Assembly: GCA_964589735.1 (NCBI GenBank) | Contig: CAZPUL010000025.1 | Coordinates: 529-64,528, forward strand | DNA from: an uncultured Verrucomicrobiota bacterium | GTDB taxonomy: Bacteria > Verrucomicrobiota > Verrucomicrobiia > Limisphaerales > JAEYXS01 | Direction: 5' to 3' | Length of the DNA: 64,000 nt | Part shown: positions 1 to 64,000 of the stretch, piece by piece | Numbering within the stretch: the stretch's first letter is position 1 | Layout: every line of letters begins with the position of its first letter | The notes under the pieces: generated by a model | The model's input: only the letters and a program-made list of their open reading frames with translations | The model's database searches: none | What the model was told of the DNA's origin: nothing | Made by a program: the position numbers and the translations under genes

Positions 1-237
1 CAACACCCTCCTAACCCCAATTCGCGTAGCGACGACCCGATCTTCCCCGTAGCAGTTCCGCGACTGCGTGATGACGAGGCTCAAACCTCCCGCACCCACG
101 CCCGCCCACTTGCGGTAATTGCCGCACCAATAACGCCGCTCAGCCCCCGCCACATTAAGGCAAATCCCGCTCGACAGCCCGCCAAACCTCACTAAATTGC
201 CTTCAACCAAGATGAATTCTCCAGCCAAACCAACCAC
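1..237 (-). CDS. hypothetical protein, 5' part only (runs off left edge)
   Basis: Manual minus-strand translation is open from a TAA at 273-271 down to base 1. Candidate starts are GTG at 237-235 and TTG at 252-250. The peptide reads VVGLAGEFILVEGNLVRFGGLSSGICLNVAGAERRYWCGNYRKWAGVGAGG..., with a strong bias to G at codon position 1. No family recognised. It is truncated, so it is absent from the ORF track. Confidence 0.3.
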   Translation of the reverse strand, partial: MVGLAGEFILVEGNLVRFGGLSSGICLNVAGAERRYWCGNYRKWAGVGAGGLSLVITQSRNCYGEDRVVATRIGVRRVL

Positions 238-240
238 CGG

Positions 241-276
241 GCTTAACCGCAACCTGCGGTCTAATACCTGTTAGGC
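241..276 (+). repeat. short attC-like remnant (GCTTAAC ... GTTAGGC)
   Basis: GCTTAAC at 241-247 and GTTAGGC at 270-276 flank a small hairpin (cgca acc tgcg). At 36 bp it is shorter than typical functional attC sites, so the true 5' boundary is unclear. Confidence 0.3.
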
Positions 277-284
277 ATCAGCGC

Positions 285-551
285 ATGACAAAGACCGTCC
301 ACATCTTTGAGTCAGTTGGGATGGGAGTTTGCATAGGCTACGCATTGATTTGTTGGATTGCTGATCTAGCGCGCGTCGGGAACATGCACCCGGGAGTCAG
401 ATACAATCTTCTTTTTTCGGCTGGTGTGGCGACCACGGTCGTTGGCTTTTTGTTTGCGTGCGTTGCGTATCGCCGCCGACCAGTGTTTGCCCGCTGCACA
501 TTGGCAGCCTGTTTGTTGTGGGTAGTTTGGTCACTATTGCCAAGACTATGA
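285..551 (+). CDS. cassette ORF, small membrane protein (88 aa)
   Basis: ATG lies 8 nt after GTTAGGC. The stop TGA at 549-551 lies 1 nt before the R'' box GCCTAAC. Three hydrophobic segments. No family recognised. Confidence 0.55.
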   Translation: MTKTVHIFESVGMGVCIGYALICWIADLARVGNMHPGVRYNLLFSAGVATTVVGFLFACVAYRRRPVFARCTLAACLLWVVWSLLPRL

Positions 552-552
552 T

Positions 553-678
553 GCCTAACCATACGCTGCAGCGAACCCGGCGGGGGCGTCGCGGCGAGTC
601 CGCGAGTCCCGACACCGTTTGTCGGGATTGCAATCGTTGCGTCCCGTGCGCCGGGTCGCTGAGCTTGGGTCGTTAGGT
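553..678 (+). repeat. integron attC site (126 bp)
   Basis: Starts GCCTAAC and ends GTTAGGT. The arms cctaaccatacgctgcagcgaacccggcg and cgccgggtcgctgagcttgggtcgttagg are imperfect inverted repeats with unpaired bases. There is a central hairpin tcccgaca/tgtcggga. Confidence 0.7.
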
Positions 679-687
679 GTCTTGCGT

Positions 688-1143
688 ATGCCCTCGAAAC
701 TTACATGGGATGATTTGCTGATTCAGGGCATTCCCGAGTCGGACGCTCGCACTTGGCTCGGCTACTGGTCAGGCATGGTCGGCGGACGAGTCGCTCCAGT
801 TTTCATGTCGAAGTTCGGCGATTGGTTTCTTCGACGTCCCGACGGTGGCACGGACGAGCTTTCCGTCATTGAGGGCACATATTCTCAGGTCGCTTCCACG
901 CCGGATGAGTTTGCATCGCTTGTGAATTCGCAGGCTTGGCAAGAGCAGCATCTCCTTTCGTTTCAGGTAGGGCAGTTGCACGAACGCGGCATCATTCCGC
1001 AGGCTGGCCAGTGTTACGCATTCGCTCCGCATCCGGCGTTGCTTGGTCGCATTGATATTGAGAGAGTGATGCTCATGGACATCGGCGTATGGCAGCACAT
1101 CTGCGCCCATCATTTTATTTCCCAGTCAGTGAGCACCAAATGA
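688..1143 (+). CDS. cassette ORF, DUF1851 / Tdi1-like (T6SS immunity-type) domain protein (151 aa)
   Basis: ATG at 688 follows the attC. The TTG start at 619 in the ORF track lies inside the attC. From memory, the motifs FGDWFLRRPDG...L.V..G, GQCYAFAPHPALLG and VMLMDIGVWQHI match the DUF1851/Tdi1 C-terminal pattern. Confidence 0.6.
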   Translation: MPSKLTWDDLLIQGIPESDARTWLGYWSGMVGGRVAPVFMSKFGDWFLRRPDGGTDELSVIEGTYSQVASTPDEFASLVNSQAWQEQHLLSFQVGQLHERGIIPQAGQCYAFAPHPALLGRIDIERVMLMDIGVWQHICAHHFISQSVSTK

Positions 1144-1147
1144 CGAC

Positions 1148-1273
1148 ACCTAACCATGCGCTGCAGCGAACCCTGCGAGAGCGTCGCGGCGAGTCCGCGA
1201 GTCCCGACACCGTTTGTCGGGATTGCCATCGTTGCCTCCCGTGCGCCGGGTCGCTGAGCTTGGGTCGTTAGGC
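1148..1273 (+). repeat. integron attC site (126 bp)
   Basis: Starts ACCTAAC and ends GTTAGGC. It differs from the 553-678 copy at 6 of 126 positions. Confidence 0.7.
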
Positions 1274-1285
1274 CGCTTTCACACA

Positions 1286-1582
1286 ATGCCAAAACTCGCC
1301 TGTCCATGTGGTTTTGTTCACGATCTCTCGCCGATACCTGATGACGGTTGGAAGGTTATTCGCGACAGAGAGATGGAGTCATTCCTCGAACGTCAGCGTA
1401 TCTATGCAGATGGCTTTAACGCCGCTCCGGGCACGCCGGAGCGTGAGGCGTCTGACCGCGCCTTTCACGATGGACCACTAGTCGGAGTGCTTTATGATTG
1501 CCCGAAGTGCGGACGTGTCATATGGCGGAAGCGACCGGATGCGGAGTGGAGGATTTATGCACCAGAGAATCCAACGGCCTAA
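1286..1582 (+). CDS. cassette ORF, small Cys-pair (zinc-ribbon-like) protein (98 aa)
   Basis: ATG at 1286 lies 12 nt after GTTAGGC. It carries CPCG near the N-terminus and CPKCG near the C-terminus. The stop TAA (1580-1582) lies inside the R'' box GCCTAAC of the next attC. Confidence 0.55.
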   Translation: MPKLACPCGFVHDLSPIPDDGWKVIRDREMESFLERQRIYADGFNAAPGTPEREASDRAFHDGPLVGVLYDCPKCGRVIWRKRPDAEWRIYAPENPTA

Positions 1583-1675
1583 CAAATCGCTGCAGCCAAC
1601 GCCGGATGGCGCTGGCATCTCCGCTTTCGCGGGCCACGTCACTGGTCCGGCGTGGCTAAGCTTTTATCGTTAGGC
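1577..1675 (+). repeat. integron attC site (99 bp, divergent)
   Basis: Starts GCCTAAC and ends GTTAGGC. The arms cctaacaaatcgctgcagccaacgccgga and tccggcgtggctaagcttttatcgttagg are imperfect inverted repeats. The terminal boxes match the other two sites but the centre differs. Confidence 0.65.
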
Positions 1676-1676
1676 C

Positions 1677-1892
1677 ATGAGACAGAGCTTCATTTTTCTG
1701 CTTCTGGCTGCGACTGCATGCTTGTCTGGTTGCTCGCTAGGACCACAGGAGTTTATGTGGGGCGTGACTTTGTTCGTGATGGCAGCCATTTTCTTGGCGC
1801 TAGTCGGGGGAATCATCAGGGTTGTCGCAAAGTGTTTCGACAAGCGCAAGTCCAAGACCGAAAAAGACAGTGACACCAAACCAGAGCCATAG
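1677..1892 (+). CDS. cassette ORF, small lipoprotein/membrane protein (71 aa)
   Basis: ATG lies 1 nt after GTTAGGC. It has a lipobox-like LSGC after a hydrophobic leader, a second TM segment and a Lys-rich tail. No attC was recognised downstream. Confidence 0.5.
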   Translation: MRQSFIFLLLAATACLSGCSLGPQEFMWGVTLFVMAAIFLALVGGIIRVVAKCFDKRKSKTEKDSDTKPEP

Positions 1893-1913
1893 GCCTCCTG
1901 AGAAACTAGGCCG

Positions 1914-2240
1914 CTAAGTGGTTGTGGTGGAGACGAGTTTGTAGCCGAGAGCGGCGGCCCACACCTTCGGATCATACGGCACTCCATGCTTGAACAGGGC
2001 CATAATATCCGCGCTAAATAATGCACCATCGCCGTCGCTGGTATAAGAGCGTTTTTAAAAATGATGTAGCGGAGTGGAGCGCGGATTTTTGAGTTCGGGC
2101 GAGGCTTTGGCGAAGGAGCAGGTTCCATAGACCCTGTGACTGAGCCGAAACGACGCCAGAACCCAAAAAGACAGCTTACCTTCTCTCTCCCACCACTCCG
2201 CTACAGCATTTTTAAAACCGCTCTAAGCCCGCCACAGCAT
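1914..2240 (-). pseudogene. small ORF apparently split by the MITE-like insertion
   Basis: The minus-strand frame ...YTSDGDGALFSADIMALFKHGVPYDPKVWAAALGYKLVSTTTT* (stop at 1914-1916) runs into the left TIR and stops there. Removing 2047-2226 in silico, which leaves one TAA, joins it in frame to ATG at 2240-2238, preceded by ggagg. Confidence 0.25.
2047..2223. mobile_element. MITE-like non-autonomous element (177 bp, 31-bp TIRs, TAA flanks)
   Basis: The left end is gagcgtttttaaaaatgatgtagcggagtgg. The reverse complement of the right end is gagcggttttaaaaatgctgtagcggagtgg (2 mismatches in 31). TAA sits directly on both sides (2044-2046 and 2224-2226). No internal ORF. Confidence 0.5.
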
Positions 2241-2279
2241 TGCCTTCCCCTCCCCTTCGCGCCATAATCCCACACACCC

Positions 2280-3752
2280 ATGCCACCGCCACAGACACAC
2301 ACCTTGGTCTTGCGCACTCTCACTCTCCTGCTATGCCTGCTCTGTTCCCTCGCCCCGTTGACCACTCACGCCGCCGATAAACTCAACGTCCTCTTCCTCG
2401 TCTCCGACGACCTCAACACCCGCCTCGGCTGCTACGGCGACCACCTCGCGCAGACCCCGCACCTCGACCGCCTCGCCGCCCAAGGCGTCCGCTTTGATCG
2501 CGCCTATTGCCAGTTCCCCCTGTGCAGCCCCTCGCGCTCCTCCTTCCTCACCGGCCTGCGACCCGATCACAACGGCGTCGTGAACAACAGCGCGAACTTC
2601 CGCACCAAACTGCCCAACCATTTGACCCTCCCGCAGACCTTCCGCCAAAACGGCTGGTTCACCGCGCGCGTCGGCAAAATCTTTCACTACGCCGTCCCCG
2701 CCCAGATCGGCACTGATGGCGCGGACGACGCCCCTTCGTGGGAAAAAGTCATCAACCCCAAAGGCCGCGATGTGACCGATGAAGAAAAGATCTTCACCCT
2801 CCGCCCCGATCTCGCAGGTGCCTCCCGCTACGCCGGCACTCTGAGCTGGCTCGCCGCCGAGGGCACCGATGCCGAGCAGACCGATGGCCTCACCGCCCGC
2901 GCCGCAGTGAAATTGCTGGAGGAAAACCAAAGCAAACCCTTCTTCCTCGCCGTCGGTTTCTTCCGCCCCCACACCCCCTACGTCGCGCCCAAAAAATATT
3001 TCGACCTCTACCCTCTCGATAAGATCAAGCTGCCCGTTGTTCCCGCGAATGTGAAAGAACTCTTCCCCGCCGCCGCCCTCACCAATCGCAAAGACCACGA
3101 CGCCATGACCGACACCCAGCGTCGTCAGGCCATTCAGGCTTACCTCGCCAGCATCTCCTTCATGGATGCCCAGGTCGGCCATGTCCTCGCTGCCTTGGAC
3201 CGCCTGAAACTGCGCGAGAAAACCATCGTCATCTTTATCAGCGATCACGGCTATCACCTCGGCGAGAAAGGCCAGTGGCAGAAGATGTCCCTCTTCGAAG
3301 AATCTGCCCGCGTCCCCCTCATCATCTCCGCCCCCGGCATGGCCAACGGCAAACCCTGTCCGCGCGTCGTCGAACTCCTCGACCTCTACCCCACCCTCAC
3401 CGACCTCTGCGGCCTTAAACCCGCCGTGAAACTCGATGGCCTCAGCCTGCGCCCCTTGTTGCAAGACCCGAATGCCAACTGGGCCAAACCCGCCCTCACC
3501 CAGCAATCCCGTGGCGTCCCCGTCGGCACCTTCGAAACCGGCAAGAAACCCGCCACCCCTGGCTACATGGGCTACAGCCTCCGCACCGAACGCTGGCGCT
3601 ACACCGCATGGGACGCCGGCCGCAAAGGCCTCGAACTCTACGACCACGATGCCGACCCGCAGGAAATGAAAAACCTAGCCAACGATCCAGCCCACGAAAA
3701 GACCCGCGCCGAACTCCAAGCCCAACTGCTGAAAGCCATCTCACCAAAGTGA
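2280..3752 (+). CDS. Cys-type sulfatase, iduronate-2-sulfatase-like, secreted
   Basis: Signal peptide, then LFLVSDDL and the CSPSR motif (CQFPLCSPSRSSFLTGLRPD). About 65% identical by eye to the ORF at 40819-42288 over the N-terminal catalytic region. Confidence 0.9.
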   Translation: MPPPQTHTLVLRTLTLLLCLLCSLAPLTTHAADKLNVLFLVSDDLNTRLGCYGDHLAQTPHLDRLAAQGVRFDRAYCQFPLCSPSRSSFLTGLRPDHNGVVNNSANFRTKLPNHLTLPQTFRQNGWFTARVGKIFHYAVPAQIGTDGADDAPSWEKVINPKGRDVTDEEKIFTLRPDLAGASRYAGTLSWLAAEGTDAEQTDGLTARAAVKLLEENQSKPFFLAVGFFRPHTPYVAPKKYFDLYPLDKIKLPVVPANVKELFPAAALTNRKDHDAMTDTQRRQAIQAYLASISFMDAQVGHVLAALDRLKLREKTIVIFISDHGYHLGEKGQWQKMSLFEESARVPLIISAPGMANGKPCPRVVELLDLYPTLTDLCGLKPAVKLDGLSLRPLLQDPNANWAKPALTQQSRGVPVGTFETGKKPATPGYMGYSLRTERWRYTAWDAGRKGLELYDHDADPQEMKNLANDPAHEKTRAELQAQLLKAISPK

Positions 3753-3853
3753 ATACGCAGCCAGACGGCCAGTCGCTCCAGGCCTTGTCATTGCCGATAC
3801 GTCCCTGCGTCAGCCAAACAACGGCCAAACTAGCATCGGCACTGGAAATGTTA

Positions 3854-3910
3854 TCTCCCTCTCCCTAATGGCAGGCCGAGCTTCGGCGGAGAGGGCCGGG
3901 GTGAGGGGTA
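3854..3910 (+). repeat. REP-like hairpin repeat ('GERAGVRG' element), copy 1
   Basis: tctccctctccc...ggagagggccggggtgaggggta. The same core occurs at 15121-15164 and 31929-31972. This copy has an extra inner hairpin, gccgagcttcggc. Confidence 0.7.
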
Positions 3911-4151
3911 AGGAGACGTCCATCATGCAAATCCAAACACCATTCGCCGGCAAATCACGCGGATGTCTGCTTTTTTCGGGTTCCATAAACTTATGGGTAA
4001 TGGCCAGTCGATCCCGCTTATCATTGCTTTGTTGTTACTCATATCCTGACTGCGCCCCTTTCCCCTTCATAAATCATAATTCATACCTCACACTTTGCTT
4101 CCTTCCCGCAGTTGCCTTTCTCCCTCCAGTACGCTTCATTGATGCATCGCC

Positions 4152-6446
4152 ATGAGAAACGCACCGCTGATCATTGCTGTTTTGGTCGCCGTATCCGCCC
4201 TTGCCGGATACGAGGCCGGCAAGCGTCGCGCACCGCAACCAGCCCCTGCGCCCGCCGTTCCCGCTCCTGCCAAGACCGCCGAAGTCAAAAAGCCCGCGCC
4301 GAAACTGGTCGTCGAAAAACCCTTGGGCACTTCCCGCATCTCCTTGGCCGAAGCCGAGCAGCAGGTCCGCGATATCCTGCTCAACCCTGTTCCCCGGCTA
4401 GACCGTCTCTATCCCATACTCGCCTCACTTTCCCCCGGCGACCTCGCCGCCCTCACCTCCAGCCTCGTGGCCTCGCCCCGCGGCATCCAGGAGTATCTGA
4501 TCACCAGTCACGTGCTCGCCCGCTGGGCCGACTTCGCCCCGCACGACGCTCTCAGTTTCGCGGAGAAAATCCCCAACCGCAATCAACGTGATGCGGCCAT
4601 CGCCACCGCCCTGGGCGCCTTGGCTCGCACCGATTCGGCCGCCGCCATCACCTATGCGAACAGCCTCACCGGACAAGGCCGCATCTCTGCCTGGCACGCA
4701 CTGGCCCGATCCATGGCGGAAACCGATCCCGCCCGCGCTCTGAAATTGGCGTCTGAGAATCTCACTGCTTACGAAGCCGCCAACGTTGGCAGCACCATCA
4801 TCCAGATCTGGAGCGGCTGGGATCCGCAAGCTGCCCTGGCCGCCCAGTTGGCTTTGCCCGGCAATCGCTCCCGCGAATACAATATCGCCAACATCTATGG
4901 CCGCTGGGCCACGACTGATCCCCAGGCCGCTCTGGCCAGTGCCCTGCAATTGAAGGACGCCGCCGCGCGTGACAACTCCGTCCGGCGCGTCCTGAGCCAG
5001 ATCGCCCTCACCGACGCGCCCGGCGCCATACAGGCCGCCAGCCAGTTGACCGGCCGGATGCGTGAGCAGGCACTCGGCGAAATCGCGCGTATCTGGGCCG
5101 GTCGGGATGCTGCTGCCGCCCTGCAATGGGCCCAGAATGCCCCCAAGGAAAGCGAACGCCGCGCCACCCTCCGGAGCATCATGCCGGAGCTCGCCCGTTC
5201 TGATATCCAGTCCGCCGTCCGCTTCTTGGAATCCCTTCCCGTCGGCACCCTGAAGAACGAATTGGTCGGCAGTCTGCTCGGCACTTGGAGCTACACCGAC
5301 CCTCAGGCCATGATGAACTGGGTCAATTCCCAGCCCCCGGGCGCTCTCAAGAAAAACGCCCTCAGCCAGGCCATCAACCAGTTGAGCTATCAAGACCCCG
5401 TCACCGCTGCCCAATTGCTGAGCGCCTCACCCGGCAGTTCCTCGGATACTTACCGCTTCCAGTCGGTCGGCGAAAACTACGCCCGCATCGATCCGGAAAA
5501 AGCCCTGGCCTGGGTGCAGTCCCTCCCGCCCGGCAAAACCCAGAACGAAGCGATGCAAGGCGCCCTCAATGCCATCGCCCGGACCGACCCGCAATACGCC
5601 TTGGACATCGCCACCCAACTCCCCGCCGGTCGCTCCCGTGAAACCACCTTGAATTCCATCTTCAGTTCTTGGGGTGAACAGGATCTGACCAGCGCGGTCA
5701 CCTGGCTCAAAAATGTGAAGGATGAATCCCTCCTCCTCGCTGCCAGCCAGTCCCTCAGCTACAAATGGGGCCGCGAAGCGCCAGCGGATGCCGCCGCCTT
5801 CGGCCTGACCCTGCCCGAAGGCAGCAAGCGCCTCGACTACCTGGCCAACGTCACCCAATACTGGGCGCAAGATAACCCCGCTGACGCCTTGGCCTGGGTC
5901 ACCGCCCTCACCGATCCCAAGTTGCGCGAGCGCACGATCCCCAACGCCGTCAGCGCCTGGGCCGCCACCTCACCACTGGAGGCCGCCAATTTCGTCTCCA
6001 CGCTTCCGGCTGGCAAGGAGCAGGACAGTGCCGCCCTCCAAGTCGTCTCCACCTGGGGCCGCGAAGACCCTGCCAGCACCGCCGGCTGGGTCAACGCCTT
6101 CCCCGAAGGCCAGTTGCGTGAAGACGCCCTGCAACGGCTCGCTTCTTCCTGGGCTTCACAAGATTCCACTGGTGCCTTGAAATGGTTGAATACCCTGCCC
6201 GCTGGCAAATCCCGTGACCGCGCCGTCGGCTCCTTCGTGGATAATCTCAGCTATCAGGAACCTGCGCTAGCCGCCTCCGCCGTTCTGGGCATAGCTGATG
6301 ACAACAGCCGCTATCAGCGGATGGAAAACATCGCCAACAACTGGCTGCGCAATGATGAAAAAGCCGCCCTCAACTGGCTGAACCAGGTGCCTCTGCCCGT
6401 CGACCGCAAAGAACGCATCCTCAAATCCCATCAATCGAACCGTTGA
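4152..6446 (+). CDS. membrane-anchored helical-repeat protein (764 aa), function unknown
   Basis: N-terminal TM segment and a Pro/Ala-rich linker, then roughly 17 tandem units of about 36-38 aa with the recurring pattern W..(D/T)P..A(L/A).W...LP.G..R... Confidence 0.75.
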   Translation: MRNAPLIIAVLVAVSALAGYEAGKRRAPQPAPAPAVPAPAKTAEVKKPAPKLVVEKPLGTSRISLAEAEQQVRDILLNPVPRLDRLYPILASLSPGDLAALTSSLVASPRGIQEYLITSHVLARWADFAPHDALSFAEKIPNRNQRDAAIATALGALARTDSAAAITYANSLTGQGRISAWHALARSMAETDPARALKLASENLTAYEAANVGSTIIQIWSGWDPQAALAAQLALPGNRSREYNIANIYGRWATTDPQAALASALQLKDAAARDNSVRRVLSQIALTDAPGAIQAASQLTGRMREQALGEIARIWAGRDAAAALQWAQNAPKESERRATLRSIMPELARSDIQSAVRFLESLPVGTLKNELVGSLLGTWSYTDPQAMMNWVNSQPPGALKKNALSQAINQLSYQDPVTAAQLLSASPGSSSDTYRFQSVGENYARIDPEKALAWVQSLPPGKTQNEAMQGALNAIARTDPQYALDIATQLPAGRSRETTLNSIFSSWGEQDLTSAVTWLKNVKDESLLLAASQSLSYKWGREAPADAAAFGLTLPEGSKRLDYLANVTQYWAQDNPADALAWVTALTDPKLRERTIPNAVSAWAATSPLEAANFVSTLPAGKEQDSAALQVVSTWGREDPASTAGWVNAFPEGQLREDALQRLASSWASQDSTGALKWLNTLPAGKSRDRAVGSFVDNLSYQEPALAASAVLGIADDNSRYQRMENIANNWLRNDEKAALNWLNQVPLPVDRKERILKSHQSNR

Positions 6447-6456
6447 CCTCATCACC

Positions 6457-8010
6457 ATGCTACGCTCCTTGTTCCTGTGGCTTTTTGCGCTCTCGTTGAC
6501 CGCAACCCAAGCGGCCGACCTCAAACTCCCGAAGCTCCCCGGCACCAAGCCGCGCAACATCATCTTCGTCCTCGCCGACGATCATCGCTACGATGCGATG
6601 GGTTTCCTTGGTCATCCTTGGCTCGAGACACCGAATCTGGACCGCCTCGCCAAGAACGGCGTCCATTTCCCGAAAGCGATGGTCACCACCTCGCTCTGCT
6701 CCCCCAGTCGCGCCTCCATCCTCACCGGCCTCTACGCGCACAACCATCGCGTGGTGGATAACTACAACCCCGTCTCCCCCGCACTGACTTTCTTCCCCCA
6801 ATACTTGCAGAAGGCCGGTTACGAAACCGCCTTCTTCGGCAAATGGCACATGGGCGAAACGGATGAACCCCAGCGCGGCTTCGATCACTGGGTCGTCTTC
6901 AAAGGCCAGGGCAGCTACTGGCCCGATGGCCGCGGCACCTCGCGCGTCGTCCCGCAAACCGCCTACGACGGCTTCAATATCAACGGCAAGCAACGCGTCC
7001 CGCAAAAAGGCTACATCACCGATGAACTCACCGACTACGCACTCGACTGGTTGAACTCGCGCAAGTCGAACAAGCCTTTCTTCGCCTACATCTCGCACAA
7101 AGCCGTCCACTCAGACTTCGTCCCGCACGATCGCCATAAAGATCGCTACAAGGATAAACCCTTCACTCCGCCCGCCTCCCTCGCCAACACCCCGGAGAAC
7201 TTCGCCGACAAGCCCATGTGGCTGCGCAACCAGCGCAACAGCCGCCACGGCGCGGACTTCGGCTACAACCTCCCCGACTTCGACCTCGCCGCCTATTACC
7301 GCCGCTACTGCGAAGCCCTCCTCGCCGTGGACGACAACCTCGGACGTGTCTTCAAATGGCTGGAAGATCACCACCAACTTGAGAACACCCTCTTCGTTTA
7401 CATGGGCGACAACGGTTTCCAGTTCGGCGAACACGGCCTCATCGACAAACGCACTGCCTACGAAGCTTCCCTCCGCGTCCCCCTCCTCATGCACTGCCCC
7501 GCCGTGTTGAAACCTGGAACAACCATTCCGCAAACCGTCGCTAACATCGACATCGCCCCGACACTCTTGGAATTCGCCGGTTTGCGTCCGCCCTCACACA
7601 TGGATGGCCGCAGCTTCCTGCCGCTCCTGCAAGGCAAGCCAACCGCATGGCGTGAAAACATCCTCTACGAATATTATTGGGAACAGAACTATCCGCAAAC
7701 ACCCACCATGCATGCCGTCATCGGCGAACGCTACAAATACATCCGCTACCACGGCCTCTGGGACCTCAACGAACTCTACGACCTCCAAGCTGATCCGCAC
7801 GAGCGCAAGAACCTCATCGCCGATGCCAGCCAGCAAGCACGCGTGAAGCAGATGAACGCCCAGCTCTTCGACCTGCTGGAGCAAACCCACGGTGAGAACC
7901 TCCCTCTCCTCCGTGACCGTGGCACCGTCTATCCCTGGCGACACCCGGATAAGGGCCAGCAAGCCCCCTTTCCCAAAGAGTTTTTCCGCCGCTCGGAAAA
8001 TACTCCGTAG
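6457..8010 (+). CDS. Cys-type sulfatase (N-acetylglucosamine-6-sulfatase-like), secreted
   Basis: Signal peptide, IIFVLADDHRYD and the SLCSPSRASILTGLYAHNH sulfatase signature. Confidence 0.9.
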   Translation: MLRSLFLWLFALSLTATQAADLKLPKLPGTKPRNIIFVLADDHRYDAMGFLGHPWLETPNLDRLAKNGVHFPKAMVTTSLCSPSRASILTGLYAHNHRVVDNYNPVSPALTFFPQYLQKAGYETAFFGKWHMGETDEPQRGFDHWVVFKGQGSYWPDGRGTSRVVPQTAYDGFNINGKQRVPQKGYITDELTDYALDWLNSRKSNKPFFAYISHKAVHSDFVPHDRHKDRYKDKPFTPPASLANTPENFADKPMWLRNQRNSRHGADFGYNLPDFDLAAYYRRYCEALLAVDDNLGRVFKWLEDHHQLENTLFVYMGDNGFQFGEHGLIDKRTAYEASLRVPLLMHCPAVLKPGTTIPQTVANIDIAPTLLEFAGLRPPSHMDGRSFLPLLQGKPTAWRENILYEYYWEQNYPQTPTMHAVIGERYKYIRYHGLWDLNELYDLQADPHERKNLIADASQQARVKQMNAQLFDLLEQTHGENLPLLRDRGTVYPWRHPDKGQQAPFPKEFFRRSENTP

Positions 8011-8176
8011 TTTCCAACGTGCTGGGATTTTCCATTCGATTTTCAGCGTTCGCTGCTGGATGCGCTTTGCTTCCCCAGTTCACTCATCATTGCTCATTGC
8101 CAGGTCATTCATGCTTCGTCATCAGTCATTTCTCAACCTCCTTGGAATTTCCATCAAAGTCTGATAGCTTTGATTC

Positions 8177-8440
8177 ATGATTCTACGGGTCACCCTGGCC
8201 GATTGCGGCGCGAAGATCGAAGACTGCATGGAAGGCCGTCTCACGCACGACGAACTGCGCGAATGGGCTCGTGACGCCATGATGGCCATGGACATCCCCG
8301 CCCACGAATACGAAGAGATCATGGCTCTGCTGCAGGACATCAACACCAGCACCAAGGAAAACCTGCGCGTGGCTTTCAAACACTACAAAGCCTTCAGTTC
8401 CCCTCTCACCCAAGGCCTGCCCAAGAGCTGGCTGCAGTAA
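8177..8440 (+). CDS. hypothetical small acidic protein (87 aa)
   Basis: The ORF has coding-like codon usage. No family recognised. An alternative start is the Met at 8228. Confidence 0.45.
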   Translation: MILRVTLADCGAKIEDCMEGRLTHDELREWARDAMMAMDIPAHEYEEIMALLQDINTSTKENLRVAFKHYKAFSSPLTQGLPKSWLQ

Positions 8441-8452
8441 ATCTTCATCAAT

Positions 8453-8800
8453 ATGGGCATGGTCCTTTGCCGGAAACACGGCCTCACCGGCATCTCATTC
8501 GCTTGTGAACACGTCGTGGCAGCGACCCAGCAGGAGCAAACCGTCAAATCGGTTCCGTTGCTCACGATTTTTTTCTACGCAAAGAAGACCTTACTCTGCG
8601 AGGCCTGCTACGCCGACTTTATCAGCCGCTTTCCCGATTCTGCACTGGTCAACCAGATCTTGGCACAATGGGCTGATGATGAATTGGATGAAGCAACTAG
8701 TGCTTTCCTCGACACTTTATACCAACCTGTTTGTGGCCGCTGCTTCCGAGAATTCCAGCAGACAAACCCACCCGGTTCCAGTTCGTTCGATTCAAAATGA
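8453..8800 (+). CDS. hypothetical Cys-pair protein (115 aa)
   Basis: The ORF starts 12 nt after the previous one. It carries LCEACY and CGRCF pairs (zinc-ribbon-like). A hairpin follows at 8806-8827. Confidence 0.45.
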   Translation: MGMVLCRKHGLTGISFACEHVVAATQQEQTVKSVPLLTIFFYAKKTLLCEACYADFISRFPDSALVNQILAQWADDELDEATSAFLDTLYQPVCGRCFREFQQTNPPGSSSFDSK

Positions 8801-8830
8801 AAAAAGGCGGACCGTTTCCGGTCCGCCTTC
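8800..8830 (-). terminator. rho-independent terminator downstream of pnp (may act in both directions)
   Basis: Stem ggcggacc (8806-8813) pairs with ggtccgcc (8820-8827), with loop gtttcc. On the minus strand a T-run follows the stem. Confidence 0.7.
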
Positions 8831-8851
8831 TCGAATTATTTTAGGAGCAGC

Positions 8852-11005
8852 TTAGGCTTTCGCTTCCGGCTTCTCGCCCTTCGCGGCCATTTCCTTGTCG
8901 CGGTCTTCCATCGCGGCGCGGCGGGACAGCTTCACGCGTCCCTTCTCGTCGATGCCCAGGCACTTCACCCAGATCTCGTCGCCGACTTTCACGATGTCTT
9001 CCGTCTGCTTCACGCGGAAGTTCGCCAGCTCGCTGATGTGCACCAGGCCGTCCTTGCCGGGCAGCACTTCCACGAAGCAGCCGAATTCCTTCAGCGTGAC
9101 GACTTTGCCACGGTAGGTCTTGCCGATCTCGATCTCGGCCGTCATGCCCGTGATCGCGTCCTTGGCGAGCTGCATGCCTTCCTCGGACACCGAGTAAACA
9201 TGCACTGTGCCGTCGTCGTCGATGTTGATCTCGCAACCCGACTCTTCGACGATGCGCTTGATGTTCTTGCCGCCAGGCCCGATCAGCAGACCGATCTTGT
9301 CCGGGTCGATCTTCAGCGTCGTGATGCGCGGGGCATACTTGCTGAGGTTCGAGCGCGGTTCAGCCAGCGTCTGCTTCATGCTCTCGATGATGCTGAGGCG
9401 GGCGACGCGCGCCTGCTCCACCGTCTCGGCCATGATAGAGAACGGCAGACCCTTGAGCTTCAAGTCGAGCTGGAAGCCCGTGATGCCCTTCGTCGTACCG
9501 GCGATCTTGCAATCCATGTCGCAGAACGCATCTTCCCAGCCGATGATGTCGGTCAGGAGCTTGTAGCGGGAGATTTCTTTGTTGTCGTTATACTCCGTGC
9601 AGATACCCACGCTGATACCGGCGACGATGCGCTTCAACGGCACACCGGCGTCCATCAACGCAAGGCTCGCGGAGCAGACAGAGGCCATCGAGGTGGAACC
9701 GTTGGATTCCATGATCTCGCTGGTGATACGGATGGCATACGGGAATTCCTTCAAGTCCACGAGCGGAGCGACCGAGCGTTCGGCCAATGCTCCGTGACCG
9801 ATCTCACGACGGCCTGGACCCGAGATACGGCCCGTCTCACCGACGGAGAAATTCGGGAAGTTGTAGTGCAGGATGAACTGCTTCTCCGTCTGGCCACCGG
9901 TGTAGGAATCATATTCCTGGGAGTCTTCGGTGGTGCCGAGCGTGACCAAGGCCAAGGCCTGGGTTTCACCACGGGCGAACAACGCGGAACCATGCACACG
10001 GGGCAGCAGGCCGACTTCACCGGAGATGGCCCGGATGCCATCGGCCGCGCGACCGTCGAGGCGCTTGCCGTGATCGAGGATCAGGCCGCGAACCGCTTCC
10101 TTCTGGATGTAATATTGGGCGTCTTTGAGGACGAATTCGGTCACCTTCTCGGCGCCGAACTTCTCCACGAGCTGTTTGCCGACATCGGCGAACACCGCTT
10201 TCACTGCGGCTTCACGCGCGAGCTTGGCCGTCGTGAGGAGCGCGGGCACGATGCGGTCACCGGCGAGCTTCTTCGCTTCCACGAGGATCTCTTCGGGCAC
10301 GATGTTCACCGTGATCTGGCGCTTTGGCTTGCCGGCTTTCGCGGCGAGCTGCTTCTGCGCTTCGATGATCGGCTGGCAGGCCTCATGGGCGAATTTGAGC
10401 GCCGCCATGAAATCAGCTTCCGTGATCTCATCGGCACCGCCTTCGAACATCACAACGTCCTTCTCGTTACCCACGTAAACGAGGTCCATGTCGCTCTGAC
10501 CCTGCTCTTCATGCGTCGGGTTCGCGATGAACTTGCCGTCCACGCGCGCCACGCGCACCGCACCCAAGGGACCCGCCCAAGGGATGTCGCTGACCATCAG
10601 CGCCGCCGAGGCACCGATGATGCTCAAGATGTCGGGATCGTTCACGCCATCCGCGCTCAGCAGCACGGTCTGGACTTGCACTTCGTTATACCAGCCCTTC
10701 GGGAAGAGCGGGCGGATCGGACGGTCGGTCAGACGGCAGGTGAGGATTTCCTTTTCCGTCGGACGGCCTTCACGCTTGAAATAACCACCGGGGAACTTGC
10801 CGGCGGCAGCGGCCTTCTCGCGGTAATCCACCGTGAGCGGGAAGAAGTCCTGACCGGGCTTCGCGTTCGGGGCGGCCACGGCGGCCACGATGATCATGGT
10901 TTCACCGAGCTGCACGGTGACGGCACCATCAGCCTGCTTGGCCAACTTGCCGGTTTCGATATGGATCTCCTGGGCGCCTACCTTGGCTGTTACTTTTTCG
11001 GGCAT
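8852..11005 (-). CDS. pnp: polyribonucleotide nucleotidyltransferase (PNPase)
   Basis: 717 aa with two RNase PH-like halves, then KH and S1 domains ([28 protein letters not shown]). It sits directly downstream of rpsO. Confidence 0.97.
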
Positions 11006-11120
11006 ACTATGCTTTCTGTATTTGCCCGTCAGCCTAGAGGAACTTCAGTGAACACCTGCCAGCAACAGGCGCTGAATGAAATTTCCCCGGCCAACGGACG
11101 GTTTCTTCGCGATTACAAAC

Positions 11121-11160
11121 AAAAAACGGCCAGACTAGATCGCGTTCGCTAGTCTGACCG
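11121..11160 (-). terminator. rpsO terminator / pnp leader hairpin
   Basis: The minus strand reads ggtcagactag-cgaacgcgat-ctagtctggcc followed by gtttttt, between the rpsO stop and the pnp start. Confidence 0.65.
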
Positions 11161-11218
11161 TGGAAACCTTTGGTGAAATTGTCACCGGGCCTTCAACGAA
11201 TTGAAGAATTCCCTTACC

Positions 11219-11482
11219 TTACTTGCGGAGGTTGAGCTTCTTCGTCACCGCCTTGTAGCGCGGAGCATCCGTGGTGTGGAGATAGTCGAGCAGGCGGCGG
11301 CGCGTGCTGACGAGTTTCAAGAGACCACGGCGTGAGCTGTTGTCCTTCTTGTTGCTTTGCAGGTGCTCCGTGAGCATATTGATCCGCTGGGTCAACAGCG
11401 CTACCTGGACATCGGCAGAACCGGTGTCTTTGTCATGCAGACGAAAATCCTGAACGATCTGACCTTTCAACTTTGCTTCCAT
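11219..11482 (-). CDS. rpsO: 30S ribosomal protein S15
   Basis: 87 aa with ...HLQSNKKDNSSRRGLLKLVSTRRRLLDYL..., typical of S15. Conserved rpsO-pnp arrangement. Confidence 0.95.
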   Translation of the reverse strand: MEAKLKGQIVQDFRLHDKDTGSADVQVALLTQRINMLTEHLQSNKKDNSSRRGLLKLVSTRRRLLDYLHTTDAPRYKAVTKKLNLRK

Positions 11483-11748
11483 ACTTATCTGTTAATAAAT
11501 GAAGGCGGGACACTAAGTGCTTCATACGCTGGTGTAAAGACATTTTAGAGCCACTTCCTGCCCTCCCCTTTCCGCCGGGGCCGATTGGTTCTGTCACGAT
11601 TTCACCTAAGTATGCTATTATCAATAACTTTGAACAACAAACGGCCATTCCTGTCTAAATCAGTGATAATCGCCGGTTGGCACAGCCCAAGCTGAATAGG
11701 TCTTGTTCCCATGGACGGTTATCGTCTTAACTGAACCCTTTACGATTT

Positions 11749-14700
11749 ATGGTAGGTCTCAAAATGCAAAGCACTCCAGCAGCACCTTCCGCCGCCTCGC
11801 CGCGGAAGAAAAAGCTGCTTATCCTCGGCACCATTTTCATCGGTCTGCCGGTCATCCTCTACTTCTTCCTGACCAGCGGCTATTTCATCAAGTCCTTCGT
11901 CTTGCCCAAGGCAGGCAAAACTTTGAACGCCACCATCACGGTGGAGGACATCTCCGTGAGCCCCTTCTCCGCCGTCTCCTTGCGTGGTTTGAAAGTGGTA
12001 ACCACGGGCGAACCCCTGCTCACTGCGGATTCCGCCAGCGTCCGTTACAGCCTCATGGACATCATCGGTGGCAAACTGAATGTCTCCGAACTCAAGGTGC
12101 AATCCCCGAAGATCAGCATCGTGCAGAATGTGGATGGCACCTCCAACCTCTCCCCGATCCTGGAGGCTCTCAAAGCCAACGAGCAACCGGAAGCACCCGA
12201 AACCGCCGAGCCCGGTGAAAAACCTAAACTCGACTTGAAGAACATCGCGCTGGAAAACGCCCGCTTCACTTTCGCGCAAGCGCTCCCCGCTGGCGGCAAA
12301 CAGACCATCGAACTTGCCAGCATCAATCTCTCCGTGGATCAGGTCGTCTCCGGTATCGCGGGCAAACTGCAACTCGCCACCGACATCGTGTTCGACCAGC
12401 AACTCACGCCGACCAATGCACCCAACCGCCTGGAGACCAAGGCCACGGCGAACTTCGATTTCCTCATCACTCCCGACCTCTTGCCCCAGAGCGTGAAAGG
12501 CAAAACCGAACTCACCGTCGGCAAAACCACCGGCACCTTCGCCGATCTGGCGGGCTTCGTGGCCACCCTGAACACGGAAGTCTCCCCCACGGAAGTGAAA
12601 AGCCTGCGTCTGGAGTTCAATCAGAACACCGAAGCCCTCGGCGCCATCCTCGTGAGCGGCCCGATGGATCTGAACAAAGGTGAAGTGAAGCTGAACCTCA
12701 ACGTGGAGCCGCTCGGCAAACGCGTGCTCAACCTGGTGGGCGCCGCCATCGGCTACGACTTCGGCAGCACCCAGATCTCCAGCAGCAACGTGCTCGAAGT
12801 CACCAAAGGTTTCACCTTCGTCTCCGTGAACGGCCAGTTCAACGCGCAGAAATTCACACTCATCAAAGATAAGCAGCAGGTCACGCCGTTGGATTTTTCC
12901 GCGCAATACGATGTAAAGCATAACCTTGAAAACGGCATCTTGAATATTGAACAACTAAGTTGTTCCGCCCGACAAAAAAACAATCAAGTGTTGGCCATCA
13001 ATCTCAGTAAGCCTTTGTCACTTCCCCTAGCCTTCATTTCAAACCCCAGTGCCAATATTTTGCATGCGCTTGACGACCTGAAGCTCAGCGATGCTTCATT
13101 AAACTTAAAACTCAGCCAGCTCAACCTCGCCGATTGGAAACCCATCATCGGAACCGCCGCCAGCGCGGGCTTGGTGGATGCCTCAGTAGATATTTCATTC
13201 GCCAACGGCGGCAAGGAAATCAACTCAACCTTTCAGACGACAGCCAAGAACCTGACTTTAGTCTCCAGCGACAAAAATCCGGCCCCGATCAACACCTCGC
13301 TCAAAGGCAAATTCACCACGCAAAACTTCACATCCTACAAAGGCAACGTCGTCGCCAATGTCACCGGCAAGTTCGCTGACCTGCGCCTCGACGATCTGCA
13401 GATGGCTGCCGATCTGACCGTGAACATCTCCACCCAGCAAGTCATCACCCCCACGCTAGCCGTCTCTATCCAGCACGCCGGCAAACCCGCTGGCAGCCTC
13501 GATTTCAGTGGCACTTACAATACCACGAATTCAACGGGCAAATTCGACTACACGCTCGGCAATCTGAACGAGAATCTCCTGGCTGCCGTGCTCGATCCTT
13601 TCCTGACGGATGCCAAACTGACCTCGCTCACCATCAATTCCAAAGGCACGTTCACCTTGAATCCGGCCGCTGAATCCGGTGTGAAAGCCGACCTCCAACT
13701 GACCCGCCTGCTCGTCACGGACAAGGCCGGAAAATTGCCCAAGGAAACCTTGAGCGCCGTGGCCACGCTGGATGCCAGCATGGACAAGCAAGTGCTGAAC
13801 CTCCGCACCGTGCAGTTGAATCTGACCCCGACTGAGCGCGCCAAAAACGTCCTCAACCTCAGCGGCAAGATCGACTCCTCGAAATCCAACGCCATCACCG
13901 GCAGCGTGAAAATCGCGTCTGACGGCCTTGACCTGACCCGCTACTACGACCTCTTCGCCGGCACTTCCAGCGATACTACCAAACCCTCGGCCTCCACCCC
14001 CGCCCCGGTAGTTGACCCGAACAAGGAACCCGAGCCTGTGACGCTGCCTTTTAAGAATTTCAAAGCGGAACTCGACCTCAAGAAACTTTATCTGCGCGAG
14101 ATCGCGATGGAGAACTGGCAGACCACCTTGCTGCTGAACGGCGGTCAGGTGAAGATCGAACCGGCCAAACTGGTGCTCAACGGCGCGCCCGTCAGCGCCC
14201 GGGTGGACCTGGACCTCAGCGTCCCCGGTTACCGTTATGATATCAGCGCCAAAGCGGACAAAGTTCCCCTTGCCCCCTTGGCCAACAGCTTCGCCGAGGA
14301 GTATAAAGGCCGGGCGGCGGGCGACATGTTCGCCAATATCGCCATCAAGGGCGCAGGCACCACCGACAAGAGTTTGCAGAAAAACCTCACGGGCAACATT
14401 TCGCTCAACTTCACCAACGCCAACATTCAGTTGATCGAGAAAGGCGCATTCTATCCTGTAATCGCCGCCGTGGCCCTGGTCTTGCGCGTCCCGGAAGTGC
14501 TGCAATCCCCGCTCAACGCCGTGGTCGCCAATGTGACGATCGGACAGGGCGCCATCGACCTGCAAAAAGCGATGGCCCACAGCCCCGCCTTCATCGCCAA
14601 TGTGACCGGCAAAATCCCCATGTCCGACGTGCTGACAAACTCTCCTTTGAATCACCCCGTGGAATTCCAGCTCGCGCAAGGTCTCGCCAAACATTTCTCC

Positions 14701-15000
14701 ATCACCGGCCGGGATGCGACCAATGCCTTTGTGCAGATGCCCAGCTTCCTGGCCTTGAAAGGCACCTTGGGCGAACCTAAGGCCGACATCAAAGAACTGG
14801 TCATCACCGGTCTGCTGCTCAAATCCGCCGGAGCCCTCCCCATCGATCTCGGTGATAAGGGCAACAACATCCTCAAAGGTGTCGGCAACATCCTGACCGG
14901 CCAGCCGAACAAACCGGCGGATACCAACGCACCTTCGCAGACCACCACGAACAAGCCGGCCACCATCAATCCCTTCGACCTGTTCAAGAAGAAGAAATAG
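11749..15000 (+). CDS. AsmA-family outer-membrane biogenesis protein (about 1080 aa)
   Basis: N-terminal TM anchor (LLILGTIFIGLPVILYFFL), then a long beta-rich repetitive body. Size and architecture fit the AsmA/DUF748 families. An alternative ATG is at 11764. Confidence 0.7.
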   Translation: MVGLKMQSTPAAPSAASPRKKKLLILGTIFIGLPVILYFFLTSGYFIKSFVLPKAGKTLNATITVEDISVSPFSAVSLRGLKVVTTGEPLLTADSASVRYSLMDIIGGKLNVSELKVQSPKISIVQNVDGTSNLSPILEALKANEQPEAPETAEPGEKPKLDLKNIALENARFTFAQALPAGGKQTIELASINLSVDQVVSGIAGKLQLATDIVFDQQLTPTNAPNRLETKATANFDFLITPDLLPQSVKGKTELTVGKTTGTFADLAGFVATLNTEVSPTEVKSLRLEFNQNTEALGAILVSGPMDLNKGEVKLNLNVEPLGKRVLNLVGAAIGYDFGSTQISSSNVLEVTKGFTFVSVNGQFNAQKFTLIKDKQQVTPLDFSAQYDVKHNLENGILNIEQLSCSARQKNNQVLAINLSKPLSLPLAFISNPSANILHALDDLKLSDASLNLKLSQLNLADWKPIIGTAASAGLVDASVDISFANGGKEINSTFQTTAKNLTLVSSDKNPAPINTSLKGKFTTQNFTSYKGNVVANVTGKFADLRLDDLQMAADLTVNISTQQVITPTLAVSIQHAGKPAGSLDFSGTYNTTNSTGKFDYTLGNLNENLLAAVLDPFLTDAKLTSLTINSKGTFTLNPAAESGVKADLQLTRLLVTDKAGKLPKETLSAVATLDASMDKQVLNLRTVQLNLTPTERAKNVLNLSGKIDSSKSNAITGSVKIASDGLDLTRYYDLFAGTSSDTTKPSASTPAPVVDPNKEPEPVTLPFKNFKAELDLKKLYLREIAMENWQTTLLLNGGQVKIEPAKLVLNGAPVSARVDLDLSVPGYRYDISAKADKVPLAPLANSFAEEYKGRAAGDMFANIAIKGAGTTDKSLQKNLTGNISLNFTNANIQLIEKGAFYPVIAAVALVLRVPEVLQSPLNAVVANVTIGQGAIDLQKAMAHSPAFIANVTGKIPMSDVLTNSPLNHPVEFQLAQGLAKHFSITGRDATNAFVQMPSFLALKGTLGEPKADIKELVITGLLLKSAGALPIDLGDKGNNILKGVGNILTGQPNKPADTNAPSQTTTNKPATINPFDLFKKKK

Positions 15001-15020
15001 GGTCACTGAATCAAAACTGA

Positions 15021-15055
15021 GCCGGGGCTTGTTACCACCCCGGCTTTTGTTTTTA
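15021..15055 (+). terminator. rho-independent terminator
   Basis: Stem gccgggg (15021-15027) pairs with ccccggc (15038-15044), followed by ttttgttttt. Confidence 0.7.
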
Positions 15056-15120
15056 ATTCATTCCACCATAGGCTGCCACCTCAGCCAGGCCGCTAAAATA
15101 TTTTATCGGCTCCGCCGTAG

Positions 15121-15164
15121 CTCCCTCGCCCCTCAATGGGGAGAGGGCCGGGGTGAGGGGTGAG
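15121..15164 (+). repeat. REP-like hairpin repeat ('GERAGVRG' element), copy 2
   Basis: ctccctcgcccctcaatggggagagggccggggtgaggggtgag. Confidence 0.7.
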
Positions 15165-15191
15165 CAAGCCAAGCGTATTTAGAAATCCATT

Positions 15192-16562
15192 ATGCAACCC
15201 GTTTTGCGTTATCTCGAAGAGCACCGGCAAGAATTCATCGACCGCCTGTGCCATTACGTCCGCTTCCCCAGCGTCTCTGCGCAACCACATCACCGCGCGG
15301 ATATTGATCGCTGCGCCCAGTGGCTCGCCGACCATTGCCGCTCCATCGGTTTGGACACCGAGCTCTGCCAGACGCCGGGCAATCCCATCGTGCTCGCCAA
15401 GACGCCGCGCAAGAAAGGCAGCACCAAGCCGCACTATCTCATTTATGGCCACTACGACGTGCAGCCCGCCGAGCCATTTGAACTCTGGACCACGCCTGCT
15501 TTCGAGCCGCGTATCGTAGGCGATTCCCTTTTCGCCCGGGGCGCCAGCGATAACAAAGGCCAACACCTCGCGCACCTGAACGCCATCGAAGCATATCTGA
15601 AGACCGGCACCGAACTCCCTTGCGACCTCACCTTCCTCATCGAAGGCGAAGAGGAAGTTGGCTGCACAAGCCTGAAAGGTTTCCTCGAAGAACGCGCCAA
15701 AGAATTGAAGTGCGATACCATCGTGATCTCCGACACCGGAATGCCGGACCTCAAGCATCCCGCCCTCACCTACGCCCTGCGCGGCATCGTGGCAGCGGAA
15801 GTGACCTTGCACGGCCCGTCGCGTGATCTGCACTCCGGCATCTACGGCGGCTCCGTGGAAAATCCGGCGATGGCCCTGTGTCAGTTGCTCGGCCAGCTTC
15901 GCGATAAAAAAGGCCGCATAACCGTCCCCGGTTTCTACGATGATGTCGTGAACCTCAGCGCCTACGAGCGCAAGCAACTCGCGCGTCTGCCCCACAATGA
16001 GAACGCCTACAAGAAATTCCTCGGCGTGAAGGAACTCATGGGCGAAAACGGCTACACGGCCATCGAGCGCCGCAGTGCACGTCCGACCTGTGAGATCAAC
16101 GGCCTCACCAGCGGTTATCAAGGCGAAGGCAGCAAGACCATCGTACCCTCTTGGGCCAAGGCCAAGCTCACCTTCCGCCTCGTGCCGGATCAGAAGCCGC
16201 AGAAGATTCTCAAGCTCGTGGAAAAGCATCTCAAGAAACTTTGCCCACCCACCGTGCGGATGGAGTTCGAGCCCGGTCATGGTGGTGAAGCATACCTCGT
16301 CTCTCCGACCAGCGCTCCGGCTCAAGCCGCCTTGCGCGCCCTGAAGAATGCTTTCGATTGCGAACCTGTTCTTCTCCGTGAAGGCGGTTCCATCCCCATC
16401 GTGAACCAGTTCCGCAAGACTCTGGGAGCAGACTCCTTATTGCTCGGCCTTGGCTTGCCGGATGACAATCCGCATTCGCCGAACGAGAAGTTCAGCCTCA
16501 CCGCCTACACCAAAGGCATGAAGATGAGCGCCCTGCTGTGGCCCGAACTGGCAAACGCCTAG
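15192..16562 (+). CDS. M20-family dipeptidase
   Basis: HYLIYGHYDVQPAEP and ARGASDNKGQ motifs typical of M20/M25/M40 metallopeptidases. Confidence 0.85.
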   Translation: MQPVLRYLEEHRQEFIDRLCHYVRFPSVSAQPHHRADIDRCAQWLADHCRSIGLDTELCQTPGNPIVLAKTPRKKGSTKPHYLIYGHYDVQPAEPFELWTTPAFEPRIVGDSLFARGASDNKGQHLAHLNAIEAYLKTGTELPCDLTFLIEGEEEVGCTSLKGFLEERAKELKCDTIVISDTGMPDLKHPALTYALRGIVAAEVTLHGPSRDLHSGIYGGSVENPAMALCQLLGQLRDKKGRITVPGFYDDVVNLSAYERKQLARLPHNENAYKKFLGVKELMGENGYTAIERRSARPTCEINGLTSGYQGEGSKTIVPSWAKAKLTFRLVPDQKPQKILKLVEKHLKKLCPPTVRMEFEPGHGGEAYLVSPTSAPAQAALRALKNAFDCEPVLLREGGSIPIVNQFRKTLGADSLLLGLGLPDDNPHSPNEKFSLTAYTKGMKMSALLWPELANA

Positions 16563-16632
16563 GAGCGCGGCTCTCCGAGCCGCAGCAACGTGAAAAGCAA
16601 ATAACGTCATAAATTATTTCATCGCTCACCAC

Positions 16633-17781
16633 GTGACACAGCGCCTCCCCTCCATACTCAAACGCATCGCCATGCTGATGTTGCTTCTTGTCACAGGAGC
16701 AACACACCTCTCCGCCCATCAACCCGGCCTCAGCTACATCAACCTCACCGTTGAAAGCAACCGCCTCTCCGGCCGTGTGGATATGTCCCTGCGCGATCTG
16801 GACCTCGTGGTGAACTTGGATGCCGATGGCAATGGTGCCGTCACCTTCGCCGAACTCCAAGTCAAGCAACCCGCCATCGGCGGCTATCTCCTGAAGCACC
16901 TCAGTTTTTCCGCTGATGGCCAACCAGGCTTGGTGCATGTGCGCGAACACTTGGTCGCCACGGATAATGACGGTGCTTTCGCCGTCGCCGAAATAGATGT
17001 CGATTTCCCCGCCGCACCCGCCATCGTCACCGTCCGCAACAATCTTTTCACAGAAGTCGATGCGGGGCACCGCTCGCTGATGCAAATAAGTCTAGAAACC
17101 AATGTCACGCCCGCCATCTTCGTAAAAGACCAGCCGGAACAGACTTTCAAACTCAGTGAACCGCGCGCACAAGCTTCTTTCGCAACGTTCTTCAAAGAGG
17201 GCGTCTGGCACATCTGGATCGGTTACGACCACATCCTCTTCTTGCTGGCATTGCTGCTCCCTTCAGTGCTGGTGCGCAAAGACAATGGCTGGCAAGCCGT
17301 GCCGGAACTGAAGCCAGCGTTCATCAATATCTTCAAGATTGTCACGGCCTTCACCATCGCCCACTCCATCACACTGGGATTGGCGGCATCGGAACTCATC
17401 CGACTGCCCTCACGCTTTGTGGAATCCGCCATCGCTTTCTCCGTGATCCTCGCAGCCTTAAACAACATCAAGCCCTTCTTCCACGGCAAAGGCTGGCTCG
17501 TCGCCTTCTGCTTCGGCATCCTGCACGGCTTCGGTTTTGCCTCGGTTTTAGGTGAACTCGATCTGCAAACGACTTCGCTCCTCACCACATTGGTCGGCTT
17601 CAATGTCGGTGTGGAGGCCGGTCAATTGACCATCGTGGCCATCTTCCTACCAGTGGCCTTTTCACTACGCCAGTCCAAGGCGTATCAAAAGGGCGCCTTG
17701 GTCGCCGGCTCCGCTATCATCGCCCTGCTGGCGCTGGTCTGGTTCATTGAGCGGGCGTTTGATATCAGTATTATCAGCTAG
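16633..17781 (+). CDS. HupE/UreJ-family membrane protein with N-terminal periplasmic domain
   Basis: The C-terminal half has HILFLLALLL, TIAHSITLG and GILHGFGFA TM motifs (HupE/UreJ_2-like). The GTG at 16633 may be replaced by ATG at 16672, which gives a signal peptide. Confidence 0.7.
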   Translation: MTQRLPSILKRIAMLMLLLVTGATHLSAHQPGLSYINLTVESNRLSGRVDMSLRDLDLVVNLDADGNGAVTFAELQVKQPAIGGYLLKHLSFSADGQPGLVHVREHLVATDNDGAFAVAEIDVDFPAAPAIVTVRNNLFTEVDAGHRSLMQISLETNVTPAIFVKDQPEQTFKLSEPRAQASFATFFKEGVWHIWIGYDHILFLLALLLPSVLVRKDNGWQAVPELKPAFINIFKIVTAFTIAHSITLGLAASELIRLPSRFVESAIAFSVILAALNNIKPFFHGKGWLVAFCFGILHGFGFASVLGELDLQTTSLLTTLVGFNVGVEAGQLTIVAIFLPVAFSLRQSKAYQKGALVAGSAIIALLALVWFIERAFDISIIS

Positions 17782-17842
17782 ACTGTCTCTCGTTTTGGCA
17801 TTGTTCCCCCTGCCCTAGCCCGCTAGAACTTCCGCGCAACCG

Positions 17843-18952
17843 ATGCGTTTCCTGATGCTCAACTGGCGCGACCCGGAAAACCCTCTAGCTGGGGGTGCCG
17901 AACGCGTGACCATGGCCTATCTCAAGGCCCTGGTGGATCGCGGGCATGAGGCGTGGTGGTTCAGCTTCGATTATCCCGGGGCCAAGCCCGAAACCGTCAT
18001 CGATGGTGTGCACATCGTCCGCGGTGGCGACAAAGGCTCGGCCATCATCAAGGCGAAGGCTTGGTATAAAAAGCAACCGCACTTTGACCTCGTGATCGAC
18101 CAGCATCATGGCATTCCTTGGTTCGCTCCGTGGTGGTGCGGCACGAATAACATCGCTTACATCCACGAAGTCCTCGGCCCCATCTGGGATGCCTTTTATT
18201 CGTGGCCCATCAGCGCCATCGGCCGGGCGCAGGAGCGCTGGACGCACTACGCTTATCAAGATGTCCCTTTCTTCACCGCTTCCTCCGATACCAAGCGCCA
18301 ATTGCACGAGCATGGCGTGAAGGATGTGACCATCATCCCCTACGGCGTGCATACGCGCGCCCTGCCCGTGCTGGAGCCCAAGCCACTGGCTGCCCCGTTC
18401 AAACTCATCGTCGTTTCGCGCCTCGCTCCGAATAAGCGCATCGACCACGCCGTGCTGACGCACAAAGCCTTGCGTGCCCGCGGCGTGAATACGCATCTCA
18501 CCATAGTCGGCGGAGGTGAAACGGAAGGTCTGCTAAAAAACTTGGTGGCGGAGGGTAACCTCCAGAGTTCAGTGCGTTTCACCGGTCCAATCTCCGAAGC
18601 CGAGAAAGATGCCTTGCTCCGCGAAAGTCATTTCCTGCTACACACTTCGCAGCGCGAAGGCTGGGGCCTGAATGTCATCGAAGCGAACGCCATGGGCACA
18701 CCAGGAGCCGTCTATGCCGTGCCCGGCTTGGTGGAATCCACCTTGGACAATGAAACCGGTGTACTCGCCAAAGCGGAGACTCCTGAATCACTCGCCGACC
18801 GCTTGATGGAAGCATTCCAGAGCGATGCGCAATACCAGCAGTGGAGGTTGAACGGCTGGAATCGCGCCAAGACGTTCCACTGGGACAGCGTGCTGCCCAA
18901 AGCCTGTGATTGGCTGGAGCAGATGGCGCAAGGGGGAGGTAAACGCCCATGA
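17843..18952 (+). CDS. glycosyltransferase family 4 (GT-B)
   Basis: The C-terminal region (SQREGWGLNVIEANAMGTPGAV) contains the E-x7-E-type signature of GT4/GT1 enzymes. Confidence 0.8.
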   Translation: MRFLMLNWRDPENPLAGGAERVTMAYLKALVDRGHEAWWFSFDYPGAKPETVIDGVHIVRGGDKGSAIIKAKAWYKKQPHFDLVIDQHHGIPWFAPWWCGTNNIAYIHEVLGPIWDAFYSWPISAIGRAQERWTHYAYQDVPFFTASSDTKRQLHEHGVKDVTIIPYGVHTRALPVLEPKPLAAPFKLIVVSRLAPNKRIDHAVLTHKALRARGVNTHLTIVGGGETEGLLKNLVAEGNLQSSVRFTGPISEAEKDALLRESHFLLHTSQREGWGLNVIEANAMGTPGAVYAVPGLVESTLDNETGVLAKAETPESLADRLMEAFQSDAQYQQWRLNGWNRAKTFHWDSVLPKACDWLEQMAQGGGKRP

Positions 18953-20001
18953 GCGCAACCCCCTTCACCCCGCGCGTCACCGTTATCGTGCTGAACTACA
19001 ATGGCAAACAGTGGCTGCCGCGTTGTGTCGATTCGCTGAAAGCACAGACCATCTTCAACGACATCGAAGTCATCATGGCGGACAACACGTCCACTGACGG
19101 CTCCGACAAGCTCGCTGAAGAATTGATGAGGGGCTGGACCACTGGCTACTTCCTCCAGAACGGTGCAAACCTCGGTTTCGCCGAAGGCAACAATCGCCCG
19201 GCCAAGCGTGCCTTGGGCAAATTCCTCTTTTTCCTAAACAACGATGCGTGGCTGGAACCCGACTGCATGGAGAAGCTGCTGGATTGCGTCGAACGCGAGC
19301 GAGCGGCTGCCGCCACTCCGCTCGTCTTGAACTACGATGACAATACCTTCCAGTCCTCCGGCGCACTCGGCTTCGACATCTTCGGTCTCGCGACGGATCG
19401 CAAGCAGGCAGATCGCGTGAGCGACATCCTCATGCCGGAAGGTTGCTCTTATCTCATCCGCAAGGATGTGTTCGAACAGGTCGGCGGCTTCGATAAAGAG
19501 TTCTTCATGTATGCGGAGGAACTCGACCTCTCCTGGCGCACGTGGATCGCCGGGCATCGCGTCATCACCGTGCCACAAGCCATCGTGCATCATCGCGGTG
19601 CAGCCAATGTGAATCCGGCCGGAGGCGGTAATGTGGTAGAATTCCGCACGAGTGATTCCAAACGTTATTACGCCAATCGTAATGCCTTCCTGACCATCTG
19701 GAAGAATGCCGAGGGAGTGCTCTTTCTCACGCTCCTTTTGCAACTTGGGCTGCTTTTCATTGAAGCCTTCGCCGCCCTGCTCATCGTGAAGCGCTGGTCT
19801 TTCGTGAAGCGTTCCTACTGGGAAGCCATCCGCGATGCTTGGCGGATGCGGCCCCATGTATCGGAAGCGCGTAACCAGATCAAAGCCTTCCGCCAGCGCA
19901 GCGATTGGGACATGCTCAACCTCTTCCGCTTGCGCCTGAACCGCTGGGATGAGTTTCAACGGATGCTCCAGTATGGCGCGCCGAAGGTCACTGCGCGGTA
20001 G
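18949..20001 (+). CDS. glycosyltransferase family 2
   Basis: VTVIVLNYNG...DNTSTDGS, plus a DxD-like NNDAWLE motif. ATGA start/stop overlap with the upstream GT4. Confidence 0.8.
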   Translation: MSATPFTPRVTVIVLNYNGKQWLPRCVDSLKAQTIFNDIEVIMADNTSTDGSDKLAEELMRGWTTGYFLQNGANLGFAEGNNRPAKRALGKFLFFLNNDAWLEPDCMEKLLDCVERERAAAATPLVLNYDDNTFQSSGALGFDIFGLATDRKQADRVSDILMPEGCSYLIRKDVFEQVGGFDKEFFMYAEELDLSWRTWIAGHRVITVPQAIVHHRGAANVNPAGGGNVVEFRTSDSKRYYANRNAFLTIWKNAEGVLFLTLLLQLGLLFIEAFAALLIVKRWSFVKRSYWEAIRDAWRMRPHVSEARNQIKAFRQRSDWDMLNLFRLRLNRWDEFQRMLQYGAPKVTAR

Positions 20002-20097
20002 TTTTGCTATTGCTCCCGGCATGAAATCCACTGAATCTACCGCGCAAGCATGAACTTATCCGCCAACCATCTGGAATCGCCGGGGACTCTCTGAGTT

Positions 20098-20931
20098 ATG
20101 TTTCGTAAAATTCAAATCTACGGTTTCTACGCGCTTTATTACCCGCTCTCTTTCATCTGGCGCTGGTTCGACAAGATGACCTCCTGGCGGGAAACGCGTT
20201 TCTGGATCGACCACATTCCGAATGCCTCCTTCACACCCGCCACCTATTCCAGCTACGCTGGCTGGATCGTGAACCAAGGTTTCTTCTGTGCGCTGTTCAG
20301 CCTCTATCTGAAGAAACCGAACCCAAAGATTTTCGACTTCGGCTGCGGCATGGGCAACCAAGCACCGATCTGCCACCACTTCATCAAGAACGGGGGCAGT
20401 TTTCTGGGTGTAGATACAGATCGCCGCTCAATCGAAGCCGCCAAGGCGACACACGCTGACTTGCCAAACTGCAGCTTCTACCTGACGAAGGATCAGAACC
20501 CCTATTATCCGCAAGGCGACACGACACAAAAGATAAACGACGGCATCGACTGGCCCATCGCGCCGAAGTCACAGGACATGCTGATCTCCGTTTCTGTGTT
20601 CACGCACTTGCAGCAGAAGGATGCGGAACGCTACATGGACAAGGTCTATGAGGTGCTGGCGGATGACGGTCACGCGATCATCACGTTCCACATCGTCCGC
20701 GATTACGTGAACGAGAATGAGACCTACAATTTCACTCACGCGCTAACGCCCGGCTGGTTCACGAGCAACCCGAGCTGCCCGGAAAAAGCTATCGGCGTGA
20801 CGACGGAAGCGCATCGCAATCTGTTGGCGGGACGGTTTGAAATCCTCGCTCACATCGAGGGTTCCGTGACCGGTGGCAAGCATCCTTACCTGCAAGATCT
20901 CTTTGTGCTGAAGAAGATCCCGGGCAAATAA
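20098..20931 (+). CDS. class I SAM-dependent methyltransferase
   Basis: Motif I is FDFGCGMGNQ. A downstream acidic loop is GVDTD. The region looks more AT-rich than its surroundings. Confidence 0.7.
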   Translation: MFRKIQIYGFYALYYPLSFIWRWFDKMTSWRETRFWIDHIPNASFTPATYSSYAGWIVNQGFFCALFSLYLKKPNPKIFDFGCGMGNQAPICHHFIKNGGSFLGVDTDRRSIEAAKATHADLPNCSFYLTKDQNPYYPQGDTTQKINDGIDWPIAPKSQDMLISVSVFTHLQQKDAERYMDKVYEVLADDGHAIITFHIVRDYVNENETYNFTHALTPGWFTSNPSCPEKAIGVTTEAHRNLLAGRFEILAHIEGSVTGGKHPYLQDLFVLKKIPGK

Positions 20932-20937
20932 GCCGGT

Positions 20938-21714
20938 TCAAAGCCCGAGCTTCACCATCAGGTCGTTGTAATTGCAACGGATCTTGTGCTTGAGTTTCAC
21001 GAAGAAGGAATCGCTGTGTGGTATATTCACACTGTCCACTGTGCGGCGGTTCATACTGATGACCACATCGATGTTGTGTACCTTGGTCAACTTGCCCAGC
21101 TTCTCCATGAACACCCCATCCGCGTGATGTCCCAGGCGCTTATCTTCCGGATGATACAGCGTGTTCCCCTGCACTTCCTCGACTTTCTTCAGCAATGCAG
21201 TAGTGTGGTAGAATTGCAGGTAATCCACTTCCCCATCCAGCTTGCGACCCTTGCAAAACTTGCCTGCCGGACGATCTGCGCGACGTTGTCCCGTGATCTT
21301 TGTCACTCCTTCCGCATCTGTCACCCCGATGTCTTGTGACGCATACATGGCCTGCGGCTCGCGATTGTTCTGGATGTAATAATTCCAAACGACCTCGAAG
21401 GCGTTCGGATACAAGACATCGTCATCGCAAAGGTAAAAGAGCAGTTCACCTTTGCAGCGACCGGCGTTGATGACTTGATTGAAGCACCATGACGCCATGT
21501 TGTGCGTCTTCACCATCTCTTTCGTCTCACCTGAAGGGATAATGGTGATACGAGGATCGGTGAGGCCCTTGAAGAAGCCTTTATTCAGCAGCACTCCGCT
21601 ATCCACCAAGATCATCTCCCAGTCCTGAAAGGTCTGCTTCAGCACGCCATCAATCGCCTCGCGCACATACTTCGGCTTGTTATGCGAAACGAGGATGAGA
21701 CTGATCTTGGCCAT
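20938..21714 (-). CDS. glycosyltransferase family 2
   Basis: ISLILVSHNKPKYVREAIDGVLKQTFQDWEMILVDSG and a CDDDV DxD motif. Confidence 0.8.
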   Translation of the reverse strand: MAKISLILVSHNKPKYVREAIDGVLKQTFQDWEMILVDSGVLLNKGFFKGLTDPRITIIPSGETKEMVKTHNMASWCFNQVINAGRCKGELLFYLCDDDVLYPNAFEVVWNYYIQNNREPQAMYASQDIGVTDAEGVTKITGQRRADRPAGKFCKGRKLDGEVDYLQFYHTTALLKKVEEVQGNTLYHPEDKRLGHHADGVFMEKLGKLTKVHNIDVVISMNRRTVDSVNIPHSDSFFVKLKHKIRCNYNDLMVKLGL

Positions 21715-21721
21715 ACCAGAC

Positions 21722-23263
21722 CTACTTCTTCACCGGCGCGGGATCACCCAACAGCTTGCGGCGGAGTTTGATACTGGCCATTGTTTCCACGTTCTTGCGC
21801 TGCTGTTCGCCAAACTTTCTCTGCACCAGATCCAGGAACGGCTGATGCGTGAAATACTTGTGCCACGCTTCATCGCGGAACTTCAGCACCTCGGCCGCTG
21901 TGCAATGCTTCGTAGGCAGCGGCTGGCTCTCATACGAGAGAAACGCATAGCCCGCATAGGAATCCGGCAGCGGCCATTTGTTCGCCTTGGCCGTGTAATA
22001 CAGCGGACTGCCCGGCAGCGCCTGGCACGGATACATGTTCACCATCTCCGTGTTCAACTCCAGCGCCAGGTCCAGCGTCTGCTGCATCGTCTCGATCGTG
22101 TCATCCGGAAACCCGTAGATGTAGTTCGAGATGATATTGATGCCCGAGCCGCGGATGGTCTTGCACACCTCGCGGATGTTCACTTCTTGGAAGGAACCCT
22201 TCGACACCTCACTACGGATCACCTGGCTCGCCGCTTCCACACCAAGCGCCAGCCAACCAATGCCCGCCTTCTGGAACAGATCGAGATACTGCGGACGCAC
22301 CGTGTCGATGCGCGAATACGACCACATACGGAACTTGTGTCCGCGATCCAGAATGCCCTTCAACAAAGGCTCGTAGTAATTCTTGTTCAGGAAGAACATC
22401 TCGTCCGAAAGGCGGATCGTCTCCACGCCGTAACCAGCGAGCTTGTCGAATTCTTTGAGGATGAACTGCGGCGACCAGAAGCGCATGTTCGGCGAGTTCG
22501 CCGAAGCAACACCCTCCGCGTTATCCACACGGTTCACGATGTTGATCATGCAAAAGTCACACTTGAACTTGCAGCCCAGCGACGTGTACATCGCCGCGAA
22601 TGGCGTGCGCAGGTTGTGATTGAACTCCGCGTGCCAGAAGTGCGCGCGATACAGGTCCAGCGGGCTGCTCTTATACGGCAGCAGATCCCACGCGTAACCC
22701 GGCAGGTCCTCATCCATCCGCTCATGCGGCACTACGATTTCCGGCGGGTTCAACTGCGGCACCCCACCCGTCTTGTGACCGATGCCCTTGACCTTGTCCA
22801 AGCCCGTCTTCAGGTCCGTCTTCAACAGGTTGTGCAGCGCATACACCCCTTCGTTCAGCAAAATGATGTCGATGCAATCGAAGCCCAGCACTTCCATCGG
22901 CAACGCGCTCGTGTGCGAACCGACGAAGCAGATGATCGCCTCGGGATTCAGCGCCTTGACCTTGCGGGCCAAGGCCGTCGCGCCGATCATGTTCGTGGTG
23001 CCTGAGTTCGGGTTTTGACCGTAAACCACGAAGCAGACCAAACGCGCCTTCGCCTCATGGATGCGTTGCGAGGCCGCATCGTCGCTCAGGCGTTCGGCGC
23101 CGCAATCTAGGATGGCCACGCCATAGCCCTTCGCCCGGCAGCTCTGCGCGAGCAGCAGCGACCACGTCGGCGGTTCGATGGCCGAGAAGTCTTTGCTCAA
23201 CTCCTGATACGCCGTGGCGGCGGAGTCAGCATTGACGAACAGAACATCTAGCGGGCGATTCAT
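21722..23263 (-). CDS. B12-binding-domain radical SAM protein
   Basis: The N-terminal region is cobalamin-binding-like (VLFVNADS...AILDC). The radical SAM motif is CKFKCDFC (CxxxCxxC). ATG at 23263 avoids overlap with the upstream gene. The track start is 23299. Confidence 0.8.
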   Translation of the reverse strand: MNRPLDVLFVNADSAATAYQELSKDFSAIEPPTWSLLLAQSCRAKGYGVAILDCGAERLSDDAASQRIHEAKARLVCFVVYGQNPNSGTTNMIGATALARKVKALNPEAIICFVGSHTSALPMEVLGFDCIDIILLNEGVYALHNLLKTDLKTGLDKVKGIGHKTGGVPQLNPPEIVVPHERMDEDLPGYAWDLLPYKSSPLDLYRAHFWHAEFNHNLRTPFAAMYTSLGCKFKCDFCMINIVNRVDNAEGVASANSPNMRFWSPQFILKEFDKLAGYGVETIRLSDEMFFLNKNYYEPLLKGILDRGHKFRMWSYSRIDTVRPQYLDLFQKAGIGWLALGVEAASQVIRSEVSKGSFQEVNIREVCKTIRGSGINIISNYIYGFPDDTIETMQQTLDLALELNTEMVNMYPCQALPGSPLYYTAKANKWPLPDSYAGYAFLSYESQPLPTKHCTAAEVLKFRDEAWHKYFTHQPFLDLVQRKFGEQQRKNVETMASIKLRRKLLGDPAPVKK

Positions 23264-23271
23264 GCTTATAC

Positions 23272-24486
23272 TTACTTCAGATTGTTCAACAAATCGCATA
23301 ATTGTGCGATCTTGCTGCGGTCCAGGTCCGGATAGTTACCGATGTAATAGCCGTAGAAGTGAACATGGTTCACGTTCGGATACTGCTCAAATTCATTACC
23401 AAAGAGGCGACGCAGATACGGCTGGCGCAATTGATTACCACCACCCGAGGTGCCGCGTCGGAACTCCACGCCAGCTGCTCGGAGTGCCTTTTCCAAGCGA
23501 TCACGGAACTCCGGGTCCGCCTTGCGAATGACCAGCGTGAAAGCGTAGTTGCTGCTGCCTTCACAATTGAACTCCGTCCAATACTTCGAGGAATCCAAGC
23601 CCTTCAGGAACAGTTGCAGGTTCTCACTGCGGATCACGTTGTTCGCATCGAGACGCTTGAGCTGCTCACGACCCAACACCGCATTTAGTTCCGTGCTGCG
23701 CATGTTGTAGGCGGGATAGGCGAAGATGAAGTCGGGATTAAGGTCCGGAAATTTCGTCTTATACTCTTCCTTCACCTCAGGAGAGGTTACCTCGCGCACC
23801 ATGCCGTGGGAGCGGAACATGCGCACGGCTTCGTAGAACTTCTCATCGTTCGTGCAGATCATGCCACCTTCGATGGTGCTCATGTGATGCGCGTAGTAGA
23901 ACGAAAAATTGGAGGCGAAACCGTAACTGCCCAGCTTCTTGCCCTTGAAGGTTGCGCCATGGGATTCGCAAACGTCTTCGATCAAGGGGATGTTCCGCTT
24001 CTTCAGGTCATCGAGCAGACGCTGGTTCAGCGCGTTGTAGCCGAGCACGTAGGTCAGGAAAACGGCGCGGGTCTTCGGCGTGATCTTGCGCAGGATCTCA
24101 TCCGTATCCATGCCCAAGTGGCTGTTATCGATGTCCACAAACACCGGCGTCAAACCGGCTTGCAGCACGGACGCGATATCGGAGACCCACGTGAGCGTGG
24201 GCACGATGACTTCACCGGGGCCGTAGAGTTCGCGCAAGGCCGCCATCGTGATACCGTTTGCCGAGGCGCCCGAGTTCACGAATACACTGTACTTGCAGCC
24301 AAGCCATTCGGACCATTCCTTCTCGAAGGTGCGGACATTCGTGGACTGCGTCAGGATCGGATCATCCTGTTGCAGGAACTTGATCAGCGCGTCGAGATCG
24401 CTACGGGGAATGTTGTTGGCCATCAATGGCCACTTCAGATTCGGTGCAGTCACAGCGGGTGGAGCGGTTAAAGTCTCACTTCTCAT
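23272..24486 (-). CDS. DegT/DnrJ/EryC1-family PLP enzyme, ColD/E1-type sugar 3-dehydratase-like
   Basis: DegT-family fold motifs are present. At the Schiff-base position the sequence reads FSFYYAHHMSTIEGG, with His where aminotransferases carry Lys. An alternative start is at 24423. Confidence 0.7.
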   Translation of the reverse strand: MRSETLTAPPAVTAPNLKWPLMANNIPRSDLDALIKFLQQDDPILTQSTNVRTFEKEWSEWLGCKYSVFVNSGASANGITMAALRELYGPGEVIVPTLTWVSDIASVLQAGLTPVFVDIDNSHLGMDTDEILRKITPKTRAVFLTYVLGYNALNQRLLDDLKKRNIPLIEDVCESHGATFKGKKLGSYGFASNFSFYYAHHMSTIEGGMICTNDEKFYEAVRMFRSHGMVREVTSPEVKEEYKTKFPDLNPDFIFAYPAYNMRSTELNAVLGREQLKRLDANNVIRSENLQLFLKGLDSSKYWTEFNCEGSSNYAFTLVIRKADPEFRDRLEKALRAAGVEFRRGTSGGGNQLRQPYLRRLFGNEFEQYPNVNHVHFYGYYIGNYPDLDRSKIAQLCDLLNNLK

Positions 24487-25012
24487 TGTAGTAATCGCCG
24501 TATTCCACGATCAACGTGCTGCGGCCGTCGGTGCGGTTCAATGCCTTCTCGTAAGCGGGATAGATGTCCTGCGGTTCATCGAGGCGGATGACCTCGATAG
24601 TTGTGCACATCAGCTTGAACGCCTCGGTGAAATCACCGACGTGCTGGAACTGCGGATGCAACGGGCGTTCAGACCCAATCCCTGTGCGGATGATGACCTT
24701 GGGCTTATAGCCGCCATCAGACATCGCGGACATCTTGTCGAGGTGACCTACGATCTGGTTGACCGCGAGTAAAAGGAAGTTCCATCGCGGATAGATGCTG
24801 ATGGGCACAAGGCCCGTCAACGCCATGCCGGTGGACATGCCCATCTGCATCTCTTCAGCCACCGGGAGTTCCAGCAACTTTTCACGCGGCACGTTCTTAA
24901 GCGTGTTTGTCATGCCCGTTCCCGCGCAAGCCACCGCTTGGCCCATGAAGATCGTGCGGGGATCACGTCCCAGCATCTCCATCGACCGGCTCAGTTCGTC
25001 AAAATATTTCAT
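24476..25012 (-). CDS. TPP-enzyme E1 beta-like subunit (pyrimidine-binding domain only, 178 aa)
   Basis: IFMGQAV...LPVAEEMQMGMSTGMALTG resembles the transketolase/E1-beta Pyr domain. ATG at 25012 is used because the track start at 25135 overlaps the upstream gene. Confidence 0.65.
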   Translation of the reverse strand: MKYFDELSRSMEMLGRDPRTIFMGQAVACAGTGMTNTLKNVPREKLLELPVAEEMQMGMSTGMALTGLVPISIYPRWNFLLLAVNQIVGHLDKMSAMSDGGYKPKVIIRTGIGSERPLHPQFQHVGDFTEAFKLMCTTIEVIRLDEPQDIYPAYEKALNRTDGRSTLIVEYGDYYNEK

Positions 25013-25023
25013 GCTCTGATCGC

Positions 25024-25635
25024 TTAAAATTGCACGCGGACACCGGCACCGGCATGCGGATACTTCGTTTGATATTTGTAAGAGATGATGGACGGATGCG
25101 ACGGCGTCTCGTGGCTCAACACCGGTTGATTCCACGCCTCACGCGTGTCCGTGCAGACCGACTTGCCGTTGTCTTCCACGATGAAACGGATCGGCAACTG
25201 GTGGTTGATCGAATACTTGATAGATTCATGAGCGATACCCGTCTCCGCCGTCATCTCGCCCATGAAGCAATGCACCATGTTCGTACCGCCCTGCCGCTTG
25301 ATGCCCATGGCCGCACCGACCGCGATGGGGATGATGCCCCCGACGATGGCCGAGGACACGATGCGCTGCTCCGGGAAGCACAAGGTGATGGAATGCCCGG
25401 CGAGAATCTCCGCGCGCACCTTCTCAGGCGGCACACCTTTGAGCAGGCATTGGTAGTGACTGCGCCAGGAGCACATGACCCAGTCATCCGCTTTCACATC
25501 GCGGAAAATCTCGATCATTTTCTCCTCATTCCCCGAGTATAAGTGGATGGGAGCGCGTATCTTACCTTGATTGAAGGTATTCGCGATCTCAGTCTCAAAC
25601 TGGACCAATTCTTCAGCCGTCAGCTTCGTAATCAT
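25024..25635 (-). CDS. TPP-enzyme E1 alpha-like subunit (204 aa)
   Basis: TPP-binding-like motif GEMTAETGIAHESIKYSINHQLPIRFIVEDNG. ATG at 25635 (MITKLTAEEL...). Confidence 0.65.
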   Translation of the reverse strand: MITKLTAEELVQFETEIANTFNQGKIRAPIHLYSGNEEKMIEIFRDVKADDWVMCSWRSHYQCLLKGVPPEKVRAEILAGHSITLCFPEQRIVSSAIVGGIIPIAVGAAMGIKRQGGTNMVHCFMGEMTAETGIAHESIKYSINHQLPIRFIVEDNGKSVCTDTREAWNQPVLSHETPSHPSIISYKYQTKYPHAGAGVRVQF

Positions 25636-25736
25636 CAACAACCTGTCTATGTCGCACCCAAAAGTGTGCAATTTGCCTGCCAATCTCACGATTGGCCGCT
25701 TAAAAACGGTCCGGTGAACGTAACTGCCCCCCTTGG

Positions 25737-26789
25737 TCAGGTCAATTCCTCGAACGCATCAATCTGCTGGCTCGAGCGATGCTTATCCTGCTCGGAAAAG
25801 TCCTCCTGCGGATCGAAGAAAATGATCTGGCTGCCCGAGAACTCGAACTCGAACGGCACATGAATGAGCCGACAGAGCTTCTCCCGGATCTTCGCATGCG
25901 TCTCTGGCGGTGCAAAAAGCAGCAGAAAACCGCCTCCACCCGCCCCTAAGAGCTTGCCGCCCAAGGCTCCCGCTTCCCGTGCCTCGATGTAAAGCTGGTC
26001 CACGCGATCGTTGGAAATCTTATCCCCCAAGCTGCGTTTCGCTTGCCACGCTTCGTGAAGGAGGTTGCCGAACGGATCCAAGTTCCCTTTCCCGCTCAGG
26101 ATACCCGCGCTCTCATCCACCATCTCGCGCATCCGATGCAGCACTGCCGTCTTCTTGCCCATATCCGTGACATAAGAGGACGCCACACTGGACGCGGTGC
26201 GCTTGATGCCCGTGTAGAAGAGCAGCAGATGCTTATTCAACTCATGCAACCGTTCCGTCGCCAAAGTCACCGGCCGCACCGAGAACTCATCGTTCTTGCT
26301 GAACGAAATCTGATTGAACCCACCATAAGCCGCCGCCACTTGATCCTGCGAACCGACGGTTTCCTTCAGAATCTCCTGCTCGATTTTGATGCTTTCCTCG
26401 GCCAGTTGTTTCTTACCGACCATCCGCCCCTTCAAGGCATAGAGCGCATGCAGCAAGCCCACCGTGAACGCCGAGCTGGAGCCCATACCACTGCGCCCCG
26501 GCAAATCACCGTCATGATGGATCTCCACCCCACGATGCAGGTCCAAGAAGCGCAACACCTCACGCGCCGAAGGATGCACGATCTCATCAATCGTCTTGCA
26601 GTCCTCGATCTTCGAATACACCACACGGATGCGGTGTTCAAAGAATGGCGGCAGATAGCGCACCGTCAGGTAGCAATACTTGTTGATCGTCGCGCCCATC
26701 ACCGCGCCGCCATGCTGGCGATACCACAACGGATAATCCGTGCCCCCGCCGAAGAACGAGATGCGAAAAGGTGTGCGGCTAATGATCAT
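25737..26789 (-). CDS. GHMP-family sugar kinase (HddA / heptose-7-phosphate kinase-like)
   Basis: N-terminal ISRTPFRISFFGGGTDYP and the GHMP ATP motif GDLPGRSGMGSSSAF. Confidence 0.8.
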   Translation of the reverse strand: MIISRTPFRISFFGGGTDYPLWYRQHGGAVMGATINKYCYLTVRYLPPFFEHRIRVVYSKIEDCKTIDEIVHPSAREVLRFLDLHRGVEIHHDGDLPGRSGMGSSSAFTVGLLHALYALKGRMVGKKQLAEESIKIEQEILKETVGSQDQVAAAYGGFNQISFSKNDEFSVRPVTLATERLHELNKHLLLFYTGIKRTASSVASSYVTDMGKKTAVLHRMREMVDESAGILSGKGNLDPFGNLLHEAWQAKRSLGDKISNDRVDQLYIEAREAGALGGKLLGAGGGGFLLLFAPPETHAKIREKLCRLIHVPFEFEFSGSQIIFFDPQEDFSEQDKHRSSQQIDAFEELT

Positions 26790-26792
26790 AAG

Positions 26793-27335
26793 CTAGGCAA
26801 TCACTCCGGTTTTATTGGCCAGATAGTCTTTCAATGGTTCCCAGACCGGCGGCACCATCTGCTCCCACGGCGGTAACGTCTCGCGTGAAAAAAACTCCAA
26901 TGTCTCGCTCTCATGACTCTTGAGCAGATCGCCGCCCTTGATACGCGCCACCAATACTACATCAAGTTTCTGCGTCACATCGCCATTGTCCGCAAAATAC
27001 ACGATGCGATATTGCGGCCCGGAATAGACGCCTTGCAGTCTGACGATTTCCACGTCCAAGCCTGTCTCTTCCTTCACCTCACGCACCGCCGCTGCTTCAA
27101 AAGATTCGCCCAGATCCAGCGCTCCACCGCACAACCCCCAGAGCCCGCAATCGCGCCGTTGCTCCAGCAGGATATGCCCCCGGTCATCCTCGATAATGAT
27201 CCCCACCCCGAACCGCTGCCGCGTGATGGCGCTCAGCGGACGCGGCGCAAACATGCCATCGGCCAGGGTGATCATGGCTCCAGAGTGCGCGGATAACGGC
27301 CATGGTGGCAAGCTCGCGGTGCTCATGCGAACCAC
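26793..27335 (-). CDS. Nudix hydrolase
   Basis: Canonical Nudix box GGALDLGESFEAAAVREVKEETGL. The start is uncertain (27335 or 27275). Confidence 0.8.
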   Translation of the reverse strand: MVRMSTASLPPWPLSAHSGAMITLADGMFAPRPLSAITRQRFGVGIIIEDDRGHILLEQRRDCGLWGLCGGALDLGESFEAAAVREVKEETGLDVEIVRLQGVYSGPQYRIVYFADNGDVTQKLDVVLVARIKGGDLLKSHESETLEFFSRETLPPWEQMVPPVWEPLKDYLANKTGVIA

Positions 27336-28057
27336 CTCTCGTTTTGCCGCACAAACGCCGTCGCCTGCGGCAATGTCTCCGGCGTGCCGATATCGAGGAA
27401 TTCACACTCCGCTTCCACCACGCGCAAGCTCTTCCCCTCTTTCAACAAACCGCCAAACACATCACGCTCAAAACTCAATGGCCTCTGCGCCGGGAACCCC
27501 TTCAGCACTTCATCCCGCAGCAGATACACGCCCGCATTGATGAGGCCCGCTCCCGGCCGTTTCTCCTCAAAGCTCACGAGCTGTTTCTGCCCATTCACCT
27601 TGAGCGTGCCATACCGCGACGCGTCCTCCATCTGCAGACCGAGCAAGCCTCCCGCATCACTCTCGTCTACCGCACGCCAAAGCGGAGCCAACTCAGCGAG
27701 CGCGAGCGAATCTCCATTCAGCACCAGCCACGCCTTGGGCGTCCAGCCGGTGTCTTGCGCCGTCTGCCAGAAACCGCCCGCTGTCCCCAGCGGATCCGTC
27801 TCCCGCACACATTTCGTTTCCACACCGCTGACCGGTTTGGTTTGAAAATGCGCCTCGATGGTATCGCCGAGATAGCCCGTGGAGAGGCCGATGCGCGTGA
27901 TGCCTTGCCGCTTCAGGTAGCGGACCACCCATTCCACGAAGGGTTTGTCCGCCACCGGCGCCATCGGCTTCGGCAGGTCCGCCAGCAGATGCCGGATGCG
28001 CGTGCCAAATCCCCCCGCCAGAACCACCGCCGCGATCTCTGATGCTTCCAACCCCAC
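27323..28057 (-). CDS. sugar-1-phosphate nucleotidyltransferase (HddC-like)
   Basis: N-terminal VVLAGGFGTRIRHLLADLPKPMAPV signature. About 240 aa with a GTG start. Confidence 0.8.
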   Translation of the reverse strand: MGLEASEIAAVVLAGGFGTRIRHLLADLPKPMAPVADKPFVEWVVRYLKRQGITRIGLSTGYLGDTIEAHFQTKPVSGVETKCVRETDPLGTAGGFWQTAQDTGWTPKAWLVLNGDSLALAELAPLWRAVDESDAGGLLGLQMEDASRYGTLKVNGQKQLVSFEEKRPGAGLINAGVYLLRDEVLKGFPAQRPLSFERDVFGGLLKEGKSLRVVEAECEFLDIGTPETLPQATAFVRQNERWFA

Positions 28058-28072
28058 GCGCTTCCTTGTCCC

Positions 28073-29005
28073 TTACACGTTCGAGTAGATCGTGTTTCGG
28101 ATGATGGTGTACGTCTTGATCAATTCCACGATGCCGCGGTCCAAGTCCCAGTCCGGCTTGTAGCCCGTCGCCGCGATGCGTGCGTTCGACACAATATAAT
28201 CACGCTTGTCCGGGTCTTCGCCGATCGGCGCCTCGATGAACACGAACTTCGGCAGATGCTTCTGGATCACCGCGCACAGCTCGAGCTTGGACAGGTTCGC
28301 ATCATCCAAACCGACGTTGTAAGCCTTACCCTTCATCGATTCAAAATTCTCCAGGCCATGTGTGAACGCCTTTGCCACGTCACGGATGTGGATGTAATTG
28401 CGCTTGAAGTGACCTTCGAAGATCACCACCGCGCGATCATGCACTGCGCGATACACAAAGTCATTCACCAGCAAGTCGAGACGCATGCGCGGCGCGGCAC
28501 CGAACACCGTCGCCAGACGGAAGCTGATGCTGTTCTCGCGACTCAGCACAGCTTCTTCTGCCTTCACCTTCGTCACGCCATAAGTCGAGAGCGGGCGCAG
28601 CGGAGAATCTTCCGTGCAATGCTTGCCCTTCTCGCCGATGCCATAGCCGCTGTTCGTCACCGGCATCACCACCCACTGCTCGTTGCTCGCCAGTTTGCAG
28701 ATCATCTCCACGGCGTTCTGGTTCGTCGTCGTGGTCGCGATCTGGTCCGTATTGCACAGCGGCACGCCGACTAGAGCAGCCAGCGGGATGATCACATCGG
28801 CCTTCGCCACCAGCGGCTTCACGATGGATTCTTCGCGCGCATCGCCACGCACCACCTGGAACGTATCGTAATGGCAGCAGTCCAGCAGGCTGTTCTGACC
28901 GAAGTAAAAATTGTCCAACACCGTCACCTCATGCCCCTGCGCCAAAAGAGTCGGCACAATGATCGAACCCAAGTAACCCGCACCACCAGTGATAAGAATC
29001 TTCAT
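28073..29005 (-). CDS. NAD-dependent epimerase/dehydratase (extended SDR)
   Basis: ILITGGAGYLGS Rossmann motif and a YGVTK (YxxxK) catalytic motif. Confidence 0.8.
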   Translation of the reverse strand: MKILITGGAGYLGSIIVPTLLAQGHEVTVLDNFYFGQNSLLDCCHYDTFQVVRGDAREESIVKPLVAKADVIIPLAALVGVPLCNTDQIATTTTNQNAVEMICKLASNEQWVVMPVTNSGYGIGEKGKHCTEDSPLRPLSTYGVTKVKAEEAVLSRENSISFRLATVFGAAPRMRLDLLVNDFVYRAVHDRAVVIFEGHFKRNYIHIRDVAKAFTHGLENFESMKGKAYNVGLDDANLSKLELCAVIQKHLPKFVFIEAPIGEDPDKRDYIVSNARIAATGYKPDWDLDRGIVELIKTYTIIRNTIYSNV

Positions 29006-29025
29006 ATTTGAGTTTTATTAGCTAA

Positions 29026-30234
29026 CTAGCGCGGATAGGCCTTGGCAACCAGATTTGCGATCTCCCCACCGATCGCCAGCGACGCCGTCGCCCCCGGACT
29101 CGGCGCATTCAACACGTGAACCGCCTGATTTTTGCATACCAAAGAGAAATCCTGCACCAACGTCCCATCATTGCCCATCGCCTGCGCACGCACCCCGGCT
29201 CCGCCCGGTTCCAGGTCACCCACCTGCACCGCCGGCACCAATCGTTGTAACGATTCGCAGAACAGTTTCTTGCTGAATGACCGCTGGATCTCATCCCAGC
29301 ACATGCTCGGATACTGCGCCATGAACTTCCACAACCCGCCAAACGTCAACGCATCCGCCAAGTCTTCCACATTCACATCCTGCTTGCGATACCCCTCGCG
29401 CGCGAAGGCCAGCACCGCATTCGGCCCCGCCTCCACGCCGCCATGGATCATCCGCGTGAAATGCACTCCGAGGAATGGAAACTTCGGGTCCGGCACCGGA
29501 TAGATCAGATGCTTCACCAGATGTTCCCGGTCCTTGCGCAGTTGGTAATACTCGCCGCGGAACGGCACGATCCGCACCTCGCGCTCCTCACCCGCCAGCT
29601 CGCAAACGCGATCCGAGTGCAACCCGGCGCAATTCACCAGGAACTTGCTCTTGAACGTCCCCGCCGCCGTCAGCGCCACCCACTCGCCACTATGAAATCT
29701 CAGCGACTCCACCTTCGCCCCCGTGACCACTTGCCCGCCCATCCGTGAAATCTCACTCACCATCGCCGCACAAACTCCGGCGTAATCCACAATCCCCTCC
29801 TGCGGCACGCGCAACGCCGCCAGCCCCGCCACGTTCGGCTCGATCTCCCGCATCTCCTCCGCGCTCAACCAACGCAAACCCTCCAGCCCGTTCTTCGTGC
29901 CGCGATCCTGCAAATCCTTGAGCCGCTCCACCTCCGCCGCATCCGTCGCCACCACCAGCTTCCCGCAGATCTCATGCTTGATGCCGTGCTGCTGGCAGAA
30001 CGCCGTCATCTCGCGGATGCCATTCACCGCCATGCGCGCCTTGATGGACCCCGGCTTGTAATACAACCCGCAATGCAGCACCCCGCTGTTATGCGTGCTC
30101 TGATGCCGCCCCACACCCGCTTCCTTTTCCAAGACACGCACGCGCTTGCCCGGATTCGCCTCGCACAAGCGCAAAGCCGTTCCGAGCCCGACCAGCCCGC
30201 CACCCACCACAATGATGTCCGCCATTTCACTCAT
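29026..30234 (-). CDS. lhgO: L-2-hydroxyglutarate oxidase/dehydrogenase
   Basis: IIVVGGGLVGLG FAD motif, HQSTHNSGVLHCGLYYKPGS, PFRGEYY, LIYPVPDPKFPFLGVHFT and NAPSPGATASL match the LhgO/YgaF pattern. ATG at 30234. The longer track ORF reads into a purine-rich leader. Confidence 0.85.
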   Translation of the reverse strand: MSEMADIIVVGGGLVGLGTALRLCEANPGKRVRVLEKEAGVGRHQSTHNSGVLHCGLYYKPGSIKARMAVNGIREMTAFCQQHGIKHEICGKLVVATDAAEVERLKDLQDRGTKNGLEGLRWLSAEEMREIEPNVAGLAALRVPQEGIVDYAGVCAAMVSEISRMGGQVVTGAKVESLRFHSGEWVALTAAGTFKSKFLVNCAGLHSDRVCELAGEEREVRIVPFRGEYYQLRKDREHLVKHLIYPVPDPKFPFLGVHFTRMIHGGVEAGPNAVLAFAREGYRKQDVNVEDLADALTFGGLWKFMAQYPSMCWDEIQRSFSKKLFCESLQRLVPAVQVGDLEPGGAGVRAQAMGNDGTLVQDFSLVCKNQAVHVLNAPSPGATASLAIGGEIANLVAKAYPR

Positions 30235-30701
30235 AATCCAATAACCCGCGCATCCTCCACACAACCCGCCCCGCCGACAAGCCTGCTGCAATCCTCGTCG
30301 TCGTCCTTCGTCCTCGTCCTCGATTCCCCCCTCTCTCGACATTCTCTTCTCCTTCTTCATCTACACCCAATCTGCCACAAGCCTTTCGTCTCCGTTATTC
30401 TTAACCTCGCTATTCCTCACTATTCTCGGACAAAATTTCATTTCCATCCCCGCATCCTGCCATCTTCGCCGCTTTACCTCTAACCATGCATCTCACTACA
30501 TCCCACTGCATCCACACAAAATCGCTCTTTCTTGCCTCCAAACTGCCACATCTCACAGCGTTAGCCTCCGGTGTGGCCGGTACGCTCCATGGAGACAAAA
30601 TTTCAGGATATTACTCTCTCACGTCAAAGTTCCGCCTTCAGGCGGTTCGGACCGGCCCATTCCAGTTTGACGTGTCCCTCCATTTATGACTCCATAGTTT
30701 C

Positions 30702-30983
30702 GTGCCCAAGGTTTTTGATTATGCTTACCCAGACCTCAAGAAAGGCATCCGTTGGTGTTGCCTCATCGGCGGGGCCTTTGCCCTTCTCTGGCTGGGATTG
30801 TGGAGCTGGCTTGCCGCAACGGAAGTCGAGGATGGGTCTTGTCTGCGCTTCGGTGATTCTTGGTGGACGTTAGCCAATTGGTGGGCATTAACGAAGTCCG
30901 CCGCGACCATCTTTCTTTACACCGGGATTCCCTCCGGAATTATGGCCGCGTTTCGCCCTGAGTTCAGCACCCCAGCACGTTGA
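30702..30983 (+). CDS. hypothetical small membrane protein (93 aa, GTG start)
   Basis: Two hydrophobic, Trp-rich segments. No family recognised. Confidence 0.35.
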   Translation: MPKVFDYAYPDLKKGIRWCCLIGGAFALLWLGLWSWLAATEVEDGSCLRFGDSWWTLANWWALTKSAATIFLYTGIPSGIMAAFRPEFSTPAR

Positions 30984-31041
30984 GACTCGGTGCTTGAGTT
31001 GAATCAAACAACACACCGGAGCATTCGGATTCACTCCTTCA

Positions 31042-31863
31042 TCATCTCCCCAAAACCACCCTCGTCCCCGCCACCAGCGCATCCACCCTCGGTCTCAAAG
31101 GATAATCCGAGGGTGCCTCCAGTGTGTAAGACAGGCGCGTCTTGTACTGCAGCAGGTAAAACGCCTCCGGCCATTGCGGTCGTGAGGCCGGATCAATGCT
31201 GGGCCGGATGATACCGCCCTGCGCCGGACGCCCCTCGATCTCACTCGACGTATCGATTGGACATACCGGTCGCACCGCCTCAATCATCGGCTCCGCATAC
31301 GAAGGCACACCATCCGGATTCAGCTCATAGACATAGAAGCCATGGCTCTCCCAATCCTCATGCAGACACAGCGCCACATCATACTTCGGCTGCTTTTCCA
31401 GCCACGCGATATGGGCGACCACCTCCGGTTCTTTTGAGCCATGATACTCCCGGTTCAGATCCACCTTGTTCCGGTTCTCCCGGGTATTGGCGGGAAAGCC
31501 GGTGGGATTCAGACAGGGCAAAAGCCACACCTCCGCATCGTCCGGCCATTCATTCTCCTCCAGCAACCGCAACGCTGCCAACGGTCCCGCCGGTTCATCT
31601 CCGTGCATGCCCGTGGAGATGTAGATGCGCCGTTTAGGATTCGCTACCGGACGATGAAACACCCACAAACATAGATCCTCCGTGCAGCGAAGCTGCTCCG
31701 TCTCCCAGCCAAATCTCTTCGCCGCCGCCACCGAAGTATCCAGCACTTTGGCTATATCCAAGGTCTCGCCATGATAGGCACCTTTGTTCAGCAGTAACCG
31801 TCGAATGGGCGTTTCGCTCATCGCCCCGGAATGAAACGCAGGAAGCCCCTCGGTGCAAGTCAC
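31042..31863 (-). CDS. M14-family zinc carboxypeptidase-like / succinylglutamate desuccinylase-aspartoacylase-like protein
   Basis: ISTGMHGDEPAG (HxxE zinc site) and LCLHEDWES. An alternative start is at 31821. Confidence 0.65.
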   Translation of the reverse strand: MTCTEGLPAFHSGAMSETPIRRLLLNKGAYHGETLDIAKVLDTSVAAAKRFGWETEQLRCTEDLCLWVFHRPVANPKRRIYISTGMHGDEPAGPLAALRLLEENEWPDDAEVWLLPCLNPTGFPANTRENRNKVDLNREYHGSKEPEVVAHIAWLEKQPKYDVALCLHEDWESHGFYVYELNPDGVPSYAEPMIEAVRPVCPIDTSSEIEGRPAQGGIIRPSIDPASRPQWPEAFYLLQYKTRLSYTLEAPSDYPLRPRVDALVAGTRVVLGR

Positions 31864-31928
31864 AATGTGATTCCCAAGTATCTATGCCGCCCTGATTACA
31901 CTGAAAGGAACAAATGTTCTCCCTCTCC

Positions 31929-31972
31929 CCTCAACGGGGAGAGGGCTGGGGTGAGGGGTGAGACCGCTAGAA
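31929..31972 (+). repeat. REP-like hairpin repeat ('GERAGVRG' element), copy 3
   Basis: ctccctctcccctcaacggggagagggctggggtgaggggtgag. Confidence 0.7.
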
Positions 31973-31990
31973 CCGGCCGAAACGAAAATC

Positions 31991-33058
31991 TTACTTCACA
32001 CAAACTTCTTCATGCTCGTGCGTATGCTCATGATCGCCGCAGCCGCCTTCTTTGGCTCCCTTGCACCCGAGCGGATGCTTGTCGCCCTTGAACGGAGGAC
32101 GCATGGCCAGGCCCAGCAATTCCAGCATCGCCTTGTCTTCGTCGTAATCCGGCGAAGGCACGGCCGAGGTCAGCATGCTCTTTGTCTCCGAGGAGAAAAT
32201 CGAATTCGCGCCCGCCAGGAAACAGAATGCCTGTTCGGAAACCGAAAGCTTCGCGCGACCGGCCGAGAGCCGCACCATGCTGCGCGGCATCAAAATGCGC
32301 GCCGTGGCGATCATCCGCAACGCTTCCGTGAACGGCACATCCGGCGCATCTGCCATCGGTGTGCCAGGGACCTTGGAAAGAATGTTCACCGGCACCGACT
32401 CCGGATGCGGCTCCATGTGCGACAACGTGTGGAGCAGATCCACGCGGTCATTGATCGTCTCACCCAAACCGAGGATGCCACCCGTGCAAAGCGTCACACT
32501 TGTCTTGCGCACATTCTCCAGCGTGTTGAGCCGGTCTTCATACGTGCGCGTTGTGATGACGGATTTGTAATGCGAGGCCGAAGTGTCGAGATTGTGATTG
32601 TACGCGTAAAGCCCTGCTTCCTCGAGGCGCTTGGCCTGCGATTCATTCAGCATGCCCAGCGTGCAGCACACTTCCACGCCCATGTCCGTGACTTCACGCA
32701 CCATCTCCAGCACTTTATCGAACTGGTCGTTATCTTTTGCCGAACGCCACGCCGCCCCCATGCACACCCGGCTCACACCGCTTTCCTTCGCCCGCTTGGC
32801 GATGTCGATGACCGCGCACTTGTCCATCAACTCCTGCCGCTCGATGCCCGTCTGGTAACGCGACGACTGTGAGCAATACGAGCAATCCTCCGGGCACGCG
32901 CCCGTCTTGATGGAGATCAGTTTGCAGACCTGCACCTCGCTCGGGTCCGGCTGCTCGCGATGCACCGCAGCGGCGCGGAACACGAGGTCCAGTAAGGGCA
33001 TATCGTGAATCGCGCGGATCTCTTCCCGCGTCCAGTCGTGGCGTAAGGCAGTGGTCAT
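31991..33058 (-). CDS. bioB: biotin synthase
   Basis: Radical SAM motif [11 protein letters not shown], plus YNHNLDTS and [11 protein letters not shown] at 33058. The C-terminus carries a Cys/His-rich tail. Confidence 0.93.
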
Positions 33059-33198
33059 GCTTAATTCCGGGCGGCTGTTCTGGTTGAAATTCGCGTCAAC
33101 CAATCATCGCCCGATGGTTGACACCATACGCTGATGTCGCTGTGAGGCAAGCAGAACTGACTTGAAAAATGGCCTAATTCATCCCGGAAAGGTTCGCC

Positions 33199-33618
33199 TC
33201 ACCCCTCCACCATCAGCACCGGCTTCTCCCACGTATGCAAGGGGTTCCGGGTGTAATCGTTCGCTTCCAGCTCCCCCAGCCAGCGGCAGATGAGGTCTTG
33301 CGCCACCGCCACGTTGAAATGTTCATGCCGCACCGGGTATTGCTTCAGGTTGTTCTGCGCCAGCCGGAACAAGGCTGCCGAGGGTTTCAGCCGTTCCTTC
33401 TGCAGATGCACAAACGCCCCGGCCAGTTGGATAAGCCCCTTGTAGTAGGCGTAGTTCGGGCTCTGGCGGTCCAGCAACCACAGATCCTCCAGCACATCAT
33501 GCGCCTCGTAAAAGAGCTGCCGGTTGAAGCATTCAAAAAAACCGATGTAATGCGCATCCAGAGCCTGCCCCTGCCAGGTCTCAATCATCGCCGCAATCTT
33601 CGCGCTCTTTTTGCTCAC
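33199..33618 (-). CDS. DUF309-domain protein
   Basis: FECFNRQLFYEAHDVLEDLW matches the DUF309 signature (F..g.YfEAHE.lE..W). Confidence 0.7.
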   Translation of the reverse strand: MSKKSAKIAAMIETWQGQALDAHYIGFFECFNRQLFYEAHDVLEDLWLLDRQSPNYAYYKGLIQLAGAFVHLQKERLKPSAALFRLAQNNLKQYPVRHEHFNVAVAQDLICRWLGELEANDYTRNPLHTWEKPVLMVEG

Positions 33619-33768
33619 GCCCGGAATGTAAGCCGCTACTCCGGCCGAGGGAAGCCCAGCGTGCCAGCTTGCCTTTCCGGTTGCGCATCACGAATCACGC
33701 TTTGCGAATCCATCAATTCTCCCACCCGAAAAATTGACAACCCCCGCCCTGTTCCCCACTCTCACCTC

Positions 33769-34740
33769 ATGGTGAAACCAGTATTAGGACGAGGCTTGGG
33801 TGCGTTGTTAGGCGGAGCCGGTGCGGCGAAGCCCGCCCCTGCCGCTCCCGCCGCCGCGCCCGCTTCCCCTTTTGCTGCCCCAGCGGCACCCTTCACGCCC
33901 GCTCCCGCCGCCCCAGCGCCTGCGGTGCCTGCCGGTGAAGTCATCCGCAAGGTGCCTTTAAGCGAAATCCATCCCTGCGCCTTTCAGCCCCGCAAAGATT
34001 TCGCCCCCGAAGCCATCCAGGACCTCGCCGCCTCCATCAAGGAACAAGGCATCGTCCAGCCCCTGCTCGTCCGCAAGAGCGCCGATGGCTACGAACTCAT
34101 CGCCGGGGAACGCCGCTGGCGCGCCGCCCAGGTCGTCGGTCTGAGCGAAGTCCCCGTCATCGTCCGCGAAGCCACGGATGCCCAACTGCTTGAGCTCGCC
34201 CTCATCGAGAACCTCCAGCGCGAGAACCTGAATCCCATCGAGGAAGCGCTCGGCTACAATCAATTGCTCGGCCAGTTCGGCCTTACCCAGGAACAAGTTT
34301 CTACCAAGGTCGGCAAAAGCCGTGCGGCGGTCGCCAACGCTCTCCGTCTGCTCAAGCTCGCACCTGAACTCCAAGGCTACCTCCGCCATGGCCAGATTTC
34401 CGTCGGTCACGCCAAGGTCATCCTCGGCCTCGTCATCGAAGCCGAGCAAAAGCTAGCCGCCGAACGCATCATCAAGGACGGCCTGAGCGTCCGTGAAACG
34501 GAAGAACTGGTCGCCGGGATGCTGGGTAAAAACAGCGCCTCGGAAGGCGTCCGGCACAGTGCCAAGAAAACGCCCCCGAAAGATGCCCACGTGGCCGACC
34601 TCGAGCGCAAGTTGCAGGAGCGCTTCGGCACCCGCGTGGCCCTGAAATACAAGGCCGGCAAGGGCTCGGTGGAGATCCGATTTTTCAATGACGACGACCT
34701 GGAGCGTGTGCTGCAAGTCGCCGGCATTCAGATGGACTAA
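33769..34740 (+). CDS. parB: ParB/Spo0J chromosome-partitioning protein
   Basis: GRGLGALL start, GIVQPLLVR, LIAGERRWRAA and ENLQRENLNPIEEA. ATG at 33769. The upstream part of the track ORF is antisense to the DUF309 gene. Confidence 0.92.
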   Translation: MVKPVLGRGLGALLGGAGAAKPAPAAPAAAPASPFAAPAAPFTPAPAAPAPAVPAGEVIRKVPLSEIHPCAFQPRKDFAPEAIQDLAASIKEQGIVQPLLVRKSADGYELIAGERRWRAAQVVGLSEVPVIVREATDAQLLELALIENLQRENLNPIEEALGYNQLLGQFGLTQEQVSTKVGKSRAAVANALRLLKLAPELQGYLRHGQISVGHAKVILGLVIEAEQKLAAERIIKDGLSVRETEELVAGMLGKNSASEGVRHSAKKTPPKDAHVADLERKLQERFGTRVALKYKAGKGSVEIRFFNDDDLERVLQVAGIQMD

Positions 34741-34779
34741 ACTACGGTCGCCAGTTGGTGGCCGTTGCCAAGGCCAACC

Positions 34780-35907
34780 ATGACACCTGAAAATACCCCC
34801 GGACTGCGTGCGCGCACGGCCGCCGCTCTCCGTCTTGAAGCCAGCCGTGTCCCCCAACTCACCGCCTTCGTCGGCCTCGACGGTTTCGTCGATGAGATCC
34901 TCGACGTGGTGGACAAACGCCAGGACGTCGCCAACTACCAGCGCATGCCCACCATCGCCAGCCTGGGCGAGCGCATCTCGGGCGCGGCTGGTCGCAGCAC
35001 GAACATCGAGCTGGTCACCCGTCGCACGAAGCTGGGCGGCAATGGTCCCATCATGGCCAATGCCCTCGCCTCCTTCGGCCTGAACACCACGTACGTTGGC
35101 AGCCTGGGCTTCCCCAACCTTCATCCTGTCTTTGCCGAGTTCGCCCAACGCGCCAAAGTCATCTCCATCAGCGAACCCGGCCACACGGATGCGCTCGAGT
35201 TCGAGGATGGCAAGCTCATGCTCGGCAAGATGTATCCCCTCGCCGAGGTGAACTGGGAAAATCTGAATGCCCGCGCGGGTGCCGAGACCGTTCGCTCCCA
35301 AGTGCAAAGTTCCACCCTCATCGCCTTCGTGAACTGGACCATGCTGCCCCACATGAGTGCCATCTGGGAACGCATGCTCGCCGAGATCGTCCCCACTGTG
35401 ACCGGCGAACGACGCTGGATGTTCTTCGACCTCGCCGACCCCGCCAAACGCACACGGGAAGATCTGCTGCACGCCTTGGAACTCGTCCACCAGTTCAACA
35501 CCAAGTTCCGCGTCATCCTCGGCTTGAACGAAAAGGAAGCCTTCGAAGTCGGTGAAGTGCTCGGCCTTCCCATGCCGGATGGTTCACCCAATGGCCTCGG
35601 CTGCCTCACCCAACGCATCGCCGAAAAAGTCGCCGTGGAAACCATCGTCGTCCACCCCGTCACCTACGCCTTGGCGGTCACCGATGGCCAAGTATCCATG
35701 GTCGCTGGACCGCGCATCCAGAAGGCGCTCATCACCACCGGCGCGGGCGATCACTTCAACGCTGGCTTCTGCCTGGGCAAGTTGCTCGGCCTGGATGACG
35801 CCGCAAGTGTATTGACCGGCGTCACCACCAGCGGGTATTACGTGAAGACGGCAACCACACCCGGCATGCTCGACCTGGCAGGCATGATGGATAATTGGCC
35901 CTCGTAA
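34780..35907 (+). CDS. PfkB-family carbohydrate kinase-like protein
   Basis: C-terminal TTGAGDHFNAGF matches the PfkB/ribokinase GAGD signature. ATG at 34780 (track TTG at 34765). Confidence 0.65.
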   Translation: MTPENTPGLRARTAAALRLEASRVPQLTAFVGLDGFVDEILDVVDKRQDVANYQRMPTIASLGERISGAAGRSTNIELVTRRTKLGGNGPIMANALASFGLNTTYVGSLGFPNLHPVFAEFAQRAKVISISEPGHTDALEFEDGKLMLGKMYPLAEVNWENLNARAGAETVRSQVQSSTLIAFVNWTMLPHMSAIWERMLAEIVPTVTGERRWMFFDLADPAKRTREDLLHALELVHQFNTKFRVILGLNEKEAFEVGEVLGLPMPDGSPNGLGCLTQRIAEKVAVETIVVHPVTYALAVTDGQVSMVAGPRIQKALITTGAGDHFNAGFCLGKLLGLDDAASVLTGVTTSGYYVKTATTPGMLDLAGMMDNWPS

Positions 35908-36027
35908 GTCTCGACTGAGACGATTATTGAAATGGCAACCAAACGGAAATCGGTGAAGGCGCCGGGACGCAAAGCAGCTGTTAAGAGCCGTAAACCGCTT
36001 AAACGCCGGATTAAACGACGCAAGAAA

Positions 36028-36594
36028 ATGGTATTGGAGATCGTAAAATTTGGTCACCCGGTCCTCCGCCAAAAAGGCGCGAAGATCGAGAAAGTAACGC
36101 CCGAGATCAAGCAACTCATCGATGACATGATGGCGACGATGAAAGACGCCCACGGCGTCGGCCTCGCCGCCCAGCAGATCGGGCAAGCATTGCAACTCGC
36201 CGTCATAGACGTGCGCGGCATCGAGGACCGCCCTTCCACGCTTCACTTGGATGGCAAACCGGCGGATGTGGATGCCTTCATGCCCCTGATCCTCCTCAAT
36301 CCCGAGATAAAACCAGTGAACGAGCCCGTGAAAGGCCCTGAAGGCTGCCTGAGCTTCCCGGAGATCTATGCCGACATCGAGCGCCCGGAGTCTGTCGATG
36401 TCACCGTCACGACCCTCGATGGCAAAACGAAATCCTTCCGCTGCGGCGGCCTGCTCTCCCGCGCCGTCCAGCACGAGAACGACCACCTGAACGGCATCCT
36501 CTTCATCGACCGCATGGATCGCAACACGAAACAGGAACTCAAGCCCGAGATCGACGATCTCCAGGCCGCCACGAAGAAGAAGCTGAAGAAGTGA
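36028..36594 (+). CDS. def: peptide deformylase
   Basis: GVGLAAQQIG, EGCLSFP and HENDHLNG motifs. The conventional start is MVLEIVKFGHPVL at 36028. An in-frame ATG at 35932 would add a 32-aa Lys/Arg-rich extension. Confidence 0.9.
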   Translation: MVLEIVKFGHPVLRQKGAKIEKVTPEIKQLIDDMMATMKDAHGVGLAAQQIGQALQLAVIDVRGIEDRPSTLHLDGKPADVDAFMPLILLNPEIKPVNEPVKGPEGCLSFPEIYADIERPESVDVTVTTLDGKTKSFRCGGLLSRAVQHENDHLNGILFIDRMDRNTKQELKPEIDDLQAATKKKLKK

Positions 36595-37350
36595 TCAGCG
36601 GGCGACTGTGATCGGCGCCGGCGGATTTGCCTTGCCGGACAGCCGCTTCGCTTCCGACATGATGTAGAACATCTCCCGCGCGATCTCCCGGCAACGCTCG
36701 TTGTAAGCCGCCGTTTCCGAAGGCGTGTCATCGCAAATCCTCGGATCCACGTAATGGATCGCGTACCGCGCGATGGAGCCCTTCACCACCGGACAGCTCT
36801 TGTCCGCCGAACTGCACGTCATCAAGGCGATGAACCGCTCCGCCGGGTTGTCATCCGCGTTGTAAACCTTCGAGTAAGCCTTGATCGGCGGACGCTCGCC
36901 CGCATAGTGCACCAGATACAGCGGATTATCACCGCTCGTGGCGTCTTTGATCTGGAAGCCCGCACTCCGCATGGCCGTGATCGTCCGGCAGTTGCATGCC
37001 GTCACCTCCGTGCCGCCCGAATATGCCTGCACCCGGTCGAGACCATAGTGATACGCCGCCGTCTGCGCCCAGATCTGCGACATATGGCTGCGCCGCGAAT
37101 TGTGGGTGCAGATAAACGTCAGCCGGGCGTCTTGCCCCTGCTGTAATTGCGTAGCGACCGTCTGGGCGATCTGTCCCAGCACCACCTTTCTTTCCGCCGA
37201 CAGCTTGTCCAGTTCACCCGCCACTTCGTTCACATAGGTTTGCAAAGGCGGCAGCAACCCCGCCTCGGACTTCGCTTCGGAAATGTCAGGCGCGCTGGCA
37301 CAACCCGCGCACCAGACGATGACACTGAGCAACACGATGAACATCTTCAT
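36595..37350 (-). CDS. LMW-PTP / ArsC-type (thioredoxin-coupled) phosphatase-reductase family lipoprotein
   Basis: Lipoprotein signal (VWCAGCAS) and a CX5R(S) P-loop, CTHNSRRS. Confidence 0.7.
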   Translation of the reverse strand: MKMFIVLLSVIVWCAGCASAPDISEAKSEAGLLPPLQTYVNEVAGELDKLSAERKVVLGQIAQTVATQLQQGQDARLTFICTHNSRRSHMSQIWAQTAAYHYGLDRVQAYSGGTEVTACNCRTITAMRSAGFQIKDATSGDNPLYLVHYAGERPPIKAYSKVYNADDNPAERFIALMTCSSADKSCPVVKGSIARYAIHYVDPRICDDTPSETAAYNERCREIAREMFYIMSEAKRLSGKANPPAPITVAR

Positions 37351-37363
37351 ACTTCGTTCTCAA

Positions 37364-39442
37364 TTAATTGGCGGCCAGCTCCACACAGAGCACACTCATC
37401 CCGCCCCGCAGGTAAAGCCGCGTCCCCACGAGTGCCGGATGGGAATACACTTCCACAGCATCCTCAAAAATCTTCAGCCGCGAGATGACCGCGCACTTGT
37501 CTTTGGTTGCATCCAGCAGAACCAGTTCACCCGACAGCGAGATCACCAGCACGCGCTCCCCATCGGCGATCAGCGTCGCGAAATCCCCCGCCGCATCATC
37601 GCTCCGTTGCCACACCGGCTTCAGCCCGTTCTGCACGCTGAGACTGTGCAATCCATTATGCGCGCCATAGACCCGGCCCCGCGTCACCACCGGCGTCGCC
37701 GAATCCGGCGACAGTTCCTTATACTCGCCCGCCGGCTCCGGGATGATCCGCCCGGCATCATCAAACCGATAGAGCCGCGTGCCATTGTTCTCCGAGGTCA
37801 CCACCAATCCGCCCTCCACGGCGATGGGTGTGGGCACGTTGAAATCTCCCGGCGACCGCGGAACTAATTGCCAGAGGCGCTTTCCCGTTTTCACATCCCA
37901 CCCGCCCAAGGAATGCTGGTCATAGCCCACGATCTGCCGATGCCCGCCGAACTCTCCGCAAATGAACGCCGCGTAGGCAGCCGGTGAACCCGGCGTCGCC
38001 CAGCGCGTCTTTCCCGTGGCACAATCCAAAGCCACCAACGATGCCTTCGCCCCGCCGGGATTCACGATGAGCATGTCATCCACCACCAGCGGCGTGGCAC
38101 ACATGCCCCATGTCGGCAGTTGCGCTTCAAACTCCCCCGGCAAATCCCGTTTCCAGATCAGCTTTCCTTCCGCCAATGTCACACAGCGCAATTCACCGAA
38201 CGCTCCCAGCAGATACACCTTGTCCTGATGGATGACCGGTGTGGCCCGCGGCGACTGTCCGTAATCCAGATGCCCGCTTGCCGGATATTCCACGCGCCAG
38301 AGGAATTCGCCATTCTCCGTATTGAGGCAGCGATACACATCATGTTCATCGGCAAAATCACGCTCCGCCAAGATCAACCGGTTGCCGCTGACGCTGAGTC
38401 CGGCGAGGCAACTGGGCATCGCTCCTTTTTTCCAGACAATCTTCGCCTTCTCCGGCAGCCGCGCTGGCAACTGCGGCACCAACCCGTCGCGATTCGGCCC
38501 GCGCCAGTCCGGCCAGTCACGTCCGGCACTGGCCTGCGGTTTGGCTTTTTTCTCAGTGGTTATCGGCCTGAAACCTTCCCGGCTTTCCATCTCCTTGAGC
38601 AGCTTGGCATCTTCTTTCAATCCCAGCAGCGACTTGAGGATGCCCTGTTCCTTTTCCGGCTTGATAGCGTCGTTCAGGAAGACCGTGATGAATGGCACCG
38701 CTTGCGTCTTGCCGAGAACTTTAAGCTCACCCGGCTTCACACTCCCGCACCCTTCCAGCAACCGCAGCGCATAACTCGGGATCACCGCCACCGGCAAGGC
38801 TGTTTCCGTGCTGTCGAGCACATCTAGGGCGGCATCGGTGTACTGGTCGCGCTTCTCCTGTTGTGTCGGTGCTTTCACTCCGGCTGCTTGCAGCGCCGCC
38901 GCCAAGGCCATCTGGTTCGCCTCCGTATCGGCCAGACCGAAGAAGATTCTTCGTCCAGTGATGTCTTTCAGTTCCTTGGCCGTATCCTTGGCTTGAACCA
39001 CGATGGAGCCCGTCATCACCGTCTCACCCTCCTGATCCGTCAGTTCACAGACCGGGCGCGCTTTCAATCCCGCCTTTTGGGCACCTTTCGCCACTTTGGA
39101 ATGCTCGCCGATGACCACCACTTCCTGTCCGGGCCCGATGACCGCCATCGTCTCGGCCAGATCATCGGAGAACTCGATGCTCACCTCTTGCTTGAGCGCC
39201 GTGCCGAGTCGCGCTGCCAGCTTGCGGTAATCCCGCTGGCCATAGCCCTTCATGCACGCACACGCCAACTCCTTGGCGAGCGGGTCCATGACGACCAGCA
39301 CCACCGGTGCAGCCGCTTTGGCCGGCGGTTTGCCACTGGCCCCCTCGGCCACCAGCAACCCGCACAACCACACCACCCAAACGCCGAACCAGCCGCTTGC
39401 TTTGCCCCACTTCATGAACCCTCCTCTGTGATAATCCATCAT
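37364..39442 (-). CDS. PhnD-like substrate-binding domain fused to PQQ-like beta-propeller (692 aa)
   Basis: Signal/TM segment. The N-terminal roughly 270 aa resemble phosphonate-type periplasmic binding proteins (VVMDPLAKELACACMKGYGQRDYRKLA...). The C-terminal half begins WPDWRGPNRDG and continues with PQQ/BamB-like repeats. ATGA overlap with the upstream gene. Confidence 0.7.
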   Translation of the reverse strand: MMDYHRGGFMKWGKASGWFGVWVVWLCGLLVAEGASGKPPAKAAAPVVLVVMDPLAKELACACMKGYGQRDYRKLAARLGTALKQEVSIEFSDDLAETMAVIGPGQEVVVIGEHSKVAKGAQKAGLKARPVCELTDQEGETVMTGSIVVQAKDTAKELKDITGRRIFFGLADTEANQMALAAALQAAGVKAPTQQEKRDQYTDAALDVLDSTETALPVAVIPSYALRLLEGCGSVKPGELKVLGKTQAVPFITVFLNDAIKPEKEQGILKSLLGLKEDAKLLKEMESREGFRPITTEKKAKPQASAGRDWPDWRGPNRDGLVPQLPARLPEKAKIVWKKGAMPSCLAGLSVSGNRLILAERDFADEHDVYRCLNTENGEFLWRVEYPASGHLDYGQSPRATPVIHQDKVYLLGAFGELRCVTLAEGKLIWKRDLPGEFEAQLPTWGMCATPLVVDDMLIVNPGGAKASLVALDCATGKTRWATPGSPAAYAAFICGEFGGHRQIVGYDQHSLGGWDVKTGKRLWQLVPRSPGDFNVPTPIAVEGGLVVTSENNGTRLYRFDDAGRIIPEPAGEYKELSPDSATPVVTRGRVYGAHNGLHSLSVQNGLKPVWQRSDDAAGDFATLIADGERVLVISLSGELVLLDATKDKCAVISRLKIFEDAVEVYSHPALVGTRLYLRGGMSVLCVELAAN

Positions 39443-40545
39443 TCACCCTGGGTGCGCGGCGCAAAGATCCGGATCGCATCATTATGCGTGTCCAGCATGT
39501 AGAAGCGTCCCCCATCCGGGCTCACTGCCACCGTCACGCGCACGCACTCGCTCGGACCGTCCACCAGCGCCACCACCTCGATGAATTTGCCCGTGGCTGA
39601 GAACCGCTTGATGCACGTCGGCGGACCCGATTCCGCCACCAGGACCTCGCCGTTCGCCAGCACCCGTAAATTCTTCGGTTCGCAGCACCCGCCGAAATCA
39701 TCCGCCTTCACCTTGCCGGCCGAGCCGAACTTGGTGATCTGCTTCCCATCCCGGTCACGTGCTTCCACCGCATGCCGCGCATTGTGCGGGATCCACAAAT
39801 TGCCATTATGCGACTGGATGTCCATCTGCCCGCAGCACCCGCGCAATTTCTCCACCACCACCTTCGGATTCTGCAAGGCATGATCGAAACGATAGACTTG
39901 GAAGGTGAACTCGTTCGGTGTCGGCACCGCCATGAACACATCCTTGTCCGTCACCGTCAGGCCGGTCACCGACGTGCGCCTTTGTTCCAGGGCACGCTTC
40001 ATGTTCTCGATCTCCGATGGGCCCGAACGGCCCGATTGCTTGATCATCTCCTCCATCTCCTTGGTGATCACCACGGGCACACTGGCCACCGGCGAGACGA
40101 CTGTAGCCAATACCTTCCCCTCTGCATCCAGTTTGACCAGTTTGCCATCACCCGCCGCGAAGATGGTGCCATCCTTCGCCACGGCGACTGCTTCCGGCCC
40201 GATCTCCAGTGGCCAGGTCTTGAGCAACTCACCCTTGGGTGAGAACATCTTCAGAATGCCCCCTTTGGCTGCACCTGTCGGCGTATTATAACATGCCAGG
40301 ATGTTCCCCTCCGCGTTCAGGCAGAAATTCTTCAAGGAGCCCGGACTCCGCTTGTCCCCGATCTGCAGCTTGCCGACCTCCACCGTGGCCGGTTTCCACA
40401 TCGGATCCTTCGCGCGCGCGTCCGCCGCCGCCTTTTGCTGTTTCTGGTACTCCTCCATCGTGAGCCCCTGAGCCAGCGTTGCGGTTTGCAGACATGCCCC
40501 GGTGATGACCGCCAGCATGATCAGCTTTTGCACATTGTGTTTCAT
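39439..40545 (-). CDS. secreted NHL/beta-propeller repeat protein
   Basis: ATG at 40545 is preceded by ggagga. It has a signal peptide, and the repeat-rich body contains two vicinal Cys pairs (GCCGQMD, GGCCEPKN). Confidence 0.65.
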   Translation of the reverse strand: MKHNVQKLIMLAVITGACLQTATLAQGLTMEEYQKQQKAAADARAKDPMWKPATVEVGKLQIGDKRSPGSLKNFCLNAEGNILACYNTPTGAAKGGILKMFSPKGELLKTWPLEIGPEAVAVAKDGTIFAAGDGKLVKLDAEGKVLATVVSPVASVPVVITKEMEEMIKQSGRSGPSEIENMKRALEQRRTSVTGLTVTDKDVFMAVPTPNEFTFQVYRFDHALQNPKVVVEKLRGCCGQMDIQSHNGNLWIPHNARHAVEARDRDGKQITKFGSAGKVKADDFGGCCEPKNLRVLANGEVLVAESGPPTCIKRFSATGKFIEVVALVDGPSECVRVTVAVSPDGGRFYMLDTHNDAIRIFAPRTQGE

Positions 40546-40818
40546 GTCTCCTCCTTTGCTTTCTTTTTTAAATTTCTGGATGCGACTGTTTCTTCCCCCT
40601 TTTACAACTTGCCCAAAGGCAAATCCTGTTTGGAAGTGCCTCAAACAAATCACACCCCTACTTATTTCGCCACCACGAAAAATGAGTTTTTTTGTAATCG
40701 CCTACCCCTTCCACATCCGCCCTCCGAACTGATTGCCTATCAAAATCATACCACCCTGGTTATCCTTGGAATAAATTCTCGCTGAAACCTCCCGGTTCCA
40801 GCTATCGTCTTTCATCCC

Positions 40819-42288
40819 ATGAAAGCAACCTTCATTCCATTGCTCAGGCACATCGTGTTCTGCCTGCTGGTTCTCGGCGCCCTGAACCTTCCAGCCGCGG
40901 AGAAGTATAACGTCCTCTTCATCGCCGTGGACGACATGAACAACCATTTGGGTTGTTACGGCAGCCCGATCGTGAAATCGCCCAACATCGACAAACTCGC
41001 GGCCAAGGGCGTCCGGTTCGATCGCGCCTATTGCCAATTCCCCCTGTGCAGCCCCAGCCGCAGCTCGCTCATGACCGGTCTGCGCCCGGACACCACCCAG
41101 GTCTTCGACCTCCAGAAGCATTTCCGTACCGTGATTCCGGAGGCCGTCACACTCTCCCAGCATTTCCAGAAGAACGGTTACTACGCCGCCCGCGTCGGCA
41201 AGATCTACCATTACGGTAATCCCGGCCAGATCGGCACCGATGGCCTGGACGACGCTCCCTCTTGGAATCATAAGGTAAACCCCAGCGGTCGGGACAAAGC
41301 CGAAGAGGCGAAGATCGCCAACCTCACCCCCAAACGCGGCCTCGGCAGCTCCCTCAGTTTCATGGCCTCGGAAGGCACGGATGAAGAACAGACCGATGGC
41401 ATGGTCGCCACCGAAATCATCAAGCTCATGGAAGCTAACAAGGATAAGCCCTTCTTCCTCGCCGCCGGCTTCTACCGCCCGCACTGCCCTTACGTCGCTC
41501 CGAAAAAGTATTTCGATCTCTACCCCTTGGACAAGATCCAGATGCCGGTGATCTCCGAAAGCGAGTTCCGGGATGTGCCGGACCTGGCCCTTTCTTCCAC
41601 CTCACCCCGCCCGTGGTTCGGCGTGACCGAGGAGGAAGCCCGCAAATCCAAGCAGGCCTACTACGCCGCCATCTCCTTCGTCGATGCCCAGGTCGGCCGC
41701 TTGGTGGCTGCGCTGGAACGTCTCAAACTAGCAGACAAAACGGTCATCGTCTTCTGGAGCGACCACGGCTATCACTGGGGCGAACACGGCCTGATAATGA
41801 AGCAGAGCAATTTCGAGGAATCCGCCCGCGTGCCCCTGATCATCGCCGGTCCCGGTGTGAAGCCCGCCTCCAAGGGCTGCGCCCGCACCGTGGAACTGAT
41901 CGACCTCTACCCCACGCTCGCGGATCTCTGCGGCTTGCCAAAACCTGCCAACATCCACGGTGCGAGCCTCAAGCCCCTGTTGCAGGATGCCACGGCCAAG
42001 TGGGATCGACCCGCTTTCACACAGGTCAATCGTGGCGGCACTCCCGGTCACTCCGTCCGCACAGAGCGCTGGCGCTACACCGAGTGGGACAATGGCAAGG
42101 CCGGCGCCCAACTCTACGACCACCAGAACGATCCCAAGGAACTCAACAACCTCATCAAAGACCCCAAGCACACCTCCGTCGTCGCAGAGATGAAAGCCTT
42201 GGTCCAAAAGAATTGGCCCGCCAGTTCCTTCTCCAATCAGAAATCCGGCGGTGACGGGAAGAAAAAGAACAAGAAGAAGGACGCCTGA
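40819..42288 (+). CDS. Cys-type sulfatase, iduronate-2-sulfatase-like, secreted
   Basis: CQFPLCSPSRSSLMTGLRPD. Paralog of 2280-3752. Lys-rich C-terminal tail. Confidence 0.9.
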   Translation: MKATFIPLLRHIVFCLLVLGALNLPAAEKYNVLFIAVDDMNNHLGCYGSPIVKSPNIDKLAAKGVRFDRAYCQFPLCSPSRSSLMTGLRPDTTQVFDLQKHFRTVIPEAVTLSQHFQKNGYYAARVGKIYHYGNPGQIGTDGLDDAPSWNHKVNPSGRDKAEEAKIANLTPKRGLGSSLSFMASEGTDEEQTDGMVATEIIKLMEANKDKPFFLAAGFYRPHCPYVAPKKYFDLYPLDKIQMPVISESEFRDVPDLALSSTSPRPWFGVTEEEARKSKQAYYAAISFVDAQVGRLVAALERLKLADKTVIVFWSDHGYHWGEHGLIMKQSNFEESARVPLIIAGPGVKPASKGCARTVELIDLYPTLADLCGLPKPANIHGASLKPLLQDATAKWDRPAFTQVNRGGTPGHSVRTERWRYTEWDNGKAGAQLYDHQNDPKELNNLIKDPKHTSVVAEMKALVQKNWPASSFSNQKSGGDGKKKNKKKDA

Positions 42289-42307
42289 ATCAATTGTCAT
42301 GGGTTAA

Positions 42308-42340
42308 ACGCCGGACTTCACCGTCCGGCGTTTTTTTCTT
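42308..42340 (+). terminator. rho-independent terminator
   Basis: acgccggac-ttcacc-gtccggcgt followed by ttttttctttt. Confidence 0.8.
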
Positions 42341-42390
42341 TTTCACGGCTTGCCAACCACACCTCAAGCAGACTTGAATCTGGGTGAATC

Positions 42391-42855
42391 ATGAGCACCA
42401 CCGCTGGCATTCGCTACGCCCACACCAATCTCATTGCCCGGGACTGGCGCAAGCTCGCCGACTTCTACCAGCAGGTGCTCGGTTGCGAGCCCGTCAGCAC
42501 CGAGCGCGATCATCACGGTCCACACATCAATGCCCTTACCGGCATGAACGGCGTGCGTGTCCGTGGCCGTCATCTCCGCGTGCCAGGCCATGGCGAGCAC
42601 GGCCCGACCCTCGAGATTTTTTCATACGAACCCGCCGGACCCGACAATCCCCAGCGGCTCGACAAACCCGGCTTCGCCCACCTCGCCTTTGAAGTGCCCG
42701 ATGTCATTGCCAAACGGGCGGAAATCCATGCCTGGGGCGGCCACGATGTCGGCCAGCTCACCACCTTCGACATCGCCGGAGCCGGCCGCCTCACCCTGAT
42801 CTACCTCACCGACCCCGAGGGCAACATCCTCGAGCTGCAGACCTGGCAACGTTGA
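42391..42855 (+). CDS. VOC (glyoxalase/bleomycin-resistance) family protein
   Basis: 154 aa. The patterns HTNLIARDW...FY, HLAFEV and LTDPEGNILEL are typical of VOC-fold proteins. Confidence 0.75.
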   Translation: MSTTAGIRYAHTNLIARDWRKLADFYQQVLGCEPVSTERDHHGPHINALTGMNGVRVRGRHLRVPGHGEHGPTLEIFSYEPAGPDNPQRLDKPGFAHLAFEVPDVIAKRAEIHAWGGHDVGQLTTFDIAGAGRLTLIYLTDPEGNILELQTWQR

Positions 42856-42870
42856 ACCACCTTCATAAAC

Positions 42871-43920
42871 ATGCTGCGACATCCTCACTTGAGCCTGCCG
42901 ATCATCCTCCTCGCCCTCCTCTGCAGCACCACGTTTGCTTCCGCGCAGGAAGCCGTCCTCGTCGAGACCATCAAGCTCTGGGACAAGGGCAACCACAACG
43001 CCTTCACGGACTTGGTCCGCTTCAAAGGCCGCTGGTATTGTGCTTTCCGCGAAGCGGAAGCCCATGTCTCACCCAAGGCCGACATCCGCATCCTCGCCTC
43101 CAAGAACGGTCGTGACTGGGAATCCGCCAGTGTCATCGAGATGAAAGGCCACGACCTGCGCGATCCCAAGCTCACCGTCAGTCCGGATGGCAAATGGCTG
43201 GAACTGCTCGGCGGCGACACCATTCGCGAGGGGAACAAACCCGCCACTCTAAGCCATAGTTTCATCGCCCGCTCCAAGGACGGAATCGCCTGGAGCCGGA
43301 TAGATTACGTCGCCCCAGAACAAGAATGGCTCTGGCGCATCACCTGGCACAAAAAGAAAGCCTACGGTGTGGCCTATGATGTCCGTCCGGAAATCCGTGC
43401 CCTGCGGCAATTCACCACCCGGCTCTACGTCTCCGAAGACGGCGTGAAATTCCAGCCGCTGGCCGATCCGCTCTGCGATGAGATCGGCGCCAACGAAGCC
43501 ACTATCCGCTTCGCCAAAGACGGCACCGCCTATGTCCTGCAACGGCGTGATGGTCCGGATAAACAAACCACTGCGTTCCTTGGTACCAGCCACCCGCCTT
43601 ACAAAGAATGGACTTGGAAGGACCTCGGCGTGTTCTTAGGTGGCCCCAATTTCATCCAGATCCCCGATGGCCGCTGGATCGCCGCCGGCCGCATGTTTCG
43701 TCCGGACGAAGCGGGAAATCGTGTCCCTCGCACCGTCATCTGTGAACTGGATGTGATGCAAGGCGCGCTCCGTCCTCTGCTCGACCTCCCCAGCGGCGGC
43801 GACACCAGCTACGCCGGCCTGCAATACTACGGCAATCTCTGGGTCAGTTACTACTCCTCCCACGAAGGCAAGAGCAGCATCTACCTCTCCAAAGTAAAAC
43901 TGCCGAGAGTGAAGAAGTGA
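42871..43920 (+). CDS. sialidase/BNR-like beta-propeller protein, secreted (paralog A)
   Basis: Signal peptide. NAFTDLVRFKGRWYCAFRE..., S.DG..W motifs and a terminal YSSHEGKSSIYLSKV. Confidence 0.6.
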   Translation: MLRHPHLSLPIILLALLCSTTFASAQEAVLVETIKLWDKGNHNAFTDLVRFKGRWYCAFREAEAHVSPKADIRILASKNGRDWESASVIEMKGHDLRDPKLTVSPDGKWLELLGGDTIREGNKPATLSHSFIARSKDGIAWSRIDYVAPEQEWLWRITWHKKKAYGVAYDVRPEIRALRQFTTRLYVSEDGVKFQPLADPLCDEIGANEATIRFAKDGTAYVLQRRDGPDKQTTAFLGTSHPPYKEWTWKDLGVFLGGPNFIQIPDGRWIAAGRMFRPDEAGNRVPRTVICELDVMQGALRPLLDLPSGGDTSYAGLQYYGNLWVSYYSSHEGKSSIYLSKVKLPRVKK

Positions 43921-44933
43921 TGAAACCTGAACTCACGCTCTCCCGTCGCCAATGGCTCCTCGCCACCAGCGGCCTCGCGCTCTCCGCACTAAGCTCCTCC
44001 GCCCAAGACACCTCCGCACCAAAACTTCTCTCCGTCCAAAAGATTTGGGACAACGCCCCGCACAATGCCTTCACCGACCTCGTGCGGTATAAAGACGAAT
44101 GGTTCTGCGTCTTCCGCGAAGGGATCAAGCACGTCTCACCCGATGGCAAGCTGCGCGTCATCACCTCGCGCGATGGCGAGAAGTGGGAGTCCGCCGCGCT
44201 GGTCGAATCTCCCCTCGGTGATGCCCGCGACGCCAAGATCTGCGTCACGCCGGATGGCCGTTTGATGCTCAATGGTGCCATCGCCCTCCATGACCAGTCG
44301 AAGCACCGCCACCAGTCCGCCGTCTGGTTTAGTGATGACGGCCGAAAATGGTCCGAGCCTACGTTGATAGGCGATCCGGATTACTGGCTCTGGCGCGTGA
44401 CGTGGCATGAAGGCAAGTGCTACACCATCGGCTATAACACGAATAGCGACCGCACCAAGCGCTCCCTGCGCCTTTATCGCAGTGATGAGGGGAAGAAGTT
44501 CGAAGTCTGGAACGAACGCGTCTTCGATCAGTTCTCTCCCGGTGAAAATACCATCCGCTTCCTTAAAGACGGCACTGCCATCTGCTTAGTGCGGCGCGAT
44601 CTCGCTCCGTTCACTTCACTGCTCGGCACCTCCAAACCACCCTTCAAGGAATGGACCTGGCGCGAAGTCCTGTCACGCATCGGTGGCCCGAACTTCATCC
44701 AGTTGCCCGATGGCCGTTTCCTCGCTGCCGGACGCAATCACGATGGGGCTGTGCGCACATCCCTGTTCTGGTTGGATCCCGGTCAAGCCACCTTGACCGA
44801 GTGCCTGAAACTTCCCTCCGGTGGTGATTCCAGTTACCCCGGTTTAGTCTGGCACGACAGCCAGCTTTGGGTTAGCTACTACTCCTCACACGATAAAAAG
44901 TCCGCCATCTATCTGGCCAAAGTATCACTATGA
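43917..44933 (+). CDS. sialidase/BNR-like beta-propeller protein, Tat/Sec-secreted (paralog B)
   Basis: About 45% identical by eye to the upstream ORF. 4-nt overlaps with both neighbours. Confidence 0.6.
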   Translation: MMKPELTLSRRQWLLATSGLALSALSSSAQDTSAPKLLSVQKIWDNAPHNAFTDLVRYKDEWFCVFREGIKHVSPDGKLRVITSRDGEKWESAALVESPLGDARDAKICVTPDGRLMLNGAIALHDQSKHRHQSAVWFSDDGRKWSEPTLIGDPDYWLWRVTWHEGKCYTIGYNTNSDRTKRSLRLYRSDEGKKFEVWNERVFDQFSPGENTIRFLKDGTAICLVRRDLAPFTSLLGTSKPPFKEWTWREVLSRIGGPNFIQLPDGRFLAAGRNHDGAVRTSLFWLDPGQATLTECLKLPSGGDSSYPGLVWHDSQLWVSYYSSHDKKSAIYLAKVSL

Positions 44934-46510
44934 CGCAGCCGCTGTATCCCCTGCTCTCGCCCAAGGCGATGAACCGCCGCTCCTTCCTCCTCGCCACCAC
45001 ATCGTTTGCAGCGGCCGCGTTGTGGTCCGGTCATGCATTGGGTGCCGTCACCAAGAACCCGAAATTCTCCGCTTACCCTTTCCAACTCGGCGTCGCCTCC
45101 GGCGATCCCGATGAAAAAAGCGTGATTCTCTGGACCCGTCTCGCTCCGAAGCCGCTGGAAGAAGATTTCGGCATGACGCCTGATTCCATCGAAGTCTCTT
45201 GGCAGATCGCTGAAGATGAAGCGATGAGCAAGGTCGTGAAGAAAGGCACTGTCGTCGCTTCACCAGATTGGGGCCATTCCGTGCATGTGGAAGCCGGGGG
45301 GCTGAAGCCGGATCGCTGGTATTGGTATCAGTTCAAAGCGGGCAGTGAAACCAGTCCCAAAGGCCGCACGCGGACCATGCCGACGAAGAACAGCACACCC
45401 GGCCGCTTGCGTTTCACTTTTGCCTCCTGCCAGCATTACGAGACCGGCCTCTTCACCGCCTACGAGCACATGTTGAAGGAGGATCTCGACCTCGTGCTAC
45501 ATCTCGGCGATTACATCTACGAATACGCAGGCATCGACAAGCGCGTGCGTAAACACGTCGGCCCCGAGTGCAAGACGCTGAACGGCTACCGCTCGCGTTA
45601 CGCGCAGTATCGCTCGGATACGGCTTTGCAAAATATGCACGCCGCAGCCCCTTGGATTGTCACGTGGGATGACCATGAGTTCGACAACAACTGTGCGAAC
45701 GACATCTCCGAAGAAAAAGGCGTTTCCTCCGTGGACTTCCTCATCCGTCGCGCCGCTTCTTATCAGGCTTACTACGAGAACATGCCCTTGCGCCGCTCGG
45801 CTTTGCCCAAAGGCCCAAATATGACGCTCTATCGCAAGCTGAACTTCGGCAAACTCGCCGAATTCCAGGTGCTCGACACGCGCCAATACCGCTCCGATCA
45901 GCCTTGCGGTGATGGTAACAAACCGCAATGCGATGAAGCGCTCGACCCGAGCCGCACCTTGCTCGGCACCAAACAGCGCGACTGGCTTTTCAATACGCTC
46001 GGCAAATCGGACGCCACCTGGAACATCCTCGCCCAGCAGATCATGATCGCGCGTGTAGATCGCAAGGCGGGGGCTGAAGTCGGCTACAGCATGGACCAAT
46101 GGCCCGGCTACGAAGGCGATCGCCGCAAGCTCCTGAAGTTCCTGCACGACCGCAAGATCTCCAATCCCGTCGCGCTTGCCGGTGACATCCACACGAACTG
46201 GGCGAACGAACTCATCGCGGACTTCGACAACCTCGAATCCAAGAGCGTCGCCACCGAATTCGTCGGCACGTCCATCTCCTCCAGTGGTGACGGCACCAAC
46301 GCGCCCAAGAATCTGGACGCCCTGTACTCCGAGAACCCTTTCGTGAAATACCACAACGCCGAGCGCGGCTACGTGCGCTGCGAAGTGACTCCGAAAGAAT
46401 GGCGCACCGACTATAAGACCGTGGAATATGTCACCCGCCCCGGCTCCCCGTTGAACACGCGCAAATCATTCGTCGTGGAAAACGGTCAGCCCAAGTTGCA
46501 GAAGGCGTAG
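44930..46510 (+). CDS. phoD: alkaline phosphatase D family (PhoD), Tat-dependent
   Basis: Twin-arginine leader (MNRRSFLLATTSFAAAAL), HLGDYIYEY and WDDHEFDNN metallophosphatase motifs. Confidence 0.88.
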   Translation: MTQPLYPLLSPKAMNRRSFLLATTSFAAAALWSGHALGAVTKNPKFSAYPFQLGVASGDPDEKSVILWTRLAPKPLEEDFGMTPDSIEVSWQIAEDEAMSKVVKKGTVVASPDWGHSVHVEAGGLKPDRWYWYQFKAGSETSPKGRTRTMPTKNSTPGRLRFTFASCQHYETGLFTAYEHMLKEDLDLVLHLGDYIYEYAGIDKRVRKHVGPECKTLNGYRSRYAQYRSDTALQNMHAAAPWIVTWDDHEFDNNCANDISEEKGVSSVDFLIRRAASYQAYYENMPLRRSALPKGPNMTLYRKLNFGKLAEFQVLDTRQYRSDQPCGDGNKPQCDEALDPSRTLLGTKQRDWLFNTLGKSDATWNILAQQIMIARVDRKAGAEVGYSMDQWPGYEGDRRKLLKFLHDRKISNPVALAGDIHTNWANELIADFDNLESKSVATEFVGTSISSSGDGTNAPKNLDALYSENPFVKYHNAERGYVRCEVTPKEWRTDYKTVEYVTRPGSPLNTRKSFVVENGQPKLQKA

Positions 46511-46637
46511 CCTTGCCCTTTGGAGTGCTGCGGCTTGACGCAGCTTTCCGCCCGAGGCGGCTTGACGCCTCGAAGTTTCATTTACGTCATCCGTTATTGA
46601 GCGTATAGATGGGTATTAACAACCCATCCATACCATC

Positions 46638-47567
46638 ATGAACACCTCGCCATTGCTCCGGGCGTTGTTGCTGGCCGCACTCCTGCCCCTGGCCCTGCTA
46701 AATGTCACCGCCCAGGAAAAAGCCAAAGGCCCCACCAAACCCGCGCCTGATCTGGCGGATGTGAAATACGGCCCGCACGCCCGCAACGTGCTCGATCTCT
46801 GGAAGGCGAAATCCGATCAACCCACGCCACTCGTAGTGTACATCCACGGCGGCGGCTTCCGCGCGGGCAGCAAAGAATCGCTTTCACCCGCCTTATTGGA
46901 TGGCTGTCTGAAAGCCGGCATCTCCGTGATGGCCATCAACTACCGGCTCTCACCAGAGGTCAGTTTCCCCGCCCATTACATGGACAGCGCCCGCGCCATC
47001 CAATTCGCCCGCTCCAAGGCCAAGGAATGGAATCTCGACCCCAAACGCGTGGCCTCTACCGGTGGTTCCGCCGGTGCCGGCACCTCCCTCTGGATCGGCT
47101 TTCACGATGACATGGCCGACCCCAAGAATGCCGACCCTGTCTTGCGCGAATCCACCCGGCTCTCCTGCATGGTCGTCGGCGGTGCGCAATCCACCTACGA
47201 TCCGCGCACCATCAAGGAATGGGTCGGTGGCCGTGCCCACGAGCACCCTGCCCTGCCCGACTTTCACGGCGTGAAGAGCGATGAACTCGACTCGCCCAAA
47301 GCCCATAAGATCTACGAAGCCGCCGCGCCCATCAATTATCTGACCAAGAACGACCCGCCTGTGTATGCCTACTACAATGAACCGCGCGGCCCCCTGCCCG
47401 CCGATGCCAAGCCCGGCCAGGGTATTCATCACATCAACTTTGGCCTGAAGCTGAAAGAACAGATGGACAAGCTCGGCATCGAATGCGTCATCCGCCACAC
47501 CGACGAGAAAATGAACCTCAACGCCGAATCCATCGCCTTCTTCAAAAAACATTTCGGGATGAAGTAA
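46638..47567 (+). CDS. alpha/beta-hydrolase esterase (lipase/esterase family), secreted
   Basis: HGGGF oxyanion motif and GGSAGA nucleophile elbow. Confidence 0.8.
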
Positions 47568-47608
47568 GCGCCATCGCATTAATTTCATTCACATGTAAAT
47601 ATTCCGAT

Positions 47609-48760
47609 GTGAACCCGGGCAAAGAATCAGCCGCCTCTCCAACGGACCGCCGCAAAGCAGCGGCCGCGGCTGGACTCGCCCTCCTGGTCGCCTTCCTGCT
47701 GGTTTATATCTTCACCCGTGAGCCGACCTACGCCGGTCGCACCGCGTCTGAGTGGGCGGAAATCTTGATCATCCCTAACAGCGCTGATGCCCAGACTACG
47801 CGACAGGCGCAAAAGGCTTTCAAGGAAATGGGGAATGAAGGCATCGCTTTCCTGATCGACCGGTTTGAGAACGGGGAATCAGAGCGGATGCTGGAATTTC
47901 GTTACCGCTTCAAAAGGCTGTTGGGCTACCGGGGAAGTTATCACAGCGCGCGGGAACGCAAACTCTACTGTCTGGAAGCCCTCGGGCGGCTGGGCACCAA
48001 TGCGGTCATCGCCACGCCTTTGCTCCTGCGCAATCTCGATTCACCAGATCGCGAGGTCGTCCTTCGCTCGGCCACCGCGCTGCAACAAACGCTCGGCTAC
48101 GAAGAGCAAGTGGTGCCCAAGATGCTCACGCTGCTCGTCGGAAAGGACCGGGAACTGGTTCATCCGGCTATCCAGACCCTGCGCCACTATCCCGGCTCCA
48201 AGGAAAAAATTCTCCCGCTCCTGCAAAAAATGCTGCCCGGCCCGGAACCGTCAGTGATCGGTTTCGCCAGTCATACGATCAAGACCCTCGCCCCGGCTGA
48301 TTTTGAGAGCGCCGCCGTACCGGTGTTGACCAACAACTTCCTCTCCCCCGATCCGTTCCTTATCATCGCCAGTTTGCAAGCGCTGGACAGTTTTCAGCCA
48401 CCCAATCAGCGGCTGGTCGATTCGGTCTTCCCCCTGCTGAAGCACACCGATTACCGAGTCCGGGAGCGAACCATCCGGTTACTGGGCGAGTGGGTGAATC
48501 ATGACGCGAGGGGTCAGCACCGGCGCACGGAGGCACTCACCCTCTGTCTGTCCATGCTTGATGATCCGGAGGAAGATGTCCGCCTCTCCGCCGCCCACGC
48601 CCTGATGAGCTGGGGTACGGATGCCCGCACCGCCATCCCCAAACTTTCCCGGCTCTACCATCAGGCCGGCAGCAGCATAGGGACCCAATCCACCTACCAT
48701 AATATCATCTTCCGCCTTGATCCTGAACTGGCTTTTGAGTTGCGACACCGTCGGCCATAA
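47609..48760 (+). CDS. membrane-anchored HEAT-repeat protein
   Basis: GTG at 47609 avoids overlap with the esterase. A TM segment is followed by repeated units such as LL..L.D.D..VR..A..AL. Confidence 0.6.
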   Translation: MNPGKESAASPTDRRKAAAAAGLALLVAFLLVYIFTREPTYAGRTASEWAEILIIPNSADAQTTRQAQKAFKEMGNEGIAFLIDRFENGESERMLEFRYRFKRLLGYRGSYHSARERKLYCLEALGRLGTNAVIATPLLLRNLDSPDREVVLRSATALQQTLGYEEQVVPKMLTLLVGKDRELVHPAIQTLRHYPGSKEKILPLLQKMLPGPEPSVIGFASHTIKTLAPADFESAAVPVLTNNFLSPDPFLIIASLQALDSFQPPNQRLVDSVFPLLKHTDYRVRERTIRLLGEWVNHDARGQHRRTEALTLCLSMLDDPEEDVRLSAAHALMSWGTDARTAIPKLSRLYHQAGSSIGTQSTYHNIIFRLDPELAFELRHRRP

Positions 48761-48791
48761 ACCACGTTGCAATCCCCCATTTTTGCAGTAA

Positions 48792-48811
48792 ACTGGTTAA
48801 AGACTGGTTAA
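48792..48811 (+). promoter_or_regulatory. candidate TA operator (direct repeat actggttaa x2)
   Basis: actggttaa occurs at 48792-48800 and 48803-48811, directly upstream of a tataac box and of the antitoxin ATG at 48821. Confidence 0.4.
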
Positions 48812-48820
48812 TTTATAACT

Positions 48821-49084
48821 ATGGCTACCATCACCGCCTTTGACGCCAAGACCCGTTTTGGTGAATTGCTGGACCGGGTTGCGACCGGCGAGGAGATTGT
48901 CATCACCCGGCACGACAAACCGGTGGCCCGGATCGTGCCCGAGAACCGCCGCAGTCTGGCGGAAGTCCAGGATGCTGTGAACGGCCTAAGTGAATTAAGA
49001 CGGCAGATCGCCTCCCGCAAGCGCAGCGGTCGCAAGTTGACCGATAAAGACGTCCGTTCTGCCCTGGAGGAAGGAAGAAGGTGA
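48821..49084 (+). CDS. type II antitoxin, Phd/YefM family
   Basis: The N-terminal sequence AKTRFGELLDRVATGEEIVITRHDKPVARIVP is typical of Phd/YefM. 4-nt overlap with the PIN toxin. Confidence 0.85.
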   Translation: MATITAFDAKTRFGELLDRVATGEEIVITRHDKPVARIVPENRRSLAEVQDAVNGLSELRRQIASRKRSGRKLTDKDVRSALEEGRR

Positions 49085-49497
49085 CAGATCCATTCGTTGT
49101 TGATACCTCCATCGCCATTGCCTGGGTCCACCCCGATCAGTCAACGGATTTGTCCAACCGCCTGATTGACGCCGTCGGGCAAGGTGCCGTCCTCCATGTG
49201 CCCTCTTTGTGGTTTCTGGAAATGGCCAACGTGCTGACCGTTCTGGTTCGCCGTAAAAAACTCGCCGAAGCCGAACGCATCACAGCTCTTGACCGGTTGG
49301 GACGCTTGAACCTGCAGGTTGACCACGAATCGGCTGCGATCGCCTTTACCAGTTTGTCCGCTTTGGCCAGGCAGCATGAACTGACCGTCTACGATGCGGT
49401 TTATCTGGAACTGGCCATCCGCAAATCACTGCCACTGGCCAGCAAGGATGCCCAATTGCAAATCTCCGCAAGAAAATGCGGAGTCAAAGTCCTGTGA
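49081..49497 (+). CDS. vapC: type II toxin, PIN-domain VapC
   Basis: FVVDTS (first acidic residue), E in FLEMANVL and YDAVYLELA. 138 aa. Confidence 0.85.
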   Translation: MTDPFVVDTSIAIAWVHPDQSTDLSNRLIDAVGQGAVLHVPSLWFLEMANVLTVLVRRKKLAEAERITALDRLGRLNLQVDHESAAIAFTSLSALARQHELTVYDAVYLELAIRKSLPLASKDAQLQISARKCGVKVL

Positions 49498-50207
49498 TAC
49501 TCAGCAGAGATACGGTCCAGCATGCGATGCCGGGTGAAGCGAGTGCGGTTCAGTTGGAGATCCATCATAATCCCAAAGCCCGCCGTTACCTGTTGCGCAT
49601 CCGCCCTGACGGTACGCTGCGTGTCACCATCCCTCGCTACGGAAACCGTGAGGAGGCATTGCGTTTCGTCACCCGGCAGAACGCCTGGATCACCAAAAAC
49701 CGGGCGCGTGCCTTGGCGCGCATCACCGTAGTGCAACCTTTGGTGAATGGTTCGCTCCTTTGGTATCGCGGTGAGAAAATCCCGTTGCAAGTTCACGCCC
49801 ACGATTCTCTCCACACACTGCACTTCGGCGACCAGATGGCCAGCAGCAGCCTCACCCAAGCCAACTGGCGGCCTGTGGTAAACGAGCATCTGCGCAACCT
49901 CGCGGCAGCAGAGTTTCCTCAGCTAGTCAAAGCGCTGGCCCGACAGCACGGTCTGGAAGTGAAGCATGTCTCCATCCGCGACCAGAAATCCCGCTGGGGC
50001 TCCTGCTCCGCCCGCAAGACCATCTCCCTCAACTGGCGGCTCATCCAGGCCCCGCCCTTCGTGCTCGATTATGTCATCGTCCACGAACTGATGCACCTGA
50101 AGGAGATGAACCATTCCGCCCGCTTCTGGCAGCACGTCGCCGCCGCTTTCCCGCAACACCGCGAGGCAGAAAAATGGTTGAAGAATTTCGGCAAAGAACT
50201 GCGCTAA
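49476..50207 (+). CDS. YgjP-like (DUF45) M48/SprT-type metallohydrolase
   Basis: VIVHELMHLKEMNHSARFW contains HExxH. The likely start is GTG at 49494, overlapping the vapC stop (GTGA). Confidence 0.75.
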   Translation: MRSQSPVILSRDTVQHAMPGEASAVQLEIHHNPKARRYLLRIRPDGTLRVTIPRYGNREEALRFVTRQNAWITKNRARALARITVVQPLVNGSLLWYRGEKIPLQVHAHDSLHTLHFGDQMASSSLTQANWRPVVNEHLRNLAAAEFPQLVKALARQHGLEVKHVSIRDQKSRWGSCSARKTISLNWRLIQAPPFVLDYVIVHELMHLKEMNHSARFWQHVAAAFPQHREAEKWLKNFGKELR

Positions 50208-50317
50208 TTCCTCAGTGTTGCAGCTCCAGCAAGCTACCGAGCGGTAAGATAAAATCTTCCTGCCGCCATCCTGTTTTTCTTTTCACTCCAAAATGAAACA
50301 GGTATCAAAACCCGCAC

Positions 50318-51796
50318 ATGAGTCTCCACGAGGAATTTCTGGATATGGCCGGGTCGTCCCTGACCCGCACCGCCATCTTTTGGGGTGATGAAAAGATCTC
50401 TTACGCCAGGCTGCTGGCGCAGGTGCGCGCCTTGAGCCTGCGTCTGCGCCAGGAGCTTGGCCTGCAATCCGGCGACCGCGTCGCTGTCTGGTTGAAGAAC
50501 TGCCCGGAGTTTCCCGTGGCCTTGTTCGGCTCCTGGCACGCGGGCGGTGTGGTCGTGATGATCAATAATTTCCTGAAACCGGATGAGGTGTCTTACATCC
50601 TGAAAGATTCCGGGGCCAAGATCGTCATCACCGACCACAGCCTCACGGACAACCAGACCAAACTGAAGGAGTTGTTGCCGGATATCCGCTATCTGTTCGT
50701 GGAAGATTTCACTGCCAGTGACGATGACTCCATCGAACCGGTGCGGCGCACCAAAAATGAGCTGGCCGCCCTGCTCTACACTTCCGGCACCACGGGCCGG
50801 CCCAAAGGTGCCATGCTCACGCACGGCAATTTCCTCGCCAACGTCCGCAGTTGTGTGACGTGCCTTGAGATGACCTCGGAGGACCGCATCGTCGTCATGC
50901 TGCCGCAGTTCCACAGCTTCATGTTCACCGTGGGCACCTTGTTGCCCTTGCTCGGTGGCGCGAGCATCGTGCTGGTGAAGTCCCTCCACCCGATGAAGCA
51001 CGTGCTGGAAGAGATTCTCCGCCATCGCAGCACCGTCTTGCCCGCAGTGCCACAGATCCATCGCGCGCTGGCTTCCTTGCCGCCGGGTGTGGAATTGAAT
51101 CTGCGCCTGTGCGTCAGCGGTGGTGCGCCCTTGCCGCTCGAAGTGCTGCACCAGTTCCAGCAGCGCTTCCCGAAAATCAAGTTCCTCGAAGGCTACGGCC
51201 CCACCGAAAGCAGTCCGGTAGCCACGGTCAATCCCATCAATGGCCCACAAAAGCCCGGCTCTGTCGGCGTGCCGATCCCGGAAGTGGAACTCAGCATCCG
51301 CGACGACCAGGGCAATGCCCTGCCGCCGGGTGTGACCGGCGAGATCTGCATCAAAGGGCCGAATGTGATGCAAGGCTATTGGAAGCAGCCCGATGAGACG
51401 GCCGCTACCTTGCGCAACGGCTGGCTCTACACCGGCGATGTCGGCCATCGTGATGCCGACAATTTCTATTACATCACCGACCGCAAGAAAGACATGCTGC
51501 TGGTGAACGGCATCAACGTCTATCCGCGCGAGATTGAGGAAGTCATCTATCGTTTCCCGGGCATCAAGGAAGCGGCGGTTATCGGCAAGCCCGACCCGCG
51601 CAAAGGCGAGCAAGCCGTCGCCTTCGTCACCTTGAACGAAGGGGTGACGTTGGATGAAAAAGCCTTGCTGGCCTTTATCCGGGAGAAGATGGCCGACTAC
51701 AAAGTACCGCGGAAAGTGGTTGTCATCCCCGCCCTGCCGCGAAATGCAACCGGCAAGATCCTCAAGACCGAGCTGCGAAACGTACCCGTGGAATAG
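50318..51796 (+). CDS. AMP-dependent synthetase / long-chain-fatty-acid-CoA ligase
   Basis: AMP-binding motif LLYTSGTTGRPKGAML, YGPTE and TGDVGHRD. Confidence 0.88.
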   Translation: MSLHEEFLDMAGSSLTRTAIFWGDEKISYARLLAQVRALSLRLRQELGLQSGDRVAVWLKNCPEFPVALFGSWHAGGVVVMINNFLKPDEVSYILKDSGAKIVITDHSLTDNQTKLKELLPDIRYLFVEDFTASDDDSIEPVRRTKNELAALLYTSGTTGRPKGAMLTHGNFLANVRSCVTCLEMTSEDRIVVMLPQFHSFMFTVGTLLPLLGGASIVLVKSLHPMKHVLEEILRHRSTVLPAVPQIHRALASLPPGVELNLRLCVSGGAPLPLEVLHQFQQRFPKIKFLEGYGPTESSPVATVNPINGPQKPGSVGVPIPEVELSIRDDQGNALPPGVTGEICIKGPNVMQGYWKQPDETAATLRNGWLYTGDVGHRDADNFYYITDRKKDMLLVNGINVYPREIEEVIYRFPGIKEAAVIGKPDPRKGEQAVAFVTLNEGVTLDEKALLAFIREKMADYKVPRKVVVIPALPRNATGKILKTELRNVPVE

Positions 51797-51842
51797 GTCT
51801 TTATCTGGACAAAACCCCACCACCCCTGCACCCTCCCGCGCC

Positions 51843-52448
51843 GTGAAACAACAGTCGATTGTCACCTTGGATTTGGAAGGCGTTTTGGTGCCCGAGATCT
51901 GGATCGCCGTCGCCGAAAAGACGAAGATCCCCGAACTGCGCCGCACCACGCGCGATGAACCGGATTACGACAAACTCATGCGCGGCCGTCTGGAGATTTT
52001 GGACCGCCATGGCCTGAAGCTCGCAGACATCCAGGAAGTGATCGGCACACTTAGCCCCCTGCCCGGCGGAAAGGAATTTCTCAATGAACTCCGCTCGCTC
52101 ACCCAGGTCATCATCCTGTCAGATACGTTCGAAGAATTTGCCCAGCCGCTCATGCGTCAGCTCGGCTGGCCAGCCATCCTCTGCCATAAACTCGAGGTGA
52201 AGGATGGGCGCATCGTGAACTACAAGCTGCGCCAGGATAACCAGAAGCAGAAGGCCGTGGCGGCCTTTAAGGGGCTGAACTACAAGGTCATCGCCGCCGG
52301 TGATTCCTTCAACGACACGACCATGTTGGGTGAAGCCCATGTCGGCTTCCTGTTCCATTCGCCGGAAAACATCAAACAACAGTTCCCACAATTCAAAGCG
52401 GTGGATGAATACGGCAACCTGATGAAACTCATCCGTGACCAACTCTAA
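51843..52448 (+). CDS. thrH: phosphoserine phosphatase / homoserine phosphotransferase ThrH
   Basis: LDLEGVLVPEIWIAVAEKT...PDYDKLM..RL.IL..HGLKL.DIQEVI...ILSDTF.EF.QPLMRQLG...LCHKL closely follows Pseudomonas ThrH from memory. GTG start at 51843. Confidence 0.85.
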   Translation: MKQQSIVTLDLEGVLVPEIWIAVAEKTKIPELRRTTRDEPDYDKLMRGRLEILDRHGLKLADIQEVIGTLSPLPGGKEFLNELRSLTQVIILSDTFEEFAQPLMRQLGWPAILCHKLEVKDGRIVNYKLRQDNQKQKAVAAFKGLNYKVIAAGDSFNDTTMLGEAHVGFLFHSPENIKQQFPQFKAVDEYGNLMKLIRDQL

Positions 52449-52568
52449 GCCAAATTTTGATCGGGTTTTGGTGCCCGTTTTAAACCTGAAAAGCAGCCAG
52501 ATTTTCCGGGACAACGCTTTACAGAAATTTGTGCGCCCCTTAGCCTTCCGCAGTTGCAGGGTATCGCC

Positions 52569-54578
52569 ATGAATCAGCCAGTCGAATCCATTCCTGCGGG
52601 CTTTGCCGGGCTCAAGCCCAAGCCATTGCCCAGTTTTGAGAATAGCGGCGATGTCTTTTGGCACAAGTTGGGCCGGGCCAGCATTGATTTCGCGGCGCTG
52701 CAAGATTCTGAGGACGATCACGGCACCCGTGTCCAGCTCCGTTCACCGGAGAAACCTTGGTATAGGGAGCTGGCGGCAGATTCACGATTTGGGGATATCC
52801 GCTGGTTCAAGGACCCGACCGGGCGAATGCTGCCGACCAACCGCCAAGGTCACCCGGACTTCAAACAGGTCTTCATTGGTTACCCTGAGATACCGGTGGA
52901 GGGTCAGGGCGATGAGCTTGGCGAAATCTTCACCGAAGCGGCAGATACGGCTGTCCTGCGGCGGGGCGCGCAAGGCATCGAAGTGCTGCTGATCCAAAGG
53001 GCCTCCGGCTACTTCGCCCTGCCGGGTGGCATCCGTACCCAGATCGGCGAAGAACCGCTTTATCTGATCGACGCCGAGGGGATCTATTGCCAGCGCCCCT
53101 GTGCGAAAGAAAGTGCGGCGGAAACTGCCCGCCGGGTCTTGCAGCAGAAAGCTGGCATTGAACTGCCTGCGGAAGCGTTCCAGCACGTTGTTTATTCCGG
53201 CATCGTGGATGATGTGCGGAACTCCAGCGGGGCCGCGATGTACAGCACCGTGTTCGCTTATGTGGACGAGCAGAACGCCATCAGGACGACCGCGCAGGTG
53301 CTCAGCGGCCTGGTGGCACCCTTTGTGCCCCTGCGCGAACTGCTCAACAACCATAGCGAACCTACCTTGGGCGGACTTTGGGGCAGCCACGCCTATTGCT
53401 TGAAGCAAGCCTTGTGGCATGAATATGCGACCCGGCCAGATCGCTTCAACGCCCTGACCGAGGAGGATCGCAACACTCTGCGGGAGGTGCTGGCGTATGA
53501 CCCCTTGGACACTCTGTTGGATGAGGAAGTGGCCTATGCGGCGCAAAACCAATGGGCCAGCGTGCAGTGGAATCATCGTCTCCCCTGGCCCGTGCGCGGG
53601 CCGCTGATGTCCCCCCTCGAAGGCGGCAACCTTTTGCCCGGGATGGAGAAACTGCAGGGCCATCTCGGTTTGGTCCCGGCTTGGATCATGAAAAAGGCCC
53701 GGCGTTTGCCGAGTTATTCCATTGATGAACTGATCTCCGACCTGGAGTTGCACCGGGACAACCACTCGGACATTCCCGAGCATATCAATTTCCGCTATCT
53801 TGAGGCGTTGAAGCGGGAGGATCCGCAACGTATCCGCAAGTGGATGCATTACCTCGGCAAGGAAGCCTTTGAGGCGAATCGCATCTGGGTGCGCAGCGCG
53901 GTCGCCGTGCTGAAACGGCTGGGCATCGACAAGAAACAACTGGGCTCACTTTATACCGGTGGCGCTTCGCTGGAAAGCTTGCTGGAACTCAAACGGCAGA
54001 TGATGGCCGTGGAAGGCGCCCGCTCCATACCGGAACTGGTCCTGATGCTGGCCGAGAACGAGCAGGTAAATGATTTCATGGTCGGCTCCCACGCCGCCTG
54101 GCGGGAAGGCACCTACAGCAAGACCATCCAACCCGGGCAGATCACCGCCAATCCTTATCGCACAGGCGAACGGACGGTTGTCATCCGCAAACAAGTGAAC
54201 GAGCTCGGTGAGAGGATCATGCTGGAACTTCGAGCTTTGCCGCAACAGGACCCGGCATTAAGTGAAGCCGATCTGGCCAGCCGCGCTTCCAAAACCATCA
54301 ACACGAGCGTCAATAAACTGCGCCAGGAAATGGAGGCCAGCCCCACTCCTTCCGGAGCTCAAACTTTTGCCCTCATGTTGCAGATCGGCAAGATGCTGGG
54401 CGAATTGGCTTCGGAGAAGAGCCTGCTGCCGGTGTTCCGGACCCAACTGCACAACCAGATCGGCGACCTGGTTTATGTGGTGAAAATGGATGCCAATTCG
54501 GCGGTGATCTCCGGCATCCTCAATGCCGCCCGCAAGCAAGGCGCCCGCCTGAAATACAAGATCGAGCCGGAGCTGTGA
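52569..54578 (+). CDS. NUDT9-like Nudix-fold domain (degenerate box) fused to an unknown C-terminal region (669 aa)
   Basis: From memory, [42 protein letters not shown] and [13 protein letters not shown] parallel NUDT9 ([47 protein letters not shown]). The REUXEE position reads RRVLQQ. The C-terminal roughly 400 aa are unrecognised. Confidence 0.55.
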   Translation: [669 protein letters not shown]

Positions 54579-54591
54579 CGGCACGCCGGTC

Positions 54592-55572
54592 TCAGACTTC
54601 CGCCTTATAATCCCGCGAGAGGAGGTCCTGGACCGCTTTGCCGGGATTTTTGCCCTCATAGAGCATGGCATAGATCTCGTTGATCAACGGCGCTTCCACG
54701 CCTTTTCTCAGCGCCAGCTGATGCGCCGAGCAGGCCGTAGGATACCCCTCGGCCACATGCACGCCCGTGAAGAGCACCTGCGAGATCTCCTCTCCCTTGC
54801 CCAATCGTTCGCCAAAGGTGCGATTGCGGCTGTGTTTGGAGAAACAGGTCACCGTCAGATCACCCAGACCGCTCAAACCATTGAATGTTTCCGCCTGCGC
54901 ACCGCAAGCCACACCCAGCCGCCGGATCTCCACGATGGCCCGCGTGATGAGCGCTGCCTTGGAATTGTCACCGAAACCCAAGCCATCACACACACCTGCG
55001 GCGATCGCGATGACGTTCTTCAAAGCGCCGCCCAGCTCCACGCCGAGCATGTCATTGCTCCGATACACCCGGAAGTAAGGCCGATGAAAGAGTTGCTGCA
55101 CCGTCTGAGCCGCTTTTTCATCCGCACTGGCCACCACGACGGCCGAAGGGATGTTGCGGGCCACCTCATGTGCGATGGACGGGCCGGAGAGCGTGACATG
55201 CACCGCCTTGGGCATCGTCTCATGCAAGATGCCGCACATCGTCAATCCCGTATCGTATTCGATGCCTTTGGTCACACTGACCACCAAGCCGGCATACTCG
55301 CCCAGGCGCCGGGTCACTGTGCGAAAGGCTTTCGAGGGCAACGCGACCACCAGGCATTCCGCACCTTTTACGGCCTTGGCCAGATCGGTCTCCAGCTTCA
55401 AGGTCGCTGGCAGACGCACCTCGGGCAGGTAGCGGGAGTTTATCCGGGTGGTCTTGAGGTCTTGCAGATGCTGGGGGTTATGCCCCCACAGCGTCACGTC
55501 CGCCTCTGCCTGATGCAGCAGACGGGCCAATGCGGTGCCCCAGGCACCCGCGCCTAATACAGTGATCTTCAT
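54592..55572 (-). CDS. gpsA: NAD(P)H-dependent glycerol-3-phosphate dehydrogenase
   Basis: KITVLGAGAWGTALA, GALKNVIAIAAG and the overall GpsA pattern. 4-nt overlap with plsY. Confidence 0.93.
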   Translation of the reverse strand: MKITVLGAGAWGTALARLLHQAEADVTLWGHNPQHLQDLKTTRINSRYLPEVRLPATLKLETDLAKAVKGAECLVVALPSKAFRTVTRRLGEYAGLVVSVTKGIEYDTGLTMCGILHETMPKAVHVTLSGPSIAHEVARNIPSAVVVASADEKAAQTVQQLFHRPYFRVYRSNDMLGVELGGALKNVIAIAAGVCDGLGFGDNSKAALITRAIVEIRRLGVACGAQAETFNGLSGLGDLTVTCFSKHSRNRTFGERLGKGEEISQVLFTGVHVAEGYPTACSAHQLALRKGVEAPLINEIYAMLYEGKNPGKAVQDLLSRDYKAEV

Positions 55573-56213
55573 GCCGAAGGTTTGCGCTTGCCGCCACCGA
55601 TACGATTTTCCGTGCCCGCGCGCAAGCGCTGGATATTGGCGCGATGCTTGTAGATGGCAAGCGCCGACATCAGCGTGGTGATGACAATCAACGCCAGGCT
55701 ACCTTCCAGTTGCCAGGTGGCAAAGGGTAAAACCACGGCGGCGGCGATGGAAGCCAATGAGACATACCAACTGGCAAAGAACACCACCAGCCACGTCGCC
55801 AACGCCACCAGAAAAGCCTTGGGCACGAGCGCTATCAGGACACCTGCCGAAGTCGCGATGCCTTTCCCGCCCTTAAAATTCAACCAGCAAGTGTAGTTGT
55901 GTCCCAGCACTGCGCAGATGCCGGCCACGATGGAAAGGTATAGCCGGGCACCACCCTCTTGCGTGCCGGGTTTGACGAAAACCTGCCAAACCAAGTTGGC
56001 CACCAGCCCGCAAGCCAGAAACCCCTTCAACGCATCCATCGTAAGCACAAAGATTCCCGCCCCCTTGCCCAGGATGCGAAAAACATTGGTGGCACCGATA
56101 TTGCCGCTCCCCACCGAACGGATATCGACACCTTTGGCCTTTGCCACCAGATAACCGGTCGGGATCGAGCCCAGAAAATACGCCACTATGGCTGTTACCA
56201 GATAGACCGTCAT
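55569..56213 (-). CDS. plsY: glycerol-3-phosphate acyltransferase PlsY
   Basis: GSIPTGYLVAK, GSGNIGATNVFR and FKGGKG motifs. ATG at 56213. Confidence 0.92.
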   Translation of the reverse strand: MTVYLVTAIVAYFLGSIPTGYLVAKAKGVDIRSVGSGNIGATNVFRILGKGAGIFVLTMDALKGFLACGLVANLVWQVFVKPGTQEGGARLYLSIVAGICAVLGHNYTCWLNFKGGKGIATSAGVLIALVPKAFLVALATWLVVFFASWYVSLASIAAAVVLPFATWQLEGSLALIVITTLMSALAIYKHRANIQRLRAGTENRIGGGKRKPSA

Positions 56214-56307
56214 TTCCACGCGCCGGAATGTAGGGCGTCCACAGAGCCGGACAAGGCTCAAATTTTTCGCGTGTCAGGGTGGCGGCGGACGGGCAGACTG
56301 CCGCCAC

Positions 56308-57363
56308 ATGGAACCGGGCAAGTCAAATCAACGGGTGCGGGTCGGTGTCATCGGTACCGGCTCATTGGGCAAAGAGCATGCGCGCCTCTACGCCGAGCTG
56401 GCCGCTGCCGGCCAGTGCGAGTTCGTGGGCATCTACGATGCTTTCGCCGAGAACGCCCAGCGCGTCGCCGACAAGCTGGGCGTGAGGATTTTCGCCACCA
56501 TCGCGGAGCTTGCCGCCGCCACCGATGCGCTCAGCGTGGTGACCCCCACGATCACGCACCATGCCATCGCCAAAGACCTCCTCACAGCCAAGAAGCACGT
56601 GCTGGTGGAAAAACCGATGACCGAGCGCACCGAGCAGGCCGCCGAGCTGGTGCAACTCGCCCGGCAAAGCAATCTGATCCTGCAAGTAGGCCATGTGGAG
56701 CGGTTTAACCCGGTGTTCGATTACCTCCAAAAAGCCGCGACGCAGCCGAAGTTCATCGAGGCGCACCGCCTGTCCCCCTACCCCGCCCGCAGCATCGACA
56801 TCGGCGTGGTACTGGACCTGATGATCCATGACCTTGATGTGGTGCTGGCGTTCGTGAACTCGCCCGTGATCAGCGTGGATGCCGTGGGCATCCCGGTGCT
56901 CAGCACCACGGAGGACATAGCGAATGTGCGCCTGCGCTTTGAGAACGGTTGCGTGGCGAACCTGACCGCCAGCCGCATCAGTCCGGAACGGATGCGCAAG
57001 ATCCGCGTGTTCAGCGGCGGCACCCAGACCAGCTACATCTCGCTCGATTACCGCGCGCAGCAGGGCTTCATCTACCGGCTGGCCCGCTCGGATGAACAGG
57101 AATCATCCCTGCTCAAAAAGCTGCTCAGCGCGAACGATTCAACCATCGTGAGCGAGTTCGCCGGAAAAAAGATCGTCCGCGAGCCGGTACCGATCACCAA
57201 GGACGAACCGCTCAAGCTGGAACTGCAGCACTTCGTCTCCTGCGTGCGCGAGCAACAGCAGCCACGCGTCAGCGGTGAATCCGCCAAGCGCGCGCTGGAT
57301 CTGGCCCTGGAGATCACGGAACAGATCACGCGCAGCGGTGCCCGGATTCCCACGACCGCATGA
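56308..57363 (+). CDS. Gfo/Idh/MocA-family oxidoreductase
   Basis: VGVIGTGSLGKEHA Rossmann motif and an EKP motif (VLVEKPM). Confidence 0.8.
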   Translation: MEPGKSNQRVRVGVIGTGSLGKEHARLYAELAAAGQCEFVGIYDAFAENAQRVADKLGVRIFATIAELAAATDALSVVTPTITHHAIAKDLLTAKKHVLVEKPMTERTEQAAELVQLARQSNLILQVGHVERFNPVFDYLQKAATQPKFIEAHRLSPYPARSIDIGVVLDLMIHDLDVVLAFVNSPVISVDAVGIPVLSTTEDIANVRLRFENGCVANLTASRISPERMRKIRVFSGGTQTSYISLDYRAQQGFIYRLARSDEQESSLLKKLLSANDSTIVSEFAGKKIVREPVPITKDEPLKLELQHFVSCVREQQQPRVSGESAKRALDLALEITEQITRSGARIPTTA

Positions 57364-58550
57364 GCAAGCGTTTCATGGTGGTGGCCGGTGAGACCAGTGG
57401 TGACACGCTGGCGGCCGAACTGGTCCGCGCCATCAAGCAGCAGCCGCAGTTCAGCAGCGCCCCCTTCCCGGCCCAATTCTTCGGTGCCGGCGGCAGCAAG
57501 ATGGCCGAAGCGGGCGTGGAGCTGTCTTTTGACCTGACGAAACATGCGATCTTTGGCTTCGTCGACGTTTTCAAGAAATACCGTGAATTCCAAAGGCTTT
57601 TCAACCAGTTGGTTAAGCTGGCGGAGGACCGTTTGCCGGATGTCTTCATCGGGGTGGATTATTCCGGCTTCAACCGGCGGCTGGCCCATGCACTCAAAGA
57701 GCGCGCCCGGGCCCAGCAAGGGCCGTTCACGAACTGGCGGCCCAAGTTCGTGCAATTCGTGTCCCCGCAAGTCTGGGCTTCCAGACCCGGGCGGGCGCTG
57801 CAACTCGAAGAGGATCTGGACTTGCTGCTCAGCATCGTGCCGTTTGAAAAAGAGTGGTATGCGCGGAAGACGCCTCGCCTGCGCGTGGAATACGTGGGGC
57901 ATCCCGTTGTGGACCGGCTTCAGCCCTTCCGTGCCAAGCGACAATCATGGCTGGCGGGCAACGGCGGCAGGCCGGTCGTGCTGCTGCTGCCGGGAAGCCG
58001 CCGCAAAGAAGTCTCCCGCCATCTGGAAGTGATGCTCGCTGCTGCCGCACAAATCAGGACACAGCTCCCCGCTGAATTCCGCATCATCCTGCCCGATGAG
58101 AATCTGGTGGAACTGGCCCGGCCGATGATCACCGATGCCTCCATCAAGGTACAGATCGGCGGCTTGTCTGAGGCCTTGTGCGAGGCCACCATGGCCATCG
58201 CTTCCTCAGGCACGGTGACCACAGAATGCGCCTATATGGAGGTGCCAACCGTGGTACTCTACAAAGTTTCCCCGCCCGAATATTGGATCGGCAAACAGAT
58301 CGTCACGGTGAATTACATCGCCCTGGTGAACCTCATCGCGGGCCAGGGAATCTTTCCGGAATTCATCCAGCACGCCGCCACCGTGGAGAATCTCACCCGA
58401 GCATCGCTTCATTGGTTGCGGCATCCGGAAGAGCGGCAGAAAACCATCCAGGCACTCCAACCTGCCCTGACGACATTTGGCAACGGCGGATCAATCATGC
58501 GGGCCGCCACGGCCATCGGCGGGCTGTGCCAGCCGGGGGCAACGGACTAG
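57360..58550 (+). CDS. lpxB: lipid-A-disaccharide synthase
   Basis: N-terminal VVAGETSGDTLAAELV and C-terminal SGTVTTECAYMEVPTVVLYK match the LpxB pattern. Confidence 0.88.
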   Translation: MSKRFMVVAGETSGDTLAAELVRAIKQQPQFSSAPFPAQFFGAGGSKMAEAGVELSFDLTKHAIFGFVDVFKKYREFQRLFNQLVKLAEDRLPDVFIGVDYSGFNRRLAHALKERARAQQGPFTNWRPKFVQFVSPQVWASRPGRALQLEEDLDLLLSIVPFEKEWYARKTPRLRVEYVGHPVVDRLQPFRAKRQSWLAGNGGRPVVLLLPGSRRKEVSRHLEVMLAAAAQIRTQLPAEFRIILPDENLVELARPMITDASIKVQIGGLSEALCEATMAIASSGTVTTECAYMEVPTVVLYKVSPPEYWIGKQIVTVNYIALVNLIAGQGIFPEFIQHAATVENLTRASLHWLRHPEERQKTIQALQPALTTFGNGGSIMRAATAIGGLCQPGATD

Positions 58551-59203
58551 CTGCTCGGCACTACCACCGGGCGCTTCACTTCCTGCCCCGCCCCCACCAC
58601 CTGCAAGGAAGCGACCAGTCGCTGCATTGCCGAGAACACTTCCGCGGTATTCGCTTCAAAAGCCACCGCGCTGATGGTCAAGGTGCCAGACTCGCACGCG
58701 ATCACTTGAGCCCGCGTATGCTTGACAATCCCCCCGCTGGAAGATTTGCCCGCCATGGCATAGGATTTTTTGCCCATCACCGTGCGCTCGGATATCTCGA
58801 CCACGCCATTACCCAACAATGGTCTCATCAAGGCCAGCACCTTTTGCTGTTCAAAACCAGGGATTGTTTCCGGCTGAAATTTGACTGTGACCACGCTGCG
58901 GCTGGTATTTTCCAGATGCACTTCCACTATCTGGCCTTCATCCAAGGCCTTGAGCCGGCAGCCGGATGGCACATGCATGGCGATCAATTCCTTGCCGGTA
59001 TTGATCGTGGTCAAGCTGCCCAGATCCACCCCGTTGTCCTGGAGTTTGACGGACTTCAACTGCATCACCTGCGGCGGCGGCACAAAGCCCGGACGGATCG
59101 GGTCTTCCGCTTCTTCAGCCTCGGCTCCGGCCTTCGTTTGTGCCTGAGTTCCGGCAAGTGCCAGACTGACGGCTCCGCAGAACAACCATTTCGCGAGTTT
59201 CAT
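58547..59203 (-). CDS. hypothetical secreted protein (218 aa), last gene of the pseudopilin operon
   Basis: Signal peptide MKLAKWLFCGAVSLALAGTQA. No family recognised. Confidence 0.55.
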   Translation of the reverse strand: MKLAKWLFCGAVSLALAGTQAQTKAGAEAEEAEDPIRPGFVPPPQVMQLKSVKLQDNGVDLGSLTTINTGKELIAMHVPSGCRLKALDEGQIVEVHLENTSRSVVTVKFQPETIPGFEQQKVLALMRPLLGNGVVEISERTVMGKKSYAMAGKSSSGGIVKHTRAQVIACESGTLTISAVAFEANTAEVFSAMQRLVASLQVVGAGQEVKRPVVVPSS

Positions 59204-59224
59204 GATTTTTGTGGAATTAGGATC

Positions 59225-61246
59225 TCAATAACCAGCGTAATTCACCGTGTTGGCCGGCGGGTTGGTCCACTTGAGCCGCTCCAAGACACGTACAGCGGGT
59301 GTGCCGGGCGGGAGTTTGTTCGGGTCCAGGAAGTTTCGGTCAAAGGACCAGTTACGCGTCGGCGGCACATAATACTGGCCACTGTATCCGGGATGGATGA
59401 AATTGCCGTTGGCCCGCGTGCTCTGGTAGAGGCACACGAGCGATCCGTTGATGGTCAAGGTCCGGCTCGTCCAATCCTCCAGCAGACGCGGCAGATTATG
59501 TGCCCCACCACTCATCGGACTGTCCCCATCACTCCCCTGGCTTTCCACGTTGCCGCTGACGATGGCGGCATTCACCGTGGTGTCCACCGCGTCACGGCTG
59601 GTGTAGCTATCATCGCTGTTGGCATCACTCCACGAACCCGAAAGGAGCGTCACGGCATCGGCCACCAGGGAAGCCGGCTTGGTATCGGCTGTGTTCGTGG
59701 TCCCCAGATGCGCATCGGTGGGACAGTTGTAATGCCCCTGCACATACAATCCGTTGGGGGTGACGATAGTCATGCCATTGGCGGGCAGGGTCTTCCCATT
59801 GATCAAGCGTACCGCGGCATTGCCCGTATCCGTGGAGGTGACATTGATGTTCGTGATCAGATTGCTGTTATCATTGTAGGTGTAACTGGCGATGTAGTTA
59901 TACTTGTAACGGCTCGGGTTGCTGGAGGACTTGTAGTACTGGTAATAACCGGCTGGCAGGGAACTGAAGGCCACCCCAGTGCCGCTTGGCTGCCAAGAAC
60001 CGGCATTGGTGGTGATCGCGCCAACCCCATTGCCCGGCCAAGTCGTGACGGTCGTGACGGTCGGCGTGGTGGTGATGTTGGTGGTGTAAACCACCCCACC
60101 CCGCGTGTCCTCAACGTAAACGATGGAAGGAGTGGTGGATACGGTCGAACTTACCGTCGTATTGGTCCCCAACCAGGTCTTGAACTTGGCCATGTCGATC
60201 TCCGTGATCATCTGGTTCTCCCCTTCCCGCTGGTCATACATGCTCTTGTTGGTGGAGATAAAGTATTGCGCATTAGTGTAGAGGATCGCATTCGAAGTCG
60301 CCGAATTCGGATTCTTGACGCTCACATTCACCGTGCTGTTGCTCACGAGGATGACGATCTCCGCCTTGTTGTAGTAGCGTTCCTGGCCCATCGCCGAACT
60401 GATGGATTCACCTGGGTCCGGACGTTCGATCACCTCATGCACGGCGGCCGAGGTGTTGTTCGTGCCGATCGGCAGTGACATCGTCGGGGCGTTCGTCGTC
60501 TTGGATTGATGAAACGTGATGGCCCCGGTATAGTCGGATATTGTGTAATCCCACCAACTCTTCTTCTCCACTGTTCCCGCCGAAGTAACATCTTCATAGA
60601 AGTTCACATAACTGCTGGAGAAACTGCCATAGTAGATGGAGCTGTTGCTGTGGACCCGGCCGCGGATGTTCAATGGGGCGGCCCGGGTCAGCTCCAGCAG
60701 CCCGTTGTAAAAGATCGCATACTGGAAGATCGGGATGGTGGTGAAAGCCACCTCCTGCTGCACGGCGTTGGTCAGGGTGAACCGTCCATTGGTCATCTTG
60801 GCATTCGAGATGATTTTGTAAGGTATGCGTGTCCCGCCCAAGCCGCTGTAAGTGGAACCAAGATCAGCCGTGAAATAGGAAGCCCCGTTGGCCGCCACAT
60901 AAGAACGGTTCGCATTGCCCTGAGCATCAGTGAAGCTAAAAGAGCTCCAGTAGGCGTTTTCTCCCGAGGTCGGCACCAGCAGCTTGTAGTTGTTCAGGTT
61001 GTTGGCGATGCCGGGCTGGCCGTAGTTCTTGAAATCGTTGATCATCGCGCTGACGATCTTCTCCGTTGCCGCCTCCGCCGCCAGCATCGTCGAATTGTAC
61101 TGGTTGTTACGCTCGTTAAGCAGCGCCGTGTTCGAGGTGTAACTCATCGAGGCCGACATCAGCAGCAAGCCGATGCTGGTGAACACCAGGACGAGTAACA
61201 GGGCAAAGCCCCGGTTTTTCCGCACAAAATTCAGCAATATTTTCAT
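59225..61246 (-). CDS. large PilX/GspK-like minor pseudopilin (673 aa)
   Basis: N-terminal RNRGFALLLVLVFTSIGLLL is a prepilin-like hydrophobic helix lacking Glu5, as in GspK/PilX. The body is Thr/Ser/Asn-rich. Confidence 0.6.
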   Translation of the reverse strand: MKILLNFVRKNRGFALLLVLVFTSIGLLLMSASMSYTSNTALLNERNNQYNSTMLAAEAATEKIVSAMINDFKNYGQPGIANNLNNYKLLVPTSGENAYWSSFSFTDAQGNANRSYVAANGASYFTADLGSTYSGLGGTRIPYKIISNAKMTNGRFTLTNAVQQEVAFTTIPIFQYAIFYNGLLELTRAAPLNIRGRVHSNSSIYYGSFSSSYVNFYEDVTSAGTVEKKSWWDYTISDYTGAITFHQSKTTNAPTMSLPIGTNNTSAAVHEVIERPDPGESISSAMGQERYYNKAEIVILVSNSTVNVSVKNPNSATSNAILYTNAQYFISTNKSMYDQREGENQMITEIDMAKFKTWLGTNTTVSSTVSTTPSIVYVEDTRGGVVYTTNITTTPTVTTVTTWPGNGVGAITTNAGSWQPSGTGVAFSSLPAGYYQYYKSSSNPSRYKYNYIASYTYNDNSNLITNINVTSTDTGNAAVRLINGKTLPANGMTIVTPNGLYVQGHYNCPTDAHLGTTNTADTKPASLVADAVTLLSGSWSDANSDDSYTSRDAVDTTVNAAIVSGNVESQGSDGDSPMSGGAHNLPRLLEDWTSRTLTINGSLVCLYQSTRANGNFIHPGYSGQYYVPPTRNWSFDRNFLDPNKLPPGTPAVRVLERLKWTNPPANTVNYAGY

Positions 61247-61255
61247 ACATCACCT

Positions 61256-61885
61256 CTAGATGGAACGGCGTGCCACGCGCGACGAGATCTGGAAGAATTC
61301 AAAAAACTGGTTGGTTCCGATGCTCACCCGCGGATACCGCAACTGATAGAACTGCAACTTCACATCGATGACTTCGTTGTTGTCGTTCTCGGTGAGCACG
61401 TTCGTGCCAGTATGATCCGTCGCCGCAAAAACGATCACATTGGTCACATACTCGGCCACGAGCTGGGGATTGGCCGAAGGACCGGGTTTGCGCATGACGA
61501 AAGAAGTCGCATTGTCCCGGTAATAACGGATCCACGAGTTGGAATTCGTGGTGGCATGCCAGTCCGAACGGTAGACCTGGATGGAATTGCCCTGCTGGTT
61601 GGTACCATCCCCCACTTCGACAAAACTCGTATTGCTACCGGTCCCGATCGCCACGCGTTGAGCGCTGCGGATCTCCGATGTCAGCAACCCCAGCGTGATA
61701 CGCGCGGATTCACTAGCCCCCAGCTTCGCCCGCGTGATCTCATAAAAGCGCAGACCGTTGATGTGCGAATAGATGATGCCTCCCATGACGATGACCATGA
61801 GGGCCATGGACACCATCAGCTCCGTCAACGTGAAAGCCAGTTGACGGGTACCGGGACGGATCTGGCTGGCGGTTGAGATTTTCAT
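61256..61885 (-). CDS. prepilin-type N-terminal cleavage/methylation domain protein (pseudopilin)
   Basis: QLAFTLTELMVSMALMVIVMGG is the class III signal motif. Confidence 0.75.
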   Translation of the reverse strand: MKISTASQIRPGTRQLAFTLTELMVSMALMVIVMGGIIYSHINGLRFYEITRAKLGASESARITLGLLTSEIRSAQRVAIGTGSNTSFVEVGDGTNQQGNSIQVYRSDWHATTNSNSWIRYYRDNATSFVMRKPGPSANPQLVAEYVTNVIVFAATDHTGTNVLTENDNNEVIDVKLQFYQLRYPRVSIGTNQFFEFFQISSRVARRSI

Positions 61886-61886
61886 A

Positions 61887-62369
61887 TCAAGTTCCCGGAG
61901 AGCGGTAGGTCACCACGGTGTTGGTATAGAGCCGCCCATTCAAAAACTTCCAGATCGCATCCACCCGGATGAGTTTGACCGGCGGATTCACACTGATGCT
62001 GGAAATGGTGATGTAGTTGGTGGCATAGACAGCGTTGGTCCCTGTGACTGGGATGTCCATCAGCATGGGTTCTGTCGGGAACTGGGCCGTGGTCAACAAA
62101 TCAACTGCGGGATTAAGTGTCGGGTCCCATTTGGCCGCCCGACACCGCTCCAGAACCTGCACAGCGGACGCGTGCGCAGCCAAGGAGTAGCCCGACCACT
62201 CAGCCCGGCGGGCGGAGATGATGTAGCCATAAATGATGCCCCCGATAGCCAGAGTTGAGATAGCCACAGAGATGACGACCTCAGGCAGAGTAAATCCCCA
62301 ACGGCCACACCACCGGCCCCCCCCCGCACAACGCGCACGGTTTCTTGACAGTATGTTCACGAGATTCAT
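61887..62369 (-). CDS. prepilin-type N-terminal cleavage/methylation domain protein (pseudopilin)
   Basis: RWGFTLPEVVISVAISTLAIGG (G/FTLxE motif). Confidence 0.75.
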   Translation of the reverse strand: MNLVNILSRNRARCAGGGRWCGRWGFTLPEVVISVAISTLAIGGIIYGYIISARRAEWSGYSLAAHASAVQVLERCRAAKWDPTLNPAVDLLTTAQFPTEPMLMDIPVTGTNAVYATNYITISSISVNPPVKLIRVDAIWKFLNGRLYTNTVVTYRSPGT

Positions 62370-62629
62370 GGAAGATCAGGCTATAGATAGAGCCTTAAGG
62401 ACTATCAAAATAGATTCTTTATGCCTTACGTCAAGTTACTTATGGCCCTACAATGAAAACTAAGGATTTCTACAGAGTACTCTGCAAATCAATGGGTTTT
62501 AGCATTTTCAGACACATTCAGCCGACCAGTTCAGGAAGCTGACCGGGACGCGCTTCTTTACCCTTATTTTTTCTCTTCCCAACTATTGACATTGTCACTT
62601 TCTTCAATATTCTGCCGGTCCCATTTGGG

Positions 62630-62704
<75 letters not shown>

Positions 62705-62951
62705 TTCACTGTCCGTTTTTTACACTAAACAGCACCCACAGCCTTTCTTGTTACCGCCGTCGCCACCGTACCACCCTAAGCAGCCATAGCCATACGGGTA
62801 GCATCAATAGTGCCATTCGTCCTTTTTGAGAGAAAACTCCGCGGGATGACAATTAACGATTGGAAACACCAATTTCCGGATAGGAGAAACGTCTGCGGCT
62901 TAAAAATCAGCCATTTTACTGCGTCAGCACCATTCCAGCCGCTGAGAATTC

Positions 62952-64000
62952 TCACAAGCTCCGGTACAGCTCCGCCACCTTGTCCAGATCCACCCCTTTG
63001 GGTTCATTGTCCAACAGCCACCGCAAGTCCGCGCGACTGCCTTGTGTATCCCCTGTCTGCAGACGCATCCCCGCCCGCCGCAACCGCAGCCCGGCCTCAT
63101 CCGGCGCCAGGGCCACCATCGTATCTAGGTACCGCAGCGACTCTGCTGCCGTGTCTTTGTCCAGGCTGTTATTCAGTAGATTCGTCAGCATCCGCATCAC
63201 GATCTGCTGTTTGGTCATCGGCTCAAACGCCTCCTCCTGCGACCGCCCGCGTTCATTAAATCTTACTATCAATTCCGCCTCGAGCTGGCTCATCGGCTTC
63301 CCGCCTTCGAACACATCGATGAACTGTTGCTCGCCTTTCGCCGGCCGGTGTTGCACCACGAAATGGCTAGGCAATCCGATCCCCACCATGTCTTCCACTC
63401 CGATACGTTTCGCCAGCTCCAGATACAGCACCGACAGCGTGATGGGGATCCCCTCGCGATCATCGATCACATTGCTCAAGTAACTGTTCGCCTTGTTCTC
63501 GTAATCACTCCGGCTCCCGCGAAAACCATTCTCCGCGAACAGATAATCATTCAACAACTTCAGCCGTTCCTTCGCCGTCGCTTTCGCTGGCAACCGCTCC
63601 CGCATCTCCCGCGCCATCCGTTCCAGTTGCTTGCGATACGGTGCCACTTCGAGTTCCTCATTATCCAGCTTCGCGATCAGCATCGCCGCCTCGAAAAGAT
63701 CCGCCTTCGCATCCCCCTCCGCGAACAGCTTCACGAGCTGCTGCTGCACATTCCGTTCATGCACCGCCGCCGCCAGCCGCTTCAACTGCTCCGCCTCCTT
63801 CTTCACCGCCTCCGCGCGCTGCGCCAGGATCTTCCGCGCCTCCTCGCCATGCTCTTGCAGCGCCTCCACCAATTTGCTGTCCAACACCGGCGCCGGCTTC
63901 ATCGCTTTCAATTCCTCATCGATCTTCGCCATGGTCGCTGCGGACACCTGCCCCGAGGGCAACTCCTTCGCCACCTGGAATTGTTTGAACTCGCCCAACG
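62952..64000 (-). CDS. SirB1-like transglutaminase-like/TPR protein (possibly truncated at window edge)
   Basis: PITLSVLYLELAKRIGVEDMVGIGLPSHFVV resembles the UPF0162/SirB1 N-terminal domain, and the C-terminal region is TPR-like. A Met lies at 63998, but the frame reaches the window end. Confidence 0.6.
   Translation of the reverse strand, partial: LGEFKQFQVAKELPSGQVSAATMAKIDEELKAMKPAPVLDSKLVEALQEHGEEARKILAQRAEAVKKEAEQLKRLAAAVHERNVQQQLVKLFAEGDAKADLFEAAMLIAKLDNEELEVAPYRKQLERMAREMRERLPAKATAKERLKLLNDYLFAENGFRGSRSDYENKANSYLSNVIDDREGIPITLSVLYLELAKRIGVEDMVGIGLPSHFVVQHRPAKGEQQFIDVFEGGKPMSQLEAELIVRFNERGRSQEEAFEPMTKQQIVMRMLTNLLNNSLDKDTAAESLRYLDTMVALAPDEAGLRLRRAGMRLQTGDTQGSRADLRWLLDNEPKGVDLDKVAELYRSL

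Follow-up and report, generated by a model that had tools for sequence, protein, structure and literature searches.

Layout of the array and its cassette genes

The left end of the window, as the whole 64-kb stretch of DNA under analysis is called here, carries a genuine, if small, array of integron gene cassettes; the chromosome in which it lies belongs to a Limisphaerales-like Verrucomicrobiota. The array consists of an attI-like entry site (233–276), three complete cassettes and one truncated cassette, all on the + strand. The initial annotation had proposed integron-type cassettes with attC sites and without a visible integrase, and this core reading has been borne out in every test run. 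Delimited by means of the ORF list and a covariance model, cassette 1 (271–672) comprises ORF1 (285–551) and the site attC a (553–678). Cassette 2 (673–1267) comprises ORF2 (688–1143) and attC b (1148–1273), as indicated by the same model and by homologues, and cassette 3 (1268–1669), again placed by the model, comprises ORF3 (1286–1582) and attC c (1577–1675). The start of a fourth cassette (1670–1892) is marked by a canonical TTAGGC directly after attC c, followed by ORF4 (1677–1892). A fourth attC site after ORF4 was searched for and rejected, as neither the model (filters off, 1676–2300, E up to 10) nor a scan for motif pairs gave a match; the fourth cassette is therefore truncated or decayed.

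No function has been established for any of the cargo genes. ORF1 encodes a hydrophobic protein of 88 aa for which the family search returned no match. The product of ORF2 (151 aa) is DUF1851/Tdi1-like, its match to Pfam PF08906 (E 1e-4) lying below the cut-off of that family, and it has 258 homologues with identities of up to 93%. Homologues at 85–93% identity occur in other arrays with the same junction between the ORF end and R''. For example, the homologue in locus L126 has attC sites on both sides, and that in L122, from a Planctomycetes MAG, is directly followed by an attC site. Judged from these sequence contexts, the ORF2 gene is a cassette in other arrays too. ORF3 encodes 98 aa with a CxC...CPxC pattern and is possibly a zinc ribbon, family searches giving weak hints of such a fold. 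Finally, the 71-aa product of ORF4 has a signal-peptide-like N-terminus and one hydrophobic segment, and its composition is like that of the cassettes and unlike that of the host. Among the 120 genome tiles listed, there are no homologues of the cassette ORFs.

The attC sites

The elements at 553–678, 1148–1273 and 1577–1675 are true attC sites. The RYYYAAC/GTTRRRY layout claimed for them in the initial annotation is present at all three: attC a runs from GCCTAAC to GTTAGGT (126 nt, end complementarity 6/7), attC b from ACCTAAC to GTTAGGC (126 nt, 6/7) and attC c from GCCTAAC to GTTAGGC (99 nt, 7/7), all of them within the attC length range of 57–141 bp. The proposed phasing with the ORFs holds as well. 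The stop of ORF1 (549–551) is followed by R'' at 553, that of ORF2 (1141–1143) by R'' at 1148, and the TAA of ORF3 (1580–1582) falls within R'' of attC c; the next ATGs, at 688, 1286 and 1677, lie 10, 13 and 2 nt past GTTRRRY. Seven of the eight GTTAGGY matches of the 64-kb window lie inside 270–1675, the chance expectation for the whole window being about 5.8. attC b is 95% identical to attC a, and attC c is 93% identical to positions 119–217 of L050. Relative to the 93-nt family consensus, the loop of attC a contains an insertion of 33 nt, CGAGTCCGCGAGTCCCGACACCGTTTGTCGGGA (595–627, + strand); an identical copy of this insertion is found at 1190–1222 in attC b, and the window and the fetched loci hold no further ones.

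At every site, the top and the bottom strand alike form much more stable folds than shuffled sequences do (z -2.3 to -6.0). In the consensus fold of the family, to which the window sites align, the double-prime arm comprises an R box of 7 bp and a spacer of 5 nt, and positions 16 and 23 are unpaired on either side of a 6-bp stem (17–22). Extrahelical bases on the bottom strand had been named as a check of the attC assignment, and the minimum-energy folds indeed carry the same unpaired bulges as the consensus. In fact, unpaired positions 16 and 23/24 with a 6-bp stem between them are the geometry of functional attC sites (PMC5027507). At position 23 the bottom strand has T (A on top), as conserved in described attC sites. 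At position 16 it has C (G on top) instead of G, the base described as usual, though not as strictly defining, for the first flipped-out position (PMC5027507); the deviation counts against the reading of the locus.

A covariance model was built from 12 attC sites located in eight-kb tiles that also carry intI, all of them from other genomes. On the + strand it gives attC a 82.7 bits (E 1.7e-17), attC b 73.3 bits (E 3e-15) and attC c 72.1 bits (E 5.9e-15), scores in which the first 23 nt match by construction, since the 12 sites were picked via a 5' pattern from the window's own sites. The - strand of the sites reaches at most 17.5 bits, and no other significant match to the model exists in the 64-kb window. 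Across 150 members of the family, in an alignment that was fitted to the model and so leans toward structure, 94.1% of cells are paired versus 24–36% with slid partners, and 19 of 24 pairs have compensatory changes, values reached by none of 500 shuffles. An Rfam scan of 1–2400 produced two sub-threshold chance matches, neither of them to an attC family.

The attI-like site and a candidate promoter

The fourth GTTAGGC noticed ahead of the first ORF is present at 270–276 and, by its sequence context, is the crossover point of the attI-like site (233–276), with strand exchange expected between G270 and T271. This site, on the + strand, opens with a short hairpin (ACCGCA-ACC-TGCGGT), followed by TCTAATAC, CT and GTTAGGC. 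It is presumably a simple site of two inverted boxes around G|TT, as in attI1. It aligns with the sequence adjoining intI in L094, L082, L061 and L113, and it is 96–97% identical over 25–30 nt to L072 and to L127 to L130. A profile (nhmmer) of six integrase-linked attI regions matches 233–278 at E 4.9e-6, the next best match in the window having an E of about 10. In at least four contexts that are unrelated to one another (the window, L072, the L127 group, L129), cassettes follow the same attI core, CTGCGGTCTAATACCTGTTAG, and the vicinity is free of intI. The initial annotation had expected both attI and intI to the left of coordinate 1; its attI part did not hold, as the attI-like site lies inside the window.

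Upstream of the attI-like site, a sigma-70-like match (TCGACA-16-TAAATT, 171–198, + strand) is directed toward the cassettes and is a candidate for their promoter. The consensus scan that gave this match returned 4 sites in 2.4 kb, versus 1.1 expected.

Flanking sequences and foreign composition

The segment has a foreign composition. From about 280 to 2000 it forms a compositional island with positive GC skew, whereas the host genes on its flanks range from -0.2 to -0.46, and the cassette ORFs depart from host codon usage. In the close relative L132 (98% identity in PNPase, which the window encodes at 8852–11005) the whole of window segment 1–2227 is missing, and homology begins at window position 2228. 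The left flank (1–217), which is C-rich, lies within this non-syntenic segment and has no homology to L132. No coding frame fits it, the best one scoring -0.25 bits per codon versus 0.43 +/- 0.15 for host genes, and it has no other copies in the window or the fetched loci. The open + frame at the left edge (1–195) was considered as a host gene and rejected: it has no homologue in 5.8 billion proteins, no family match and non-host codon usage.

To the right of ORF4, a spacer (1893–2045) with no attC site and no repeat copies, also non-syntenic with L132, leads to a 179-nt element (2046–2224) whose 32-nt inverted ends are 94% complementary. The element is present in single copy in the window and the fetched loci, and it is at its right end that synteny with L132 is regained. 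Among other relatives, L134 and L136 have no synteny at the left flank, and the sequence of L131 (99%) stops within a sulfatase. The exact sulfatase of the window occurs only on one Logan contig of 1742 nt, the read set SRR35255321 includes the same strain, and ORF1 and ORF2 themselves are absent from the records.

Search for an integrase

No IntI is encoded in the 64-kb window. Remnants of intI were looked for in 1–400 by tblastn with four Verrucomicrobial IntI proteins and by nhmmer with a profile of 12 intI 5' regions, and none was found; the tblastn similarities are at noise level (E > 0.1 in the 400-nt search space). In 10 related integrase-bearing tiles intI is divergent, and at the four loci where attI could be located its start lies 76–150 nt from the crossover. 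Given this layout, the first 40–60 codons of a divergent intI would be expected in window positions 1–190. They are absent there, and consequently an integrase-less cluster is better supported than an intI to the left of the window. The remaining two of the 12 integrase-bearing relatives, L086 and L090, have a co-oriented intI that ends upstream of attI, by about 228 nt and about 100 nt, respectively. Of the intI that had been predicted beyond coordinate 1, the divergent form thus finds no start in 1–190, and the arrangement of L086 and L090 would place the gene just outside the window.

Two candidate traces of intI were examined, and neither held up. One was a decayed 5' end on the - strand of 1–190, where MAFFT aligned a 26-nt stretch (82–107) with the intI start of L113. 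Here tblastn gave only noise and the 12-region profile had no match at E up to 100, and the resemblance is attributed to C-rich composition. The other, suggested by the co-oriented layout of L086 and L090, was an IntI C-terminal tail in the + frames of 1–195; these frames lack any conserved motif and give mutually inconsistent alignments, which leaves the tail a rival of low probability.

Interpretation of the locus and rival explanations

Clusters of attC sites lacking an integron-integrase are known as CALINs (Cury et al., 2016, PMC4889954). The best reading of window positions 233 to ~1892 is that of an integron cassette array which is probably such a CALIN and has kept its attI. Such an array would be frozen or would depend, in trans, on an IntI gene at another place in the genome. 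Two features count against this reading, namely the C at position 16 and the missing attC of the last cassette. In other genomes (L094, L082, L061, L109, L113 and others) this attC family is adjoined by homologues of IntI with about 50% identity to IntI1. In GCA_965283725.1 (97% PNPase identity), for instance, the same contig has an intI-linked integron, L113, and a separate attC array, L014, whose tile has no IntI match; this pairing makes the supply of IntI in trans plausible in the lineage.

The main rival is a complete integron with an intact intI just left of nucleotide 1, either co-oriented with the cassettes or set apart from attI by the C-rich stretch of 217 nt, possibly with an insertion as well. 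Only 269 nt are visible upstream of the crossover, and in the two co-oriented relatives the intI stop lies about 100 nt (L090) or about 228 nt (L086) upstream of it. Moreover, the IntI of L090 has a proline-rich C-terminal tail, and the spacer from its stop to attI is C-rich like window positions 1–240. This alternative is nevertheless unlikely. The open + frame 1–195 is devoid of the conserved C-terminal motifs of IntI (LLGH..TT.IYTHV, VRSPLD) and, as noted, has no protein homologue and fits no coding model; similarities to IntI do not rise above noise; and the closest attI relatives (L072, L127/128/130 and L129) have no intI within 1–9 kb upstream.

The array could alternatively derive from cassettes inserted at a secondary genomic site (attG, GWT), in which case the left junction would be host DNA. 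Many genomic GWT sites do accept cassettes, which may yield single cassettes and small CALINs (bioRxiv 10.1101/2022.09.11.507474), and an array with no adjacent integrase would suit such an origin. It is rendered very improbable by the 45 nt to the left of the crossover, which match the integrase-linked attI profile and have the hairpin, TAATA-type box and GTTAGGC layout in common with those regions, whereas random attG sites have only GWT in common; besides, the flank 1–217 is neither host-like nor syntenic with the relative. Another explanation, by which the repeats would be a REP- or MITE-type palindromic family with no tie to integrons, could appeal to imperfect palindromes of 93–126 nt with many copies in related genomes. 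It is already contradicted, and its chance of being right is negligible: the repeats are confined to ORF ends in a single orientation, form tandem arrays adjoining IntI homologues, have RYYYAAC and GTTRRRY ends with the attC-specific unpaired bases at 16 and 23, and number three in 1.1 kb of the window and zero in its other 62 kb.

Proposed mechanism

From what is known of integrons, a course of events for the array can be proposed. The bottom strand of each attC site would form a hairpin in which R and L boxes are separated by an unpaired spacer and two bases are flipped out, and IntI would cleave the AAC triplet of this folded site after its second A, before the C. In this way, recombination of attC with attC would excise a cassette as a circle, and that of attI with attC would insert it at attI. 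The attI-like site would be the double-stranded entry point, with the crossover at G270|T271, and the cassettes would be transcribed from a promoter upstream of attI. For the array itself, recombination activity, cassette expression from the upstream promoter and the provision of IntI in trans are accordingly all presumed. A broader and rather doubtful suggestion is that orphan attI-plus-cassette modules are recurrent, functional satellite integration platforms of Verrucomicrobiota, which would occupy several genomic contexts, have no integrase of their own and still take up and release cassettes by means of IntI from elsewhere in the genome. Should orphan attI sites be active in trans, part of the CALINs would be functioning platforms for integration, as opposed to dead remnants.

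Comparison with known systems

The array resembles described CALINs in having two or more attC sites no further than 4 kb apart, small, promoterless and co-oriented cassettes mostly of unknown function, no adjacent integrase and no recognisable intI pseudogene. Its three attC sites are also a typical size, as 83% of CALINs have fewer than six (PMC4889954). With regard to the 4-kb integrase-free distance used for CALINs, no integrase occurs over 62 kb on the right side, and on the left the window shows 552 nt ahead of the first attC site. A difference is that the array keeps an attI-like site at its head, a feature that the definition of CALINs ignores. The complete integrons of Verrucomicrobiota and Planctomycetota (L094, L082, L061, L113 and the co-oriented L086 and L090) have the same attC family, at 80–98% identity over long stretches, the same attI layout and the same short spacing from the crossover to the first ATG. 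In contrast, they have an IntI homologue 76–150 nt (divergent) or 100–228 nt (co-oriented) from the crossover, and no such homologue occurs in the 269 nt that the window shows upstream of its own crossover.

Likeness to the experimentally characterised class 1 sites attI1 and attC(aadA7) and to the Vibrio cholerae repeat (VCR) extends to R''/R' of the form RYYYAAC/GTTRRRY and to a length within 57–141 nt. With attC(aadA7) and VCR, the window sites also have in common an L box, a flipped-out base at 16 and a bottom-strand T at 23, six pairs apart. However, they are unrelated in sequence to class 1 and VCR sites outside the core, the bottom strand has C as its first flipped-out base where G is usual, the spacer of their single-prime arm is 7 nt, and two of them carry the 33-nt double-hairpin insertion in the loop. 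Insertions of the SALIN/attG kind (Loot et al., bioRxiv 10.1101/2022.09.11.507474) likewise place cassettes away from any integrase gene, and the single cassettes of the relatives L072 and L127 are comparable; the left junction of the window array differs in being attI-like, where theirs is any GWT site. Sedentary chromosomal integrons, on the other hand, have more than 19 attC sites or occur in all genomes of a species, whereas the window has three and the segment is absent from L132. As an element, the array is ordinary, CALINs and PVC integrons being kinds already described. Its interest is that of a well-delimited Verrucomicrobiota cassette array with a site map at base level, in which attI is retained and no integrase is adjacent.

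The initial annotation had also held that an integron in a PVC-like genome would be less familiar, a view that is contradicted by the distribution of these sites. A report of integrons in Verrucomicrobia dates from 2016 (PMC4889954), and a genome scan for the attC family gave at least 120 matches; among the matches listed, 94 are in MAGs labelled Verrucomicrobiota or Planctomycetota. The family, with its 93-nt and 99-nt types, is common at more than 90% identity to arrays of MAGs whose labels are Verrucomicrobiota, Planctomycetota, Acidobacteriota and cyanobacteria, a spread that bears on the distance that cassettes travel.

The cassette array and its attC sites

The integron-type gene-cassette array proposed in the initial annotation has been confirmed at the left edge of the window, and the interpretation attached to it stands overall, with corrections concerning the place of attI, the probable absence of intI, and the familiarity of integrons in PVC-like genomes. 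The three elements with the attC layout and RYYYAAC/GTTRRRY ends are present in the sequence, all on the + strand: attC a (553-678, 126 nt) runs from GCCTAAC to GTTAGGT, attC b (1148-1273, 126 nt) from ACCTAAC to GTTAGGC, and attC c (1577-1675, 99 nt) from GCCTAAC to GTTAGGC. The first two are 95% identical, and the similarity of attC c to them is confined to both ends (repeat families D2 and D3). The phasing with neighboring ORFs also holds: the stop codon of a small + strand ORF lies 1-4 nt ahead of each site or within it, and the next ATG comes 2-13 nt past the site. A fourth GTTAGGC precedes ORF1 at 270-276, as had been noted; in the 64-kb window seven of the eight GTTAGGY matches fall within 270-1675, with ~5.8 expected by chance over the whole window. 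Both strands of each attC fold far more stably than shuffled controls (z -2.3 to -6.0). The region ~280-2000 is moreover a compositional island, with positive GC skew versus -0.2 to -0.46 in the flanking genes, and ORF1-ORF4 (285-551, 688-1143, 1286-1582, and 1677-1892) score -0.06 to -0.46 bits/codon under the host codon model versus 0.43 ± 0.15 for pieces of host genes. The coding strand of the host genes (2280-20000) is strongly C-rich, with GC skew down to -0.46 and C at third codon positions of 0.44 overall and 0.62 in the sulfatase, so that foreign segments are easily visible. Mechanical ORF calling gives a 72-aa frame (458-676) across attC a and a 60-aa frame (1089-1271) across attC b, with the recurrent peptide ...PNH(T/A)LQRT(R/L)R(G/E)RRGESASPDTVCRDC.RC.PCAGSLSLGR; the same artefact is present in L072, one of the loci fetched from other genomes, and gene callers may annotate such read-through ORFs as proteins.

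The attC family

An Rfam scan of 1-2400 gave no attC-family match, only two sub-threshold chance matches. Relatives were sought with the pattern CCTAACNNNNCGCTGCAGCSAAC across 185,579 species-representative genomes, and this pattern occurs in at least 120 tiles (8-kb pieces), with ~10 expected by chance according to our own estimate. By record title, the matches listed include 82 tiles from Verrucomicrobiota MAGs (one Kiritimatiellia) and 12 from Planctomycetota MAGs, the remainder being assigned to Acidobacteriota, to cyanobacteria, and to a few further taxa or probable mis-bins. The view that integrons are less familiar in PVC-like genomes is therefore not sustained, and Verrucomicrobia integrons had already been reported in 2016 (PMC4889954). 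Among the matches listed, the commonest type, at 29 of the 68 sites extracted, is 93 nt long. With a 33-nt loop insertion added, this type is represented by attC a and attC b, and attC c belongs to a 99-nt type (93% identical to L050:119-217); both types coexist in single arrays, for example in L014, L038, and L111. IntI homologues ~50% identical to IntI1 share an 8-kb tile with attC sites in L109, L094, L082, L061, L113, and L006, and IntI1 as query detects fragments in eight further attC-bearing tiles among the matches listed. The 93-nt type is >90% identical across L014, L038, L044, L064, L078, L105, L023, and others, in bins of Verrucomicrobiota, Planctomycetota, Acidobacteriota, cyanobacteria, and Proteobacteria; its further occurrences in MAGs under the labels Klebsiella, Bifidobacterium, and Saccharibacteria probably reflect mis-binning. 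This breadth suggests either a very wide flow of cassettes or integron contigs contaminating bins.

A covariance model was built from 12 aligned attC sites, all from integrase-bearing tiles. On the + strand it recovers the three window sites at 82.7, 73.3, and 72.1 bits (E 1.7e-17 to 5.9e-15), the first 23 nt matching by construction because the 12 sites were reached via a pattern from the window's own 5' ends; on the - strand they reach at most 17.5 bits, and with filters off no other match at E <0.3 appears in the whole 64 kb. The attC assignment is thus borne out by our own model of integrase-linked sites. In the consensus fold of the 12 sites, a 7-bp R box is followed on the double-prime (ORF-proximal) arm by a 5-nt spacer, then by an L box in which position 16 is unpaired, a 6-bp stem, an unpaired position 23, and beyond it an additional stem with compensatory changes. 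In 150 family members, in an alignment fitted to the covariance model, 94.1% of cells are paired versus 24-36% with partners slid, and both-side changes occur at 19 of 24 pairs. Functional attC sites have flipped-out bases at 16 and 23 or 24 with a 6-bp stem between, the distal one being a conserved T on the bottom strand, and the bottom-strand base at 16 is usually G (PMC5027507). The geometry of the present family is alike, whereas its bottom-strand position 16 is C, a feature that goes slightly beyond the textbook picture.

An attI-like site and the probable absence of intI

The initial annotation had expected attI to the left of coordinate 1. Instead, an attI-like site was located at 233-276 (+ strand), reading ACCGCAACCTGCGGTCTAATACCTGTTAGGC and ending in GTTAGGC (270-276), its predicted crossover end. 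In L094, L082, L061, and L113 it aligns with the stretch that separates intI from the first cassette, and it aligns likewise with the attI regions of L086 and L090, where intI is co-oriented with the cassettes; in all of these a short hairpin is followed by a TAATA-type box and, after two or three bases, by GTTAGGC. A profile of only these six integrase-linked regions, run against the whole window, matches 233-278 with E 4.9e-6 (runner-up E ~10), which places an attI inside the window, with the crossover expected at G270|T271, 14 nt ahead of the ORF1 ATG. Insertion at attG, a genomic secondary site, is an alternative origin for small clusters (bioRxiv 10.1101/2022.09.11.507474), but this attI-like left junction speaks against it.

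Among the matches listed, intI is divergent from the cassettes in ten relatives, and it starts ~76-150 nt from the crossover in L094, L082, L061, and L113, the four divergent loci with attI located. The first 40-60 codons of intI, including the conserved LREQ..EV.RFKHY block, would hence be expected on the - strand at 1-190. In that stretch intI was detected neither by tblastn with four Verrucomicrobial IntI proteins nor by an nhmmer profile of 12 intI 5' regions at E up to 100. No frame of 1-195 is coding-like under the host codon model, the open + frame there has no homologue or family match, and tblastn with IntI1 found no IntI in the whole 64 kb. An adjacent integrase gene is probably absent. 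The main rival, a complete integron whose intI is co-oriented with the cassettes and lies just outside the window, is rather unlikely. It draws on L086 (2956-3324, a Chthoniobacteraceae MAG) and L090 (4398-5114, a Planctomycetota MAG), in which intI ends ~228 and ~100 nt upstream of the crossover, respectively; with only 269 nt visible left of the crossover, such a gene could start just outside. However, the closest attI relatives, namely L072 (96% identical over 25 nt) and both L127/L128/L130 (one locus) and L129 (97% over 30 nt), have no IntI match within 1-9 kb upstream of the attI-like site. The IntI of L090 carries a proline-rich C-terminal extension.

An attI without adjacent intI, our preferred reading, also has counterparts elsewhere. 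In L072 a host-type gene is followed by the attI-like site, then by a single cassette with its 93-nt attC, and finally by a second host gene; in L127 a 314-aa - strand ORF lies directly upstream of the site, and one cassette follows. Window-like attI cores head cassettes at L072:2919-2946, L127:8939-8968, L129:504-533, L103:2202-2232, and L115:4630-4663, in several unrelated contexts and with no IntI homologue within 1-9 kb, the one exception being L115, where a possible but weak remnant (E 0.02) lies 1.4 kb upstream. The array is of an already-described kind, both CALINs and Verrucomicrobia integrons being known. The CALIN class, attC clusters without integrase, dates from 2016; its members roughly equal complete integrons in number, and 95% of them are away from recognizable intI pseudogenes (PMC4889954). 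What extends the textbook picture slightly is that attI is retained here and that its core recurs, without intI, in several contexts.

By analogy with described integrons (PMC5027507, PMC4889954), IntI would bind the folded attC bottom strand via its flipped-out bases and its R and L boxes, two attC sites would recombine to free a cassette circle, and the attC of this circle would recombine with the double-stranded attI, inserting the cassette at G270|T271 beside a promoter. At 171-198 there is a sigma-70-like match directed into the array, under a consensus that may differ from Verrucomicrobial promoters. Lacking an adjacent integrase, the array would be either static or reliant on an IntI supplied by another locus; about half of the CALINs in complete genomes occur where IntI is encoded elsewhere (PMC4889954).

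Cassettes and loop insertion

For the ORF2 product (151 aa) the family match is PF08906 (DUF1851, C-terminal domain of the T6SS immunity protein Tdi1), with E 1e-4, under the curated cut-off. Its homologues number 258, at up to 93% identity, some of them named as from Planctomycetes, Thermoanaerobaculia, Proteobacteria, and Verrucomicrobiota. The 93% homologue in L126 is flanked by two attC sites, and that of L122 (Planctomycetes MAG) is followed by a 94-nt attC; the end of ORF2 and R'' (ACCTAAC) are common to the three cassettes. These associations with attC provide direct evidence for the mobility of cassette 2 as a unit. Neither a family match nor, in the fetched tiles, a homologue was obtained for ORF1, ORF3, or ORF4. 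ORF4 starts 2 nt past attC c, behind a canonical TTAGGC, and is cassette-like in composition; the covariance model finds no attC after it, and we infer a truncated terminal cassette.

Relative to the 93-nt type, the loops of attC a (595-627) and attC b (1190-1222) contain an identical 33-nt insertion, which folds as two small hairpins and has no further copy in the window or any fetched locus. Since the orthologous ORF2 cassettes of L126 and L122 have a different attC centre, the centres look homogenized within the window array. The same insertion in two neighboring sites, together with an orthologous cassette elsewhere with another centre, is a further slight departure from the textbook picture.

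Host and neighborhood

The PNPase encoded at 8852-11005 (- strand) matches one NCBI protein at 100% identity, others with the names Verrucomicrobiota or Verrucomicrobiae at 95-98%, and at 97% that of GCA_965283725.1 (Limisphaerales MAG CRY1-m2-bin11), whose contig CBDIPT010000001.1 yields both L113 (intI, attI, and attC sites) and L014 (attC array). In L132, a relative with 98% PNPase identity, homology with the window begins at 2228, a TPR/peptidase gene precedes the sulfatase, and 1-2227 has no counterpart. The array therefore lies within a strain-variable segment, whose left boundary is beyond the window. At the L132 breakpoint lies the right end of a single-copy inverted-repeat element (2046-2224, 179 nt), whose 32-nt ends are inverted repeats of 94% complementarity and whose arms each have an AT-rich TTTTTAAAA core; the element may be an edge marker of the variable island or a MITE-like insertion. 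The neighborhood itself is variable between close relatives: a 764-aa repeat protein encoded between two sulfatases (4152-6446) is absent from L132, and L131 (12293-16996) and L136 carry beside pnp a type II secretion-like block that the window lacks (~8450-8790). The only other public contig of identical sequence is L001, a 1742-nt Logan contig of SRR35255321 equal to window 2143-3884; its start falls within the inverted-repeat element, so SRR35255321 probably contains the same strain.
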